Assembly: GCA_965221165.1 (NCBI GenBank)
Contig: CBDCRP010000002.1
Coordinates: forward strand, 1,088,001-1,152,000
Direction: 5' to 3'
Source of the DNA: a bacterium
GTDB taxonomy: Bacteria > UBA8248
Length of the DNA stretch: 64,000 bases
Part shown: positions 1-64,000 of the stretch, one piece after another
Layout: every line of letters begins with the position of its first letter
Numbering within the stretch: position 1 is the stretch's first letter
The notes under the pieces: generated by a model
Told to the model about the DNA's origin: nothing
Database searches by the model: none
What the model saw: the letters and a program-made list of their open reading frames with translations, nothing else
Position numbers and translations under genes: made by a program

Positions 1-2
1 TG

Positions 3-113
3 CCGATCGTTCCGCTGTATCAGACCTTCCGCATCTTCGGCGCGAACAAGAAGATAGACTGGAAACCGCGCGCCGACGGAAAACTGATAGCCGCCGAGGT
101 CGGCCTCAAGTAG
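3..113 (+). CDS. C-terminal end of a peptide/nickel ABC transporter substrate-binding protein (partial, window edge)
   Basis: Frame reads PIVPLYQTFRIFGANKKIDWKPRADG...K*, typical of a family-5 SBP C-terminus, directly upstream of two peptide ABC permeases. Confidence 0.75.
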   Translation, partial: PIVPLYQTFRIFGANKKIDWKPRADGKLIAAEVGLK

Positions 114-297
114 GGTTCGATTTTTCAGATAGAGGCAAAGCTCCGGCCAGGGACGCGTGAACATCTCTCTGGCCGGAGCCGTTCTCTAAACCGGGGCGCT
201 TCCCCGCCAATGCGTGGCTTGAATAGAGCGCGCTCCCTTGGTGAGGCGAGCGTCGTCGCCCTCGAAACAAGATGTATTCCTGCTGCTGGGTGGCTCT

Positions 298-1215
298 ATG
301 GCCGGATATGTTGTCAAGCGCTTGATTCAGGCAGTAGTCCTCCTCAAGTGCGTCATGATCATCGTGTTTCTCCTGCTTCACATGACGGGCGACCCCGTCC
401 TGGTGATGCTCGATACGGATGCGACCCACGAAGACATCGAGCATTTGAGAAAACTCATGGGGTTCGACCAGCCGCTGCACGTGCAGTACGGGCGTTTTTT
501 CTCGAACGCCCTGCAGGGGAATTTCGGGGAATCCACCGAACACGGCGAATCGGCCATGGGCCTCGTTCTGGAGTATTTCCCGGCGACGATAGAGATGGCG
601 GTCGGGGCCTTCGTTTTCGCCGCCCTCATCGGGATTCCCTTCGGCTGTCTGGCGGCTTTCAGAGAAGGCTCGATTTACGACAAAGGCTGTGTGGGCATCA
701 CGGTGCTGATGCAGGCGATTCCCGATTTCTGGCTGGCGATCATGTTCATCATGTTCTTCTCCGTGACGCTGGGGCTCTTGCCCTCCTTCGGGCGAGGGGG
801 TTGGGAGCATTTCATCATGCCGGCCTTCGCCGCATCCACGTATCATCTCGCCCGGCTCGCGCGGCTCATGCGCTCCCAGATGCTCGAGGTGCTGCGCCAG
901 GACTACATTACGACGGCGCGGGCGAAGGGGCTGAGCGAAAAAATCGTGCTCATGGTGCATGCCCTCAAGAACTCCTCGATTCCCATCGTCACCGTCATGG
1001 GGCTGGATTTGGGGATTCTCCTGGGTGGAACCGTGATCATCGAGGTCGTATTCGCCTGGCCCGGAGTCGGGCGCCTGGTGGTCGAGGCGATCGCGAATCG
1101 CGACTTTCCGATCGTCCAGGCCGCCGTGTTCATCCTGGCGTCGGGGTTCGTGCTCATCAATCTGGCGGTGGACCTCGTCTACGCCTATCTCGATCCGCGG
1201 ATTTCATACGAATGA
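298..1215 (+). CDS. Peptide/nickel ABC transporter permease (DppB/OppB type)
   Basis: GDP N-terminal motif, DYITTARAKGL EAA loop, FAWPGVG, YAYLDPRI end; ATG at 298. Confidence 0.92.
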   Translation: MAGYVVKRLIQAVVLLKCVMIIVFLLLHMTGDPVLVMLDTDATHEDIEHLRKLMGFDQPLHVQYGRFFSNALQGNFGESTEHGESAMGLVLEYFPATIEMAVGAFVFAALIGIPFGCLAAFREGSIYDKGCVGITVLMQAIPDFWLAIMFIMFFSVTLGLLPSFGRGGWEHFIMPAFAASTYHLARLARLMRSQMLEVLRQDYITTARAKGLSEKIVLMVHALKNSSIPIVTVMGLDLGILLGGTVIIEVVFAWPGVGRLVVEAIANRDFPIVQAAVFILASGFVLINLAVDLVYAYLDPRISYE

Positions 1216-2117
1216 GAGAACGCACGCTGGCATTTCAGGAGCAGATGGAGATAGAAGAACTCCCCGAGCGCGCGAAGATATGGGCGTCCTTGTGGCGGGA
1301 CAAATCCGCTCTCTTGGGCTGCATTATCCTATTCTGCGTAGTGACGATGGCGGTCTTCGCTCCGCTGCTCGCGCCGATGGACCCCCATGCCCAACTCCTG
1401 GACAGAAACTTAAAACCACCCATGTGGTCGGATGGCGAGAATATCTTCCTGCTCGGCACGGACCACCTGGGGCGGGATTTCCTGAGCAGGCTCATCTTTG
1501 GCGCGCGCATCTCACTCATGGTGGGTTTCTTCGCCGTATTGCTCACGGGGTGTTTTGGGCTTTTCGTGGGTCTGGTGGCGGGCTATTTCGGCGGAAAGGT
1601 GGATTTTCTGCTCATGCGGTTCGTGGATCTGGTCCTCTCCTTTCCCTTCATACTGCTGGCCCTGGCGACCATCGCCATCGTGGGGCCGAGCCTGGTCGTG
1701 CTCATACTCGTAATGTCGATGCGCATCTGGGTCATCTACGCCCGCGTCGTGCGCGGCGAGGTGCTCACGCTGCGCGAGCAGGAATTCGTCCAGGCGGCGC
1801 GGAGCATCGGCGGCAGCCATTTTCGCATCATCGTCCGCCATATTCTCCCGAACGTCCTGGCGCCCGTCATCATCATCGCTTCCCTCTATCTGGGGCGGAT
1901 GATCATCATCGAGGCGGGCCTGAGTTTTCTGGGTCTGGGGGTGCCGCCGCCCACGCCCACCTGGGGCGGTCTGCTCAGCGACGGGAAGGTGTATCTCTAC
2001 ACCTCCTGGTGGGTCGTCACCCTGCCCGGCCTGGCGATTACGGTGACGGTTCTGGGAGCGAACCTGGTGGGCGATTGGCTGAGAAACGTGTTGGACCCGC
2101 GTTTGAAATCGTTGTGA
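1212..2117 (+). CDS. Peptide/nickel ABC transporter permease (DppC/OppC type)
   Basis: LGTDHLGRD, EFVQAARSIG, RHILPN, LSFLGLG motifs; ATGA overlap with the upstream permease. Confidence 0.92.
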   Translation: MRERTLAFQEQMEIEELPERAKIWASLWRDKSALLGCIILFCVVTMAVFAPLLAPMDPHAQLLDRNLKPPMWSDGENIFLLGTDHLGRDFLSRLIFGARISLMVGFFAVLLTGCFGLFVGLVAGYFGGKVDFLLMRFVDLVLSFPFILLALATIAIVGPSLVVLILVMSMRIWVIYARVVRGEVLTLREQEFVQAARSIGGSHFRIIVRHILPNVLAPVIIIASLYLGRMIIIEAGLSFLGLGVPPPTPTWGGLLSDGKVYLYTSWWVVTLPGLAITVTVLGANLVGDWLRNVLDPRLKSL

Positions 2118-2146
2118 GTTCGTTTCGGAATGAGGAGAAAAACCAG

Positions 2147-3178
2147 ATGAGCGATCCATTGAGGGTGGCCGTGGTCGGGCTGGGCCGCTGGGGCAACACC
2201 CTGGCGTCCTATATCGAAAGAACGCCCGGGATGAAAATCACCACGTGCTTCACGAGAACGCCCGAAAAACGCCGGGCGTTCACCGAAAAATTCTCATGCG
2301 GCGAGGAGGAGAGCTACGAGGCGGTGGTAAACCACCCCGAGGTGGACGCCGTGGTCATCGCGGCTCCCAACAACAAGCACGCGGAACTCGCCATGGCGGC
2401 CGCCGAGCAGGGAAAGCACGTGTTCGTCGACAAGCCGATCGCCGCCTCCATCCCCGATGCCAAGAAAATGATACGCGCTTGCGAGGAAGCCGGCGTCACC
2501 CTGGCGGTGGGCGCGAGTTCGAGGTGGCTCCGGGGCCATCGCCTCTTCAAGAAACTGCTCGATGAGGGAACCATCGGCACCCTGGCGATGGCAGAGACCA
2601 ACTACTCGAACGACCGGGGGCTTCACTATACGCCGGACAACTGGCAATGGTATGCGGAAGGCTCCCCCGGCGGCCCTCTGCTCCAGGTGGCCATCCACCA
2701 GGTGGACAACCTCTTGTATCTCTACGGGCCGATAAAACGGGCCTCGGCGGCGTTCAGCAAGATAAAGACGAAATCGGAAATTCCCGACGTGAGCGTCGTG
2801 TGGTTCGAGTTCGAATCCGGTCTGCTCGGCACCCTGGGGACGAGCTTCATCAGCCCGCGCACCCCGAACGGACGGTACACCTATTTCATGAACGCCTACG
2901 GGGATGAGGCGAACCTCTACCACGACAGGTGGGAGGGCATCAAAATCCTGCGAAAAGACGGGGAGAAGCGTGAAGAGATTCCTTATGAGGAATATCCCAG
3001 GCAGGATTATCTGATTGAAGAATTCAAAGACTTCGCCGGCGCCGTTCGGGATAACCGCCCGCCCGAGGTGGGCGGACCCGAAGGACTCCACGTTCTGGGC
3101 GCCGTATGGGCGGCCATGCGCTCCTGGGAGCGGGGCGAGCCCGTGGAAGTGGCCGAGGTACTGGAGGAAGACGACTAG
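2147..3178 (+). CDS. Gfo/Idh/MocA family oxidoreductase
   Basis: VAVVGLGRWG Rossmann motif, GKHVFVDKP; RBS GAGGAG upstream. Confidence 0.9.
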   Translation: MSDPLRVAVVGLGRWGNTLASYIERTPGMKITTCFTRTPEKRRAFTEKFSCGEEESYEAVVNHPEVDAVVIAAPNNKHAELAMAAAEQGKHVFVDKPIAASIPDAKKMIRACEEAGVTLAVGASSRWLRGHRLFKKLLDEGTIGTLAMAETNYSNDRGLHYTPDNWQWYAEGSPGGPLLQVAIHQVDNLLYLYGPIKRASAAFSKIKTKSEIPDVSVVWFEFESGLLGTLGTSFISPRTPNGRYTYFMNAYGDEANLYHDRWEGIKILRKDGEKREEIPYEEYPRQDYLIEEFKDFAGAVRDNRPPEVGGPEGLHVLGAVWAAMRSWERGEPVEVAEVLEEDD

Positions 3179-3233
3179 ATACGAATGGCTACGGCGGGGT
3201 AGACCCGCCCATCACCTGGAAGGAAGGAGACCC

Positions 3234-4511
3234 ATGTTCGACTACCGAATGACGGATGAGCAAAAAGAGTATCAAAGAATCGCGCATGAATTCGCGCGGG
3301 ACGAAATCCGGCCCATCAGCCTGGAGCTGGACCACCAGCAAGACCCGCTCAAGTGCGCCTACATGCCCCATCTTCTCGAAAAACTCGACAAGACCGGCCT
3401 CCGGACGATGAGCATCCCCAAGGAATACGGCGGAGGCGGCGTGAACGATCTGCTCACCCACTGCATCGTGGGCGAGGAGATATCCTGGGGAGACAGGGGC
3501 GCCACGGGGTTCATGCTCTCCTCCACGAAGATCTCCCACATCCTCGCGAGCGAGCTTCTGGGAGACCCGGAACTGGCGGACTACTGGATGCGCGAGTACG
3601 TGAACGACCCCACGTTCCTCATCGGCACGGCGACGACCGAACCCGCCTCGGGATCCGAGAACCAGCTCCCCTACAACGGAGCGGACGGCGGATACCAGAC
3701 CACCGCCGTGCTCGACGGCGACAACTACATCGTGAACGGAAAAAAACACTTCATCTCCAACGTCGGCTGGGCGCGGCTCATGTTCACCTTCGTCCGCACG
3801 AACCCCGACGTGGGCGTCGAGCAGGGCGCTTCCCTGCTGATGGTGCCCACGGACGCGCCAGGCGTCCGCATGGGCAAGGTGCACAACAAGATGGGCTACC
3901 GCCTGAACCAGAACGCGGAGATCATCTTCGAGGACGCGGTGGTCCCCGCGAAATACCGCCTGGGACCCGAGAACTGCGGCGTCTCCTACATCAGGCGCCA
4001 CCTGCGCGGCGACGCCCTCATCAACGCGGCGGGCCAGATTGGCGTGGCGCGGGCCGCGTATGAGAAATCGCTCGAATTCGCGCAAAACCGCATTCAGAGC
4101 GGACGCCCCATCGCGCACCACCAATCCGTCGGTATCAAGCTCGTCGACATGTACACGAAAATCCAGGCGGCGCGCGCCTACGTGCACTACGCGGCTTGGC
4201 GACAGGACATGCGCCACGAGATTCCCATCGACCCGCCCATGACGCTCACCGCCAGCGCGTTCGCGCACGAAATCTCCTGCGACGTCACCAAGATGGCGAT
4301 GGAGATACACGCGGGCGTGGGCGTTCAGCGCGAGAACTTTCTCGAAAAATGGTTCCGCGACACGCACAACATGCTCTTCTCGAGCGACGGCGGAAACAAC
4401 ATGAAGAAGGTGCGGGCGATGTACGCCATCACCGGCGAGTGGGGCGCGCGAAGCGAGGAGGAGAACCCCGTGCCCGGCGGCGCATACGTCTCCGCCGGAG
4501 ACGGCCTCTAG
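3234..4511 (+). CDS. Acyl-CoA dehydrogenase family protein
   Basis: PKEYGGGG, TEPASGSE, NGKKHFISN, KMGYR motifs; RBS AGGAG. Confidence 0.9.
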   Translation: MFDYRMTDEQKEYQRIAHEFARDEIRPISLELDHQQDPLKCAYMPHLLEKLDKTGLRTMSIPKEYGGGGVNDLLTHCIVGEEISWGDRGATGFMLSSTKISHILASELLGDPELADYWMREYVNDPTFLIGTATTEPASGSENQLPYNGADGGYQTTAVLDGDNYIVNGKKHFISNVGWARLMFTFVRTNPDVGVEQGASLLMVPTDAPGVRMGKVHNKMGYRLNQNAEIIFEDAVVPAKYRLGPENCGVSYIRRHLRGDALINAAGQIGVARAAYEKSLEFAQNRIQSGRPIAHHQSVGIKLVDMYTKIQAARAYVHYAAWRQDMRHEIPIDPPMTLTASAFAHEISCDVTKMAMEIHAGVGVQRENFLEKWFRDTHNMLFSSDGGNNMKKVRAMYAITGEWGARSEEENPVPGGAYVSAGDGL

Positions 4512-4539
4512 GCCCATCAAGAACAAGGGAGGAAAAAGG

Positions 4540-4920
4540 GTGGCCTCACGAACGCATCATGTGCACCACGTCGCCAAGGACCCGCAGGCGGCGGCGGAAT
4601 TCTACATCAACCACTTCGGCGGCGAGTTGTTCACGCCCGAGATCGAATACCGGGGTTCCCCCTACATCAGCGTGATGCTCGGGGAGGTGGAAATCCGCAT
4701 CCGCGGCTTGAGAGCCGATGAGGACGATACGATGGCGAAGGTCGGCCGCGGCCTCCACCATTTCGGAATTCAGGTGGAAGAACTCGATGAAGTCGCCGAA
4801 CGCCTGGAGAAAGCGGGCGTCGTCTTCACGAAAAAACCCGGAGACGGCGTTCTGGGTTCGAGGACGGCCTTCATCATAGCGCCCGATAACGTCGTAATCG
4901 AACTGGTGGAAGAACCTTAA
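4540..4920 (+). CDS. VOC/glyoxalase family protein
   Basis: HHVH, FY...FG, GLHHFGIQV, APDNVVIELVE motifs. Confidence 0.88.
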   Translation: MASRTHHVHHVAKDPQAAAEFYINHFGGELFTPEIEYRGSPYISVMLGEVEIRIRGLRADEDDTMAKVGRGLHHFGIQVEELDEVAERLEKAGVVFTKKPGDGVLGSRTAFIIAPDNVVIELVEEP

Positions 4921-4987
4921 AGTCAAAAACGATACATTTTTCATGTGAGACATTCTGGGCGCCGCGAGGGCGTCCCCACTTGAGGAG

Positions 4988-6217
4988 ATGAACCTGATGC
5001 CGGGATTCGCACGGGGCCAATTCAACGTCGACTACGAGGAGCGCGTCGACGTGAGTGCGCTTCGCCAGAAGCGCGTGGACAAGGCGCAAAAAGCGATGGC
5101 CGAGGCGGGGATCGACGCCCTCTTCCTCTGGAAGGTGGAAAACGTGCGCTACCTCACGAGCATGCGGTCTTCTTTTCTGGCCCACCGCGAGGGAACGAGG
5201 AACGCCGTCATCCTCCCGCGAGAGGGAAGAGCGCACATCATGACCAACGGCGGGGAGATACCCCGCGTCTCGCGCGACATGCCCTGGATAGAAAAATTCC
5301 ATCACCTCGCGAAGATGGAAGAACAACCCCTCGTGGACAAGATGATCCGCGAGACGCTGCGCCCCCTGTTCGAGGAAATGGGCCTCATCGGCAAGAGGGT
5401 GGGCCTCGACCTCATGACGTTCATCCAGTTCAGCGCCTACCAGAAGCATCTGGACGACGTGGAGTTCGTGAACGGCGATTCGTTCATGCACAAGGTGCGC
5501 CGCCACAAGATGCCCGAGGAGATCTATATGATTCGCGAGGCCTGCGCCATTGCCGACGCCGTGAACGAAGAGGCCATGGACAGCGTGCGGGCGGGCAAAC
5601 GCGAGTGCGACGTGGCCGCGGACGCTATGAAGGTGCTCCACCACTACGGGGGCGAGATGGCGCATCTGGTCTCCCCTTTCGTCGCCTCGGGCGAGCACAT
5701 GTCCCCGCCCTACCGCTTCGCGAGCGACAAGATTATCCGAAGCGGCGACATGGTGTTCATCGACATCGGCGCGCAGTGGAACGGATATTTCGGCGACGTG
5801 GCCCGGACGATGATCTGCGGAAAACCCTCAAAACGGCAAAAGGAAATCTACACGGCCGTGCATGAATCCCTGCAGTTGGGGCTCGATCGCACGCGGCCCG
5901 GATTCACGAACAAACAGGTGGCCGAGCGGATTTGGGAGACGGGTGAGAAATACGGTTTGAGAAAAAACTGGTTCTCACTCAGCATCGGCCACGCAGTGGG
6001 CACCTCGCCAAACGAACCTCCCTACATCGGGGAGCCGGACCCGGACTCGGAAGAAGTCAACCTGGAACCGGGCATGGTATTCGCCATAGAGCCGCTCATC
6101 TGGGTGCCGGACGTACCCGGAGGCGGCGGCGTGCGCATCGAGGAGACCGTGCTCATCACCGAAGAGGGCCACGAGGTATTGACGCGCTCGCGCATGGACG
6201 ACCGCCTGCTTCTTTGA
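4988..6217 (+). CDS. M24 family metallopeptidase (Xaa-Pro aminopeptidase/creatinase-like)
   Basis: ENVRYLT, DIGAQWNGYFGDVART, GHAVG, AIEP, GVRIEE. Confidence 0.9.
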   Translation: MNLMPGFARGQFNVDYEERVDVSALRQKRVDKAQKAMAEAGIDALFLWKVENVRYLTSMRSSFLAHREGTRNAVILPREGRAHIMTNGGEIPRVSRDMPWIEKFHHLAKMEEQPLVDKMIRETLRPLFEEMGLIGKRVGLDLMTFIQFSAYQKHLDDVEFVNGDSFMHKVRRHKMPEEIYMIREACAIADAVNEEAMDSVRAGKRECDVAADAMKVLHHYGGEMAHLVSPFVASGEHMSPPYRFASDKIIRSGDMVFIDIGAQWNGYFGDVARTMICGKPSKRQKEIYTAVHESLQLGLDRTRPGFTNKQVAERIWETGEKYGLRKNWFSLSIGHAVGTSPNEPPYIGEPDPDSEEVNLEPGMVFAIEPLIWVPDVPGGGGVRIEETVLITEEGHEVLTRSRMDDRLLL

Positions 6218-6413
6218 GGCGCGCATCGTCTGGTGACGGCAACCCCTAAGAATCATCAAAACCATCGAGGAAACGAAACCGCGCCCTGCGCGGAAAAAAC
6301 GGGACGCCGCCGCGAATGTCGGTTCGACGGGTCCGCGATCTCGATTGAAGGCGAGGTATTCGAGGCGTAGAATACCCGCACGCCCTCCCCATACAAAACA
6401 AATCAGGAGGTTC

Positions 6414-7517
6414 ATGTTGGAGCTTTTCGATAGAACCGAACTAGGCGTCGCCGTCGTGGGCGCCGGACGCATCGGCACGCACCGCTCCCGCCTCGCCGCG
6501 CAGCATCCCGCCGTCCGCTTTCTCGCCATCTCGGACGCAGACCCCGAACGGGCGAAGGCCCTCGGCGCGCGCGTGGGCGCGCAGGTCACCTCAGGAAGCA
6601 ACGAGGAGGTCATCTCTCACCCCGACGTCGGCGCCGTCATCGTCTCCACCTCTGAATTCGCTCACGTGGAGCCGGTGCTTCAGGCCATCGAACTCGGCAA
6701 GCCCGTGCTGGTGGAAAAACCCATTGCGATGACTTTGGAGGACGCCGACCGCCTGCTCGCCGCAGCGGAGAAAAACGAGACCGACCTCCGGGTGGGTTAC
6801 ATCATGCGCTACAAACGGCGCTATTTCCTGGGGAAAGAACAGATACAGCAAGGCCGGCTGGGAAGGTTGATAGGTGCTACGGGCCGCGTGTTCAACACCA
6901 GGGCGCAGGCGTTCGAGATATTAAAGCGCTCGGCAGACGCCACGCCCGTTCTCGACGTGCTCACCTACTGGGTCGACATGATGTGCTGGTTCATGGAGGG
7001 AAATCCGCCGGTGGAGGTCATCTGCCGGGGAGGAGGCTTCGTATTCAAGGAGGCGGGCTATCCCAAAGTGGACGACGTGAGCTGGTCGATCATCACCTTC
7101 CAAGACGGCGCGACCGTGAACCTGGGCATCTGCTACGCGCTGCCCGCGAAATACCCCACCGCGGGGCAGAGCATCCGCCTCGAAGTCATCGGCGCCGAGG
7201 GAGTGATGCTCTTCGATGAGGATCACAAGGAGAACATCCTCTACACCGAAAAAGGCTATCCGCACGCCTATGTTCCCGACCACCACCTGCCGATGGTCTT
7301 TCTAGGCAGCACTTCGTCGGGCGACTGGGCGCTCGACACCATGTACGGCCCCATCGGCGATGAAACCAGGAGCTGGCTGGATTCTCTCTCCACGGGGCGG
7401 CCCTGCCATCTCGCCACGGCGGAGGACGCGCGCCAGACCCTGGAGGTGACCATCGCCATGGAGGAATCGGCGCGCACAGGGGATGCGGTGAAACTCCCCC
7501 TGGGCGAGGGACACTAG
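6414..7517 (+). CDS. Gfo/Idh/MocA family oxidoreductase
   Basis: VVGAGRIG, GKPVLVEKP; RBS AGGAGG before ATG 6414. Confidence 0.9.
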   Translation: MLELFDRTELGVAVVGAGRIGTHRSRLAAQHPAVRFLAISDADPERAKALGARVGAQVTSGSNEEVISHPDVGAVIVSTSEFAHVEPVLQAIELGKPVLVEKPIAMTLEDADRLLAAAEKNETDLRVGYIMRYKRRYFLGKEQIQQGRLGRLIGATGRVFNTRAQAFEILKRSADATPVLDVLTYWVDMMCWFMEGNPPVEVICRGGGFVFKEAGYPKVDDVSWSIITFQDGATVNLGICYALPAKYPTAGQSIRLEVIGAEGVMLFDEDHKENILYTEKGYPHAYVPDHHLPMVFLGSTSSGDWALDTMYGPIGDETRSWLDSLSTGRPCHLATAEDARQTLEVTIAMEESARTGDAVKLPLGEGH

Positions 7518-7689
7518 GCCATGAAGCGCCGGGGAGCCGTCGGCTCAGAAAAACACAGGCCCGGACTTGAACATATAGGCGTCCCGTGCATATATTTTCG
7601 AAAAACGCGTCGGCGACGAAACCGGGACCACGCCCGATGAAATGCGAAACGAAAGCATTGAAAACCTCTAAAATGAATGTAGCCTGAAA

Positions 7690-9216
7690 ATGCCCCCAAC
7701 GAACCCGTTTCACGCCAGAAAGAGCGGCATTTTGCTTCACCCCACTTCGCTGCCGGGCGAGGCGGGTTTCGGCGACCTGGGTTCCAGGGCGTTCGAATTT
7801 GTCGATAGCCTCGCATCCTCCGGCCAGAGCTGGTGGCAGATGCTGCCCGTATGCCCTGCGGACGAGAAGGGCTCTCCTTACGTGTCCTCATCCACTTTCG
7901 CGGGCAATCCCTTGCTGATATCGCTCAACCGGCTGGCCGAAGAGGGCCTCCTCTCTCCGAGTGATTTCGAGAACCATCGCCTTCCCGCCGAGGGGGAAAT
8001 CGAGCCGGCTCAGGCGCTACAAGCCCATGAATCGCTGCTTGAGGGGGCGTTCGAGGAGTTCTTGAACGGCGGCGGGGCGCGCGACGCGGCATTTACGGAG
8101 TTTTGTGAGGCGCATTCGGGCTGGCTCGCCGATTACGTGAGGTTCCGGGCGCTCAAGCGCGTTTCCGGCGGCTCTCCCTGGTGGGAGTGGCCCGAGGACG
8201 CGGGGAGTAATGACCCCGATGACCCTGAGTTTGAAAAAAACATCCACTACGCGCATTTCGAGCAATTCGTCTTTCACCGCCAATGGCGCGCGCTCAAGGA
8301 TTACGCCGCCGGGAAAGGTGTCGGCTTAATCGGCGACATCCCCATCTACGTCGCTCATGATTCGGCGGACGTATGGGCGAAGACGCATCTGTTCGAACTC
8401 GATGAATCGCGCAGGCCGAGCGCCTACGCGGGCGCGCCGCCGGATTACTTCAACCACGAAGGCCAGCACTGGGGGAATCCCCTGTATGACTGGGCGGCGC
8501 ACCGCGAGGAGAATTTCGCCTGGTGGAAGATGCGCCTCGCCGTGAACGTCGCCCGGTTCAACGCCTTGCGCCTCGATCATTTCATCGGCTTCGCGCGCTA
8601 CTGGGCGATTCCGGCCGATGCGGAATCGCCCAAGGACGGCGCCTGGCGCGAGGGGCCGGGAGAGGCCTTCTTCAGCGCCATGGAAGAGGAATTGGGCGCG
8701 CTTCCGCTCATCGCCGAGGATCTGGGCGCCGTGGGCGACGACGTCCACGCCCTGCGGGATCGCTTCGGTCTGCCGAGTATGCGCGTGTTGCAGTTCGCCT
8801 TCGACGGCAGCCCGGACAACCCCCATCTCCCCCACAACATTCCCGAGAACGCGGTGGTCTACACCGGCACGCACGACAACGACACGGCTCTCGGCTGGTT
8901 CCACGGCGCGGACCCGATTCTCCGCAACGAATCGCCCGCCGGTTTCGCCATCTCGCGCGCCACGGCGCTCAGAACCTTCGGGGGCGAACCCGAGGACATC
9001 CACTGGTCGATGATCCGCGCGGCGATGAAATCACGAGCCGCGCTCGCCATCATTCCCGCACAGGACGTCCTGGGTCTCGGCAACGAGGCCCGCATGAACC
9101 GCCCCGGCGTCTCGCTGGGCAACTGGGTCTGGCGGATGAAGGAGGGCGCATGGAACGGGGATATTCAGGCGAGACTCTTGGGTCTAACGCAGCGCAGCGG
9201 CCGAGCGCCGGAATGA
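7690..9216 (+). CDS. malQ: 4-alpha-glucanotransferase (amylomaltase, GH77)
   Basis: SGILLHPTSLP, GDIPIYV, GQHWGNPLY, RLDHFIG, IAEDLG, YTGTHDNDT. Confidence 0.95.
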   Translation: MPPTNPFHARKSGILLHPTSLPGEAGFGDLGSRAFEFVDSLASSGQSWWQMLPVCPADEKGSPYVSSSTFAGNPLLISLNRLAEEGLLSPSDFENHRLPAEGEIEPAQALQAHESLLEGAFEEFLNGGGARDAAFTEFCEAHSGWLADYVRFRALKRVSGGSPWWEWPEDAGSNDPDDPEFEKNIHYAHFEQFVFHRQWRALKDYAAGKGVGLIGDIPIYVAHDSADVWAKTHLFELDESRRPSAYAGAPPDYFNHEGQHWGNPLYDWAAHREENFAWWKMRLAVNVARFNALRLDHFIGFARYWAIPADAESPKDGAWREGPGEAFFSAMEEELGALPLIAEDLGAVGDDVHALRDRFGLPSMRVLQFAFDGSPDNPHLPHNIPENAVVYTGTHDNDTALGWFHGADPILRNESPAGFAISRATALRTFGGEPEDIHWSMIRAAMKSRAALAIIPAQDVLGLGNEARMNRPGVSLGNWVWRMKEGAWNGDIQARLLGLTQRSGRAPE

Positions 9217-9295
9217 GATCGGTCCAGTGTGCTATTTGATTTCAAAGACAGAGGCAAGGGAGTTTAGGTTTGGTAAAAAAACGAGTGCGCATCAT

Positions 9296-9835
9296 TCATG
9301 ACCCCGATAAAGCACTTCTTAACTTAGCAACGAACTCAACAGCCTCCCGAGCCTCGCCCGGACTGATGTGAGGCTTTAACTCGACGATTTTTGCCGCTAT
9401 ATCGCCATCATCAACTTCTTCGTGATTTTTAGAAACGTAATACGCCGTGGCGTATCTCTCCAAAGCCGTTACACCCATATCGGCGAATTCATCCGCAATT
9501 TTTTGAACCCTATCGATATATCGTTCAATTGGTTTTGGATACGTTTCCTTCAAGAGCTCCGCATTTTCGCCGGGTATCAGCTTCGGACCATACGGTCGTT
9601 GTTGTGGTTGCAACTTCAAAAGGTCTTTCGCCCGCATCCAGGATATTTCATCGCTTAAGTCAAAGGAAAAAGGGCCGTGCTTGTAAAGAATAAAATCGAA
9701 TTCCAGCGGAACTTCCAATAAATCCTGCAAAAAATAGGTGCCTTTTTGAACGTGCGTTTCCCCGCACCAACTATCACCGTCTCTGAGTCTCTCAATCAAA
9801 GACAACATGATAGCGGCTCTCTCGAATCGCTCCAT
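9296..9835 (-). CDS. YwgA/DUF4065(SocA)-like hypothetical protein
   Basis: QKGTYFLQ and F.LYKHGPFS motifs resemble YwgA/Panacea-fold proteins; 5 bp downstream of the HD gene; AT-rich. Confidence 0.6.
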   Translation of the reverse strand: MERFERAAIMLSLIERLRDGDSWCGETHVQKGTYFLQDLLEVPLEFDFILYKHGPFSFDLSDEISWMRAKDLLKLQPQQRPYGPKLIPGENAELLKETYPKPIERYIDRVQKIADEFADMGVTALERYATAYYVSKNHEEVDDGDIAAKIVELKPHISPGEAREAVEFVAKLRSALSGS

Positions 9836-9840
9836 CTCTC

Positions 9841-11157
9841 TTAGCCCCCTCCGGCGGAAGAAAGGATTGCCTCTCGATTATTCAGCAACCAAATGTTGGC
9901 TTCGTTTTTCATCTCAGGCGAAATAAAAACATGCTCATAAACTGACGTAACGTCTTCAAATGTTTCTTTCTCACTTGCTGCCTGTGCAATTCTTGTCCCT
10001 TGTACAAGAACTGGAAAATCACTTACGCTTCTGGTTTGAGTTTTCTCAACATGCTTCACATTTTTTTTACCAAATTTCTCGGATGCTGCTTCATATATTT
10101 TCTTTCCTGGTTCTAAGAGTTTTCTGTCTTCCGCAGTAGATCTGTAAATACTTCTGAAATGCCGGCGATTAACTATTCGATCTGCATGTATATGGGCGGG
10201 ATGCGACTTATTTTGGGCTATGGATAACATAGCGGATATTACTTCATTATCCGTATGTTTCAAATGCCCTTTGCAATCCGTTGGAAATTTCCCTCCTTCC
10301 AGCCAGGATTTCAAAAAATCCAATAAATGCTCATCATAAATGAGGCGGACAGGGTGAAAATAGATTTGAGAGAACATGAAGTATCGCGCAAGTAACAACG
10401 CCTCGGCGGATTCCAAACCGCCTTCCTCGACACCTAAAACCGGTTCCTGAGAACCGCCAGTTTCCTGTTTTGGCAATATCCTCATCGTGTCAATAAGGCG
10501 GTAATGATCAAATTTCCCGTAGGCAACCCCTGCGTGATATGAATCCCGCAACAGATAATCCATCCTGTCCGCCCCAAAAACATCCCCTGTGATAATTTCC
10601 GATAGAATATTCTCCCATTCATTAAGTTCAACTTTCAGATAGGCTTTCGATTTTTTGGGCCCAATCACTAATTTCGCTACATCTTCTGGCTGTACATGAA
10701 TTTGTCTCAAAATATCTGCTAACTCCCCGCCCAAAATTATTTCCATCGTCATACGCTCATGATCCCAATCTTCCGGTAACAATTCTTCTGAAACATGGGA
10801 AAATGGAAGATGTCCGAGATCATGACATAACGCCGCTAGTCTTAATGTTCTTCTCCAGCGGAGGTGATCAAATTGCCTATATATTGGGATAATATCTCTA
10901 ACAGATGCATACTGCTGATAAATATTTTCCGGATCCGTAACGACATCATATATCCTGCTCGCAAGCTCCATTACGCCAAGTGAATGTTCGAATCTCTTAT
11001 GTGTTGCGCCTGGGTAGACGAGATAGGTCAACGCCAATTGATGGATATGACGCAATCGTTGAAAGGGGGGCGAATCAAGAACTTTCCTTTCATCAGAATC
11101 CAGTCTGATGAAAACATGGATAGGATCTCGTATTTCGTGTGTTCTTTTATTCACCAT
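9841..11157 (-). CDS. HD-domain phosphohydrolase, SAMHD1/dNTP triphosphohydrolase-like
   Basis: RDPIH, FQRLRHIHQL, RFEHSLGV, HDLGHLPFSH, DRMDYLLRD, MFSQIYFH. Confidence 0.9.
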   Translation of the reverse strand: MVNKRTHEIRDPIHVFIRLDSDERKVLDSPPFQRLRHIHQLALTYLVYPGATHKRFEHSLGVMELASRIYDVVTDPENIYQQYASVRDIIPIYRQFDHLRWRRTLRLAALCHDLGHLPFSHVSEELLPEDWDHERMTMEIILGGELADILRQIHVQPEDVAKLVIGPKKSKAYLKVELNEWENILSEIITGDVFGADRMDYLLRDSYHAGVAYGKFDHYRLIDTMRILPKQETGGSQEPVLGVEEGGLESAEALLLARYFMFSQIYFHPVRLIYDEHLLDFLKSWLEGGKFPTDCKGHLKHTDNEVISAMLSIAQNKSHPAHIHADRIVNRRHFRSIYRSTAEDRKLLEPGKKIYEAASEKFGKKNVKHVEKTQTRSVSDFPVLVQGTRIAQAASEKETFEDVTSVYEHVFISPEMKNEANIWLLNNREAILSSAGGG

Positions 11158-11306
11158 ACTATAGCTGTATCATACTTTCGTATTTTTGTCGCCATCTTAG
11201 CTTTAAGTTTCGTACTCGGCAAGTCGAGAAAGCAAAGGCGAAGACAACTTAAGGGTGGGCAGAATCATCATAATATATGTTCATGACAGAAAATTAATCC
11301 TCCCCC

Positions 11307-11834
11307 TCACGTCACGGGCGGTATCTCGAAGGCGTTGAGCGTCAAGGAGATGGCCGAGTAAAAGCCCACGAGGGCGGTGAGGTCGACCACGCCCTTCTCT
11401 CCGAGCATAGAAAAAGCCTCCTGATAGGCGGCGTCCGACACTTTTCGGGTCTTGAGCAATTCCGTGCAATACCGGTGAACGCAGAGCTCGAGAGCGGTGC
11501 CCTCGGTAGGCGTCTCGCCCGCCATCACGGCGGCCACGAGCCCAGGCGTCAGCCCGCCGGCAAGGGCCTGCGCCTCGTGCGCGGCGTAGGCGTAGGTCGC
11601 TCCCCAGTGGCGCGTGGTGATGAGGATGGTGAGTTCGCGGATGTCTTCGGTGATGACGCTTTCCTCATAATAAAACTTCATGAGGCCGCGCAGGGCGGTG
11701 ACGAGGCCCGGGCTGCGCACCCAGACGCCGAAAGGCCCGCGCACGCCGCCGCGCTGGTGGGCGATGAGTTCCTCATACGCATCTCTTTGACGGGGCGGCA
11801 TACTGTCGGGTTCAAGCGGTGCGAGACGGCTCAT
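11307..11834 (-). CDS. Carboxymuconolactone decarboxylase (CMD/AhpD-like) family protein
   Basis: RGPFGVW, RELTIL, AH...A...G, GVVDLTALVGFY; start MSRLAP after AGGAG. Confidence 0.8.
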   Translation of the reverse strand: MSRLAPLEPDSMPPRQRDAYEELIAHQRGGVRGPFGVWVRSPGLVTALRGLMKFYYEESVITEDIRELTILITTRHWGATYAYAAHEAQALAGGLTPGLVAAVMAGETPTEGTALELCVHRYCTELLKTRKVSDAAYQEAFSMLGEKGVVDLTALVGFYSAISLTLNAFEIPPVT

Positions 11835-11922
11835 ACGCGATTCTCCTTTCAGCGTCGTTTGTCCAGAAATTTTGCTATAGTGGCGAAAACATCCGTTTCT
11901 TTCATTCCTAGCGAGGTATCTC

Positions 11923-12348
11923 ATGAACTTCGAAGATGCAAGACCGTTTATGGAGAAAAACCACAAGGGCATGGTCACGACCTTAAGGCCGGACGGCTCG
12001 GCGCAATCGAGCATCATCGTATGCGGGGCGCATGAGGATTGCGCCGCGTTCGTCATCGTGCGCGGTCATTCGGTGAAGCTCAAGAACCTGCGCGCGAACC
12101 CCCAATGCACGGTGCTCTACGTCACCCCCGACTGGCGCACATGGGTGAGCGTGGAGGGCACTGCCAGATTGTTCGACTATGCGAACACCGAAAAAGAGCA
12201 GATGCGCGTGATGTTCCGCGAGGTGTTTCGCGCCTGCGGGGATTCGGACCATCCCGACTGGGAGGAATACGACCGGGCGATGGTGGACCAGGGCGCGGTC
12301 GCCGTGTTCGTCGATCCCCAGCGCGTCTACGGGCGTCTGCCGGCTTAA
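11923..12348 (+). CDS. Pyridoxamine-5'-phosphate oxidase-like (PPOX class, possibly F420-dependent) protein
   Basis: TLRPDGSAQSS, KLKNLRANP, WVSVEGTA, HPDWEEYDRAM. Confidence 0.8.
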   Translation: MNFEDARPFMEKNHKGMVTTLRPDGSAQSSIIVCGAHEDCAAFVIVRGHSVKLKNLRANPQCTVLYVTPDWRTWVSVEGTARLFDYANTEKEQMRVMFREVFRACGDSDHPDWEEYDRAMVDQGAVAVFVDPQRVYGRLPA

Positions 12349-13274
12349 AGATTCAGGGATTCCACGAAGGCGGCGACGCCCGCATCGAGAGTATATCGGG
12401 GCCGCCAGCCGGTTTTTCGCTCAAACGCGCGCGCGTCCAGACCGATTCTGAACACCTCGCCCGCACGCAGGGGCTCGCGCTTTACGTCCACGGGTTTTTC
12501 GCCCATATGGCGGCAGAGGACTTCCAGCAGCGTTTCCACGTCGGTGACGACGCCGGTGCCGATGTTGTAGGCCCCGCCGTCCGCACCGCCCTTCGCCGCC
12601 GCCATGAACGCCTCGACCACGTCTTTCACGTAGACGTAATCGCGCCCCGCGCGTCCGTGCCCATAGAGAGTAAGGGACTCAGCCTTCGCTAGCTTTTCCA
12701 CAAAGATCGATATTACGCCCGCGTCCAGGTCCGCGCGCTGCCCCGGCCCGTAGACGTTGGCGAGGCGAAGCGATACGACACGCAGCCCGAAGTACTCCCC
12801 GTAGAAAACGAGATACCGCTCGCCCGTCACCTTGCTCATCCCGTAGTGGGAAGCGGGGGCGAGCGGGCAGCCCTCGTCCACCATCTCGTCTTCGGGGTCG
12901 CCGTAGCACGCCCCGCCCGTGGCGGCGTAGACGACTCTCGGCGGCGTATCCATGCTCCTGGCCGCCTCCAAGACGCCGAGCGTACCCATGACGTTCACGC
13001 GCGCGTCTCGTAAGGGTTCGGCCAGGCTGCGCGTCACGCTCGCCTGGGCCGCCAGATGGTGGATGACGGCGGGACGCATCTCTTCCACCAGACGGCGCAT
13101 GAACTCCGCATCCGCCACGTCGCCCTCTTGAAATACGACTCCCGAGGGGAGGTTCTTCGCTGAGCCTGACGCGAGATTATCCACCACCCACACGGAATCG
13201 CCTGCTTCCAAGCAGGCCTCCGCCACATGGCTGCCGATGAAACCGGCGCCTCCCGTCACCAACACGTTCGCCAT
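12345..13274 (-). CDS. NAD-dependent epimerase (UDP-glucose 4-epimerase-like)
   Basis: VLVTGGAGFIGSH, HLAAQ, YGMSK, NVYGP. Confidence 0.9.
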   Translation of the reverse strand: MANVLVTGGAGFIGSHVAEACLEAGDSVWVVDNLASGSAKNLPSGVVFQEGDVADAEFMRRLVEEMRPAVIHHLAAQASVTRSLAEPLRDARVNVMGTLGVLEAARSMDTPPRVVYAATGGACYGDPEDEMVDEGCPLAPASHYGMSKVTGERYLVFYGEYFGLRVVSLRLANVYGPGQRADLDAGVISIFVEKLAKAESLTLYGHGRAGRDYVYVKDVVEAFMAAAKGGADGGAYNIGTGVVTDVETLLEVLCRHMGEKPVDVKREPLRAGEVFRIGLDARAFERKTGWRPRYTLDAGVAAFVESLNL

Positions 13275-13496
13275 CTGAAATCCCAACCCATGTCATATCA
13301 AAATGCGGCAATTGATCGATAAGCCAACCATTGCGGATCACGGCGTGAATTTCAACCACAAACCCCGCTTTGCCGGAGAAGACTTGAAGACGCCCAGATA
13401 CGCGCGGTTGCGCTGGTCGTTTTGCCTGAACCCACCCGTCTTGATAGCCTAGCGTCGGTTCAGGCGCAAATGATTTTTAAGGGGAGGGAATCCGGA

Positions 13497-14492
13497 TTGG
13501 CCAAATATCTCGTCACGGGCGCTGCGGGTTTCATCGCGTCCAGGGTGTGTGAACTGCTGATGGATGCGGGCCACGGCGTCATCGGCCTGGACGATATGAA
13601 CGACGCCTACGACACCCGGCTGAAACACTACCGCCTCGCGCGCTTAAAGGCGCAGCCGGGCTTCTTTTTTCATGAAATGGACGTCACCCGGCTCGACCTC
13701 CTGCGTGAATTGTTTGCAGAAAACGCCGCAAGCGGCGCGCCGCCTTTCGACGCCGTCCTGAACCTGGCCGCGCGCGCAGGCGTGCGGCAATCCATCGAGA
13801 ATCCCTGGGCGTATTTCGAGACCAACGTCACCGGGACGCTGAACCTGCTGGAATTGTGCAAGGATTTCGGCGTCGTGAAGTTCGTGCTCGCCTCGACTTC
13901 GAGCGCCTACGGGGCGGAGGCGCCCATGCCGTTTCGAGAAGACGCCGCAACCGACAAGCCGCTGTCTCCCTATGCGGCTTCCAAGAAAGCGGCCGAGACG
14001 CTCTGCCACACCTACCACCATCTGTTCGGAATCGACACGACGGTGCTGCGCTATTTCACCGTCTACGGCCCGGCCGGGCGGCCCGACATGAGCCTTTTCC
14101 GCTTCACGCAGTGGATAGCCGAGGGAAAGCCCGTTCTCGTCTATGGGGACGGGACGCAGGAGCGCGATTTCACCTACGTGGACGACGTCGCCCGGGGCAC
14201 GGTTGCGGCCTTGAAGCCGGTTTCCTATGAAATCATCAACTTGGGATCCGATGAACCCGTCGTCCTGAACGAGGCAATCGCCCGCATCGAGGCGCTGGTG
14301 GAGAAAAAAGCCCGAATCCGCCACGAGGAGAGAAACCCCGCCGACGTCAAGGCCACGTGGGCGAACATCGACAAGGCGGAGAGGCTCCTGGGCTGGCGGC
14401 CCCGGGTGAGGCTCGCGGAGGGCCTCGCGCATCTGGTGGAATGGTACGCCGCCAACCGCGAATGGGCGAAAGACATCAGAACCGACGAGTGA
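13497..14492 (+). CDS. NAD-dependent epimerase (UDP-glucuronate 4-epimerase-like)
   Basis: LVTGAAGFI, LAARAGVR, YAASKKA, FTVYGPAGRPDM, RDFTYVDD; TTG start after GGAGG. Confidence 0.88.
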   Translation: MAKYLVTGAAGFIASRVCELLMDAGHGVIGLDDMNDAYDTRLKHYRLARLKAQPGFFFHEMDVTRLDLLRELFAENAASGAPPFDAVLNLAARAGVRQSIENPWAYFETNVTGTLNLLELCKDFGVVKFVLASTSSAYGAEAPMPFREDAATDKPLSPYAASKKAAETLCHTYHHLFGIDTTVLRYFTVYGPAGRPDMSLFRFTQWIAEGKPVLVYGDGTQERDFTYVDDVARGTVAALKPVSYEIINLGSDEPVVLNEAIARIEALVEKKARIRHEERNPADVKATWANIDKAERLLGWRPRVRLAEGLAHLVEWYAANREWAKDIRTDE

Positions 14493-14628
14493 AACCCCTT
14501 CGTCCCGATGCACCGCGCGATGCGCGCAAATTTCTGAGCTTCGGTGATTTTCCGCCGCGCGTTACCCCTCCAGGGCGTGATGCTCTACACTAGCCGAAAA
14601 ACTTCACCCACTACCGGCAGGAGACGAC

Positions 14629-15669
14629 ATGAAGGCGATGGTATTGTCGGAACCGGGCGCACCGTTCGTCCTGGAGGAGAGGCCCATCCCCGTAGCGGGA
14701 CCGGGCGAGGCCGTGGCGCGCGTGCTGGCCTGCGGTGCGGGACTTACCATTGAACACACGCGCGCGGGCCGCATGGGCGGGAATTTCCCGCTCGTGATAG
14801 GCCACGAAATCACGGGCGAGATCACGCAAGTGGGCGCGGGCGTGGATGGACTCCGGGAAGGCGCGCCCGTGACGGCGTATTACTATTTCACCTGCGGGCG
14901 CTGCCGCTGGTGCCGCGTGAACCGCGAGACCTTGTGCGAGAATCTCGCCGGTCAGGTAGGCCGCCAGATGGACGGGGGCTACGCCGAGTACATCAAGCTG
15001 CCCGCCCGGAATTTCATACCCCTGCCCGAGGGACTGGACTACAAGGCGCACCCCGCCGAGGTCGGCGTCATCTCGGACGCCATAGCCACGCCGTACAAGG
15101 TGCTCGGCCACGCGGGAATCCGCCCGATGGAGAACGTGGCCGTGGTGGGCGCGGGCGGCGGCGTGGGAATCCACATGGTGATGATGGCGCGCTGGGCGGG
15201 CGCGCGCGTCATCGCCGTCGATATCGCGGCGGATAAGCTGGGCAAATGCCGCGACATGGGCGCGCACGATACGGTGGATGCGTCCAAAGAGAGCTTAGGC
15301 GAGGCGCTGCGCGATTTGACCGGGGGCGCGGGTGTGGACGTCGTCGTCGATTTCGTCTGCACCGCCGAAGGGGTGGAAGGCGGCCTGCGCGGCCTGGGCA
15401 AGGGGGGACGCTTCCTCGCCATGGGAGCCAACCAGATAGAGCGGTTTCCCTTCTCCCCCCGGGAACTGCTTCGCGAGGAGCAGCAGATCATGGGCAGCCG
15501 CTACGCCACCAGGCAGGAGGTGATCGACTCGCTCGAACTCGTGGCGCGCGGCGAGGCCTGGCCGCTGGTGAGCGAGACCTACCCGCTCGAAGAGGCCAAC
15601 CTCGTGCACGAACGACTGAAAGAGGGCCGCGTCACCGGGCGCGCCGCTCTCGTGATGTCTCCCGCATAG
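14629..15669 (+). CDS. Zinc-binding (MDR) alcohol dehydrogenase
   Basis: GHEITG, CGRCRWC...C structural zinc motif, GAGGGVG. Confidence 0.9.
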   Translation: MKAMVLSEPGAPFVLEERPIPVAGPGEAVARVLACGAGLTIEHTRAGRMGGNFPLVIGHEITGEITQVGAGVDGLREGAPVTAYYYFTCGRCRWCRVNRETLCENLAGQVGRQMDGGYAEYIKLPARNFIPLPEGLDYKAHPAEVGVISDAIATPYKVLGHAGIRPMENVAVVGAGGGVGIHMVMMARWAGARVIAVDIAADKLGKCRDMGAHDTVDASKESLGEALRDLTGGAGVDVVVDFVCTAEGVEGGLRGLGKGGRFLAMGANQIERFPFSPRELLREEQQIMGSRYATRQEVIDSLELVARGEAWPLVSETYPLEEANLVHERLKEGRVTGRAALVMSPA

Positions 15670-15777
15670 GAGGCGCTTTATTCAAGGGATGGCGGGATGG
15701 ATTGCCGTGCCGACCGAGGAGGTCGATTCTTCCTTCCCCAGGAAGAATCGTGCTTAGCCGGAGATGGATATTCCTTT

Positions 15778-15921
15778 GTAGGGGCCGCATATATGCGGCC
15801 CTATATTCGTGCTCGTAGGGGGTGTTCGTAAACGTGGGGCGTTCACGAACGCCCCACTACGGATGCCCCGTCGGCGCAGGAGGTCCGCCTCCTGCAAGGG
15901 ACGCATATATGCGTCCCCTAC
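15778..15921. repeat. Cluster of three GTAG-type REP-like palindromes between convergent genes
   Basis: GTAGGGGCCGCATATATGCGGCCCTA at 15778; GTAGGGGG...GGGGCGTTCACGAACGCCCC..CTAC at 15815-15860; inverted copy AGGGACGCATATATGCGTCCCCTAC at 15897-15921. Confidence 0.8.
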
Positions 15922-15962
15922 AAGGGCATCTTCCCTGCCTGCGCACGGAGCCGCAAGGTCGG

Positions 15963-17417
15963 TCAATCCGCATTCAGCGCCTCCCTCCCGAAACGCTCGA
16001 TTACCTCCAGCGTCTCGCGCACGTCGTCCCAGGTCGTATTATGATTGATGATGCAGAACCTGAGCGCGAACTTCCCCTTGAGAAGCGTCGATGAGAAGAA
16101 CGCCTTGTCGTCCCAGAAGATGCGCGCGAGAACCGTCCTGTTGACCTCCTCCAACGTTCTCTCTTCGAGGCCCGCATCCCCCGGATTGACCCGGAAGCAC
16201 ACGATTCCCAGCGAGACGGGCGTCAGCATCTCCAGATGCGGGCTCTCGCGAACGTACTCCTCGGCTTGTACGGCCAGTTCCATGCCCTTCGAGACGGCTC
16301 GGCGGAACGCGACCATCCCGAAGGTCTGAACCGACATCCAGACTTTCAAGGCCCGGAAGGAGCGGCTCAGTTGCAGGCCGCGATCCGAGAAGTTCGGGTG
16401 GTTCGCGCCCCATATCGTGTCCTGGAGAATGTCGTGCCGCACCGCGAAGGCGCGCTCAAGCGTGCTCACGTCCTTCACGAGCAAGGCGCCCGCCTCGTAG
16501 GGCTGAAAAAACCACTTGTGCGCGTCCATTCCGATGGAATCGGCGCGCTCCATGCCGCGCATGAGTTCCTTGCCCCGCTCGGTCACGACCGCGAAGCCGC
16601 CGTAGGCGGCGTCGACGTGCAGCCAGATGTCTTCCGCCTCGCAGAAATCCGCCATCCCTTCGAGCGGGTCGACCGCTCCCGTGCTGACCGCTCCGGCGTT
16701 GGCGCACACCGCGATGGGGTGAAGCCCCGCCGCGCGATCTTCGGCCACGGCGCGAGCGAGCGCCTCCAAATCCAGGCGGAAATCTCCGTCGCTCGGGAGC
16801 AACCTGATGCGCTCGGGCCGAATGCCGATGATCCGCGCCGCGCGGATGTGCGCGCTGTGGCTCTGGTCGCTCATGTACACGCTCGCTCGCTCGGGATCAC
16901 CCGCCGCTTCGCGCGCCGCGACGAAGGCGTCCAGGCTGGCCGCCGAACCCCCGCTCGTGAAAAGCCCGCCCGCGCCCTCTGGATAGCCGACCCAGCGACG
17001 CAGCCAGTCGATGACGACCAGTTCAACCTGGCTCGGGCCGCTCGCGATGAGCCAGGTGGCCGAGTTGACGTTGAAGCCCGCGGCCAGGAAGTCGGCCAGC
17101 ACCCCAGGCCAAGTAGGCGCAGAGGAGACGAACCCGAAGGAACGGGGGTGGTCCAACCGAAGCGCGAGCGGGAGAATATCGCGCGCGGCACGCTCCATCA
17201 CCTCTATCGCCGGCTTCCCGTCCTCGGGCGGAGCCTCCAACAGTTGCTTTTCGAGCTCCTGCTGGAAATCTCCGTCCCACGCGCCTCCTTCGCCCAGATT
17301 CTCGGCTCGCTCCACCAGAATTTCCGCCGCCCTGCGCGCGAGAGCCAGCATCTCCTGGGGCGCCATCTGGAGACCATGGTCTCCCGGGCCAGACGCTTCT
17401 CTTCTTGAGTCTTCCAT
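15963..17417 (-). CDS. Pyridoxal-dependent (group II) amino-acid decarboxylase
   Basis: FTSGGS, HSAH, WLHVDAAYGG, DAHKWFFQPY PLP-lysine motif; start uncertain. Confidence 0.9.
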   Translation of the reverse strand: MEDSRREASGPGDHGLQMAPQEMLALARRAAEILVERAENLGEGGAWDGDFQQELEKQLLEAPPEDGKPAIEVMERAARDILPLALRLDHPRSFGFVSSAPTWPGVLADFLAAGFNVNSATWLIASGPSQVELVVIDWLRRWVGYPEGAGGLFTSGGSAASLDAFVAAREAAGDPERASVYMSDQSHSAHIRAARIIGIRPERIRLLPSDGDFRLDLEALARAVAEDRAAGLHPIAVCANAGAVSTGAVDPLEGMADFCEAEDIWLHVDAAYGGFAVVTERGKELMRGMERADSIGMDAHKWFFQPYEAGALLVKDVSTLERAFAVRHDILQDTIWGANHPNFSDRGLQLSRSFRALKVWMSVQTFGMVAFRRAVSKGMELAVQAEEYVRESPHLEMLTPVSLGIVCFRVNPGDAGLEERTLEEVNRTVLARIFWDDKAFFSSTLLKGKFALRFCIINHNTTWDDVRETLEVIERFGREALNAD

Positions 17418-17473
17418 CGAGCCTCTCCAATCGTCCCAGAATAATTTGGAACACATAACGGGTCCGATGGCAC

Positions 17474-17504
17474 AAAAAGAAAATGGAGCCCTCGTTGCTC
17501 CATT
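17474..17504 (-). terminator. Intrinsic terminator-like hairpin in the decarboxylase leader
   Basis: AATGGAGC/GCTCCATT 8-bp stem followed on the minus strand by TTCTTTTT. Confidence 0.45.
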
Positions 17505-17885
17505 CCCACCTTGGTTCGGAACCCGATCACATGAATATAAGACATTCTTTCCGATTGTATGTCCCGAAACTATGATTGATTCAGATCATCGGGTCAAGCT
17601 AACGCCCGGGATTCCCTTTCCCGCCGGGCGCTCGAAAGGATATGGAACCGGAAACACACCATGAGTTGCGAAATCCGGCGATATTTTATACACTTGTGCG
17701 GCGAATTCCATGGGGGGTGGTTCTTGCATGAGGCTACCGTCCGCCTGAGAATTGGCGGACCGGTATTGTGTTCATGCACCATGAGGTATTACGCTTGACG
17801 CACCAACTAAAACGCATCAAGCGCCCTCGGGGTTATTGGATCACTTATCGAAGAACTCTCAAGCTGGTAGGAGGCGAGATCGAGC

Positions 17886-18224
17886 ATGGAAATCAAGACT
17901 GAGCAGGAAAATGGAATCTTGGTTGTGCAGGTTGATGGCCGTATTGACGGCGCTACCGCCCCTGAATTCGAGGATACGATAAAGAACGTGATCACGGACG
18001 ATGAGCGCGCCGTGATCGTAAATTTCGAGGGCGTATCCTATATCAGCAGCGCCGGCCTACGCGCCGTCCTGCTGGTCGCCAAGCAGCTTAGTCAAAGCAA
18101 TACGAAGTTCGCGCTGTACTCGCTCGGGGATTTGACCCGCGAAGTTTTCGAGATATCCGGATTCGACCGCATCATCCAAATCCATGGCTCGAAGGACGAA
18201 GCGCTCACCGCGACAGGAAGCTGA
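17886..18224 (+). CDS. STAS-domain anti-sigma factor antagonist (RsbV/SpoIIAA-like)
   Basis: GRID, YISSAGLR phospho-Ser motif, EVFEISGFD. Confidence 0.92.
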   Translation: MEIKTEQENGILVVQVDGRIDGATAPEFEDTIKNVITDDERAVIVNFEGVSYISSAGLRAVLLVAKQLSQSNTKFALYSLGDLTREVFEISGFDRIIQIHGSKDEALTATGS

Positions 18225-18365
18225 CGACCTCAAAGCAGGAACCGGGAAACACTTCTCCCGACGTCTCGCTCGATAGATTGGCGCGTCGCGGCTTTCGCCG
18301 CGATGGCAATCCCTATCCTGATTCGGAATTTCCTCAAACCTTGCTGAACGGGAATTGGAAGGAGA

Positions 18366-20552
18366 TTACCGGGGCAACTCGATGATCATTTCCGTAAATT
18401 CATCGGGCTCGGTTTCGACTCGTATGTTTCCCCCGTGCTGACGAATGATGTCGCTGGAAAGTGAAAGGCCGAGGCCCGTGCCCCTGTCCGTCGGCTTGGT
18501 CGTGAAGAAGGGGTTGAATATCTTCTCGGCGACCTCGGGCGGCATTCCGCTTCCGTTGTCGCGAATGCGGATTTCGATGCGATCCGGCATGCACCGGGTA
18601 ACGAGGCGCAGGGTGGGATCGTAGCGCGGCGCATCTTCGCCGGCGGAAGCGGCGACCGTTTGTCGTTTCTGGTCGGTGGCGTAGCAGGCGTTGCTCACCA
18701 TGTTCAGGAAGACACGTCCCAAATCCTGGGAAACCGCTTCGTACTCCACCATATTCTCGTCAAAATCCTCCTCCAGCGTGAGGTTGAAATTCGGGTCGAC
18801 GGCACGGGCGCTGTGGTAGGCAAGCCGCGCGTGCTCGTTCAGCAGGTTGTTTATATTGGTCGGCTGGGCCTCGCCCGAGCCCCTGCCCATCTGGAGCATG
18901 CTCTGCACGATACTGTTCGCCCGCTCTCCATGTTCGCGGATGCGCTTGAGGTTGCCGGTGAGGTCTTCCCCGATTTCGTTGATGAGCTCGACCGGATCCT
19001 CCTCGCCCTGCTTTTTCTCCTCCTCCGCTTCCTGTCCATTTTTCTGCCCGTTACCGCCCGACGCCAATACTTTCTCCAACTCTTCGAGCAACTCTTCCAT
19101 CAGTTCTTCGGAAACTTCCGAGAAATTCTTGATGAAGTTCAACGGATTTCTGATCTCGTGGGCGACGCCCGCCGTCAGTTCGCCGAGCGCCGCCAGTTTT
19201 TCGCGCATGACGATCTGATCCTGCGCTTTCTCCAGATCGCCCAGCGCGCTTTCGAGCTCTTCGTTCTTGCCCTTGATCTCCTCGGCCAGCTTCTCCACCA
19301 GGTTCAGGCGCTGCACCTCCAAAGCGTGGCGGCGGAAGATTTCGAGCGCCGCTGCCATTTCCGCCACTTCGTCCTGCCCGCCGATATCGACTTTCTCCTC
19401 CAGGTCGCCGTCGGCCATGCGGCGCATGCGGTCCGAGAGCCGTCCGATCCGGCGCGACAGCACGCGGCCGATGAACAGCCAGCCGATCAGCACGGCGCCG
19501 ATAAAGCTGATGGCGCTCAGCGCGAGCAGGATGTTGCTGCCGGTGCTGACGGCCTGGGCGGAGTCCCGGGTGGCCTGCCGCGCGCTCTTGCGGGCCGTGC
19601 TCACCAGCGTTTCGGCGGCGGCCAGGATTTTCGCCTCCAAAGATTCGTGAAACGCGAGAAGCTCTCCCTGTTTCCTCTCGAGCGCCAGTTCACGCGCGCG
19701 CAGGTTGAAGCCCCCCTCCTCCCCGATGCTCAACTCGACCATCTGCTCGAAGAGCGGCTTGAGAGCGGCGCGCACCGGAACCTTTCCGAGCGCGTCCAGA
19801 CGCCGCCTGACGCCGCGCGCCGTGGCCTCGAACCGCTCGCTCAGCGGCTCGAGCAGGGCGGCGTCCGACACGCTGAAGGCGGTGGCGAGAAGCTGCGTGG
19901 CGATGGTGGCGTCCGACCTCAAACCGGCGATGTAGCGGTAGAGGTTGATTCCCTCTTCCGAGAAATGCCCGGCGCGGGGGACGGGCGCCTCCCCGATTTT
20001 GCTGTAGCCCGTCATCGCGTAGAACAACTGATCGTCAATGGCGGGAACCATGACGTTGTTCAGCTCCTTGCGCACCCATGTGAGTTGCAATTGCAGCGTA
20101 TCGCGCAGATCGGTGAGGTCGAAGCGCTGCAACACCAATTGTTTGATGGCTGCAAGGTTCTCGATCAGCACGTCGCCGAGCTTCTTGATGCGCAGGGAGA
20201 TTTCCTCGTTCCCTCCCTGGCGTATCAGCGCCGCCAGAGCGGTCTCGAACGCCTCCTGGTCCTTGGCGACCTCGGTGGCTATCTGGTCCAGATTGTCGGG
20301 ATTCACGATAGCGGCCAGGCGCGGCGCGGCGGCCACCAGGCCGCTGCTTTTCTGGGCGGTTTCGAAGGCGCTCGCCAGGAATGGAACGGTGCCCTCGTTC
20401 ACGCGGTTCTGCACCTGCGCCACGAAACCGAACGAGACCCATGCGACCACGCTCGCGATGACGGTGAGAGAAGCGGCGGTGCCGATGCTGAGGTAGAGTT
20501 GCGTCGATATCTTATAACGCTTGTCCAGGAGGTTTTTCAGCGCGCCTTTCAT
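18366..20552 (-). CDS. Membrane sensor histidine kinase (large helical periplasmic TorS-like sensor, HAMP, HisKA, HATPase)
   Basis: Two TM segments, [22 protein letters not shown]-box, N-box, DNGSG, FFTTK, GTGLGL. Confidence 0.9.
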
Positions 20553-21736
20553 CACTTTTCCGGCCGCCGGATATTTTTGGTCGGAATGTAGCGGCCGCCC
20601 TTTCCGATGACGGTGAGGAAAACGGCGTCCGAACCCTGGTTGTCGCCTTTGCCGTAGCGGAGCCTGAATCCGCCGAGGTCGATGTTGGCCGCGCGGCGCA
20701 GACCCTGGAGAAGACAGGCTCGGTCGGGCTTACGCCCGCACAGCTCGAGGGCGCGGATGGTCAGCCTGCCGGCCATGTAGCCCTCGAAGGAGACGAAGCT
20801 GGGAACCGCGCCGGGCTTGTGGGCTTCCAGATCCCGCCGGTAGTCCGACGCGATCTTGAGGTTCTCCGTCGTCGGGAACGGAACCACCTGGGTGACGTAT
20901 ATACCGATGCCGGCGGGACCGAGTTCATGCACGAGCGCATTGCTGCCCACGAAGGAGATCGTCACGAAAATCGGCTCGAAACCCGTATGGCGCGCCCAGG
21001 CGATGAAGGCGGCGACCGGCTTGTAGGCTCCCACGAGGACCACCGCTCCGGGGTTCGCGCGCCTGATGTCGAGCAGGGCCGTTTTTACAGCCGTCGTATT
21101 TCGTGTATAGACTCCGGTGACCGCCGGTTTGAGCTTGCGCCGCTCGAGGGCGCGGCGAACGCCCCGGTAGCCCGCCAAACCGAAAGAATCGTCCTGATAG
21201 AGCACGGCGATCTTCTTGATCCCTAAGTCCTTGATCAGCCGGTTCACCATCTCCTCGGTCTCCTGGAAGTAGGAGGCGCGCAGGTTGATCACGTTCTTCC
21301 ATTTGGGATCGCGCAGGAAGGCGGCACCGGTGAAGGGCGCGATATAAGGGACGTTCGCTTTTGCGGCGACCGGAGTGGCGGAACGCGAAGTGGGCGTGCC
21401 GACGGCCCCGATGAGCGCGAAGACCTTGCTCTGCTCTATCAATCGGCGGGTGTTCAGGATGGCGGCTTCGGGTTCATACGCATCGTCGAGGGAGGTGAGT
21501 TCGAGCCGGCGCCCGTGAACGCCGCCGCGCACGTTCGCCGCGCGAAAGGCGGCTTCGATGCCGAGGCGCATCTCCTCGCCCAGAGCCCTCGCGGGGCCGG
21601 TGAAGGCGGCGGACTGGCCGAAAAGAATCCGCTGGGGGGAAATCCCGGGCACGGCTGCCTGTGCTCCCACCGCCGAGCAGAGGAGCGCTCCGGCGAGGAG
21701 CGAAAACACCCGGCGGATTCGGAACCAGAGCCTCAT
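20552..21736 (-). CDS. Orphan periplasmic ligand-binding protein (type I, LivK-like)
   Basis: Signal peptide, GQSAAFTGP, GGVHGRRLEL..LDDAYEP, YQDDSFG; stop overlaps the kinase start; no permease nearby. Confidence 0.88.
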   Translation of the reverse strand: MRLWFRIRRVFSLLAGALLCSAVGAQAAVPGISPQRILFGQSAAFTGPARALGEEMRLGIEAAFRAANVRGGVHGRRLELTSLDDAYEPEAAILNTRRLIEQSKVFALIGAVGTPTSRSATPVAAKANVPYIAPFTGAAFLRDPKWKNVINLRASYFQETEEMVNRLIKDLGIKKIAVLYQDDSFGLAGYRGVRRALERRKLKPAVTGVYTRNTTAVKTALLDIRRANPGAVVLVGAYKPVAAFIAWARHTGFEPIFVTISFVGSNALVHELGPAGIGIYVTQVVPFPTTENLKIASDYRRDLEAHKPGAVPSFVSFEGYMAGRLTIRALELCGRKPDRACLLQGLRRAANIDLGGFRLRYGKGDNQGSDAVFLTVIGKGGRYIPTKNIRRPEK

Positions 21737-22152
21737 TCACTCCTCCGCTTGACAAGGATCATATGGTTCCTGTTCTCCTCCCGTCGATAGGACACCTCGT
21801 CCATCATCGTCCGCACCAGATGGATGCCGAGTCCGCCCACGGCGCGATCTTCGATGCCCGATTCGGTGTCCGGAACGGGTGCATCGGTCAGCGGGTCGAA
21901 CGGCTTGCCGTCGTCTATGATCTCGATGGTCACCGCCTCCGCGTCCGAGACGAGTTCGATTTCGATTTCACCTGCGCCGCCGCCGCTCCCGTGGTTCACG
22001 ACGTTGAGCACCAACTCTTCGAGCACGAGGTCGACCTGGAATTCGACGTCGGGCGGCCACTCCTGCTCCCGCCCGAATTCCCCGATAGCGGCCTGGACGC
22101 GCGGGAGGTCGTCGGCTTCAAACCCCATGCGCAAGGAGAGTTTCGCGCTCAT
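21733..22152 (-). CDS. RsbW/SpoIIAB-like anti-sigma factor Ser kinase (HATPase_c_2)
   Basis: LEELVLNVVNHG N-box, DDGKPFDP, GGLGIHLV. Confidence 0.9.
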   Translation of the reverse strand: MSAKLSLRMGFEADDLPRVQAAIGEFGREQEWPPDVEFQVDLVLEELVLNVVNHGSGGGAGEIEIELVSDAEAVTIEIIDDGKPFDPLTDAPVPDTESGIEDRAVGGLGIHLVRTMMDEVSYRREENRNHMILVKRRSE

Positions 22153-23360
22153 CCGCTCGCTCCGATTCGATAAAGCGTCAGGCAGGTGATGTCGTCGAAC
22201 TGGGGCGCTCTGCCCGCGAAATCCTTCACCGCCTGAAAGATCGCATCGTTGATCTCCTTCGCGTTCTTCGGCGGCGAATTCGTGCAAATCTCGCGCAGCC
22301 GTTCGAGTCCGAACTGCTCTTGCCGGTTGTTCTCCGCCTCCGTCACGCCGTCGGTGTAGAGGATGATCGCATCGCCGGGCGAGAGGGTCGTGGTGTATCT
22401 TTTGTACTCGAACTCGGGCGCCACCCCGAGGGCGACCCCCGGATCCTGGGTGAGCAGGCTCGAGGAGCCGTCGGCGTGGACGATGAGCGGAGGATTGTGC
22501 CCGCCGTTGGCGTAAACGAACTCCCCGGTCGCCGAGTCGAAAACCGCGAAAAAGACGGTGACGAACATCGCGGCGTCGTTGTTCTCCTGGAGCATGCGAT
22601 TGACCTCGCTCAGCACGTCGCCGGGCTGGAGCAGACGGTTGACCTCGCCGAGCACGTCGCCGGGATTGGCGCGGGCGACGGCGACGCTGTTGAGCAGCGT
22701 GCGGCTCGACATCATGAAAAGGGCGGCGGGCACGCCCTTGCCCGAGACGTCGGCGACCGTGATGCCGACGCGGCCTTCGGGCAAGTCTATCACGTCGAAG
22801 AAATCACCCCCCACGTCACGGGCCGGCTCCATGTTCGCAAACACCTCGAAATCGGGAGATTCGGGAAATTGGGTCGGCAGGATCGACTGCTGCATCTTGC
22901 TGGCCAGGGCGAGATCGCTTCTCAGCGCGACCAGCTTGTCGCGCGCCTCGAGGGCCTCGCGCAGCATGGCCAGGTGCTCCAGCGTCCGTTCTATGGTGAT
23001 CCGCAAATCCTCGAAGTCGATCGGCTTGGTGACGAAGTCGAAGGCGCCCCTGTTCATCGCCGTGCGGATGTTCTTCATGTCGCCATACGCCGAGACGACC
23101 ACGGAGCGGACGTTGGGGTCGACCGAGGGGATTTGCTTGAGCAGCGTGAGGCCGTCCATCTCCGGCATGTTGATGTCCGTGAGCACCATGTCGATCTGCT
23201 CGCCATCGTCATTGAGGCGCTCGAGCGCCTCGACCCCGTTGCGGGCGAAGACGAACGTATAACGGCCTCTCCGAATCTCGCGCCGCATGCGCTGCAGCAC
23301 GAGTTGCTCGAGGTCGGGCTCATCGTCGACCACGAGAATCTTGTGCGGTTCTTCCATCAT
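22149..23360 (-). CDS. Receiver-PP2C (SpoIIE/RsbU/RsbP-like) phosphatase
   Basis: REC (VVDDE, TDINMP, KP) plus VGGDFFD, ADVSGKG, NGGHNPP, YTDGVTEA, DDIT. Confidence 0.93.
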   Translation of the reverse strand: MMEEPHKILVVDDEPDLEQLVLQRMRREIRRGRYTFVFARNGVEALERLNDDGEQIDMVLTDINMPEMDGLTLLKQIPSVDPNVRSVVVSAYGDMKNIRTAMNRGAFDFVTKPIDFEDLRITIERTLEHLAMLREALEARDKLVALRSDLALASKMQQSILPTQFPESPDFEVFANMEPARDVGGDFFDVIDLPEGRVGITVADVSGKGVPAALFMMSSRTLLNSVAVARANPGDVLGEVNRLLQPGDVLSEVNRMLQENNDAAMFVTVFFAVFDSATGEFVYANGGHNPPLIVHADGSSSLLTQDPGVALGVAPEFEYKRYTTTLSPGDAIILYTDGVTEAENNRQEQFGLERLREICTNSPPKNAKEINDAIFQAVKDFAGRAPQFDDITCLTLYRIGASG

Positions 23361-23797
23361 GGCCCCCCTTCCGCCAACATCTTGTCGCGCGCCTCGAAGG
23401 CCTCCCGCATCGACTTGAGATGCTCCAAAGACCTCTCGATGGTAAGCCGCAGGTCCTCGAAATCGATCGGCTTGTTGAGGAAATCGAATGCGCCCCTGTT
23501 CATCGCCGTGCGGATGTTCTTCATGTCCCCATAGGCAGAGACGATCACGCAGCGGAGCTTGGGGTCGAAAGCCGGGATTTGCTCGAGCAGCGTGAGGCCG
23601 TCCATCTCCGGCATGTTGATGTCCGTGATGACGATGTCGATTCCATCGTCCCCGTTCAAGCGCTCGAGCGCTTCGACCCCGTTGCGGGCGAAGACGAACG
23701 AATAGCGGCCGCTGCGAATCTCGCGCCGCATGCGCTGCTTCACGAGGTCTTCAAGGTCGGGTTCGTCGTCGACCACGAGTATCCTGTGCGAATCCAT
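23357..23797 (-). CDS. Single-domain response regulator, paralogue of the downstream REC domain
   Basis: ILVVDDEPDLE, TDINMPEMDG, SAYGD, KP; highly similar to the N-terminus of 22149..23360. Confidence 0.88.
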   Translation of the reverse strand: MDSHRILVVDDEPDLEDLVKQRMRREIRSGRYSFVFARNGVEALERLNGDDGIDIVITDINMPEMDGLTLLEQIPAFDPKLRCVIVSAYGDMKNIRTAMNRGAFDFLNKPIDFEDLRLTIERSLEHLKSMREAFEARDKMLAEGGP

Positions 23798-24181
23798 CGT
23801 CCCGGTCCCCCTATTGCCAGACTCCGCCCGACCAACGCTCAAGCATTTTCGAATTCCAGCTAAATGTATATAAGACTCACGCGGCGCGCAACTCATTTCG
23901 CAAGCCCGCCTCGTGATCCGGGCAAGGCGGCGCGGCGCCTCCTATCCCCTGAAACCCGGGCTTCACCGGCGCGCGCTCCCGGCTCGATACCGCCCCGCCG
24001 CCGGATTTTGCGCCTCTCGATTTTCCGCCCGGGAGCATCTCGACCTCCCGATCCCATGAGTCGATTCTGCGCCGAATGGGGTAAAACCTCGAAAATTTCA
24101 TCCGCCGCCCGGTTGTCCCCGCCCTTGCGTTTGCGTATTTTAGGGTGACGCCCGCCAGGGCGCCTACCCGCCAGGGTGGTC

Positions 24182-24808
24182 ATGCGCCGCCGATTGCCGA
24201 TTTCAAGAGGAAGACCCCCCTTGTCCCGCAAATCCAAAAGAAAAAACAAAGGCTCAGGCGCCGCAGGGCGCAACTCCTCGCGTCCGGCGAGAGCCGGAGG
24301 TTCCAAGAACAACGGCACGGCCTTGCTCGTCTGGGTGAGCGCCATCGTCGCGGTCGTCTTCGGCATCTATTACTTATCGGGCGCATCCGCGAACAAGGCG
24401 CGCGACGCGCCCTCCCTCGGCAACCGCCACATCCGCGTCGGGGCGAGCCACACCATCACCTACAACACGGACCCCCCCACTTCGGGGCCGCATTATCCGA
24501 CCATCGTCCGCTGGGGCGTGCACCAAAGACCCATCGACAAGGGCTTCCAGGTGCACAACCTGGAGGACGGCGGCGTGCTCGTGCAGTATAACTGCAGCGA
24601 TTGCCCCGAACTCGTGAAAAAACTAAAGTCCATCGTGCGCGGCTACCCCAAGTTCGTCATCCTCGCCCCCTACCCGGCCATGAAGCACAGGATCGCGCTC
24701 ACCGCATGGGGCAAGATCGACACGTTCGAGACGTTCGACGAAAAGCGCATCACGGGCTTCATCAAGGCCTTTCGCGGCATCGACCACCACCCGCGGGGGA
24801 GAAGATAG
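24182..24808 (+). CDS. DUF3105-like membrane-anchored protein
   Basis: YNTDPPTSGPHY, VHNLEDGGV..QYNC, IALTAWG; one TM helix. Confidence 0.78.
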   Translation: MRRRLPISRGRPPLSRKSKRKNKGSGAAGRNSSRPARAGGSKNNGTALLVWVSAIVAVVFGIYYLSGASANKARDAPSLGNRHIRVGASHTITYNTDPPTSGPHYPTIVRWGVHQRPIDKGFQVHNLEDGGVLVQYNCSDCPELVKKLKSIVRGYPKFVILAPYPAMKHRIALTAWGKIDTFETFDEKRITGFIKAFRGIDHHPRGRR

Positions 24809-24890
24809 GGTTTTCGGGGGAGCGGACGCCCTCCCCGCACAATATGCGCACAGATGCCGATGGACGGGTACGGTAAGGACTCCGCGCGTC

Positions 24891-26663
24891 TTAATTCCCG
24901 CCGCCGCTCGCCGCCGCCGGGGTTTCCACGCGGAGGGTCACGATATCCGTGTCATGGTATTGCTGGTGGCGAACCGAGGACGCGAGGTGGCGCAGAAGCC
25001 GGAGCGACACTTCCCGCTCGATGGGCGCGCCGACGGTATGCTCGCCGAGCAGAGCGATTCTGTCCTGGAGGTTCTCCTCGCCGCTTGCGGCGATGAACTC
25101 GATCACCGCCCCGCCGTCTTCCTTGTGCGCGACCAGGAGCAGGCGCCGCCGCTCGCGGCCCTCGCCTGCTTCATCCTGGCGGAGGAGCGTCAGCAGAGTC
25201 TCCTCGCCCGCGGCGTCGATGCGGTTCGCCATCGCCGCATCCCAGCCGCTCGCCGAGGCGAACGCGCCGAGAAACTCCCTGATCTTCGGCAGGGCCGAGA
25301 CGTCGAAGGCCACCTCGACCCGGCTGCGGCGGGGTTCGGTGAGTTCCACGAACAGGGTCATGAGAATGGCCACGAGGCCGCCGGCCGTCATCCCGTTGTT
25401 CAGAAGGCCGCCCGCGAACGTGGAGAAATACTCAGGAAATATCACGCCGTTTTGGAAGCCGACGCCGGCCCAGAACGCGACCCCCGCGACCAGGCCCTTG
25501 CGGTAGTCGATTCCGTCCTGAACGATCATCTTCATGCCGCTCACGAAGAGCATCGCCATCAAGACGGTGAGATAGGCCGCGGCGACCGGACCCGGTATCG
25601 CCAGCACCACGGTGATCGCCTTGGGAAGAAACGTCAGCGCGATGAACACCACGCCTGCGGCGATTCCCACGTTGCGGGCCGCGACCCCGGTGAGTTCGGT
25701 CACGGCTACGCTCGTCGAAGCGGCCGTGTTCGGCACCGTTCCCGCGAAGCCGCATAGCAGGTTGCCGATTCCGGTTGCGGCCACCGCGCCCTGCACCGCC
25801 CGGAAATCCACCGCCCGGGGCCGACGCCAGGATACGCGCTGAATGGCGACGGAATTGCTGAGCACCTGGATGGTGTCGATCAGGGTCACGAACACGAACC
25901 CGGGAAGCAGCGTCCAGAAAACCGGCCCGAAGCTAAGGTCCAGGCCCGGCCATTCGCCTTCGGGAAGACCGATCCACAAAGCCCCCGCGACGCGGCCCGT
26001 GTCGTAGAGACCGAAAAAACCGGCGACGAGCGAGCCTGCGACCACGCCGACCACGGGCGCCCACAGGCGAAGCGCGCCCGTCGCCTTGAGCGCGATTCCG
26101 ACGATGACGGCCATGGTCGCCAAGGCGCTCAGCGGCGCGGCGAGCGCAGGAGCGCCCTTCGGCGCGTCTTTCAGCATGTCGAAGACGATGGGCATCACCG
26201 TCACCGCTATCAGCATGACTACGGTTCCCGTGACGGTCGGCGTCAGTACCCGTCTGAACAGCGAGAGCCGCGCCGAAAGCGCGAACCGGAAGAGCGATGA
26301 GATGAGAACCAGGGTGGCGAGCATCGCCGGGCCGCCCTCGGTGAGCGCCGTGATGCAGACCGCGATGAAGGCCGGGGAAGAGCCCATGAGGAGCACGTAG
26401 CCCGCGCCGATCCGGCCGACCCGGACCGCCTGTAACACCGTGGTCACGCCGCTGATCGCGACCGCGGCGAACACGGCCCACGACAGGTAGGCTTCGGTTC
26501 CGCCGCCGGCCCGGACCACGGTCGTTGGGATAAATATCGAGAAGGCTATAATCACAACAACGAGCTGTAAGCCGAGCCCGAAGGCGAGCGCGGGAGGGGG
26601 CTTTTCGTCGGCCTCGTAGCGAACGTCCGTATTCGCGGGCTGGTCGGGATTTCGGGTGCTCAT
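24891..26663 (-). CDS. NCS2 xanthine/uracil permease fused to a C-terminal RsbW-like (HATPase_c-like) domain
   Basis: YEADEKPP...GLQ, TPTVTGTV, multiple TM helices, TGVAAR; soluble tail of about 125 aa resembles the RsbW at 21733. Confidence 0.82.
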   Translation of the reverse strand: MSTRNPDQPANTDVRYEADEKPPPALAFGLGLQLVVVIIAFSIFIPTTVVRAGGGTEAYLSWAVFAAVAISGVTTVLQAVRVGRIGAGYVLLMGSSPAFIAVCITALTEGGPAMLATLVLISSLFRFALSARLSLFRRVLTPTVTGTVVMLIAVTVMPIVFDMLKDAPKGAPALAAPLSALATMAVIVGIALKATGALRLWAPVVGVVAGSLVAGFFGLYDTGRVAGALWIGLPEGEWPGLDLSFGPVFWTLLPGFVFVTLIDTIQVLSNSVAIQRVSWRRPRAVDFRAVQGAVAATGIGNLLCGFAGTVPNTAASTSVAVTELTGVAARNVGIAAGVVFIALTFLPKAITVVLAIPGPVAAAYLTVLMAMLFVSGMKMIVQDGIDYRKGLVAGVAFWAGVGFQNGVIFPEYFSTFAGGLLNNGMTAGGLVAILMTLFVELTEPRRSRVEVAFDVSALPKIREFLGAFASASGWDAAMANRIDAAGEETLLTLLRQDEAGEGRERRRLLLVAHKEDGGAVIEFIAASGEENLQDRIALLGEHTVGAPIEREVSLRLLRHLASSVRHQQYHDTDIVTLRVETPAAASGGGN

Positions 26664-26812
26664 GTCGTATCCTTCCTGGCCGGGAAGCGGGTCTTCGAGA
26701 GAGCGGAAACAAGTATTCCATGCCGCACAGGGACGGAGTTTCTCACAACCCCTGCGGCCTCTCAAGAAAGAGAGGGGGATTGGCGGGGGGCTTGATAAGG
26801 CAATCCTGAATA

Positions 26813-27184
26813 GTGTATAAAAAGCGAAAATCAACATACTCAAGCCTAGCGTGGTGGAATCAACCGACAAGGACACCTTGCTGGGGATTCATTCAAGATC
26901 ACGTGAAAGATGGGGGGACGGTGTACATGGATGAGCATCCTTCTTGCCAAGGCATTCAGGGATTCGGCCATGAATCCGTGAAACACAGCGTTGGTGAGTA
27001 AATGAAGGATCAAGCTCATATGAACGACGCATACTACAGTAAGGGCATAAAACATTTTTGGGGAAATGTGGTAGAATTTGTTGGATTCCACAATCCCCGC
27101 CCGTTGGACACTCAAAATCTAATGCGTCAGATTGCGAATGACCTATCCGGTCAAAGGCTACGCTACAAGGATTTGGTGGCGTAG
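26813..27184 (+). pseudogene. IS1595-family transposase remnant
   Basis: TVYMDEH, HESVKHSVGE then in-frame TAA; ends GQRLRYKDLVA, typical of IS1595 C-termini; internal deletion. Confidence 0.72.
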
Positions 27185-28143
27185 TGCGAGAACAAATGGC
27201 TCTAGACATCCATTTGCCGGAAGAATCCTCGCTGACCGGAAAGAAAGCTACTTTCCTTGAATTGTTACGTAGTTCAGGCAAGATGAAGTACCGTCGCTAC
27301 CTTGCATCGCCCTTGCGCTATGCAGGGGGGAAGAGTCTGGCCGTCGGCATGGTTGTTGAGCTTTTACCGGACGATATTGACCATATCGTATCGCCGTTTA
27401 TGGGTGGTGGCTCTATTGAAATTGCCTGCGCCAATGAACTTGGTCTCAATGTCGTGGCCTACGATATCTTCGATATACTTTGTACATATTGGCAAGTTCA
27501 AATATCGGTGCCGGATGAATTGGCGAATCGAATGCGAGCATTTACCCCGAACCGCAAAACCTTTGCCACTGTAAAGCGACGCTTGGAGCAACATTGGAAG
27601 GCTGGAAAATCTTTAGATGCTTACGATCTGGCCGCACACTATTATTTCAACTCAAACACATCATACGGGCCGCACTTTCTAGGCTGGCCATCGGACATTT
27701 ACCTCAACAAAACCCGCTACGAAAAGATGGTAGAGAAATCAGCAGCGTTTCGTGCGCCAACATTGATGGTTGAATGTGGTTCGTTCGAGGAAACTATTCC
27801 ACGGCATACTAAGGATTTCCTTTATTGCGACCCTCCCTATTATCTCGAAGAAGGAAAAACTTTTGTTGGCATGTATCCGCACCGAAATTTCCCGATCCAC
27901 CACAATGGGTTTCGTCATGACATATTGCGTGATCTCCTCTTGAAACATAAAGGCGGATTTATTCTTTCCTACAATAATTGCGAGACTATTCGAGACTGGT
28001 ATTCCGACTGCGAGATGATTGAACCTGAATGGCAGTATACCTTCGGGCAAGGTGATACACGAATCGGAAAGAATCGACTCGAATTAAATGGTGGTTCGTA
28101 TATTAAAAAGTCACACGAACTTCTAATCTGGCGGCATTCATGA
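27184..28143 (+). CDS. N6-adenine DNA methyltransferase (Dam/D12 class)
   Basis: SPLRYAGGKS, PFMGGGS, YCDPPY, FILSYN. Confidence 0.92.
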   Translation: MREQMALDIHLPEESSLTGKKATFLELLRSSGKMKYRRYLASPLRYAGGKSLAVGMVVELLPDDIDHIVSPFMGGGSIEIACANELGLNVVAYDIFDILCTYWQVQISVPDELANRMRAFTPNRKTFATVKRRLEQHWKAGKSLDAYDLAAHYYFNSNTSYGPHFLGWPSDIYLNKTRYEKMVEKSAAFRAPTLMVECGSFEETIPRHTKDFLYCDPPYYLEEGKTFVGMYPHRNFPIHHNGFRHDILRDLLLKHKGGFILSYNNCETIRDWYSDCEMIEPEWQYTFGQGDTRIGKNRLELNGGSYIKKSHELLIWRHS

Positions 28144-28925
28144 TTTCCCCTGGAAGGCGTGGAGGTTCATCGGAACAGGCTCGCGCCTATCGACAAGCAG
28201 GGCACGACGACGCGACAATTTTTGCTCTACTTCTTGGCCTTGCTGATGGATACCGCCGTGATCCTAAAGCCAAAAAAGATGTTATTGACCCAGCTGGTGA
28301 TGCTCACTCACTTAAATCAGGAAAAAAGAAGTGGCAAGTGTTCCTGTATAGACGAAGCCGATTTCTGGAAGACGACGGATTTCAGGCGTTGAATGGCATC
28401 GGAACATTACTTGCTCACTGTATTGATGCTTTCCCGCCGCGCTATGAGGATTATCGGGGCAATGAAGCTGCGGCTAAAATCCGTTTACAGGCACCGATGC
28501 GAGAACTAAAAGACAGGTTTCAGCGCAAGGCTCTACTCCGTGCTTTTCTCAAGAAAGCAATATTCAACGGCGGTGAAGTGAACTACCTGACAATCTGCCA
28601 CGAAGATCGCTATCATGTGTATTGGAATGATGATGTCGTAAAAATAATGGCGAATGGGTTTAGTGTTGAAAATTCAAAGGCGCGTCCAGGAAGAAGGAAT
28701 GAATTTGACGATCAAAAGGTGCTATTCAAATATAAAGGGCTGAATGTTGGTGAACTAGAGATGCGTAACGATAGCGCAAAGCATTACGGCCAAGTTCGGT
28801 TCAATATGATAAAGGATAGGTGCTTCGAGCTATTGCAAGACGCGATGCTTGAATCATCGGAATGGTCTCCCGAAATCATCGTTTATGGTTATGCAGTGCG
28901 AACATTTGGAAAATGGAATTCATAA
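28140..28925 (+). CDS. Putative type II restriction endonuclease
   Basis: ATGA-coupled to the MTase, same AT-rich composition, KKDVID...SLKSG PD-(D/E)xK-like motif. Confidence 0.62.
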   Translation: MISPGRRGGSSEQARAYRQAGHDDATIFALLLGLADGYRRDPKAKKDVIDPAGDAHSLKSGKKKWQVFLYRRSRFLEDDGFQALNGIGTLLAHCIDAFPPRYEDYRGNEAAAKIRLQAPMRELKDRFQRKALLRAFLKKAIFNGGEVNYLTICHEDRYHVYWNDDVVKIMANGFSVENSKARPGRRNEFDDQKVLFKYKGLNVGELEMRNDSAKHYGQVRFNMIKDRCFELLQDAMLESSEWSPEIIVYGYAVRTFGKWNS

Positions 28926-28935
28926 AGACATTCTC

Positions 28936-29112
28936 ATGAAAAATCGAACCCTCACGCTCAAGTCCACAGACTACCAGCCGAGCAAGGCTGAACTGGAGAA
29001 AAAGGTGCGCATAAAAACCACACCAGAGAACCTTGCCAAAGCGATGGTTCAGGACGTGAAAATCAAGCACTCACCCGACGCCAAGCAGGCTGAATGCTAC
29101 GCTGGCAAATAA
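28936..29112 (+). CDS. Small hypothetical protein (YQPSKAELE motif), likely IS1595-associated
   Basis: MKNRTLTLKSTDYQPSKAELEKKVRIKTTPENLAKA. Confidence 0.45.
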   Translation: MKNRTLTLKSTDYQPSKAELEKKVRIKTTPENLAKAMVQDVKIKHSPDAKQAECYAGK

Positions 29113-29145
29113 TTCCTTAAATTTTGATGAGAAAATAACGGGCGC

Positions 29146-29247
29146 ATGCGGGACGCTTTTCATCAAGGCGTAAGGCCCAACCGGCGCATCATCTTCCGCT
29201 TCGAGGGTGAGGATGCGCACGACGTTGAACTCATCGACTATCACTGA
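29146..29247 (+). pseudogene. higB: Truncated HigB (RelE-family killer protein), C-terminal third only
   Basis: Frame reads ...NRRIIFRFEGEDAHDVELIDYH*, the canonical HigB C-terminus, just upstream of higA. Confidence 0.75.
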
Positions 29248-29263
29248 ATAAAGGAGGACCCCC

Positions 29264-29557
29264 ATGCCCATGAAGAGTCCGCCGCATCCCGGCAAGGTCG
29301 TGCGCGTCTCCTGTCTGGAGCCGCTGGGCCTGAGCGTGACCGAAGGCGCCAAAGCGCTGGGCGTCAGCCGCCAGGCCCTCTCGAACCTGGTGAACGGGCG
29401 CGCGCGGATGTCGTCCGAGATGGCGATTCGCCTCGCCAAGGCCTTCGGCTCCACGACCGAGACCTGGATACGCCTTCAGACGGCTTACGACATCGCCCTG
29501 GCGCATGAGCGCGAGGATGAAATCGAGATCGAGCGCTGCGAGCCGCAACCGGCGTGA
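29264..29557 (+). CDS. higA: HigA family antitoxin (HTH)
   Basis: [42 protein letters not shown]. Confidence 0.92.
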
Positions 29558-30020
29558 GACGAACCGACTCTAAGCGAACTGCGCGGGCCAACCTCGACCG
29601 GAGAAGGGGACCCCCTGAGTCGCCTGCGAAATCGCACCCTCTCCCGCCACCAGCACGACGTGATTTAGCCGGACGCGCTCGCGGAAGCGCTCAGGAGTGG
29701 AATCCCGGACGAAGGCGTCCACGCGAAACGGGGGGTTGTTCTCCTCAAACGCTTCTTTCAGATCATAGACGAAGGCGGCTTTGGGCGGGTTCTGCGAACA
29801 CCGCCATGTCGAGATCGGATTCGGGGCGCGACGCGCCCTTCGCGCGGGAGCCGTATACCCAGGCGGCGGCCTGGGAAAAGGCGCTCATCATCGCAGGCGG
29901 AATGGATTCGTCAATAAATCGGGACGCGCATTTGCCCGCATTTGCGGTGTGCGCGGGCGAGCGGCTTCGGGTAAATTTCCCGCGGCGCTTACTCCGGGCC
30001 GCACCGGTAACATCGAATTC

Positions 30021-30074
30021 GAATATCTGAAAATATCTGAAAAATGGTGAAAATATCTGAAAATAAGTGAAAAT
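30021..30074. repeat. AT-rich 10-bp tandem repeat, about 5 units (consensus AAATATCTGA)
   Basis: gaatatctga aaatatctga aaaatggtga aaatatctga aaataagtga aaat. Confidence 0.75.
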
Positions 30075-30235
30075 TCATCCTATTGATAAATATAGAGTTA
30101 TACGCGATTCCCCCTTTTCCAGGGGGGTGGGGGGGGCTATCCCGCGCGAAGGGGAAGGAATTTCGCTGCGAAAAATCAAACAGCGTTTTTTTCGGCTAAA
30201 AACTTAGTTTTTCCCCTTTTTTTCGCTAAAAGGCC

Positions 30236-31453
30236 CTAAAGCGCGCCCGCGAAAGCCTCTCCCGCCAGCAGACGGCCGAGTTTCAAGCGCGTGGTGTCGT
30301 TCAAGCCGTCGATGTGATAGCACATCATCGCGTCGCGCAGGTGCCGCTCGGCCGGATGGGTGTCCATGTAGCCGTTGCCGCCGAAGATGTTCATCGCCTT
30401 GATGCAGACCTGGGGCGCCATCTCGGAGGCGAACAGGGCGCAGCGCATGCCCTCCTTGTGGTCGTACTCGCCATCAGCCGCCGTATCCGCGTGCCAGGCC
30501 GCGCGCCAGATGGCGTCCCGCGCGACGGAGATGCTCACGTACATGTCGGCCAGAATCTCGCGAATCCGCGCGTGCTCGATGATGGGCTTTCCGCCCTGGA
30601 CGCGCTCCCTCGCGTAGGTCATGGCGTCCTCATAGGCGGCGCGCGCGATGCCGACGGCGAAAGTCGCCGTGGTGGGTGAGTGGCGCGAGAAGACGCGGGC
30701 CATATAGGGCAGGCCGCCGTCCACCTCGCTGAGACGCCATTTCTCGGGTACCTCTGCGTTCTCGTAGATGAGCTCTGCGTTCATCAAGAGGCGCGCGCCG
30801 AGCTTTCCGTGGATGGTTCCGCGCCTAAAGCCGGGGATCTCGTCCGTCATGATGAACGCGGTGACTCCCTCGTTGACGGGAACGTTCGGGTTGGTTCTCG
30901 CGAGCACGAAATTGATGTTGCTCATCGCCGCGCAGGCGATGAAGTGCTTCTTGCCGTTCAAAATCCAGTTATCGCCCTGTTTTACGGCGGAGAGCCGCGC
31001 GCCGCCGTCGATGTTCGTGGCGGGCATGATGTTGTCCGTACCCGCCTGGGGCTCCGTCAGGCCAATGGCCATGGTGGAGGTGTCCACGTCCATGTAGCGG
31101 GGCAGAAATTCCGCCAACTGCTCCTCGGTGGTGAAGTGGCAGAGCATCTTGGCGATCTTCCAGTTCTGGTGGATGACGGAGGCGAAGCCCGCCTCGCCCT
31201 GAAAAAGCTCCTCCAGCAAGACCACGTGCGCGAATATGCCCAACCCCTCCCCGCCCATTTCCTTGGGCGTCGTGAGCGTTCGGATGCCCGCCGCGGAGGC
31301 CTTCTTCAATGCTTCCACGGGAAAGGGGTGCGCCGGGTCGACGCCGTTTCGCCGATCCCACTCGGCGGCATAGGGCCTCAACTCGTTTTTGGAGAATTCA
31401 GCGATTTTTTCCTGCCAGCCTTTCAGTTCGTCGTCCAGAATATAATCAACCAT
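30236..31453 (-). CDS. Acyl-CoA dehydrogenase family protein
   Basis: PKEMGGEG, LTEPQAGTD, NGKKHFI, R.QGGKPI, FGGNGY. Confidence 0.9.
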   Translation of the reverse strand: MVDYILDDELKGWQEKIAEFSKNELRPYAAEWDRRNGVDPAHPFPVEALKKASAAGIRTLTTPKEMGGEGLGIFAHVVLLEELFQGEAGFASVIHQNWKIAKMLCHFTTEEQLAEFLPRYMDVDTSTMAIGLTEPQAGTDNIMPATNIDGGARLSAVKQGDNWILNGKKHFIACAAMSNINFVLARTNPNVPVNEGVTAFIMTDEIPGFRRGTIHGKLGARLLMNAELIYENAEVPEKWRLSEVDGGLPYMARVFSRHSPTTATFAVGIARAAYEDAMTYARERVQGGKPIIEHARIREILADMYVSISVARDAIWRAAWHADTAADGEYDHKEGMRCALFASEMAPQVCIKAMNIFGGNGYMDTHPAERHLRDAMMCYHIDGLNDTTRLKLGRLLAGEAFAGAL

Positions 31454-31502
31454 GTCGACTCCCTCGCATGAAGGTTTACGAACCCGATATTCTCCCGGTT
31501 TC

Positions 31503-32450
31503 CTATTCCAAGGCTTTATTTTTTCGATACAAACGAATCAATTCCGCATCCCGCGCCCGCGCCGCTTCCCGGGCCGATTCCTCCGTCCATTTATAAAACC
31601 CCTCGCCGCTCTTGAGACCAAGCAGATTCTTCTCCACCATCTCGTCCATCAAAGGCGAGGGTTCGGGGCGGTGATCGAGGGAGGGCTGGATATTCCGATG
31701 CACGTCGCGCAGCACGTCCATCCCGGAGAAATCGTTGAGCATGCAAAGCCCCAGCGCGGGAAAAAGCGGGGCGAGAGAGCACCATACGGCATCGACGTCC
31801 TCAGGGCGTGCATAGCCTTTTTCCACGATATTAAATGCCTCACGCCTGAGAGCCGTCGTGAGCCTCACCCCGATGTGCCCGGGCACTTCGCGGCATACGA
31901 TGGGCTCCTTGCCCGATTTGTTTAATAACTCGCACGTGATTCGCGTCGTATCCGAACCGGTTCGGCGACCGGGGGAAACCTCCACGACGGGGATCAGATG
32001 CGGCGGGGTGTAATTATGCGTGACGATGCAGCGCTCGGGATTCTTCGTTCGCGCGGAAATATCCGTCATCCCCAGGCCCGAGGTCTCGCTCGCCAATATC
32101 ACGTCGGGCGGGGATATTTCGTCCATCTTCTCGAAAATTTCCTGCTTGAGCGATAAAATTTCACTCACCGCCTCGACGACGAAGTCACCGCCTCGCACGG
32201 CTTCTTGGAAGTCCTGTGTCAGTGTGATGCGCTCCAAAATATCGCGCGCCTCCCCTGCACCCAACGCATCCGCGTCAATGAGTATATCGAGGCTTTTTTC
32301 TATTTCAGCGCGTGCGCGAGCCGCGCTCCCGGAGCTTCGGTTGAACATTTGAACGCGAAAATTCGCCTGGGCGAACTGCAGCGCCACGCCCCGGCCCACG
32401 TATCCACCCCCGATGACCGCGACGTTTCGAATATCGCTTGTCTCGCGCAT
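31503..32450 (-). CDS. 3-hydroxyacyl-CoA dehydrogenase family protein
   Basis: VIGGGYVG, VVEAVSE, ETSG, PPHLIPVVEV, LGLKSGEGFY. Confidence 0.9.
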   Translation of the reverse strand: MRETSDIRNVAVIGGGYVGRGVALQFAQANFRVQMFNRSSGSAARARAEIEKSLDILIDADALGAGEARDILERITLTQDFQEAVRGGDFVVEAVSEILSLKQEIFEKMDEISPPDVILASETSGLGMTDISARTKNPERCIVTHNYTPPHLIPVVEVSPGRRTGSDTTRITCELLNKSGKEPIVCREVPGHIGVRLTTALRREAFNIVEKGYARPEDVDAVWCSLAPLFPALGLCMLNDFSGMDVLRDVHRNIQPSLDHRPEPSPLMDEMVEKNLLGLKSGEGFYKWTEESAREAARARDAELIRLYRKNKALE

Positions 32451-32564
32451 AATGGCTCCTGGTATAGAATGGACTTGAGGTATGAAAAAAATATATCACA
32501 GGCGGGTTCCCGAGGCCACGAGGTCATCTGGAGGCCCAAACAGTTCAATCCCAAGGGAGTATTG

Positions 32565-33662
32565 ATGGGGAAACGAACGATAGTATGTTTTTTGCTCGGT
32601 ATCGCCTTGGCCGCCTGTGGCGGTGAGGGGGATTTCTCCTCCACGGGAAACATGAATACCCCCCGGCACGGACATACGGCCACAAAACTCGAGTCAGGCG
32701 AAATACTCATCGCCGGCGGACTCACCAAAACTTCTCCGCTCGATGATTTCGAGATATACGATCCGGCCCAGGGAATCTTCAAACCCTACAAGATTCAAGG
32801 CTTGTGGGCCCGTGGCTGGCACAAGGCGATCCGCCTGAAAAGCGGGGTGCTGGTTTCCGGGGGCTGGACGAATGGCAGCGAGGCGCTCAGAGACTCATAT
32901 CTCATACAACCTAATGGGGGGCTCCGCTCACGCGCTATGATGAAGTATGGCCGCTATGACCACACGATGACGAAGTTGCCCACGGGAGACATACTCCTCG
33001 CCGGCGGAAACGACGGGAAACGCGCCATTCGACATCTGGAAATATATGCGGCCGACAAGAAGCGCTTCATGCCTGCGCGAAGGCCCATGCTCATTACGCG
33101 CCAGCAACACAGCGCCACCCAGTTGCCCGGAGGCGCCGTCCTCATCCTCGGCGGTGCGGAAGGAAAAGGGGCGCGATACGCGGAGCTTTACCTGTCTTCC
33201 CAAGGGAGAACGCGCCTGGTCCGAAGCCTTACGGCGCAAAGGAGCCGCCACAGCGCCACGCGACTGAAGGACGGGAGAGTGCTCATCACAGGCGGCCTGG
33301 GTAAAGACAAAACGCTCGGTAGCGCGGAAATCTTCGATCCGGCGACAGAAAAATTCACGCCGCTAAAAAACAAACTGCGCGTCAAGCGCCAGCAGCATAC
33401 CGCCACATTGCTCCCTGACGGCAGAGTCGTGTTGATCGGCGGATGGGGCGGCGAGGGGCGTACCCTTGCCAGCGCGGAAGTGTTCGAACCCGACAAAGGA
33501 TGTTTCTGGATGGTGGGTGAGATGAAGTTCCCCAGGCGCCTCCATACGGCCACTTCGCTGGGAGGACAGCAAGTTCTCATCGCGGGGGGCGCATCCGATA
33601 ACGAAGTGCTCAAATCAGCGGAAATTCTCACAATCACCCGCGAAAGAAAAAGCGGATGCTGA
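32565..33662 (+). CDS. Kelch-repeat (beta-propeller) lipoprotein
   Basis: Lipobox LAAC; about seven R..HTAT.L.DG.VLI.GG...AEIFDP repeats. Confidence 0.85.
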   Translation: MGKRTIVCFLLGIALAACGGEGDFSSTGNMNTPRHGHTATKLESGEILIAGGLTKTSPLDDFEIYDPAQGIFKPYKIQGLWARGWHKAIRLKSGVLVSGGWTNGSEALRDSYLIQPNGGLRSRAMMKYGRYDHTMTKLPTGDILLAGGNDGKRAIRHLEIYAADKKRFMPARRPMLITRQQHSATQLPGGAVLILGGAEGKGARYAELYLSSQGRTRLVRSLTAQRSRHSATRLKDGRVLITGGLGKDKTLGSAEIFDPATEKFTPLKNKLRVKRQQHTATLLPDGRVVLIGGWGGEGRTLASAEVFEPDKGCFWMVGEMKFPRRLHTATSLGGQQVLIAGGASDNEVLKSAEILTITRERKSGC

Positions 33663-34044
33663 TATTTCAAGACCTCACCACAAACATAGGCAACAATAAT
33701 ACCTGACCAGACGAGGATACTCCCATGCCGTTGAAACATGTTATATAAAAACAGACAAAAGTGCGAACGTCTTCGATATAATACCTATAAGATATATATT
33801 TCAATACTTTAAAAAGATTCTTGTCCTATGTTTCACCGAAATTCGTACGTTTGCGCGCCCTGTTGCCTGGGCATCAACGATGCGCCGGGTGTGAGGAGCC
33901 GGCGCCATGATGGTGGGAACGGCCGCAGGATTCGCCTCTTCCCGCAGATCGCCGTTTTCAGACGGTGGGGGATTTCCATCAGCTATGAAATCCCGTTATC
34001 CCGTTGATACTTTTGGGGAACATGCATTGTTCCCAATCTCGTTC

Positions 34045-34441
34045 GGAATCCGTCTTCTGCAATATGTAATCAAACCGAAAGCGGATTCATTATAAATTCT
34101 GCGCATCCATGCGAGCGCCTGTCGTGTAAGTGTGTTCGTTCGAGCCGTGACGAAGTGGGCTTTACCGCCGACCGAATCCAGCTTAACGCCGACCTCTATA
34201 AGATGAAGATCGATATTGGAATACTGTCCATGTACCGCAAATGCCCGGAGAGCCTGCAGACTTCGATTGTGGCGAAAGCATTTAGACGGACCAATTACGT
34301 TGGGACAGTACCTCAAACTGCTGCTATCTAGGTGCTGTCATCTCGGTCCGGATGAGCGGTTACGACAAAAACTCGCTGGGATACGCGGAATTTATAATGA
34401 ATCCGCTTTCGTTTTGATTATAGATTGCGGAGGCAGATTCC
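34045..34441. repeat. Long imperfect inverted repeat pair (about 70-80 bp arms) around a spacer of about 240-255 bp
   Basis: 34045-34115 matches the reverse complement of 34372-34441, with a 24-bp identical core CGAAAGCGGATTCATTATAAATTC. Confidence 0.88.
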
Positions 34442-34714
34442 AGGCAGGATTGAAAAATTATATATTAGAAATAAAATCAATATGATAAACGGATTTTAAG
34501 ACCAATGAAAATCTCCCAATTTATCTAAGAAGATCTTCGCTCTTCCAGGTACCTCAAGGCGAAAGAAGCGGCTTCGCCCTGATGTTCCAAGCCGACATCG
34601 TCGGGGTCTCCACGTCCATCGATCGATGAAGTGCGTCCGCCTACAGGTCGGGTAAGGACGCAACCAATGAAACACAACGCACTGAAGTCATTCAATTCAT
34701 TACGGGCCGGACCC

Positions 34715-34816
34715 TTAGGCAATTCTTCGTTGAAGAATCGTGAGCCACGGCGTCGTTGGTCGCCTGCTGGACTTCGGCGTCGGTCGCATCCGAGCTGCCA
34801 CGGCGGATGTGCTCAA
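34715..34816 (-). pseudogene. Fragment of an ABC exporter ATP-binding domain
   Basis: EHIRRGSSDATDAEVQQA..DAVAHD / FNEELPKG (frameshifted) resembles ENIRYG.PDATDEEV..AA..A.AHDFI..LP.G. Confidence 0.5.
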
Positions 34817-34985
34817 GGGAACGGCCGTCGAGATGTTTGTGTCTGATCTCGAAGTCGTGTAGATTACCCTCACCTAGTATCCTTAGCGTGGGCTGTTCAT
34901 ACGATTTTGTGGGTCTTGCAGTTAATGCCGGGGGCCGACAATCCAAGCTAGCGGGAATGCCCAATCTACAGAGGAGATTGGAGCA

Positions 34986-36755
34986 ATGTCCTCACGCAGA
35001 GCCCTGATCGATGTTGCCCTTGGCAATGAACCGGCGGATCTCGCGATAACGAACGGCCGTCTCGTCAATGTACTGACCCGTGAAATCTACAGCGCCGGGG
35101 TCGCGATCAAGGCCGACCGGATCGCGGCGGTCGGCGACATCGATTATGCGATCGATGAGAACACGGAAGTGATCGACGCGGAGAATCGCTATGTGACACC
35201 CGGCCTGATCGACGGCCACCTCCATATGTATCACTCCTACCTGGGCGTTAACGAGTTCGTCGAGGGGATGCTGCGCCATGGCGTCACCGCCTACGCAGAC
35301 GGCTTCTATGGCCAGGGGATCGTCGGCGGTCGGGACGCGATCCGATTTTTCAAGGGTGCGCTCGAGGCCACCCCTCTCAGGCTTATATTCTTGGTCCCCA
35401 CTCTCGCGCACCTGCAGAACCGAGAACTCGGCCTCGAGCCCACACCAGGCATCAGCGTCGAAGAGATGAACGAGATGCTCGACTGGGAAGGCTGTGTGGG
35501 CCTGGAGGAGCCGCCGTTCTTGCCGATCTGCGAGAAGTGGGACGATTATTTGGACCTCTTCGACCGGTGCTTGGAGCAACGCAAAACGATTACGGGGCAT
35601 GGCGCCGGCGCCAATTGGCGCCAGATGCAAGCATATGCCGCGGTCGGAACCAGTACCGACCACGAGGCCATTGCGGCCGACGAGGCGGTCGACAAGGCCC
35701 GGGCCGGCTTTCGCCTGCTCATGCGCCTCGGGTCAGGCGCGATTGACGTGCCGGAGCTCGTCAAGGCGTATGTTGAGCACAAGATCGATCCGAGAACGCT
35801 TGCCATGTGCGCTGATCTTGCATCGCCTGAGAAACTGCTGCGCGAGGGCGGGGTCGACGCAAATATCCGCTTGGCCATTCGAAATGGCGTGTCACCCGAT
35901 CTCGCGGTTCAGATGGCGACCATCAATGTTGCCGAGGCCTTCTATTTGCAGAGGGAAATGGGGGCGGTTGCACCTGGCCGCTACGCTGACATCCTGTTCG
36001 TCGACGACCTGTCCACGTTTGATATCACCCGCGTATTCGTCGGCGGGGAGACCGTAGTCCTGGACGGCGAGTTTCTGGCGGATCTGACCCCCATCGAGTA
36101 TCCAAGCGACTTCCGTGGGACGGTCAAGATCGAGCGTGAGATCACCGCAGGCTATCTCGAACCACGGACCGATGCCAAGGGCCCAGTGACCGTTCGAGTG
36201 ATCGGCGTGACGGACGGCAGCCTCGTAACCGATGACGGAAGAGCGGTCCTCAACGTCGAAGACGGCGTGATACAACCGGATATCGTCAACGACGTCCTGC
36301 CGCTGACGATGGCCGATCGGTTCGGCAAGGGAGGGGGGCGCATCGGTAACGGCTTCGTCCGCGGCTTCGGACTAAAGCGCGGGGCGATTGCTTCGACTGT
36401 CAACGCCGTCTGCGAGAATCTGGTTGCGGTCGGCGCGAGCACATCCGATATGGCATTCGCCATGAACAAGCTCGCCGAGATCGGTGGCGGGAAGATCGTC
36501 GTTGCCGATGGTGAGATCCTCGCGCTGGTGGAGTTGCCCCTTCTCGGGCTTTTGTCCGAAGAACCGACGGGAACGGTTGCGGCGAAGTTCGATAAGGTTT
36601 TCGACGCCATACGCGAACTCGGGTGCGATCTTGCGAGCCCGTTCTCACAGCTTGAGTTCAGCTTCGCCTGCGGCGAAATCGGCGACCTACGACTTTCTGA
36701 CGAAGGATTGTTGCGGGTCGACCCACCGGAGATGGTGTCGTTGGTCGTAACATGA
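34986..36755 (+). CDS. Adenine deaminase-like amidohydrolase (divergent)
   Basis: PGLIDGHLH, ITGH, TDHE, MATIN.AE, GAVAPGRYAD plus an Ade-type C-terminal domain. Confidence 0.85.
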   Translation: MSSRRALIDVALGNEPADLAITNGRLVNVLTREIYSAGVAIKADRIAAVGDIDYAIDENTEVIDAENRYVTPGLIDGHLHMYHSYLGVNEFVEGMLRHGVTAYADGFYGQGIVGGRDAIRFFKGALEATPLRLIFLVPTLAHLQNRELGLEPTPGISVEEMNEMLDWEGCVGLEEPPFLPICEKWDDYLDLFDRCLEQRKTITGHGAGANWRQMQAYAAVGTSTDHEAIAADEAVDKARAGFRLLMRLGSGAIDVPELVKAYVEHKIDPRTLAMCADLASPEKLLREGGVDANIRLAIRNGVSPDLAVQMATINVAEAFYLQREMGAVAPGRYADILFVDDLSTFDITRVFVGGETVVLDGEFLADLTPIEYPSDFRGTVKIEREITAGYLEPRTDAKGPVTVRVIGVTDGSLVTDDGRAVLNVEDGVIQPDIVNDVLPLTMADRFGKGGGRIGNGFVRGFGLKRGAIASTVNAVCENLVAVGASTSDMAFAMNKLAEIGGGKIVVADGEILALVELPLLGLLSEEPTGTVAAKFDKVFDAIRELGCDLASPFSQLEFSFACGEIGDLRLSDEGLLRVDPPEMVSLVVT

Positions 36756-36783
36756 CGCAAACCGGAAATACGAGGGCGAGATC

Positions 36784-37545
36784 ATGAGTAATGGAAAGCT
36801 GGCGGGCCGAGTCGCAATCGTGACCGGTGGATCGCGGGGGCTTGGACAGGCGATTGCGTGGGAATTCGCGAATGAGGGTGCTGACGTGGCAGTGGTCGGC
36901 CGAGACGAAGGCGCCCTTGCTGAAACGGTTGAGGGCATCGAGCAGCGTGGCGGAAAGGCCGTCGCTATCGCGGCGGAACTCCGTGAAGTCGCCTCGATTC
37001 CAGGGGTCTTCGACAAAGCCGAGAAGGAACTCGGCGAGTCGACGATCCTTGTCAATAGTGCGGGCTTACAGGGGGATCGTCCTGCGCTCGATGTCACTGA
37101 GGACCAGTATGACGAGGTAGCCGATACCAACATGAAGGCGCTGTTCTTCTGCTGCCAGGAGGTCGGCAAGCGGTGGATCGATCGCAAGAGTGGAGGGCGC
37201 ATCATCAACCTCGGTTCTATTTTCGCCGTCGTCGGGATGCCCAATTTCTCGGTCTATTGTTCAACAAAAGGCGGCGTGCTGCTGCTTTCCAAAGCTCTCG
37301 CGATCGAGTGGGGGAAACACGGAATTAACGTCAACCTGATCGGCCCCTGCGCCACGATGACAGACATGGTAAGGCCGCTGTTCGACGACCCCGCATTCAA
37401 GGCAGCGTACATGCCGAGGGTGCCCGCTGGCGCCCTGCCTGATCCCTTGGATATCGGCAGAGCAGCCGTCTTCTTAGCCTCGGACGACGCACGGATGATT
37501 CATGGACACCATCTACTCGTCGACTCCGGCTATACGACCAACTAA
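36784..37545 (+). CDS. SDR family oxidoreductase
   Basis: TGGSRGLG, VNSAG, YCSTK. Confidence 0.9.
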   Translation: MSNGKLAGRVAIVTGGSRGLGQAIAWEFANEGADVAVVGRDEGALAETVEGIEQRGGKAVAIAAELREVASIPGVFDKAEKELGESTILVNSAGLQGDRPALDVTEDQYDEVADTNMKALFFCCQEVGKRWIDRKSGGRIINLGSIFAVVGMPNFSVYCSTKGGVLLLSKALAIEWGKHGINVNLIGPCATMTDMVRPLFDDPAFKAAYMPRVPAGALPDPLDIGRAAVFLASDDARMIHGHHLLVDSGYTTN

Positions 37546-37562
37546 TCGAGGTTCGGGGGGCT

Positions 37563-38666
37563 GTGACCCTGGTGACTGACCAGAGCGAAACACCAGGTGG
37601 TCCTGCAACAGGCGACCATTTCGGGAACGATCCCCAACCGGAAACGACTTGGGCCGTCGGCGCTTTGGAACGAACGCGTGGTCTTCTGCGTCACGAGGTG
37701 CAGTTGCTACTCGCCCTCGTCCTCCTCTACCTCGGGTTTTCGATCGTAGAACCCGACATCTTTATTTCCGTTAGGACCATTGAGAATCTCGCCAGACAGG
37801 CGGGGGTGCTGCTGGTCGCCAGCGTTGGGCAGATGCTGGTGCTTGTCGTGGGTGGTTTCGACATCTCGGTCGGCGCGACTGCGGGATTCGCCTCCACAGC
37901 GCTCGCGCTGCTCGTTGACGATTTCGGTTTGTACGGGGCCGTCACGGCGGCGTTGGCGCTTGGAGCCGTTGTTGGATCCGTCAACGGTCTTGTTATCGCG
38001 TATCTGGGGGTCAATCCCTTCGTGGCTACTTTGGCGATGCTGACGTTCCTGACCGGATTGTCAAACGAACTGAGCAGCGGTGCTTCGGTTCCGATTACCG
38101 ACCGGGGAATGAGTGCGTTCGGGGCGGACGAGTGGGGGCCGCTGCCGGGTACAATGGGCGTCGGACTGGTTGTCGTATTCATTGCGTACCTGCTTCTCAA
38201 CCACGTCAGGGCGGGTCTCTACATCTATGCGATCGGGGGGGCTCGTGAGACGGCGCGTCTGTCGGGAATTTCGGTCGCCCGTTACGAGGTTCTCGCCTAT
38301 GCGATGTGTGGCCTTTTTGCGGCCGTCGCCGGGGTCATGCTCGCATCCAGGGTCACGCTTGGACAGGCAAGCCTCGGGGCTGGTCTGGAACTTGAATCTA
38401 TCGCCGCGGCGGTGATTGGGGGCGCCGCGATCGGCGGCGGAGTCGGTCGGCTGCTTGGCGCTGCGATGGGGGTGGGGATCCTGACGGTACTCACCAGCGG
38501 TCTCGAGATCGTCGGTGTTTCGGAGTTCGCGCGTCAGATGGTTACCGGCGTCGTGCTGGTCGTAGCGGTCGCCTTCAACCAACGAGGACGGCTGGGTGAA
38601 TGGGCGATCTTCAAGCGAGCTATATTACTGCTTCGCGGCCGCGGCGCAAGGTCCAGCGGTCCTTGA
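37563..38666 (+). CDS. Sugar/nucleoside ABC transporter permease (RbsC type)
   Basis: GGFDISVG, PFVATL, YAIGG, LESIAAAVIGG. Confidence 0.9.
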   Translation: MTLVTDQSETPGGPATGDHFGNDPQPETTWAVGALERTRGLLRHEVQLLLALVLLYLGFSIVEPDIFISVRTIENLARQAGVLLVASVGQMLVLVVGGFDISVGATAGFASTALALLVDDFGLYGAVTAALALGAVVGSVNGLVIAYLGVNPFVATLAMLTFLTGLSNELSSGASVPITDRGMSAFGADEWGPLPGTMGVGLVVVFIAYLLLNHVRAGLYIYAIGGARETARLSGISVARYEVLAYAMCGLFAAVAGVMLASRVTLGQASLGAGLELESIAAAVIGGAAIGGGVGRLLGAAMGVGILTVLTSGLEIVGVSEFARQMVTGVVLVVAVAFNQRGRLGEWAIFKRAILLLRGRGARSSGP

Positions 38667-38702
38667 CGCAACATATCGTTTCCACTGCCAAAGGAGAACG
38701 CC

Positions 38703-39824
38703 ATGCGTATGAAATCTTTGATTGCCATGCTGAGTCTCGTCACGTTTATGCTTATGTTCTGGGGAGGGAACGAGGTTAGCGCCCAAGCCATCAAAATCAG
38801 TCCCAACGATAAAGCCTATGCGAAGTATCAGGCGCTTTCGACGGCGAAGAAGTTGCATTCGAATCTTCCCTGCACGGTTTCTCCTACCCCAGAGGAAGCC
38901 GCGGCGTACCGCGCGCCAAAGGCGAAGCGCAGATACACAATCGGCTTTATGGAGCCCACGTTGGCGGGACACTATTACCAGGCAGGTTCCAGCGGCGCGG
39001 TTAAGGCTGCTGCCGAAGCGGGCGTGAAGCTTGAGTTCGTTTCGGCGGGTACCGGATACGCGTCGCCCGAGCAGCAGTTCAAACAGGCCGAGCGGCTCCT
39101 GCTGAAAAGTGTAGACGCAGTCGCAGTCATCCCGACCGATATTCAGGGTGGCGTCGCAATCACCAATCTTTTCCTCCGCGAGAAAATTCCGGTTGTGATC
39201 GTGGCCACTGAGTCCAGCTCGCCGGATGCATACATGGTTATGCAGGACGACTACCAGATGGGTCGTGATTCGGCTGACCTCCTGGTGAAAGAGACCGGCC
39301 CAAATGCCGGTAAGGGCATCGTGATCGCCGGGCCGGCCAACGCCACCTGGTCGGCCAAACGGGCAGCCGGTTTCGCGGATCGGGTTAAAGAACGATACCC
39401 GGGTGTCAAGATCGCCGTCTCGGCGACGCAGAATGTCGATCCTGCCCAAGGGCTGAAATCATTCGAGAACGCGGTTCAGGCCCATCCTGATATCAAATGG
39501 GTGTATTCGGTCTTTAACCTGCTGCTTGATCCCGACTCGCTGCCGGCGCGGTACAAGAACGTGGCTTTCATCACGAACGGTCTGGACCCTGCCTCCATTC
39601 AGGATTTGAAAGAGGGTCAATACTCGACGATCATAGGCATTACACCGACTCCGATGGGGTATCAGGGGGTCGGTCACGCCGTGTCGATCCTGAATGGCGA
39701 TCAAAACGTGCCCGCCTTGGTGTGCATCCCGCTGACGCGGTACACCGCAAAAGACATGCCGCCCGACAAAACTGCGGTGACGTTGGAGCTTGTCCAGAAA
39801 GGGTTTGAGGTCTCGGCTAAATAA
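38703..39824 (+). CDS. Sugar ABC transporter substrate-binding protein
   Basis: Signal peptide, RbsB-like periplasmic fold motifs (VDAVAVIP, R.AGF). Confidence 0.85.
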   Translation: MRMKSLIAMLSLVTFMLMFWGGNEVSAQAIKISPNDKAYAKYQALSTAKKLHSNLPCTVSPTPEEAAAYRAPKAKRRYTIGFMEPTLAGHYYQAGSSGAVKAAAEAGVKLEFVSAGTGYASPEQQFKQAERLLLKSVDAVAVIPTDIQGGVAITNLFLREKIPVVIVATESSSPDAYMVMQDDYQMGRDSADLLVKETGPNAGKGIVIAGPANATWSAKRAAGFADRVKERYPGVKIAVSATQNVDPAQGLKSFENAVQAHPDIKWVYSVFNLLLDPDSLPARYKNVAFITNGLDPASIQDLKEGQYSTIIGITPTPMGYQGVGHAVSILNGDQNVPALVCIPLTRYTAKDMPPDKTAVTLELVQKGFEVSAK

Positions 39825-39870
39825 TGACCAACCAGCAGCGCTACTCTTGCAAGCTTGGTGGTCACAGAGG

Positions 39871-41409
39871 ATGGAATTGCTGAATTTACCGGTCGCAGAA
39901 CGCCGTGTCCCTGCCATCAGGATGCAGAACGTCACCAAAACGTTCCCCGGCGTAAAGGCCCTGGATCGCGTCAGTTTTGATGTCGACCACGGTGAGATAC
40001 ACGCGCTGGTCGGAGAGAATGGGTCGGGAAAGTCCACACTTCTGAAGTTGATGGTGGGCGCTTTCCCGATGAACTCCGGGCTGATCCACATCAATGGGGA
40101 TGAGGTTCGGCTGCGCTCACCGCGTGAAGCCAGGAAGCGATACGGTATCAAGATGATGCCGCAGGATGTCGAGTTGTGCGGACAACTGATTACCGGTCGC
40201 AACATCATGCTGGGCCTCGAGGGAGCGCTTGTCGACCGAAATAGACTGTCGCGCCGCGAGCGAGCAATAACGACGGAAGTGCTCCGCCTGATCGGTGCTC
40301 ACGTGGATCCCCAGATCAGAGCGGAGGATTTAAGTACACCGGAGGCTCGATTTATCCAGATCGCTCACGCGCTCTTGCCTCCGGTGAGCATGGTCCTTTG
40401 CGACGAGCCGACGGCGGTACTCTCCGCAGTGGATACCGAGGCGCTTCTGGCCACCTTGACCAGGATTCGGAGCGAGGCAGGTACGGCCATTGTATATGTC
40501 AGCCACCGGATCGGTGAGGTCCTTCAGATAGCTGACCGCATCACGATCCTGCGCGACGGCCGCAGCGTCGGTACGTTTCGACGCGACGAGATCAACCGAC
40601 AACAAATGATTGAACTGATGACCAAGTCCGCGCGCGTCGGCAAGCAAGGGGCGCCGGCTCAAGACGCTGCCCAGAGCGCAGTGAAAGGAGGAAAGCTGGC
40701 GGTTAAGGCGCTTGGGCTCGGTCGAAGCTTTTCAGACGTTTCGTTCGAAGTAGCGGCGGGACAAATTGTGGGAATCGCCGGCGCGCAAGGTGCGGGATTT
40801 GGTCCGCTGCTCGCCGCAATTGCGGGCCGTATCATATACGACGTCGGCACTGTCGAGCTGGACGAGGTCATCATTCCGCCCGGCTCGACCACGAAAGCGT
40901 ACAAGCTTGGGATCGCGCTGGTTCCTGCCGATCGGCGGCAAGCGGGTATCGTCTCAACGCTCACGGTTCGGGAGAACATCGCCTTGCCCGTTACAGGATC
41001 GCTTGGACGATACGGTTTCCGGCTTCGACGGGCCGAGCGAGAGACGAGCCGAAAGTTCGCTGAGGTATTCGATATCAGGGGAGCCGGGCTTAACACCAAG
41101 GCCGGAAATCTGAGCGGCGGCAACCAACAGAAACTAGCGATCGCTCGATCCCTTCAGGGGGACCCCAAGTTTCTTCTACTCGAAGAACCCACGCAAGGCA
41201 TCGATATTGGCGCCAAGACCGAGATCCGTCATCACATCAGCCAACTCGTTCGTAACGAAGGAATGGGCGTGTTGGTTGCAAGCTCCGAGTTTGAAGATCT
41301 AATCGGCTTTTCGGATGTCCTTCATGTGATGCGTCTGGGCCGGATTGTCGCAACATTAGACGGGAAGACGGCGACCTACTCGCAGATCCTTCACGCGGCG
41401 CTCCCTTAG
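39871..41409 (+). CDS. Sugar ABC transporter ATP-binding protein (RbsA type, two NBDs)
   Basis: GENGSGKS, DEPT, SH, LSGGNQQK, EEPTQGIDIG. Confidence 0.92.
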   Translation: MELLNLPVAERRVPAIRMQNVTKTFPGVKALDRVSFDVDHGEIHALVGENGSGKSTLLKLMVGAFPMNSGLIHINGDEVRLRSPREARKRYGIKMMPQDVELCGQLITGRNIMLGLEGALVDRNRLSRRERAITTEVLRLIGAHVDPQIRAEDLSTPEARFIQIAHALLPPVSMVLCDEPTAVLSAVDTEALLATLTRIRSEAGTAIVYVSHRIGEVLQIADRITILRDGRSVGTFRRDEINRQQMIELMTKSARVGKQGAPAQDAAQSAVKGGKLAVKALGLGRSFSDVSFEVAAGQIVGIAGAQGAGFGPLLAAIAGRIIYDVGTVELDEVIIPPGSTTKAYKLGIALVPADRRQAGIVSTLTVRENIALPVTGSLGRYGFRLRRAERETSRKFAEVFDIRGAGLNTKAGNLSGGNQQKLAIARSLQGDPKFLLLEEPTQGIDIGAKTEIRHHISQLVRNEGMGVLVASSEFEDLIGFSDVLHVMRLGRIVATLDGKTATYSQILHAALP

Positions 41410-41696
41410 GCGTCGGCGCTGAGGCTGCGGCGAACGGCGCAGCGTTAAACTCCGGTGATATTGCAGTTGCACTTATTGTCGGGGTACAGCAGCCCTCTCT
41501 CATCTGCGTTCAGATGGTATACCAACTGACATTGCTGAATGCTGGCGCGCAGTGGCGGCTCGACGCGAATGCCTCTCTCAACCATGCCGGCACGCGGCGC
41601 GAGCGCGAGGACGGCGAGGAGCACGAGCTCATGTTGCAGGCGATTCTGCGCTGGTAGCGGCCGAGGTTCGCATACCGCTCACGGGTTGCTTCTCCA

Positions 41697-42366
41697 GCCC
41701 GCGCTTGGGCTGCTTCTGGGGCACCTTGAGCCCCTCCTGCCGCCAGATGCGCTCGACCCGCTTGTGGTTCACCCGCCAGCCCTCATGCCTCAGGAGCGCT
41801 GTGACGCGCCGGTACCCATAGCGCCCGTATAGACTGGCCAGCTGGGTGATTCGATCGGTAAGCCTCCTCTCATCATCGCTCAGACACAGAGGGCGCCTTT
41901 GCGTTGAGCGGGGCTGTGCCAGCACCCGGCAGGCCCGCCGCTCAGATACCCGGAACCTCTCGCGTACATGCACCGCCGCCCGCCTTCTCTTTGGCGGGCT
42001 CAGAAGTTTCCCGAGGCGACCTCCTTGAGAATCGCCATGTCCAGGGCCTGGTCAGCTACGTGCTTCTTGAGGCAGCCGTTCTCACGCTCGAGTTCCTTGA
42101 GCCGCTTGGCCTGATCGAGCCTGAGGCCTCCGTACTCCTTCCTCCAGCGATAATAGGTCTGCTCGGATACTTCGATCTGCTTGCGGGCCTCAGGGACGGT
42201 CTGTCCCTGAGAGAGCAGAACCTCGGCTTCTCTCAACTTGCCGATAATCTGCTCAGGCGTATGACGCTTCCTGGACATGAAAAATTCCCCCGGATCGGGC
42301 GGCCCGGCCGAAAGAGTACCGAAAATCCTCTCATTCAGCATGGACCGATGTGAGGGGGGCACATCA
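41697..42366 (-). mobile_element. Truncated IS3-family element (orfA 42000..42278, partial orfB)
   Basis: End TGATGTGCCCCCC at 42366, orfA MSRKRHTPEQII, GGGAAAC frameshift site; orfB breaks after KQPKRG. Confidence 0.88.
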
Positions 42367-43219
42367 CATGAAAATTGAAGTTGTTGTTGATGAATTCGGA
42401 CCGCAATTCGAAATCTGAAGGCAACAAATTGCCCACAAAAATGGATTTTCCGATGCCACCTGCGCCTTTCAGAATGGGAATGTAATCCATTTTGGTTCCA
42501 GGATTGAACATCCTCTCGATCCCGCCGAGATAGATATATCTCCCCACAGCCCGATTGTATTCGTTATCCTCCACACCGAAGCAATCGAGCAGGCATCTCT
42601 CATGATACTGATCACCAGATTGGCCCATTTCCTCATAAATGGATTTGATAAACTCAGCCACTACGTTCTTTTTATTATCCAGCGCCAAACTTTCCACGGC
42701 ATCACGCATCATCACATTCGAGAATTCCGCCTCGGAAGAGTCTTTCCCACTACCAAATTTGAACTTCTCTGCTATTTCCGTGCGAAGTTGCAAAACATCG
42801 TCATCACCTAGGCGAGATGTCTCTTCATTTCTTTGAATGTAAATGGTGCCTGAAACGACATCTTTGAATAGATGGACCTTGAGTTGTTGCAGAGCATCTT
42901 TCGCGCCCATGATTTTTTTCTTCAGGACTTGATCGTTATCAATCTCTTTGTTCTCTTTGTTCGTGATTTCTTTCTGATATGTTTCCGCATCAATCCAGAT
43001 TTGCCGTAGTTCTTCATCAGAAAAACACTCATACCCATCAAAATTCTCCTGGTTCAATCTGAGAAACGATGCTTTACACTGATTGAAATTCGCAGGTGGA
43101 ATTTTCCCATCCAGATAGCTCATCCAAGCCTCGTTTGAGAAAGCTTCTAGTTCCGTGCGTAACTCGATTTTCTTGAAGTTTGTTTCGGGGTGTGACTTTG
43201 TTTCTGTGTTGTTCGACAT
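42367..43219 (-). pseudogene. VapE/virulence-associated E-like primase-helicase, truncated by IS3
   Basis: ERMFNPGTKMDYIPILKGAGGIGKS Walker A context; AT-rich; frame runs into the IS end. Confidence 0.72.
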
Positions 43220-43948
43220 GATTCTTCCTCCTTGATTTGGGTTAAAGTGCTCTGATCTCATTGCTATTGGGTTTTTTTGAGATTGGGGAGTGCGCCCACT
43301 CCCCAAAAACCCAAATCAAAGAAGCCAGAACATGGGTATTTATACGGAGACTCTGACTTTTCTTTGAGGAAAATGAAAAATAGTTATAATTTGCCTCTAG
43401 GCGTGCATATTTCGACGCTGAGAGCACATCTCTCCCATAGCCAGTCCGTTAGCATTGTTTCGTTTTTTGATTTACTTGAGCAGCGTTTCGATGAGTAGGT
43501 TCTTACCGAAGCCAAGGAGAGAAAGCGACAATCGTTTCTTCAGATCAACAATTTACACACGCTATAGATGTGCGAAATTCCATACTTCCACGAATCCCTT
43601 CAAAATAAACATATTCTATTGATTTATAAGGGGTTGTATTGTTTTCAGGAAATCAATAAATGTCAGGGAGTATCTACCCCTTGGTCGATTTTATTTTAGT
43701 AAATTGGCAGAAATGACATTTGTAACTCATTTAGTATCAATAAGTTATTATTTGATTTTCACGTTTCGCAACATTTGTTTTAGTTCTGGAATTTCCTCTG
43801 AGAACTTTTTGGTAAGTATCAAATTGGAGAGCAGTTTACCTAGATAGGAACTTACTCCGAAGCGTCAGAGAACTGCATGCTTGGAACTTACAAGAGGAGA
43901 TGGAAAGCTAGGTACCAACTGCCATCGTTAAGCGAGGAGCTTTACAGG

Positions 43949-44956
43949 ATGGGAACAGCCAGTCGTCACCTGCGCCTAATGCTGGCCTCGGGGGTGACTA
44001 CCATGCGCAACCCCAGCGAGCGCAGTTGGCGCGGCGTGGTGTGCCGGGAAGCGGTTCGTTCGGGGTTCCTCGCGGGCCCCCGCCTCTGGGTGGGCGCGCG
44101 TGGCATCCGGCCCACTCATGGATGGGGACAGAACGCGTTCCCTGTGGATGGAGAGGATTCTTTGCGGCGCTTTGTGCGGGAGAACATCGAGGGAGGCGCA
44201 GATTTCATCAAGATCTACGCGAGCGGGGAGGTCTTTCAGAACACCGCAGAGACGGCCTACATGAGCCGCTTGGAGGTGCGCGCCGTGGCGGAAGAGGCAC
44301 ATCGGGTTGGAAAGAAGGTAGCTGCTCACTGTCATGGCGGGGAGATTCTAAATATTTGCCTCGAGGAAGGGGTGGACTGCATCGAGCACGGCGCCATGTT
44401 GACGGGAGAACACCTTGACCTCTTTAAGACTCACGGCGCTTGGCTCATCTGCACTTTCAATCCTTATCTCCATCCAAGCGCCCTTGAGGGAGAGCGGTCT
44501 TCCGCTCACGTCGAAGGCGTCCGCCGTGCACGCGCAAACATGGAAAAACGCTTCCCGACGGCCTTGCGCTCGGGCATTCGCTTCACAGTAGGTACGGACG
44601 GGCGGCATGGGAATCTGACTTTTGAGCTTGAGTGCTTGGTGCGATTTGGTCTCTCGCCCCTTGAAGCCATTCAGGCCGCCACGCGTGACGCTGCAGAAGC
44701 GTGTGAGATGGGAGACCAGGTTGGTACCCTGGAGCCTGGAAAGCTCGCTGACCTCATCGCTACCGAGGGAAACCCATTGCAGGACATTTCTGCGCTTCAC
44801 CGGGTGCGGGTGGTGATGAAGGAAGGCCTCCTGTACGAGAACCTTGTCCAATCTTGGGAGTCCAGGGACTTGGAACCCGGGCCAGCATCTCAGGAGGGCA
44901 CGTCACTCGGGGTCGCTACGCCTCGCCCTCCGGCCATATTGGGGGGACTCTCATAG
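43949..44956 (+). pseudogene. Amidohydrolase (Xaa-Pro dipeptidase-like), N-terminally truncated
   Basis: GVTTMR, GADFIK, AAHCHG, IEHG, GTD, EPGKLADL; the N-terminal HxH metal motif is missing. Confidence 0.68.
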
Positions 44957-45381
44957 GGAGTGGTAAAGCTATCTGGGATAGATTCAAGCCAGAGGAGTGT
45001 CCTGAGGATATCTTTCGGTGGACTTAATTGCCTTCTCCGCGAGAGACACCGCCGAGGAAGGAAAATTAGGCCGGATTTTGCTGGATTAAGAGTGTTGCCG
45101 CATAATTCTGGCAAAAAGAGAAAACGCCGCTTTGAGGCCCGTGTTTTGGCCTGAGGAGGTGCCTCACATGGCGGCTTCTGCTAAACATGGTGAACTCTTT
45201 ACGAGAAAGACGGTCGAATGGCGAGCCAATGGCGCGAAACTTGAGAACGGGCGGCGGTTGCCGTATAATTTCAGAGTATATGGGAAATTTCGGTTGAAGG
45301 GACTTCGGGTGCTCGGGGATGGGGGAGGCCAAAAAGTGGCCTCGCACTTCGGTGTTGTTCCACTTCGTGGAGGAAAATAAA

Positions 45382-46410
45382 ATGAAGAATTGGGCGATCA
45401 GGTACCTTGGCATCGTGATTTGTACGGCAGCGATAGGAACAGCTCCTGCTATTGGTTCGGAGTATCCTCCCGAACTCGTTTCCGCCGCGAAGAAGGAAGG
45501 CAAGCTCGTTATCTACTGCTCTCACCGGCGCAAGATCATGATCCCGGCGAGCAAGGAGTTTGAAAGATTGTTCGGCATCAAGGTGGATCACACGCGGAAG
45601 TCGAGCAAGGGTGTCATCCGGATAGTCGAAGCCGAGCGCATGGCGGGACGGCAAAGGGTCGATATCATTTGCATCGGCGACAGGACGGCGCTGATCCGGT
45701 GGGGGAAAGAGAAGGAAGTGATCCCTTATCAACCGAAAAACAAAAGCATGATGGACCCCATCTTGCGACCGAGGGAAAACTTCATCAACGACAAGTATGT
45801 TCTTAATATGGCCATCACCTACAACACCAAGAAGGTGGCCAAGTCGGAAGTGCCGAAAACTTGGAAAGACCTTTTGGACCCCAAATGGAAGGACCGGATC
45901 GTCATGGCAGCTCCTTCAACGGGATCGGGGCTCGCCACTTTCGGCGTCTTATTAAAGAAATACGGTTGGAATTACTACAAAAAACTCGCGAGGAACCGTC
46001 CTCTGATCGTTATGCAGAGTAAGGCCGGCGAGGTTACGATCATTCGGGGAGAGCGGGATATCGGACCTGGCGTCGTCAGCGTAGCGAATAAGCTCAGGAG
46101 GAAGGGGGAACCCATCGGGATAGCATTAATGGAAGATGTCACGCCGATGTTTCTTGGCGGCTCCGTAATCTGGAAACACGGCGGCCACCCCAACGCGGCA
46201 AAGCTGTGGATGGAATTCGAGCTCAGCAAATTCTATCAGAATCTCATAGTCCAACAAAGTTATTTTGGGGTTCGCAAAGATATGCCTTTGCCCAAAGGGG
46301 CACCGTCCCTCAGCGGGTTGAATCGGGAAACGCCGGATTATAAATGGCTGCTGGCAAACAAGACGAAACTGCTGAAAAAGTTTGATAAAATCATGGGGAA
46401 ACACAAATGA
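45382..46410 (+). CDS. ABC transporter substrate-binding protein (Fe3+/thiamine/polyamine cluster)
   Basis: Signal peptide, AAKKEGKLVIY, YNTK, PKTWKDLLDPKWK, HPNAAKL. Confidence 0.88.
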   Translation: MKNWAIRYLGIVICTAAIGTAPAIGSEYPPELVSAAKKEGKLVIYCSHRRKIMIPASKEFERLFGIKVDHTRKSSKGVIRIVEAERMAGRQRVDIICIGDRTALIRWGKEKEVIPYQPKNKSMMDPILRPRENFINDKYVLNMAITYNTKKVAKSEVPKTWKDLLDPKWKDRIVMAAPSTGSGLATFGVLLKKYGWNYYKKLARNRPLIVMQSKAGEVTIIRGERDIGPGVVSVANKLRRKGEPIGIALMEDVTPMFLGGSVIWKHGGHPNAAKLWMEFELSKFYQNLIVQQSYFGVRKDMPLPKGAPSLSGLNRETPDYKWLLANKTKLLKKFDKIMGKHK

Positions 46411-46469
46411 GTAAAATGAATAACAGTAGATCCATCTGATATGTCGAACCACTTTGAGGAGGGTTTCAA

Positions 46470-47762
46470 TTGACGCATGAAACTCGCGAGCAGAGGATCC
46501 GCCGTATCAAGGAGAAGTTAAGCCGGGACCGCGGCCGGCCCAACGATGGCGTTCTCTTCGGGGTGGAGGTGGACCCCGATTATTTCGAGGCGTTCTCCCA
46601 GGTGGGCTGGGGCTTCTTCAATCGGGATAAGCCCCGCCATGTGCCCGAAAAGATGCGGGCGATTCTCGCCGCGATCGTCACATGCTCGGTCCTCTGGAAG
46701 AAGGATCCAACGGAACCTGGCGCTACACTCCACTGCGAGAGGGCGCTGGAGCATGGCGCCACCATGGAGGAGATTTTGGAGGCGTTCGAGGTTGCCGGCT
46801 TCGCGGGGGGACACCCGCTTCTCCTGATGGGCCTGAGAGTTCTCAAGGAAATCGCCGGCAAAAAGGGCGGACTGAAAGAGCCCGGGAACGGGTTAGAGAG
46901 TCCACGCGCTGGAGCCTCCTCGGAGACTCGCGAGGAAAGGGTCCGCCGCATTACCGAGAAGATGGATCGGGACCGGGGCTATACCGACGAGGCCCTAGGC
47001 TTTGGCGCCCGACTGGACCCGGATTACTTCGAACCGTACTCCGAGATAGGCTGGGGCTTCTTCAATCCGGATAGACCTCGCCACCTGCCCCAGAAGAATC
47101 GGGAAATCATCGCCGTCGTCGTCGTGGCTCTCAGGGGGAGCGAGGAGGACGCCTACCACCACTGCAAAAGGGCGCTCCAGCATGGCTCCACCATGGAGGA
47201 AGTCCTGGAGGCGTTCGAGGTGAGTGGCCTCCCCGGGGGAACTCCGCACCTACTGAGGGGCCTGAGGATCCTCAAACGGATTGCCGACGAAGGGGGAGGA
47301 CTGAAAGATCCAATTGGTGGGCCTGGGGGCCCTCGCGGAAAAAGAATCCGCCGTATCACCGAGAAGATGAGCCGGGACCAAGGCCGGATCGACGAGGCCC
47401 TAGGCTTTGGCGCCCGACTGGACCCGGATTACTTCGAACCGTACTCCGAGATAGGCTGGGGCTTCTTCAATCCGGACAAGCCCGGCCGCTTCTTGCCCCA
47501 CAAGACGCGCGAAACAATTGCCGCGGCCCTGATGGCCTTCAGGACGGACGAGGAGGGCGTCGCCATCCACTGCAAGAGGGCGCTGGAGTACGGCGCCACC
47601 ATCGAAGAAATGGTAGAGGTGTTCGAAGTGTGTCTCGTCCCCGCGGGAGCCGGGGCCCAATTATTTGGGCTGAGGGCCCTTAAGCGCATCGTTGAGAGGG
47701 CGGGTGCGTCATGTGATGGAGGTTCTTGGATGAGTGAGCTGAAAGAGGAGGTTCTTGAATGA
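46470..47762 (+). CDS. Triple-repeat CMD/AhpD-fold protein
   Basis: Three repeats of RGxxDEALGFGARLDPDYFE.YS.IGWGFF...K.RE.IA...HCKRALEHGATMEE.LEAFEV. Confidence 0.82.
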   Translation: MTHETREQRIRRIKEKLSRDRGRPNDGVLFGVEVDPDYFEAFSQVGWGFFNRDKPRHVPEKMRAILAAIVTCSVLWKKDPTEPGATLHCERALEHGATMEEILEAFEVAGFAGGHPLLLMGLRVLKEIAGKKGGLKEPGNGLESPRAGASSETREERVRRITEKMDRDRGYTDEALGFGARLDPDYFEPYSEIGWGFFNPDRPRHLPQKNREIIAVVVVALRGSEEDAYHHCKRALQHGSTMEEVLEAFEVSGLPGGTPHLLRGLRILKRIADEGGGLKDPIGGPGGPRGKRIRRITEKMSRDQGRIDEALGFGARLDPDYFEPYSEIGWGFFNPDKPGRFLPHKTRETIAAALMAFRTDEEGVAIHCKRALEYGATIEEMVEVFEVCLVPAGAGAQLFGLRALKRIVERAGASCDGGSWMSELKEEVLE

Positions 47763-48409
47763 GCGAGCTGAAAGAGCCCATCGTGGTGGTGAAGTATTCC
47801 GATTTCACCTGACCCTACTGCTATGTGGCCACCGTCGGTGGAATCCCGATTCTGGAGCAGGATCCGGACGTGGAGGTCGAGTGGGTGAGCTGGGAGGGAA
47901 GGCCGCCCGGCGCCCCGTTCAAGTCCTTCACGCCGGAGGAGCGGCAGGAAGTCTACCAGAAGGTGCACAAGCCCCTAGCGGACAAGTACGGAGTGGATAT
48001 CATCGTCGTCTCAAAGAACAGCTACCGCACCACGAACGCCCACATGACCTCCTTCTACGCCCGGGACATGGGCAAGTTCGTGGGGTTCCGGGACCGGGTG
48101 TACCAGGCCCTCTGGGTGGACAACCTCGACCTGGAGAGCCCCGACGTGCTCGCCCGGCTCGGGGAGGATGTGGGCCTCGACGGGGATGAGATCCGGAAGG
48201 TGATCGAGGAGAAGCGCTACTTCGGCGCGCTCCAGAGCCAGCGCGCCCAGGGAAAGAGTCTCGGGATCTTCGGCATCCCCTGCTTCGTGGTGGAGGGCAA
48301 GATATTCTGGGGAAAAGACGTGATCGACGATCTAAAAGAGGAGGTCGCGCGGCTGAAAAAAGAGAAGCTCGCCGAGCAGGTAAAAGAGGAATGGGGCTGT
48401 CCTAGCTAA
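47759..48409 (+). CDS. DsbA/FrnE-family thiol-disulfide oxidoreductase, predicted selenoprotein (UxxC)
   Basis: ATG 47759 after GGAGG; reads MSELKEPIVVVKYSDFT-TGA(47810)-PYCYVA in frame with ORF 47825..48409; GIFGIPCFVV cis-Pro motif. Confidence 0.85.
47829..47841 (+). promoter_or_regulatory. Candidate bacterial SECIS hairpin
   Basis: CCACC-GTC-GGTGG stem-loop with an apical G 22 nt after the UGA. Confidence 0.55.
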
Positions 48410-49112
48410 GCGGCTTGTTTAGTCTAGGATGGCGTGATGTACGAGAGGAAAAGCCGGCTCAGTGATTGGAAGCGCGGTCGTCTGATTGAGCACTTCGTTG
48501 CCGGTACGACGGCTCGGGCGGCAGCCGAACTGGTTGGCGTCCACCGGAACACGGCGGTCTCATTTTATACTCGGCTTCGCAAGGTGATTGCCGAGGCAAT
48601 GGAGAAAGCCTCGCCTTTTGCCGGAGAGATCGAGGTTGATGAGAGTTATTTTGGCGGCCGCCGCAAAGGCAAGCGGGGTCGAGGCGCTGGCGGAAAAGTC
48701 CCGGTTTTCGGGCTTTTGAAGCGAGGTGGGAAGGTCTACACGGCGATGATCCCCAATGCCCGGACTGCCACGTTGATGCCGATTATGGAGCGTATGATCC
48801 GGCCTGACAGCATCGTCTATACGGACGGTTTTTCGAGCTATGATGCCCTGGACGTTTCGGACTTCCACCATGTTCGGATCAATCACTCGGAGCGGTTCGT
48901 CGATGAGCGGAGCCATATCAACGGGACCGAGAACTTCTGGAACCAGGCGAAGCGGCATTTACGGCGCTTCAATGGCGTCCCGAAACAGAGCTTTCACCTG
49001 TTCCTGAAGGAGTGCGAATGGCGGTTCAACGGAGGTGATCACCGAGAACTGCTTAACCAATTGAAGACATGGATCATTTTGAGACAGAAACGTACTTAGC
49101 TAGGACAGCCCC
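48393..49112 (+). mobile_element. IS1595 family, IS1016 group insertion sequence
   Basis: 18-bp perfect TIR GGGGCTGTCCTAGCTAAG; flanking AAGAGGAA duplication. Confidence 0.93.
48434..49099 (+). CDS. IS1016-group DDE transposase
   Basis: EVDESYFGG, GRGAGGK.PVFG, VYTDG, HING.ENFW, KECEWRFN. Confidence 0.93.
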   Translation: MMYERKSRLSDWKRGRLIEHFVAGTTARAAAELVGVHRNTAVSFYTRLRKVIAEAMEKASPFAGEIEVDESYFGGRRKGKRGRGAGGKVPVFGLLKRGGKVYTAMIPNARTATLMPIMERMIRPDSIVYTDGFSSYDALDVSDFHHVRINHSERFVDERSHINGTENFWNQAKRHLRRFNGVPKQSFHLFLKECEWRFNGGDHRELLNQLKTWIILRQKRT

Positions 49113-49235
49113 AAGAGGAAAGCTAAGCGCAACTTCGTGCTTAAATGGACAGAGAGATCTATTCGTTAAAGCCGCGTTAGAGCAGACACAATGAGGGGAG
49201 AAATGAGCTAGTACAAAAGCGAAATTCGAGGCGGC

Positions 49236-49481
49236 ATGCGCATCGACTGGGACGTTCCGCTCGAAATTGACGATGACGTAGTTCTGCGTGCCGACGTCTT
49301 TCGGCCCGTCGAGGAGAGGAATATTCACAAAGACAGAGGCTTCGTCTACGATGTTTTGGGTTTCGGCGCCCAGCTCGACTCCGACTCTTTCGAAGTCTAC
49401 TCCCAGATGCACTACGGCTTTTTCAAAGAAGAACCTCGCAACCTCGATCCCAAGACCCGCGAGCTGATCGAGAATCAATAG
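49236..49481 (+). pseudogene. Chimeric remnant: CocE/NonD hydrolase N-terminus joined to a CMD-repeat fragment
   Basis: MRIDWDVPLEIDDDVVLRADVFRP followed by DRGFVYDVLGFGAQLD.D.FEVYS...GFF...K.RELI. Confidence 0.6.
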
Positions 49482-49498
49482 AAATTTAAGGAAATGGT

Positions 49499-51235
49499 AT
49501 GGCGGTAGCAACGTCAAGTCGCGGTTCTCTCTGGTTGGGCCTCGTGGGGGCAGTGCGCGGCTGGCGCCATGAAGCCCTTCGCTCGCTTATTTTTCTCGCC
49601 ACCGCCATTATCCTCGGATTTTTTGTCCTCTACCCTCTTGGAATTTTGTTCAAGCGAAGCCTGTACGACTACGACGTACAAGTGTGGACCCTGAACAACT
49701 ACAGGACCTTTTTCTCTGATCCGGAACTTCTCGATGCTTTCTGGACCACGATCAAGCTTGCAATCGGGACATCCATATTTTCCCTCGTTGTAGCGCTTCC
49801 GATGGCGTGGGGAGTTTCCCGGACGGACATGCCTTTCCGGGGATTCATCCGCTCCATGGTGGTGCTCACCTTCGCCACCCCGAGCTTCCTGGGGGCGATT
49901 GGATGGATTGTCCTGCTCGGTCCCCGGGCGGGCATATTGAACAAGGCATTCATGTGGATTTTCTCGACCGACACACCGCTGTTCAACATCTTCAGTTTCG
50001 CCGGGATGACCTTCGTAATGGGGTTGTTCGTCTATCCTTTCCTTTTCTTCTCGGTCGTCTCGGCGCTCGACAACATGGACCCGAGCTACGAGCAGTCCGC
50101 CCGGATCCTGGGTTCCAACAACTTCCGGGTGATGCGGACCGTGACCCTTCCCATTGTCACCCCGGCTATCCTGTCAGGGCTCATACTCGTAATTTTGGAG
50201 AGTTTTGTCGTTTTCGGAGCGCCGGCCATTGTGGGAAACCCTGTCCATATCCAGACCCTATCGACCCAGGTCTATACCCTGTTTTCGAACGATCCGCCCC
50301 AATTCCACATGGCCGCGACGGCAGCGACGCCGATTGTCATCGTGACCGCAATCTTGCTGGTCCTCCAGCGCTTTTATCTGGGGCGGAAGCAATACGTCAC
50401 CATCACCGGCAAATCTCCTCAGCCCCAATTGGTGGATATCGGCCAGTGGAAATATGCTCTCGGGGCATATTCGTTCGGCATCGTCTTCGTGAGCATCATT
50501 CTCCCGATGCTGGCGCTTTTCGAGTCCTCCATCCTGCGCATCTGGGGCGCTCCGCTTTCATTTTCCAATCTCACTTTCGAGAACTACATCAACCTGTTCA
50601 CCACCTCGGACGTCGTGGTGCGCGCGTTCACGAACAGTTTCAAGCTCGCTGTCGGCGCCGCCTTTGTCTGTATCGGGTTTACCTTTGTCATGGCGTGGAT
50701 CGTCGAGCGAACGAATGTGCCCGGAAAGGAGGGCCTCGCGCTGCTTTCGATGATCGGAATGGCGTTTCCCGGGGTCGCCCTCGGGGTGGCGCTCGTGCTC
50801 GCGTTCGCGGGCGGCCCGCTCCCGCTCTACGGCACCCTTTGGCTGTTCCTCATCGGCTACTTCGTCAAGGGAACGCCCATCGCCTTCATGTTCGCCCGGG
50901 CCTCCCTGAAGCAGATTCACGAGGAGCTTGAGCAGAGCTCGCGCGTCCTCGGGGCGCACTGGGCCAAGACGATGAAGGACATCACCCTTCCTCTCATGAA
51001 GAAGGCGTTGCTCTCCGTCGGAACGATCATTTTCTGCCTGAAATTCCGCGAAATGGCGACTTCCATCATGCTCTACACGGGCGGGCTCGAGGTGATCTCG
51101 ATCCTCATCTTCGAATACATCGAAGAGGCGGAGATGGGAACCCTGGGCGCCCTGACGTTCCTCGTATTTTGCGTTAATCTGACTCTTATCGGGCTTTCCC
51201 GCAGAATCGTGGGAAAGGGCGCGTTCGAGATGTGA
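49499..51235 (+). CDS. ABC transporter permease (FbpB-like, duplicated TMD)
   Basis: Two EAA loops (DPSYEQSARILG, EELEQSSRVLG). Confidence 0.9.
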   Translation: MAVATSSRGSLWLGLVGAVRGWRHEALRSLIFLATAIILGFFVLYPLGILFKRSLYDYDVQVWTLNNYRTFFSDPELLDAFWTTIKLAIGTSIFSLVVALPMAWGVSRTDMPFRGFIRSMVVLTFATPSFLGAIGWIVLLGPRAGILNKAFMWIFSTDTPLFNIFSFAGMTFVMGLFVYPFLFFSVVSALDNMDPSYEQSARILGSNNFRVMRTVTLPIVTPAILSGLILVILESFVVFGAPAIVGNPVHIQTLSTQVYTLFSNDPPQFHMAATAATPIVIVTAILLVLQRFYLGRKQYVTITGKSPQPQLVDIGQWKYALGAYSFGIVFVSIILPMLALFESSILRIWGAPLSFSNLTFENYINLFTTSDVVVRAFTNSFKLAVGAAFVCIGFTFVMAWIVERTNVPGKEGLALLSMIGMAFPGVALGVALVLAFAGGPLPLYGTLWLFLIGYFVKGTPIAFMFARASLKQIHEELEQSSRVLGAHWAKTMKDITLPLMKKALLSVGTIIFCLKFREMATSIMLYTGGLEVISILIFEYIEEAEMGTLGALTFLVFCVNLTLIGLSRRIVGKGAFEM

Positions 51236-51247
51236 GGCGGGAAACCG

Positions 51248-52333
51248 ATGCCGGATCTATCCATTAACGGCCTGACGAAGGCCTTCGGCGAGACCATCGC
51301 CGTCAATGACCTTTCGCTCGAATTCAAAGAGGGCGAATCGGTGGTGCTGCTCGGCCCGAGTGGGTGCGGAAAGACCACGCTCCTCAAGCTGATCGCGGGT
51401 TTCCTCCAGCCAGGCGCGGGCGAGATCGCCATTGGCGGCCGGGTCATCTCGACCCGCCACGAGATGCTTCCCCCGGACCACAGGAAAATGTCGATGGTGT
51501 TCCAGTCCTACGCCATCTGGCCGCACAAGTCGGTGTTCCAGAACGTGGCCTACGGGCTCGAAGTGCGGAAGATTAAAAAGGCCGAGATCGAAAGGAAAGT
51601 GATGAACGCCCTTTCCCTCGTCCAACTCGACGGCCTCGAGGGCCGCTACTCCACCGAGCTCTCGGGCGGACAGCAGCAGCGCGTGGCCCTGGCGCGAGCG
51701 ATCGTGGTCGAACCCTCCCTTCTTCTGCTGGACGAGCCTCTCTCGAACCTCGACGCCAACCTCAGGGTTGAGATGCGCGGGGAGCTGGCCGACCTCCACG
51801 ACCGGCTGGGCATCACGTTCATCTACGTCACCCACGATCAGGCCGAGGCGATGGTCCTGGGGGATCGGGTCGTTTTGATGAATCAGGGAGTCATGGTCCA
51901 GCAGGGCCCGCCCGAGGAGATCTACGAGACCCCAAAGACCCGTTTCGCGGCGAATTTCATAGGGACCTCGAACATTTTCACCGGGTCGGTGGCCAGCGGG
52001 GCCGGTGCCAACGGCGCGATCCGGGTGGACACGAAGTTCGGGCCGGTCGCCGTGGCGCTGGGCGCCAGGCAGGCCCCCCCCACGGGGGAGGAGGCGCACT
52101 TCTGCATCCGGTCCGAACTCGTTCAGATTCATCCGGGCGCGCCTTCTCCCGAGTCCAACCGGTATACGGCACGGATCCTCAAGCGGCAGTACTACGGCAA
52201 GCACGTTCAGTACGTCATGGATCTCGCGGGCGAGGAGCTTCAGGTGGAGTCTTTATCGGACATGAACGTCTCGGCGGGATCGGAAGTGACTATCGAATTA
52301 CCTCCGGAGCATTGTGTGTTCCTGGAGGAGTAA
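51248..52333 (+). CDS. ABC transporter ATP-binding protein (FbpC/PotA type, TOBE)
   Basis: [27 protein letters not shown]. Confidence 0.93.
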
Positions 52334-52381
52334 CCGGAAACCACTCGGTGCATCGGCACACATCACACAGGGGAGAACATC

Positions 52382-52441
52382 ATGGGTAGAAAGCTGTTTG
52401 TCATCGTGGCGGCCGCGGCTTTTGCGGCGGCGGGGTTGCCG
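52382..52441 (+). pseudogene. 5' stub (signal peptide) of a secreted protein interrupted by IS3
   Basis: GGAG RBS, MGRKLFVIVAAAAFAAAGLP ending at the IS terminus. Confidence 0.55.
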
Positions 52442-53714
52442 TGACCTGCCCCCGATAGTTGTACCACTCCCTATGAGAGTCCTGGAACCATGGCCGGAGG
52501 GCGAAGCGGAGCGAAGCCCGGAGGCCATGGTTCATTCGTTTCAGGTGCCGGGGGCCGATAGCCCAGTGAACTGTGCGGCCTGATTCTGTTGTACACATGC
52601 CTCCAGCGCTCCACCAATACTTTTGCTTCATATAGCGTATCGAATCTCTCCAGATTCAGAAGTTCATCCCGCATCTTCCCGTTAAAAGATTCGACATATC
52701 CATTCTCCCAGGGGCTTCCAGGCTCGATGAAGAGCGTCTTCACGCCCAGGCGGGAGAGCCACTCTCTCACGCGTTTCGACGTAAACTCAGGGCCGTTGTC
52801 CGAACGAATGTGCTCGGGGAGCCCCCGCTTTACAAACAACTCGGTCAGCCGGTCTACTACATCCTCTGACTTGAGCTTTCTGCCCACATCAATCGATAAA
52901 CACTCACGCGTGAACTCATCCACCACCACGAGCATCCGAAGAGGGCGCCCATCGCGGGTTCTGTCGGCACAGAAGTCATACGCCCATACATGATTCGGGT
53001 GCTCTGGCCGCCTTCTCACGCAGGAGCCATCATTCAACCACAATCGCCCGCGCTTGGGCTGCTTCTGGGGCACCTTGAGCCCCTCCTGCCGCCAGATGCG
53101 CTCGACTCCTTTGTAGTTCACCCGCCAGCCGTCCAGCCACAACAGCCTAGTCACCCGGCGATACCCATAGCGCCCATACAGGCTCGCCAGCTCCACCACA
53201 CGGGCGGTGAGCCTCTCCTCATCGTCCCTGCAACGGGGCTGGTAGCGCTGTGTCGAGCGAGCTTGCCTCACGACACGGCAGGCATGCCGCTCGGACACGC
53301 GAAAGCGCTCATATACACGCTCCACAGCCCGCCTCCTCTTGGGCGGGCTCAGAAGTTTCCCGAGGCGACCTCCTTGAGAATGGCATTGTCCAGTGCCTGG
53401 TCAGCCACGAGCTTCTTGAGGCGGCCGTTCTCGCGCTCGAGTTCCTTGAGGCGCTTGGCTTGATCGAGGCGAAGCCCCCCGTACTCTTTCCTCCAGCGGT
53501 AATACGTCTGCTCGGAAACTTCGATCTTCTTGCAGGCTTCAGGGACACTCCGCCCTTGGGAAAGCAGGATCTCAGCTTCTCTCAGCTTGCCGATAATCTG
53601 CTCTGCGGTGTGGCGCTTCTTGCTCATGTAAATCCCCCCGATACGGGCGATCATACCGAAAGAGTACCGAAAATCCTCTCATTCAGCATGGACCGGTTTG
53701 AGGGGGGCAGATCA
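52442..53714 (-). mobile_element. IS3-family element (orfA 53349..53627, orfB 52471..53325, -1 frameshift)
   Basis: TIRs TGACCTGCCCCC / TGATCTGCCCCC; W.YDF, SDNGPEF, ESFNG DDE motifs; no target duplication seen. Confidence 0.93.
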
Positions 53715-53809
53715 GTATTGTATTCAGCGGTCGACCCGGTAAATCAAGATTGATTTCAGAATTTAAGACACAAGCCGTTCGGTTGTAAAGCGTATAATCC
53801 TGAGAGAAG

Positions 53810-54027
53810 ACTGGACCGAGCGCTATCGCACCACCCCCGTGCTCATTGAGACCTTCGTCGAGACCCCGCGCTACACCGTCGCCGTCTACAGGGCATCGGG
53901 CTGGAGCCACGTCGGTACGACCCAGGGACGCGGACGCTACGACAGGCGCAAACGCTACGACAAGCCCAAGAAGGACATCTGGCTGCAGCCGCTGCGGAGA
54001 AACTGGAAGCATATCCTCAATCGCTGA
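53810..54027 (+). pseudogene. DUF4338-domain C-terminal fragment
   Basis: LIETFVETPRY...YRASGW.HVG.TQGRGRYDR...K.IWL.PL. Confidence 0.65.
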
Positions 54028-54534
54028 AATACCTGCCATCACCCCGCGACTGAATGTTTACCCCGACAAGCGCGGACATGTCGTGCCTGGATATTGATCA
54101 AATCCGGTTGCAAAACGATTACGCTACCTGGCAAGACATAATCAGGCGGGTTGCGGTGAGCACTGATAAAGAATTGAAAAATAAATAGATAAACGATATT
54201 TGAGAGCGTGGAAATTCCCTGGAACTGCACAAGAACGACGCAGGTCGTGAAGCCGCACGTCATGAAGGCCCGCCCGCGCCCGGATGCGTTGCCAGGGATG
54301 GTCGATCTGGCGCATGTGCGTCCCCGGCTTCCTGCCGGGTATGACCCATGAATTGACCTACCACCGAAGAACGGAGAAAGAATTTTTCGATACCCTTGAT
54401 CGCATTCTGATGTTCGCCCTTTGCCACGACGAATTCCCCCGCTCGATATTTTGGGTATAAATCAAGCGATCAAAATCGATAAGAACCGCTTGCGGTTTCG
54501 CGGCGGAGTTCGCAAACAAAGCTGGCGTGCGCCG

Positions 54535-54864
54535 TCAGCCTGGATTCGCCATCACCGCATCTTTACCTTGCCGCCCGTCAACATGGAGCGTGACCCGCAG
54601 ACCGCCGTCGAGGGCAGCAAGCATCTTCATCAGCCGGTCCAGCGTAAACCGCCCCAGGTCCGCGTTGCGAATGCGCGAGAAATCGGCCGCGGCGAAGCGG
54701 GTCAGGGCGGCGGCCTTTCTCACCGAAAGCCCGCGGTCGTCCAGCACCGCGATGATCCGGGCCGCGAGAATCGCCTTGGCCTGTTTCAGGTCCGCAAGCG
54801 GATCGTCGAGGTCGCGAAACACATTACCGCTTCCCTCGATTAGTTCGAAATCGCTTTCACTCAT
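54535..54864 (-). CDS. XRE/HTH antitoxin
   Basis: GSGNVFRDL, KAILAARI, ADFSRIR...RFTLDRL; overlaps the toxin stop. Confidence 0.85.
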   Translation of the reverse strand: MSESDFELIEGSGNVFRDLDDPLADLKQAKAILAARIIAVLDDRGLSVRKAAALTRFAAADFSRIRNADLGRFTLDRLMKMLAALDGGLRVTLHVDGRQGKDAVMANPG

Positions 54865-55226
54865 GGCAACAACTCCCTTTTCAGTCGCCCCAGCCGGTCC
54901 CTCACCAGATCGATCTCGGCCTTCGGAGTCTTAATCCCCGTTTTCGATTTCTTCCGGAACGCGTGGATCACCCATAGCCGTCCCGCAACTTCCGTCACGT
55001 AGACGACCCGCCAAGCATCGGTCCGGTACCGCACGGCGATTTCCATGACACCCGGCCCGAGACCCTTCAGCGGTTTCACGATGTCCGCTTTGCCGCCTTC
55101 AGCCGCAATCGTCAGCGCCGTGTTGACGCGATCCCGAACGGTCACGGGGAACGTCTCGAAAACCTTTCGCGCAGCCCTGACCCAGCCGATCGGCCTCGTA
55201 TTGTGGTTCATTCCGGATGTTGTCAT
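54861..55226 (-). CDS. RelE/ParE (Gp49/DUF891-like) toxin
   Basis: KPLKGLGPGVMEI, WRVVY, HAFRKKSKTGIKTP. Confidence 0.85.
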   Translation of the reverse strand: MTTSGMNHNTRPIGWVRAARKVFETFPVTVRDRVNTALTIAAEGGKADIVKPLKGLGPGVMEIAVRYRTDAWRVVYVTEVAGRLWVIHAFRKKSKTGIKTPKAEIDLVRDRLGRLKRELLP

Positions 55227-55362
55227 TATTGACTACACATGTCAAGCAAGCTAGGCGAGGTGACGCGGGATAGCGGATTCCTACCCCGGACACGGCTGCC
55301 GGGCCGCGCGCAAAACCCGACGGTGCACACTTCCGGCACCGACCCTCGCGGCACGCGACACC

Positions 55363-55510
55363 TCATTTCCGGTACCCCGACAGGAAATCGGCTGCAATAC
55401 TGTCGCCGAACCGTTCCGCCGACTCCCGCACCGAATCCTGCGCTAGGTGCGCATGCATCGCGGTCGTTTCTACCTGCGTGTGACCGAACAGCCGGCCGAG
55501 CATCATCGGA
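55363..55510 (-). pseudogene. C-terminal remnant of a second tyrosine integrase
   Basis: Minus frame reads GRLFGHTQVETTAMHAHLAQDSVRESAERFGDSIAADF; catalytic Tyr of the TTARYAH motif replaced. Confidence 0.65.
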
Positions 55511-55580
55511 TGGCTTTCGGCCTGCGCCAGCGTCCCTCGACGCGCAGCCGTGGCTTAAATTGCGTTCGCATTACCCTTTT

Positions 55581-56703
55581 TCATATCACAGCGGTTTCGG
55601 CGGTAGCGTCCACGTTCATCAAGGCATCGATCCTGTCGGCGATGCGCTGTGAGGGTTCGCGGAGCTGCTCCACGGTCCAGTCGGCGGCGTAGCCTTCGGT
55701 GATGTCATCATCACGGGCATGGTTGACCAGCCGTTTGGTCAGCGAGCGCGGCAGCATCAGTTCGCGCTCCGCCACCGTGATGAAGACATTGCGCAGGCCG
55801 TGGAACCAGAACCGGGTCCCGGCGGCGCGCCCGATATCGACGTAATACTGGTGAATGCCGCCGAGATGGCCCGTCGAACTCATGGAGGACGGGAACACCC
55901 AGCCGTCCGGGTCCTCTCCGTCCGCCCGGCGGCGCTCGAAGATCGCCGCCAGCTGCCGGGTCATGGGAAGCTCCAGCGGTTCCCCGGTCTTGGTCTCATC
56001 GACCCGCAGGATACGCCGCTCCAGTTCCAGGCGCTCCCATCTGAGGGAGACGATCTCGCCCAGGCGCATGCCGGTGTAGACCCCGACCAGGAAGATGTCG
56101 CGGTGCGCGGGCGGAAGCCCGACGGCATCCACACCGGCTCGCCAGCGCGGCAGCACCTCGGAAGGGGCGGAGATGCGCCGCCGCCGCTTGGGGTGGTAGC
56201 GCCCGCCCCCGGCGAGCCAGAGTTCCACCGGGTTGAGCAAGCCCTCGTGATCGACGCAGGACCGGCGGTAGATGGAACGCAGCAGTGAAATCGTCTGATT
56301 GGCGCCCGCCCAGCCGTGCTCCTCGGTGATGAGGTTGAACCGCCCCTCGATGTCCCTCCGGGTAATGGCGTCGAGCGGACGGTTGTGCCAGCCGTGGAGA
56401 TTGATCCGCATGTTCTGGTGGTAGCGCTCCACCGTCCTTGCCTTGCGGTTGGGGTTGGCGGCCATGTAGTCATCGAACGCTTCTCGGAGGGTCGGCATTC
56501 TCCGCGCTTCTACGCGTTCTGAGGCGGGGTCGTCCCCTCCGGCGACGCGGCCGAGCAGTTCCTGGGCCATGCGCCGCGCCTTGTCGGGGGTTATGCGTCC
56601 GTAGCGCCCGAGGGTGACGCGCTTGTTGGGCACCTTGCGCCCGCCGTCTCCGGCGCGGTAGTTGACGACGAAGGTCCTGGTGCCCGAAGGCTGGACGCGA
56701 AGT
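55581..56703 (-). CDS. Tyrosine recombinase/integrase with N-terminally truncated arm-binding domain
   Basis: LRVQPSGTRTFVVNYR...TLGRYG, YTGMRLGEI, TKTG, HGLR, LVNH, TEGY; stop codon just upstream of 56703. Confidence 0.82.
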
Positions 56704-56945
56704 CTTGCCGCTGCTCAAGGATGTGGAACCGGTTATTTTGGCTGATCCCCGAGAAAGCGAGTGAAAAACATTCTTTGGCATGTCATTTTCTTGTGGCGAC
56801 AGAACAAGGAGAATGGGTGGGGTATGGGATGAATAGAACATTCCCGCGCGATGAGCGAACAAATGCGCAACTGCAAAATTTAATCGAGGTTCTCGTTTTC
56901 GCCGATCCCGTATCGGGCGATGAAAATCCATAAAAGGAGGTTGGA

Positions 56946-58208
56946 ATGCCAGGCTATCCCGTAAACAGCAACTTGGAGCCCACCACCGAGCACTGGAGGA
57001 TATCGCAGCATTGTTTCTCCGAGGAAATCCGCTCGCAGATGACGCTTTCAGATGAATTTCAGCTTTGCGACATCACCTTGAGAGAAGGCAGGCAGTTGCC
57101 CGGCGTGTCCCTGAGGCGAGATGAAGTCATCCGCATTGCCGATGCGCTCGTCGACGCCGGCGTGAGCATGGTGCAGATGCACCACGACGATCCCCTGGAA
57201 ATGGAGGAGGTGAAAAAACGACACCCGGACCTCATCGTGGAAGCCCTCGTGCACCCCACCGCCGTCCTGAACCCCGAACTCGCCAAGGTGGAAGTCGACC
57301 TGAACGTGAACCACGGCGCGGATTACACGACCCTTTGTTTTTCCTTCTCGCCGAACCAGATGTGCCTGTTCGAATCGATGGCCGGAGACCCGGACATCAC
57401 CATCGAGCAAGCCATCGAACGCGCCTGCGGCTCCGTGGCCTACGCCCGGGAGAAATCCGGCCCCGACAAGAAAGTGGGCTGCCTGATCCAGGACTGCACG
57501 CGCATCCCCATCGAACGCCTGGCCGAAGTATGCGGCAAGCTCGTGGACGCAGGCGCCGACATGATCAAGCTCGACGACATCAACGGCATGGCCATCACGC
57601 CGGTATACACGTACGTCGTCCGCGAGATGAAGCGCCTGCTGCCCGGCACGCAAATCGGCCTCCACACCCACAACGACATCGGCATGGCGTGCGCCGCCTT
57701 GTATGCGGGTCTCGAAGGCGGCGCGGATTTGATCGACGCCTGCGTGAACGGGCTGGGCGAGCGCGCGCACATCGCGCCCCTGGCCGAAGTCGCCGCCGTG
57801 ATTCAGATTTATTACGGCATCGACTGCGGGATTAAACTCGATAAAATGTATGAGCTTTCCAGGCTCGTCTCCGACATCATGAAATGGCCCATGACGGACA
57901 CCATGCCCTTCGTCGGCAAAATGGCGTTCTCACACCTGGTCGAGGTGCACTATTGCGTGCCCGACACGGAAGAAGGCTTTTGGGCCTATTCGTGCATGAA
58001 GCCCGGGATTTTCGGAAACGGCATGCACAATCTTTTAGGACACTATTCCGGCAACTGGGCCATACGCACCAAGGCGCGGGAGTTGGGCCTCGATCTCCCG
58101 CAAGAGAAAGAAAAAGACGTGGTCGAGCGGGTTCGCACGGAGATCCGCTGGCGCAAGCGACAATTGGAGAATGAGGAATTCGAAGCCATCGTCCGGGAAG
58201 TTTGCTGA
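56946..58208 (+). CDS. DRE-TIM metallolyase (isopropylmalate/homocitrate synthase-like)
   Basis: DITLREG.Q, HTHND.G.A, NGLGERA, VGKMAFSH. Confidence 0.82.
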   Translation: MPGYPVNSNLEPTTEHWRISQHCFSEEIRSQMTLSDEFQLCDITLREGRQLPGVSLRRDEVIRIADALVDAGVSMVQMHHDDPLEMEEVKKRHPDLIVEALVHPTAVLNPELAKVEVDLNVNHGADYTTLCFSFSPNQMCLFESMAGDPDITIEQAIERACGSVAYAREKSGPDKKVGCLIQDCTRIPIERLAEVCGKLVDAGADMIKLDDINGMAITPVYTYVVREMKRLLPGTQIGLHTHNDIGMACAALYAGLEGGADLIDACVNGLGERAHIAPLAEVAAVIQIYYGIDCGIKLDKMYELSRLVSDIMKWPMTDTMPFVGKMAFSHLVEVHYCVPDTEEGFWAYSCMKPGIFGNGMHNLLGHYSGNWAIRTKARELGLDLPQEKEKDVVERVRTEIRWRKRQLENEEFEAIVREVC

Positions 58209-58275
58209 GAAAAAGCGCTTTTTCGACGAAATACGCATAGTACCTCAGAGTTTATTCACCAAGTAAGGAGAAAGC

Positions 58276-59051
58276 ATGAAACTCGAAGGCAAAGTCGCAT
58301 TCATTACGGGCGCATCCGGCGGCATCGGCGGCGCCGTCGCGCGCACTTTCGCAAGCGAGGGGGCAAATCTCGCTCTGGCCGCCCGCTCCGTGGATAAACT
58401 CGAAGCGCTCGCCGAGGAGATAGAGGCCATGGGGCGAAGAGCCCTCGTCTGCCCGTGCGACGTCATGAAGGACGAGGACATTCTCGATTCGCTGCGCAAA
58501 ACGGCCAGTGCGCTCGGCCCCATCGACATCCTGGTGAACAACGCAGGCATCGTGAGCTTCGAGGCGGTGCACGAGCTTCCCGACGCGGTATGGGAGCGCA
58601 CCATGCAAATCAACGCGAAGGCGCCGTTCACGGCGATTCGTGAAGTCCTGCCCTCGATGCTGGAGCGAAAATCCAGAAAGATCATCAACGTGGCGTCGGT
58701 TTCGGGCAAAATCGGTCTGGCCTATCGGAGCGCCTACGCGGCGTCGAAACACGCCGTTTTGGGCCTCACCAAAGCGCTCTCCGCCGAAGTCGCCCCGTTC
58801 GGCATCACGGCGAACTGCATCTGCCCTACTTTCGCTCTACCGGCATGTTCGAGGAAAGCATCCAGAAGTGGGCCGACGAAACGGGCAAGACCTTTGAGGA
58901 ACAGGCGGAGGAGTTGAGAAACAGGGTGCCGATGAAGCGCTTCATCGATTCGGAAGAATGCGCCCCGCTGGCGCTTCTGCTGGCGTGTGACGATTCAGGC
59001 GGCATCACCGGCCAGGCAATCAACGTGGACGGCGGTTTCGTTCAATTCTAA
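58276..59051 (+). pseudogene. SDR oxidoreductase with a 1-nt frameshift near 58834
   Basis: TGASGGIG, NNAG, YAASK; C-terminus (MFEES...ITGQAINVDGG) continues in another frame. Confidence 0.75.
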
Positions 59052-59064
59052 AACGAGAGACCAA

Positions 59065-59152
59065 ATGCGTCTGAGGGATAAGGTAGCCATTATCACGGGA
59101 ACGGGAAGCGGTTTGGGCGAGGCCACGGCCAGGCGCTTCGCGTCCGAGGGCT
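59065..59152 (+). pseudogene. N-terminal stub of a second SDR
   Basis: MRLRDKVAIITGTGSGLGEATARRFASEG, then homology stops. Confidence 0.65.
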
Positions 59153-59225
59153 TCCCGACTAAACGGTGGGAGTTGGTCTGTCCAATACCGGACATTGTCG
59201 GGTCGGATACCCCGAGGCCCAAACA

Positions 59226-59906
59226 TCAAGGCTTATCCTCAAGCGGATGAAAAACACCCGTATCCGGATTCGCCGCCCACAAATGACCGGTATCAAGATC
59301 GAACCACCATCCGTGCAAAGCAAGGTCACCTCCATCGACCCGCTGTCGGATCCAAGGATAAGAGCGAAGATTGGTCAAGGAATTTAGAATGGAACGCTGC
59401 TCGACTAATGGAGCAATCTCAGCCGCTCCGCCGATCTCCTCCTTCGAGATGCAGGATAAAACCTCACGACAAACAGTATCTGCAGTCGCCAGCCAAGGGC
59501 CGAAAAACTCGAACTCCGGCAAGTCGACACCTAGAGCCGCGTCGATCGCCGCCGCGATCCCGCCGCAATGAGCATGACCAAAAACCACTATATGCGAAAC
59601 CGCAAGCGATTTTACCCCATACTCGACCGCCGCCATGATCCCTGCCCCGTGCATGGGCGCTTCGCGGGGACGATAGGGCGGCACCAGATTAGCGACGTTG
59701 CGGACAGTGAAAAGCTCGCCCGGACGGGCGCCCCAGAGCAACGCAGGATCTACGCGCGAATCACTACATCCGATTACCAGAATTTGAGGATTCTGTCCGA
59801 CGGCTAACTCCGGCATGAGGGACTCGTCGCCCTCATATTCCCTCTTGCGGAAAGCCTGCGCCCCTTTAACTAGGATAGACATGCAGTTGACGTTTAAATC
59901 GTTCAA
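59226..59906 (-). CDS. Beta-class carbonic anhydrase
   Basis: GCSDSRV, RNVANLVP, GHAHCGG zinc ligands; start uncertain. Confidence 0.9.
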   Translation of the reverse strand: MNDLNVNCMSILVKGAQAFRKREYEGDESLMPELAVGQNPQILVIGCSDSRVDPALLWGARPGELFTVRNVANLVPPYRPREAPMHGAGIMAAVEYGVKSLAVSHIVVFGHAHCGGIAAAIDAALGVDLPEFEFFGPWLATADTVCREVLSCISKEEIGGAAEIAPLVEQRSILNSLTNLRSYPWIRQRVDGGDLALHGWWFDLDTGHLWAANPDTGVFHPLEDKP

Positions 59907-60250
59907 CTCGCGCTTCCGTTTAAGTGTGTTTTGAGAGTAAGGATTTCACGAACTTTATATCCGATGTTCAGAAACCCATGCAAGCTGTTCAACGGGCCTA
60001 CCACTCTCGCCTCTACTTTCATCTCTTTCGTTTCCATCCAGCCGAAACGCTGCGGCCTCAAAACGCTCCGCTTGCATTTTTCCGTCCTGCATGACACCCT
60101 TTTCTGCTCATGAATTACTGTTCGACCGATGTTTGAGACAGCGTATTCTCCGCCGCTTCATTCACTTTTCAGGAGATAAGCATCTGTATGTTCTCGACAT
60201 GAAATCAGAAAACTGAATCCGAGATGTCACATATTGGAGAGGAAACCGCC

Positions 60251-61408
60251 ATGAACCTGCCCTTTGATGAAGATAAGCTCAGCGTCTTGATGGAAGACGA
60301 GGGCGCGGACGTCGTTCTCGCCTCCTCGAAGGAAAACGTCCAGTACCTGCTCGGCGGCTACAAATTCTTTTTCTTCGCCCACAAGGACGCCATCGGCGTC
60401 AGCCGCTACCAGCCGTTGGTAGGCCTGCCGAAGGGCGCTTCCGATAAAGCATTCTATATCGGAAACATCATGGAAGGCTGGCAGCAGGAAGTCGAACCTC
60501 TATGGGTGCCCGAGAAGAAAAACAACCATTGGCACAGCGAACAAGCCGGCAAGGACGCGGCCGATTGCATCCGCAGGCTGGGTCATGAGAAAGGCACCGT
60601 GGCGGTGGAGAAATGCTTTCTTCCGGCGGATGCGTACGAGGCGCTTCAGGAAGAGCTGCCCGACGCCAGATTTATCGACGCCGTCTACCTGCTCGAAGAA
60701 CTCAGAGCCGTGAAGCAACCCCACGAACTCACCTTGCTGAAAGAGGCGTCCGAAACCATCGTCGAATGTATGCTCGACGTCATGAAGAGCACGCCTCCGG
60801 GCACCACCATGTACGAGGTCGCCGATGAGATGAAAAAACTCGAAACCCAAAGAGGACTCGATTTCGAGTACTGCCTCACCTGCACGGGGCCGAGCTACAA
60901 TCGCGCGCCTTCGAACGCCACGTGGGATGAGGGAAACATCCTCTCGCTCGATTCGGGCGGGAACAAGCAGGGATATCTGGGCGATCTGTGCCGCATGGCC
61001 GTCATGGGAGAACCCACGCCGCTCATGGAGGATTTGCTCGGTGAAATCCAGGCGGTGCAGACGGCCGCGCGCGCCGTGGTGCGCCCGGGCGTCACGGGAC
61101 AGGAAATCTACGAAGCCGCCCTCGCCGAGCAGGCCAGATGCGAGCACGACGAGGAGATGGTATTCCTCGCGCACGGCATGGGCATCATCCAGCACGAGGC
61201 GCCGCACCTCACCTCCTCGGGCGTCGTGCCCTACCCCGCCACCTATGAGACCAAGGGCCTCGAACCCGGAATGGTGGTGTCCATCGAAACCGACATCAAA
61301 AACCCCGAAGTCGGCTTCGTGAAACTCGAGGACACCGTGGTCGTCACCGAAGACGGCTCGGAAGGTTACGGTGACGAAGGACGGGGCTGGAACAGAGGCG
61401 GCGCGTAG
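60251..61408 (+). CDS. M24 family metallopeptidase-like protein
   Basis: ENVQYL, SLDSGG...GYLGDLCR, HGMG...HEAP, SIE, KLED. Confidence 0.85.
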   Translation: MNLPFDEDKLSVLMEDEGADVVLASSKENVQYLLGGYKFFFFAHKDAIGVSRYQPLVGLPKGASDKAFYIGNIMEGWQQEVEPLWVPEKKNNHWHSEQAGKDAADCIRRLGHEKGTVAVEKCFLPADAYEALQEELPDARFIDAVYLLEELRAVKQPHELTLLKEASETIVECMLDVMKSTPPGTTMYEVADEMKKLETQRGLDFEYCLTCTGPSYNRAPSNATWDEGNILSLDSGGNKQGYLGDLCRMAVMGEPTPLMEDLLGEIQAVQTAARAVVRPGVTGQEIYEAALAEQARCEHDEEMVFLAHGMGIIQHEAPHLTSSGVVPYPATYETKGLEPGMVVSIETDIKNPEVGFVKLEDTVVVTEDGSEGYGDEGRGWNRGGA

Positions 61409-61440
61409 ATTCCATTTCGTGAAAGGTAAGGAACAAGCAG

Positions 61441-62616
61441 GTGGATTTTCGTATCAACCCTGAAAATGAAGATTTGCTCGAACGCGCGAAAATCTACGCC
61501 AAGGAAATCCTGGCCCCGAGAGCCGAAAAAATCGACCAGGAGGGGATTTTTCCCCGCGAGAATTTCAACGATTTGGCGAAGGAAGGCTTTACCTCCCTGA
61601 CGCTTCCGAAAGACCAGGGCGGTAGAGACCTCTATGAGGACACCGCCACCTACTCGATGGTCCTCTACGAGTTGTCCAAGGGCTGTACGAACACGGCCAT
61701 GCTCTTCCACATGCACAGTTCCATCTCGCACGTGATTACCTATCTGGGAACGGATGAGCAAAAGCGCAGATACAGCGAAATCATACGGAGTGGAAAAATC
61801 ATCGCGAGTTATGCGAGCGAGAACACCTCGAGCCTTCACGGCGTGTGGCGCATGGAGACGAAGGCGATCCGGGACGGCGACGTCTACAGGATCAACGGCA
61901 GGAAATACTTTTGCTCCATGGCCGGCGAGGCGGATTATTACGTGCTTTGGGTGCAGCTTGAAGACGAGGAAGACCTCACGAAAAGCCTGGGGTTGCTCAT
62001 CGCGCCCTCGGACAACCCCGGCTTCAAGATAGATCAGGAGTGGAACGCCTTCGCCATGCGCGGAACGATGAGCCACTCGATGATATACGACGACGTAAAA
62101 ATACCGGTGGAGGATCTGGTGGGCCGGGGCGGAGACCCGATACGCCCCGACGTTCTGCCCAAGTTCGGTTTCGGCTACTCCGCCGTCTACCTGGGCGCGG
62201 GCGGAGGCGCCTTCGATTGGGTGGTCAACTACGCGCAAACCCGAAAGCTCATGCCCGACAACGTGCCCATCGCCTCATATCCCGCCATACAGCGCCAGAT
62301 AGGGGAGATGAAGATAGCGCTCGAGGGCGCGATTCTCATGCTCCAGAGAGCGGGCTGGATGATCAACGCCCACGGAGCGGACAGTGCCTACGGCTCCATC
62401 AACGAGGCGAAATACGTTTGCGCGGAAGCGTCGGCCTTCATCACGGAAAAAGCGCTCAAGGTGGCCGGCGGCCCGGGGCTGTTCCGGCATAATCCGCTCC
62501 AGCGCTTTCACCGCGAAGCGAGAGCAGGCCTCATCATGCCGCCCAACACGGAAAAATGCCTGGAACTCACCGCCAAAACCGTGTTGGAGGGCAGCGCGAA
62601 CGTGCTGGGCTCATAA
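61441..62616 (+). CDS. Acyl-CoA dehydrogenase family protein
   Basis: INGRKYFCS, W.AFAMRGT.S, VAGG, LQRFHRE. Confidence 0.88.
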   Translation: MDFRINPENEDLLERAKIYAKEILAPRAEKIDQEGIFPRENFNDLAKEGFTSLTLPKDQGGRDLYEDTATYSMVLYELSKGCTNTAMLFHMHSSISHVITYLGTDEQKRRYSEIIRSGKIIASYASENTSSLHGVWRMETKAIRDGDVYRINGRKYFCSMAGEADYYVLWVQLEDEEDLTKSLGLLIAPSDNPGFKIDQEWNAFAMRGTMSHSMIYDDVKIPVEDLVGRGGDPIRPDVLPKFGFGYSAVYLGAGGGAFDWVVNYAQTRKLMPDNVPIASYPAIQRQIGEMKIALEGAILMLQRAGWMINAHGADSAYGSINEAKYVCAEASAFITEKALKVAGGPGLFRHNPLQRFHREARAGLIMPPNTEKCLELTAKTVLEGSANVLGS

Positions 62617-62636
62617 ACAATGGAGGAACACCGCCG

Positions 62637-64000
62637 ATGAGTGAAAGCGTACATCTTCCTCCCTATTTCCGCCCCCCGCTCGAATATCCCGATTGCGCCC
62701 TCCACGAACTGCTCAAGATGACGTGCGCGCGCCGCCCGGACGCTACAGCCCTGGTGGATGGGGATGTCCACATGAGTTTCCGGGAACTCGACGTGCTCTC
62801 GAACGCCTGTGCGCGCGCCATGCTCGCCGAGGGTATAGGAATCGGGGATCGCGTCGGCCTGTTCCTGCCCAATTCGGTCGAATTCGAAATCGCCGTCTTC
62901 GGCGCATCGAAGATAGGGGCCGTTTTCACGCCGATGAACCCCGCCTATAAAGAAAACGAAGCCGCGTATCAACTCAACGATTCGGGCGCGAAGATTCTGA
63001 TCACCACGGCGGCGGGCGCCGCCCTGGTTCAAGGAGTGCGGAAAGACCTCACGACGCTCGAAACCATTATCGTGACGGACGATGGCGCACAGGGAGACAT
63101 CTGCTTCGAGGATTGGATAGGCGCGCACTCGCCGGAGAGCCTCCCCGAACCGGAGATCGATTTCGCCCAGGATTTAATCGCCCTGCCCTATTCGAGCGGC
63201 ACGACGGGTCTTCCAAAAGGCGTGATGCTCACCCACAAGAATCTGGTGTCGAACTACCACCAGTGCGTGGCGAATCATCAAGTTACGGACCGGGATGCGG
63301 GCCTCTTGTTCCTGCCGCTCTATCACATCTACGGAACCATGATCATGGGCGCGCTGATTCTCGCCGGCGCCACACAGGTGCTGATGAAGCGATTCACGGT
63401 GGATGACGCCCTGCGTCTCGTGCAAGAGCACGAGCTCACGCTCTTCTATGGCGTGCCGCCCGCGCTCTTGGCCATCGCGCACCATGAGAACCTGGGCGAA
63501 TACGATCTCTCCTCCCTGCGGTACATCATGAGCGGGGCCGCGCCCCTTCCGCCCGAGGTGAGGCGCCTCGTGCAGGAGAGAACGGGCGTGCTCACCTTCA
63601 TGGGCTACGGCCTCACCGAAGCCTCGCCCCTCACGCACATGAACCCTCCCGTGGAGGCTCTCATCAGAGAGGAATCCATAGGACCTCCCATCTCCGATCA
63701 GGAGCAAAAAATCGTCGACGTGGAAACCGGAAAAACGGAATTGCCCGTGGGCGAGGTGGGCGAGCTCATCGTGCGGGGACCCCACGTCATGAAAGGCTAT
63801 TGGAACGCGCCCGAGGCCACGGCCGAAGCGTTGCGCGACGGCTGGCTCCATACGGGCGACATCGGGCGGGTGGACGAGCAGGGCTACGTCTATCTGATGG
63901 ACAGGAAAAAGGAGATGATCAAGTACAAGGGCTTCGCCGTTGCGCCCGCCGAGCTCGAAGCGCGCCTGCACTTACACCCCGATGTCGCGGACGCGGCCGT
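62637..64000 (+). CDS. AMP-dependent acyl-CoA synthetase (partial, runs off window)
   Basis: ATG after GGAGG; PYSSGTTGLPKG, GYGLTE, GWLHTGD; absent from the ORF track because it has no stop in the window. Confidence 0.9.
   Translation, partial: MSESVHLPPYFRPPLEYPDCALHELLKMTCARRPDATALVDGDVHMSFRELDVLSNACARAMLAEGIGIGDRVGLFLPNSVEFEIAVFGASKIGAVFTPMNPAYKENEAAYQLNDSGAKILITTAAGAALVQGVRKDLTTLETIIVTDDGAQGDICFEDWIGAHSPESLPEPEIDFAQDLIALPYSSGTTGLPKGVMLTHKNLVSNYHQCVANHQVTDRDAGLLFLPLYHIYGTMIMGALILAGATQVLMKRFTVDDALRLVQEHELTLFYGVPPALLAIAHHENLGEYDLSSLRYIMSGAAPLPPEVRRLVQERTGVLTFMGYGLTEASPLTHMNPPVEALIREESIGPPISDQEQKIVDVETGKTELPVGEVGELIVRGPHVMKGYWNAPEATAEALRDGWLHTGDIGRVDEQGYVYLMDRKKEMIKYKGFAVAPAELEARLHLHPDVADAA

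Follow-up and report, generated by a model that had tools for sequence, protein, structure and literature searches.

A predicted FrnE-like DsbA selenoprotein, hidden by an in-frame TGA, in a CMD-repeat/ABC-transporter gene neighborhood

DsbA-like selenoproteins with a UxxC motif have been known since 2005, when "DsbA-like protein form 1" (PF01323/COG2761) was described, first from the Sargasso Sea metagenome (PMC1088965). By the published descriptions, members of this family have a DSBA domain in which selenocysteine (Sec) is the first residue of UxxC, Cys takes its place in homologues, and a small-loop hairpin containing a G follows the UGA (PMC1088965, PMC13188914). Bacterial SECIS elements in general are described as having a small loop with a G just downstream of the UGA, and CMD/AhpD-like selenoproteins with a CXXU motif are listed as well (PMC1088965, Table 3).

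This work concerns a gene in a 64-kb window (the whole stretch of DNA that was analyzed) that is annotated as encoding a truncated DsbA-like protein. Judged by comparison with its homologues, it is a full-length enzyme gene in which a TGA-encoded Sec is predicted to replace the active-site Cys. Since DsbA-like UxxC selenoproteins have been described before, this type of selenoprotein is not new, and the locus opens no new class of system. It shares with "DsbA-like protein form 1" all the features listed above; the differences are that the clade of the window gene is labeled Nitrospinota/Tectomicrobia and that the copy in the window is an additional paralogue, located on an IS-rich island. As a whole, the locus very likely represents a FrnE-like DsbA gene with Sec at residue 18 (U18), a divergent paralogue of which landed in a CMD/ABC operon and was hit by an insertion sequence. 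Coordinates are collected in Table 1.

Table 1. Features of the window around the predicted selenoprotein gene
Feature	Coordinates	Strand	Basis or remark
ABC-transporter substrate-binding protein (SBP)	45319..46410	+	SBP_bac_6; PhnS2-like, below cut-off
Triple-CMD protein (CMDx3; YurZ/PcaC-like), 430 aa	46470..47762	+	Directly upstream of DsbA-like gene
29-nt tandem duplication	47718..47775	+	RBS, ATG and first 5 codons; copies 93% identical
Ribosome-binding site GGAGG	47747..47751	+	7 nt 5' of ATG 47759; read from sequence
Predicted Sec-containing DsbA/FrnE-like oxidoreductase CDS	47759..48409	+	216 codons; Pfam DSBA E 8e-29, AF2 model, FrnE match
In-frame TGA, predicted Sec U18, UxxC position 1	47810..47812	+	TGA in 38/38 close genes
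SECIS-like hairpin	47828..47842	+	Within codons 24-28 (A-T-V-G-G); consensus structure 37/37
IS1595-family insertion sequence, 722 bp	48392..49113	+	Perfect 19-bp terminal inverted repeats; transposase
IS1595 transposase ORF	48434-49099	+	NCBIfam IS1595 165.1 bits vs cut-off 75; Pfam DDE_Tnp_IS1595 E 1e-33
Truncated CMD-repeat remnant, 81-codon ORF	49236..49481	+	Pairwise comparison with upstream CMD repeats
Fused two-domain ABC permease	49499-51235	+	Profile matches
ABC ATPase	51248-52333	+	Profile matches

The table-11 ORF starts at GTG 47825, as the earlier note on this DNA had said, and the extension that it proposed, to ATG 47759 through one TGA at the first-Cys position of DsbA, was borne out: between this ATG and the TAA at 48407-48409, the TGA at codon 18 is the single interruption. 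The translation around it reads ...KYSDFT-U-PYC-YVATVGG..., and the ATG shares bases with the TGA at which CMDx3 stops (ATGA). When the window was crudely scanned for in-frame TGAs beside Cys, Ser, or Thr motifs, 183 candidates were obtained, among which 47810 alone stood out.

With C substituted for U, the Pfam DSBA model matches residues 10-196 of 216 (101.2 bits against a gathering cut-off of 25.6). In the AF2 model (pLDDT 89.5), U18 lies between a strand (residues 8-14) and a helix (19-33), with residues 15-18 unstructured, and helices spanning residues 59-167 are inserted between strands, giving a thioredoxin fold with an inserted helical domain. By this model, the product of the GTG 47825 start (from residue 23) would be without strand 1 and the entire UxxC motif. 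The best structural matches are FrnE, HCCA isomerases, kappa GSTs, and DsbAs. FrnE of Deinococcus radiodurans (PDB entries 5cnw, 5co3, and 5cp1) is the best match both in sequence (E 6e-14; about 26-28% identity) and in structure (TM 0.74-0.77; E 2e-12). The two share the DsbA fold, the position of the active site, and the lack of an evident signal peptide; the first Cys of FrnE C-P-W-C aligns with U18 of the window protein's U18-P-Y-C21, and the invariant P174 (G-I-P), located in the loop that faces the active site, corresponds to G-V-P in FrnE. FrnE, at 260 aa, has a longer C-terminal part, which contains a C-terminal Cys pair, whereas the C terminus of the window protein's family is an acidic tail, ...E-E-S. 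Classical periplasmic DsbA of the E. coli type has the thioredoxin fold, helical insertion, xxC motif, and conserved Pro in common with the window protein, but the structural similarity is distant (TM about 0.5-0.6). Inspection of the translation revealed no signal peptide, with strand 1 starting at residue 8 and no hydrophobic leader. The protein is probably cytoplasmic, and we infer an enzymatic role as an oxidoreductase.

Conservation of the TGA was assessed among close and distant homologues. Codon 18 is TGA in all 37 full-length close loci (58-100% identity), and the second, tandem copy present in one of these loci also carries TGA, for a total of 38/38 genes from 37 loci and 36 genome records; the earlier note had named TGC or TGT in all close homologues, together with a genome lacking Sec machinery, as the sign of a nonsense mutation or sequencing error. 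Upstream of the TGA, E-P-I-V-V-V-K-Y-S-D-[FY]-T is kept in all 37 full-length loci. At codons 6-17 and 19-28, the encoded amino acids hardly change, while third positions vary outside the hairpin. Because the codons flanking the TGA vary synonymously (entropy 1.40 for Thr17 and 1.80 for Pro19), both sides of it are evidently translated. The site is covered in 40 distant homologues: 37 carry Cys, and the other 3, all from Dehalococcoidia, carry a stop codon, in each case TGA and in each case followed by a hairpin of its own. The TGA/Cys pairing that the earlier note proposed to look for is thus present. On these comparative data, 47759-48409 is, by prediction, a real selenoprotein gene, and the residue at codon 18 would be Sec rather than another.

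Public protein records largely miss the site: 56 of 57 close matches extend over no more than 88% of the query. In an alignment of 14 close protein matches, the N terminus is missing from 13, and the remaining one (P0013) reads W at codon 18. As such, almost no public protein entry for the clade includes the catalytic N terminus, and a label like "DsbA family protein" conceals a predicted selenoenzyme.

The second line of evidence is the hairpin downstream of the TGA. Across the family, a 6-bp stem (GCCACC/GGUGGC) closes a 3-nt loop, G-U-N, in 37/37 loci, and the RNAalifold consensus consists of exactly this stem. It begins at the position of 47828, 15 nt downstream of the TGA. In the window, a G-A mismatch takes the place of the outermost pair, as in two other loci (L035 and L036), so that the stem has 5 pairs and starts one base later (47829-47833 paired with 47837-47841, with the loop G-U-C at 47834-47836). 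Selection on the stem was gauged at synonymous sites, using the 23 fourfold codons whose first two bases do not vary among 36 loci. Third-position entropies at stem codons 24, 25, 27, and 28 are 0, 0.18, 0, and 0.72 (the 1st, 3rd, 2nd, and 5th lowest), against 1.50 at loop codon 26; the probability of finding four stem codons among the lowest five of 23 is ∼6e-4 by our own arithmetic. Gly27 is GGT in 36/36, and GGT is rare at other Gly codons. The synonymous sites of the stem are therefore frozen, unlike those in the loop and at other fourfold codons, which vary.

No compensatory covariation was detected in the stem (a single cell with changes on both sides, which does not exceed shuffles); the test is uninformative because the stem never varies, and support for the hairpin consequently consists of conservation. 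Folding of 96 nt of the window as a single sequence gave z = +0.32, with 120 of 200 shuffles folding at least as well, and a scan of the window at Rfam gathering cut-offs returned 0 matches. The earlier note had placed a hairpin at SECIS distance from the window alone; the element is there and conserved across relatives, but its fold in one sequence is not beyond chance, and its significance would come only from comparison across genomes. More generally, frozen synonymous sites can validate a tiny, invariant SECIS hairpin to which covariation tests are blind. Together, the TGA/Cys pairing and the conserved hairpin uphold the central claim of a hidden DsbA-family UxxC selenoprotein.

In the mechanism we propose, a ribosome reaching the UGA at 47810 would meet, ∼15 nt downstream, the hairpin with its G-U-N apical loop embedded in the A-T-V-G-G codons. 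The hairpin would recruit SelB carrying Sec-tRNA(Sec), and Sec would be inserted in place of termination, supplying U18 of U-P-Y-C as the nucleophilic active-site residue. The product would be a selenol/thiol-disulfide oxidoreductase or isomerase. The paralogue would have entered a CMD-repeat/ABC-transporter operon that lies on an IS-rich island, where a later IS1595 insertion would have changed only its last codons.

The setting of the gene was compared with 38 other loci, 20 of which had the full 10 kb available on both sides. The usual neighbors are hpnE, NUDIX-hpnC-hpnD, DUF3891, metX, a CrtO-like oxidoreductase, and priA; the normal site of the family lies between metX and the CrtO/CrtI-like oxidoreductase, adjoining hpnCDE. 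By these comparisons, the family is a conserved gene of Nitrospinota-labeled genomes and the window copy is a second, divergent paralogue. Nonstandard contexts differ from each other (MerB-like plus FAD oxidoreductase; UbiD/ADH; sulfatase/M20). One extended reading holds that Sec-DsbA genes, with the SECIS inside the CDS, are self-contained selenol-redox cassettes that move among Sec-competent Nitrospinota into detoxification and uptake operons, the window copy being a recently recruited, translationally coupled operon part; we regard this as unlikely. Its examples are the CMD/ABC importer in the window and locus L005, where a MerB-like lyase flanks the gene on one side and a MerA-related FAD disulfide oxidoreductase on the other.

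The earlier note had gone further, proposing a single dedicated pathway of import plus thiol/selenol redox made up of SBP, CMDx3, Sec-DsbA, permease, and ATPase. Several features agree with this proposal. All of the genes lie on the same strand; the DsbA-like gene has its own GGAGG and a start codon that overlaps the CMDx3 stop; a near-consensus, promoter-like site (45241-45269) precedes the SBP gene, and no terminator-like site was found between CMDx3 and the DsbA-like gene, although promoter and terminator counts in the window are not above those in shuffles. The CMDx3 tail recurs at 99% identity in a second database record (P0062), and the junction is therefore stable in the population. The existence of CMD/AhpD-like selenoproteins would also fit a partnership. 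The neighborhoods of relatives argue against it: homologues of SBP, CMDx3, permease, and amidohydrolase occur near the DsbA-like gene in 0 of the 38 other loci, and a generic ABC ATPase is nearby in just one, 7.6 kb away. Moreover, no CxxC or CxxU motif is conserved in the CMD repeats; each repeat has one Cys (H-C-[KE]-R-A-L), which is replaced in most homologues by Ala, Ser, Met, or Thr, usually Ala.

The gene is also bounded by scars of rearrangement. On its 5' side, the final residues of CMDx3 are encoded by the first copy of the 29-nt duplication. On its 3' side lies the 81-codon ORF that the earlier note had called a CocE/CMD remnant. This ORF is 45% identical to the first half of each CMDx3 repeat (E 6e-15), and its identity as a truncated CMD repeat follows from that pairwise comparison since Pfam gave CMD only at E 0.23; the CocE part was not confirmed. 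The duplicated 5' end and the truncated CMD repeat are marks of insertion. In addition, IS3-like copies, a VapE-like gene, an integrase, and the IS1595 element are all near the selenoprotein gene, which makes the placement on mobile DNA plausible. Given the 0/38 loci, the CMD repeats, the scars, and the IS insertion, a dedicated pathway is improbable and remains unsupported. The DsbA-like gene is probably co-transcribed with the CMD/ABC operon but is not its ancestral partner, and its link to the adjoining transporter genes looks accidental.

Reading of the UGA as Sec by way of the hairpin has also to be weighed against readthrough as Cys or Trp by a suppressor tRNA or a near-cognate one, in which case the hairpin would be a general readthrough stimulator. 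Profile searches and ARAGORN found no selA, selB, selD, or tRNA-Sec in the window, ARAGORN found no tRNA-Sec in the 42 loci scanned, and the hairpin is short; the W in P0013, which would suit such readthrough, reflects the caller's choice of code. On the other side, true stops in the window are most often TGA (22 of 41 ORFs with Pfam support), the recoded site coincides with the redox Cys whose counterpart is Sec in a selenoprotein family already described, and a G in a small loop just after the UGA fits the published SECIS. The genome of a relative (locus L002) is also catalogued as Sec-using, with 54 selenoprotein genes, in a survey that covered only genomes with at least 2 Sec-pathway genes (PMC13326102). 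We therefore consider non-Sec readthrough very improbable. By the same stop-codon usage, global reassignment of TGA (codes 4 or 25) was rejected. One file of the BSepDB supplement contains no occurrence of the host accession, DsbA, or UBA8248. If Sec is inserted as proposed, selABCD would be implied elsewhere in the host, as the earlier note had supposed, and the organism should depend on selenium through a full Sec pathway.

It is hardly credible that the TGA arose by nonsense mutation or sequencing error, leaving a pseudogene or a GTG 47825 product lacking its active site: public gene callers do place the start downstream of the TGA, codon 57 is a further, premature TAA in one relative (L020), and the window copy lies in IS-rich DNA, but the TGA recurs in every close gene, the 17 codons upstream of it are conserved as protein while synonymous change is free, and a start at residue 23 would sacrifice strand 1 and UxxC.

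The IS1595 element, which is absent from the earlier note, is an ordinary member of its family by its transposase, length, inverted repeats (19-nt arms, 100% complementary), and 7-8 bp target duplication, here seen as the direct repeat AGAGGAA at 48385-48391 and 49114-49120. Its only relevance is the clipped end of the selenoprotein gene: the insertion point falls in the last codons, and the final 5 codons (W-G-C-P-S) and the stop derive from the terminal repeat of the element.

Judged from sequence, the gene lying directly after the triple-CMD protein (CMDx3) in the window, here called Sec-DsbA, is a genuine, mis-annotated selenoprotein gene from a known family. Read directly, its frame runs from ATG 47759 to TAA and contains a single in-frame TGA; the read-through product has 216 residues, with the TGA (codon 18, U18) in K-Y-S-D-F-T-U-P-Y-C. 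Under translation table 11, the ORF can start only at GTG 47825. With C substituted for U, residues 10-196 match Pfam DSBA (E 8e-29; 101 bits against a cutoff of 25.6 bits). The ORF-track start, the longer frame with one TGA, and the position of that TGA at the first Cys of a DsbA motif were therefore as the earlier note had described them. Reassignment of TGA in the host was ruled out, as TGA is the stop codon of 22 of the 41 Pfam-supported ORFs in the window.

Features of the window, in nucleotide positions of the whole stretch
Feature	Position	Remark
D12-class N6-adenine DNA methyltransferase	27184-28143
ORFs without Pfam match	28140-30030
IS-rich island	41629-56633
IS3-like copy	41697-42366	same orientation as second copy, 81-86% identical
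VapE-like gene	42335-43306
Amidohydrolase	43877-44956
Inverted repeat (65 nt)	44913-44977 / 52450-52514
Substrate-binding protein	45319-46410
CMDx3	46470-47762
Tandem duplication (29 nt)	47718-47746 / 47747-47775	93% identical
Sec-DsbA	47759-48409	+ strand
TGA (U18)	47810-47812
Hairpin stem	47829-47833 / 47837-47841	loop G-U-C
TAA of Sec-DsbA	48407-48409
IS1595-family element	48392-49113	722 bp, complete
CMD remnant	49236-49481	81 codons
Fused permease	49499-51235
ATPase	51248-52333
IS3-like copy	53046-53714
Gp49-like gene	54861-55226
Tyrosine integrase	55581-56633

The pairing of Cys with TGA among homologues, which the earlier note had named as a check, was recovered at both the protein and the nucleotide level. 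A protein search retrieved 59 homologues, 57 of them close (56-100% identity), and query coverage was at most 88% in 56 of these 57. Among the 16 that were aligned (14 close and 2 distant), 13 of the close proteins start at or past residue 23; the one that spans the N terminus, database record P0013, has W at residue 18, as would be expected from a gene caller using a code in which TGA is Trp. Both distant proteins have Cys at the TGA column. A scan of genome contigs gave 79 loci from the best 80 of 147 relatives, including the window's own chromosome (L001, OZ253442.1). Within this set, each of the 37 close loci with a full-length gene (58-100% identity) has TGA as codon 18, a tally that becomes 38 of 38 genes when the second of two tandem copies in locus L006 (9300-10630) is counted. 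The 17 codons upstream of the TGA are conserved at the protein level across the 37 loci, and the adjoining codons vary freely at synonymous sites (third-position entropies of 1.40 for Thr17 and 1.80 for Pro19); both flanks of the TGA are therefore translated. In the distant loci (L040 to L079), Cys occupies the TGA column in 37 of 40 and a stop in the remaining 3. That stop is also TGA, within I-W-Y-D-Y-I-U-P-W-C (about 10031-10096), in three Dehalococcoidia loci (L040, L045, and L079). Their DsbA-like genes are 26-32% identical, with hairpins of a different kind at a similar distance past the TGA, and appear to form a Sec-bearing branch of their own within the DsbA family. In the close locus L020 (5659-5829), a TAA at codon 57 ends the frame early, past the TGA at codon 18; this copy is either a pseudogene or misassembled.

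The hairpin reported after the TGA was likewise upheld, by frozen synonymous sites in its stem. Folded singly, the window hairpin does not stand out (z = +0.32, with 120 of 200 shuffled sequences folding equally well or better) and thus proves nothing by itself. RNAalifold, run on 60 nt from the TGA in 37 loci, returned one 6-bp stem (GCCACC/GGUGGC, G-U-N loop) starting 15 nt after the UGA; because this stem never varies across loci, the covariation test is uninformative. Constrained synonymous sites carry the signal instead. The comparison took in 36 full-length genes (L020 was omitted for its premature stop) and 23 fourfold codons whose first two bases do not vary. Third-position entropy is 0, 0.18, 0, and 0.72 at the four codons of the stem (ranks 1, 3, 2, and 5 from the lowest), against 1.50 at the loop codon and 1.3-1.9 at the majority of the others. 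By our arithmetic, P is ~6e-4 that all four would rank within the five lowest of the 23. The outermost stem pair is G-A in the window copy and in loci L035 and L036.

Among proteins of solved structure, Sec-DsbA is closest to FrnE from Deinococcus radiodurans (E 6e-14), whose C-P-W-C aligns with U18-P-Y-C21. An AlphaFold2 model built from a 15-row alignment (pLDDT 89.5) has a strand at 8-14 and a helix at 19-33, separated by an unstructured stretch (residues 15-18) that contains U18. Foldseek against the PDB placed FrnE first (E 2e-12, TM 0.74-0.77), followed by HCCA isomerases, kappa glutathione transferases, and DsbAs, and no signal peptide was evident on inspection. Taken together, the FrnE-like match and the lack of an evident signal peptide suggest a predicted selenol/thiol-disulfide oxidoreductase that is probably cytoplasmic. 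Such proteins have precedents, as had been claimed: passages in the literature report DsbA-like UxxC selenoproteins (COG2761) from the Sargasso Sea in 2005 (PMC1088965) and from several cultured bacteria in 2006 (PMC1794560), and a 2026 review has the entry "DsbA-like protein form 1, PF01323, UxxC" (PMC13188914). BSepDB, whose search was confined to genomes carrying two or more Sec-pathway genes, lists the genome of close locus L002 with 54 selenoprotein genes (PMC13326102); one of its supplements gave no match to the host accession or to "DsbA."

The import-plus-redox pathway that the earlier note had built from the surrounding CMD and ABC genes is unsupported. In tblastn searches of seven window proteins against 39 close loci, matches occurred only in L001, save for a generic ABC ATPase in L018, 7.6 kb from the gene; the partner genes are thus not conserved beside Sec-DsbA in the 38 other loci, 20 of which include complete 10-kb flanks. 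Recurrent neighbors in the close loci are instead hpnE (22 loci), a NUDIX-hpnC-hpnD fusion (30 loci), DUF3891, metX, a CrtO/CrtI-like oxidoreductase (17 loci), and priA (13 loci). The standard context, found in most close loci and represented by L022 (3936-17087), runs through hpnE, the NUDIX-hpnC-hpnD fusion, DUF3891, metX with a NIL domain, Sec-DsbA, a CrtO-like oxidoreductase, RidA, tRNA-Val(CAC), a Gfo/Idh/MocA oxidoreductase, and priA. L022 belongs to the window's own genome, and its gene shares 69% identity with the window copy. A 40-row tree (omitting L020, for its premature stop, and partial loci L038 and L039) places L022 in a clade of 21 genes with the standard context (support 100/99) that excludes the window copy, an accessory paralogue within IS-rich DNA. 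Other nonstandard contexts (L005, L018, and L032) differ from one another, with UbiD and ADH genes adjoining the L018 copy and sulfatase and M20 peptidase genes the L032 copy. In L005 (681-4333; 72% identity to the window copy), a MerB-like organometallic lyase, below cutoffs and also resembling SaoL, lies on one side, and a 512-residue, MerA-related FAD disulfide oxidoreductase, below the MerA cutoff, lies on the other.

Sec-DsbA may nonetheless be co-transcribed with the surrounding operon, as suggested by gene overlap and by the absence of a terminator-like site in a scan whose counts do not exceed those of shuffles. The proposed thiol-redox coupling is weakened because the CMD repeats have no conserved CxxC or CxxU. 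The 17 other CMDx3 homologues found have two CMD domains and a length of 277-310 residues, and homologues end shortly past L-K-R-I-x-D-E; the triple form with the same tail was seen only in record P0062 (99% identical), restricting this architecture, among homologues found, to the window lineage. The tail derives from the first copy of the tandem duplication, which spans the ribosome-binding site, ATG, and five codons of Sec-DsbA and may be a recombination scar. The CMD remnant is a truncated repeat that shares 45% identity with the first half of every CMDx3 repeat (E 6e-15). Given the duplicated 5' end, the extra CMD tail, and this truncated repeat downstream, Sec-DsbA appears to have been inserted inside a CMD-repeat region.

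The IS1595-family element, absent from the earlier note, has perfect 19-bp inverted repeats and is flanked on both sides by AGAGGAA, its target duplication. It entered the last codons of Sec-DsbA. Read across the element, the protein would end in K-E-E-S, like its relatives; the insertion replaces the last residue alone, by W-G-C-P-S. No tRNA gene lies at the edges of the IS-rich island. Elsewhere in the window, the methyltransferase and the ORFs that follow it may constitute a mobile module, such as a restriction-modification system.
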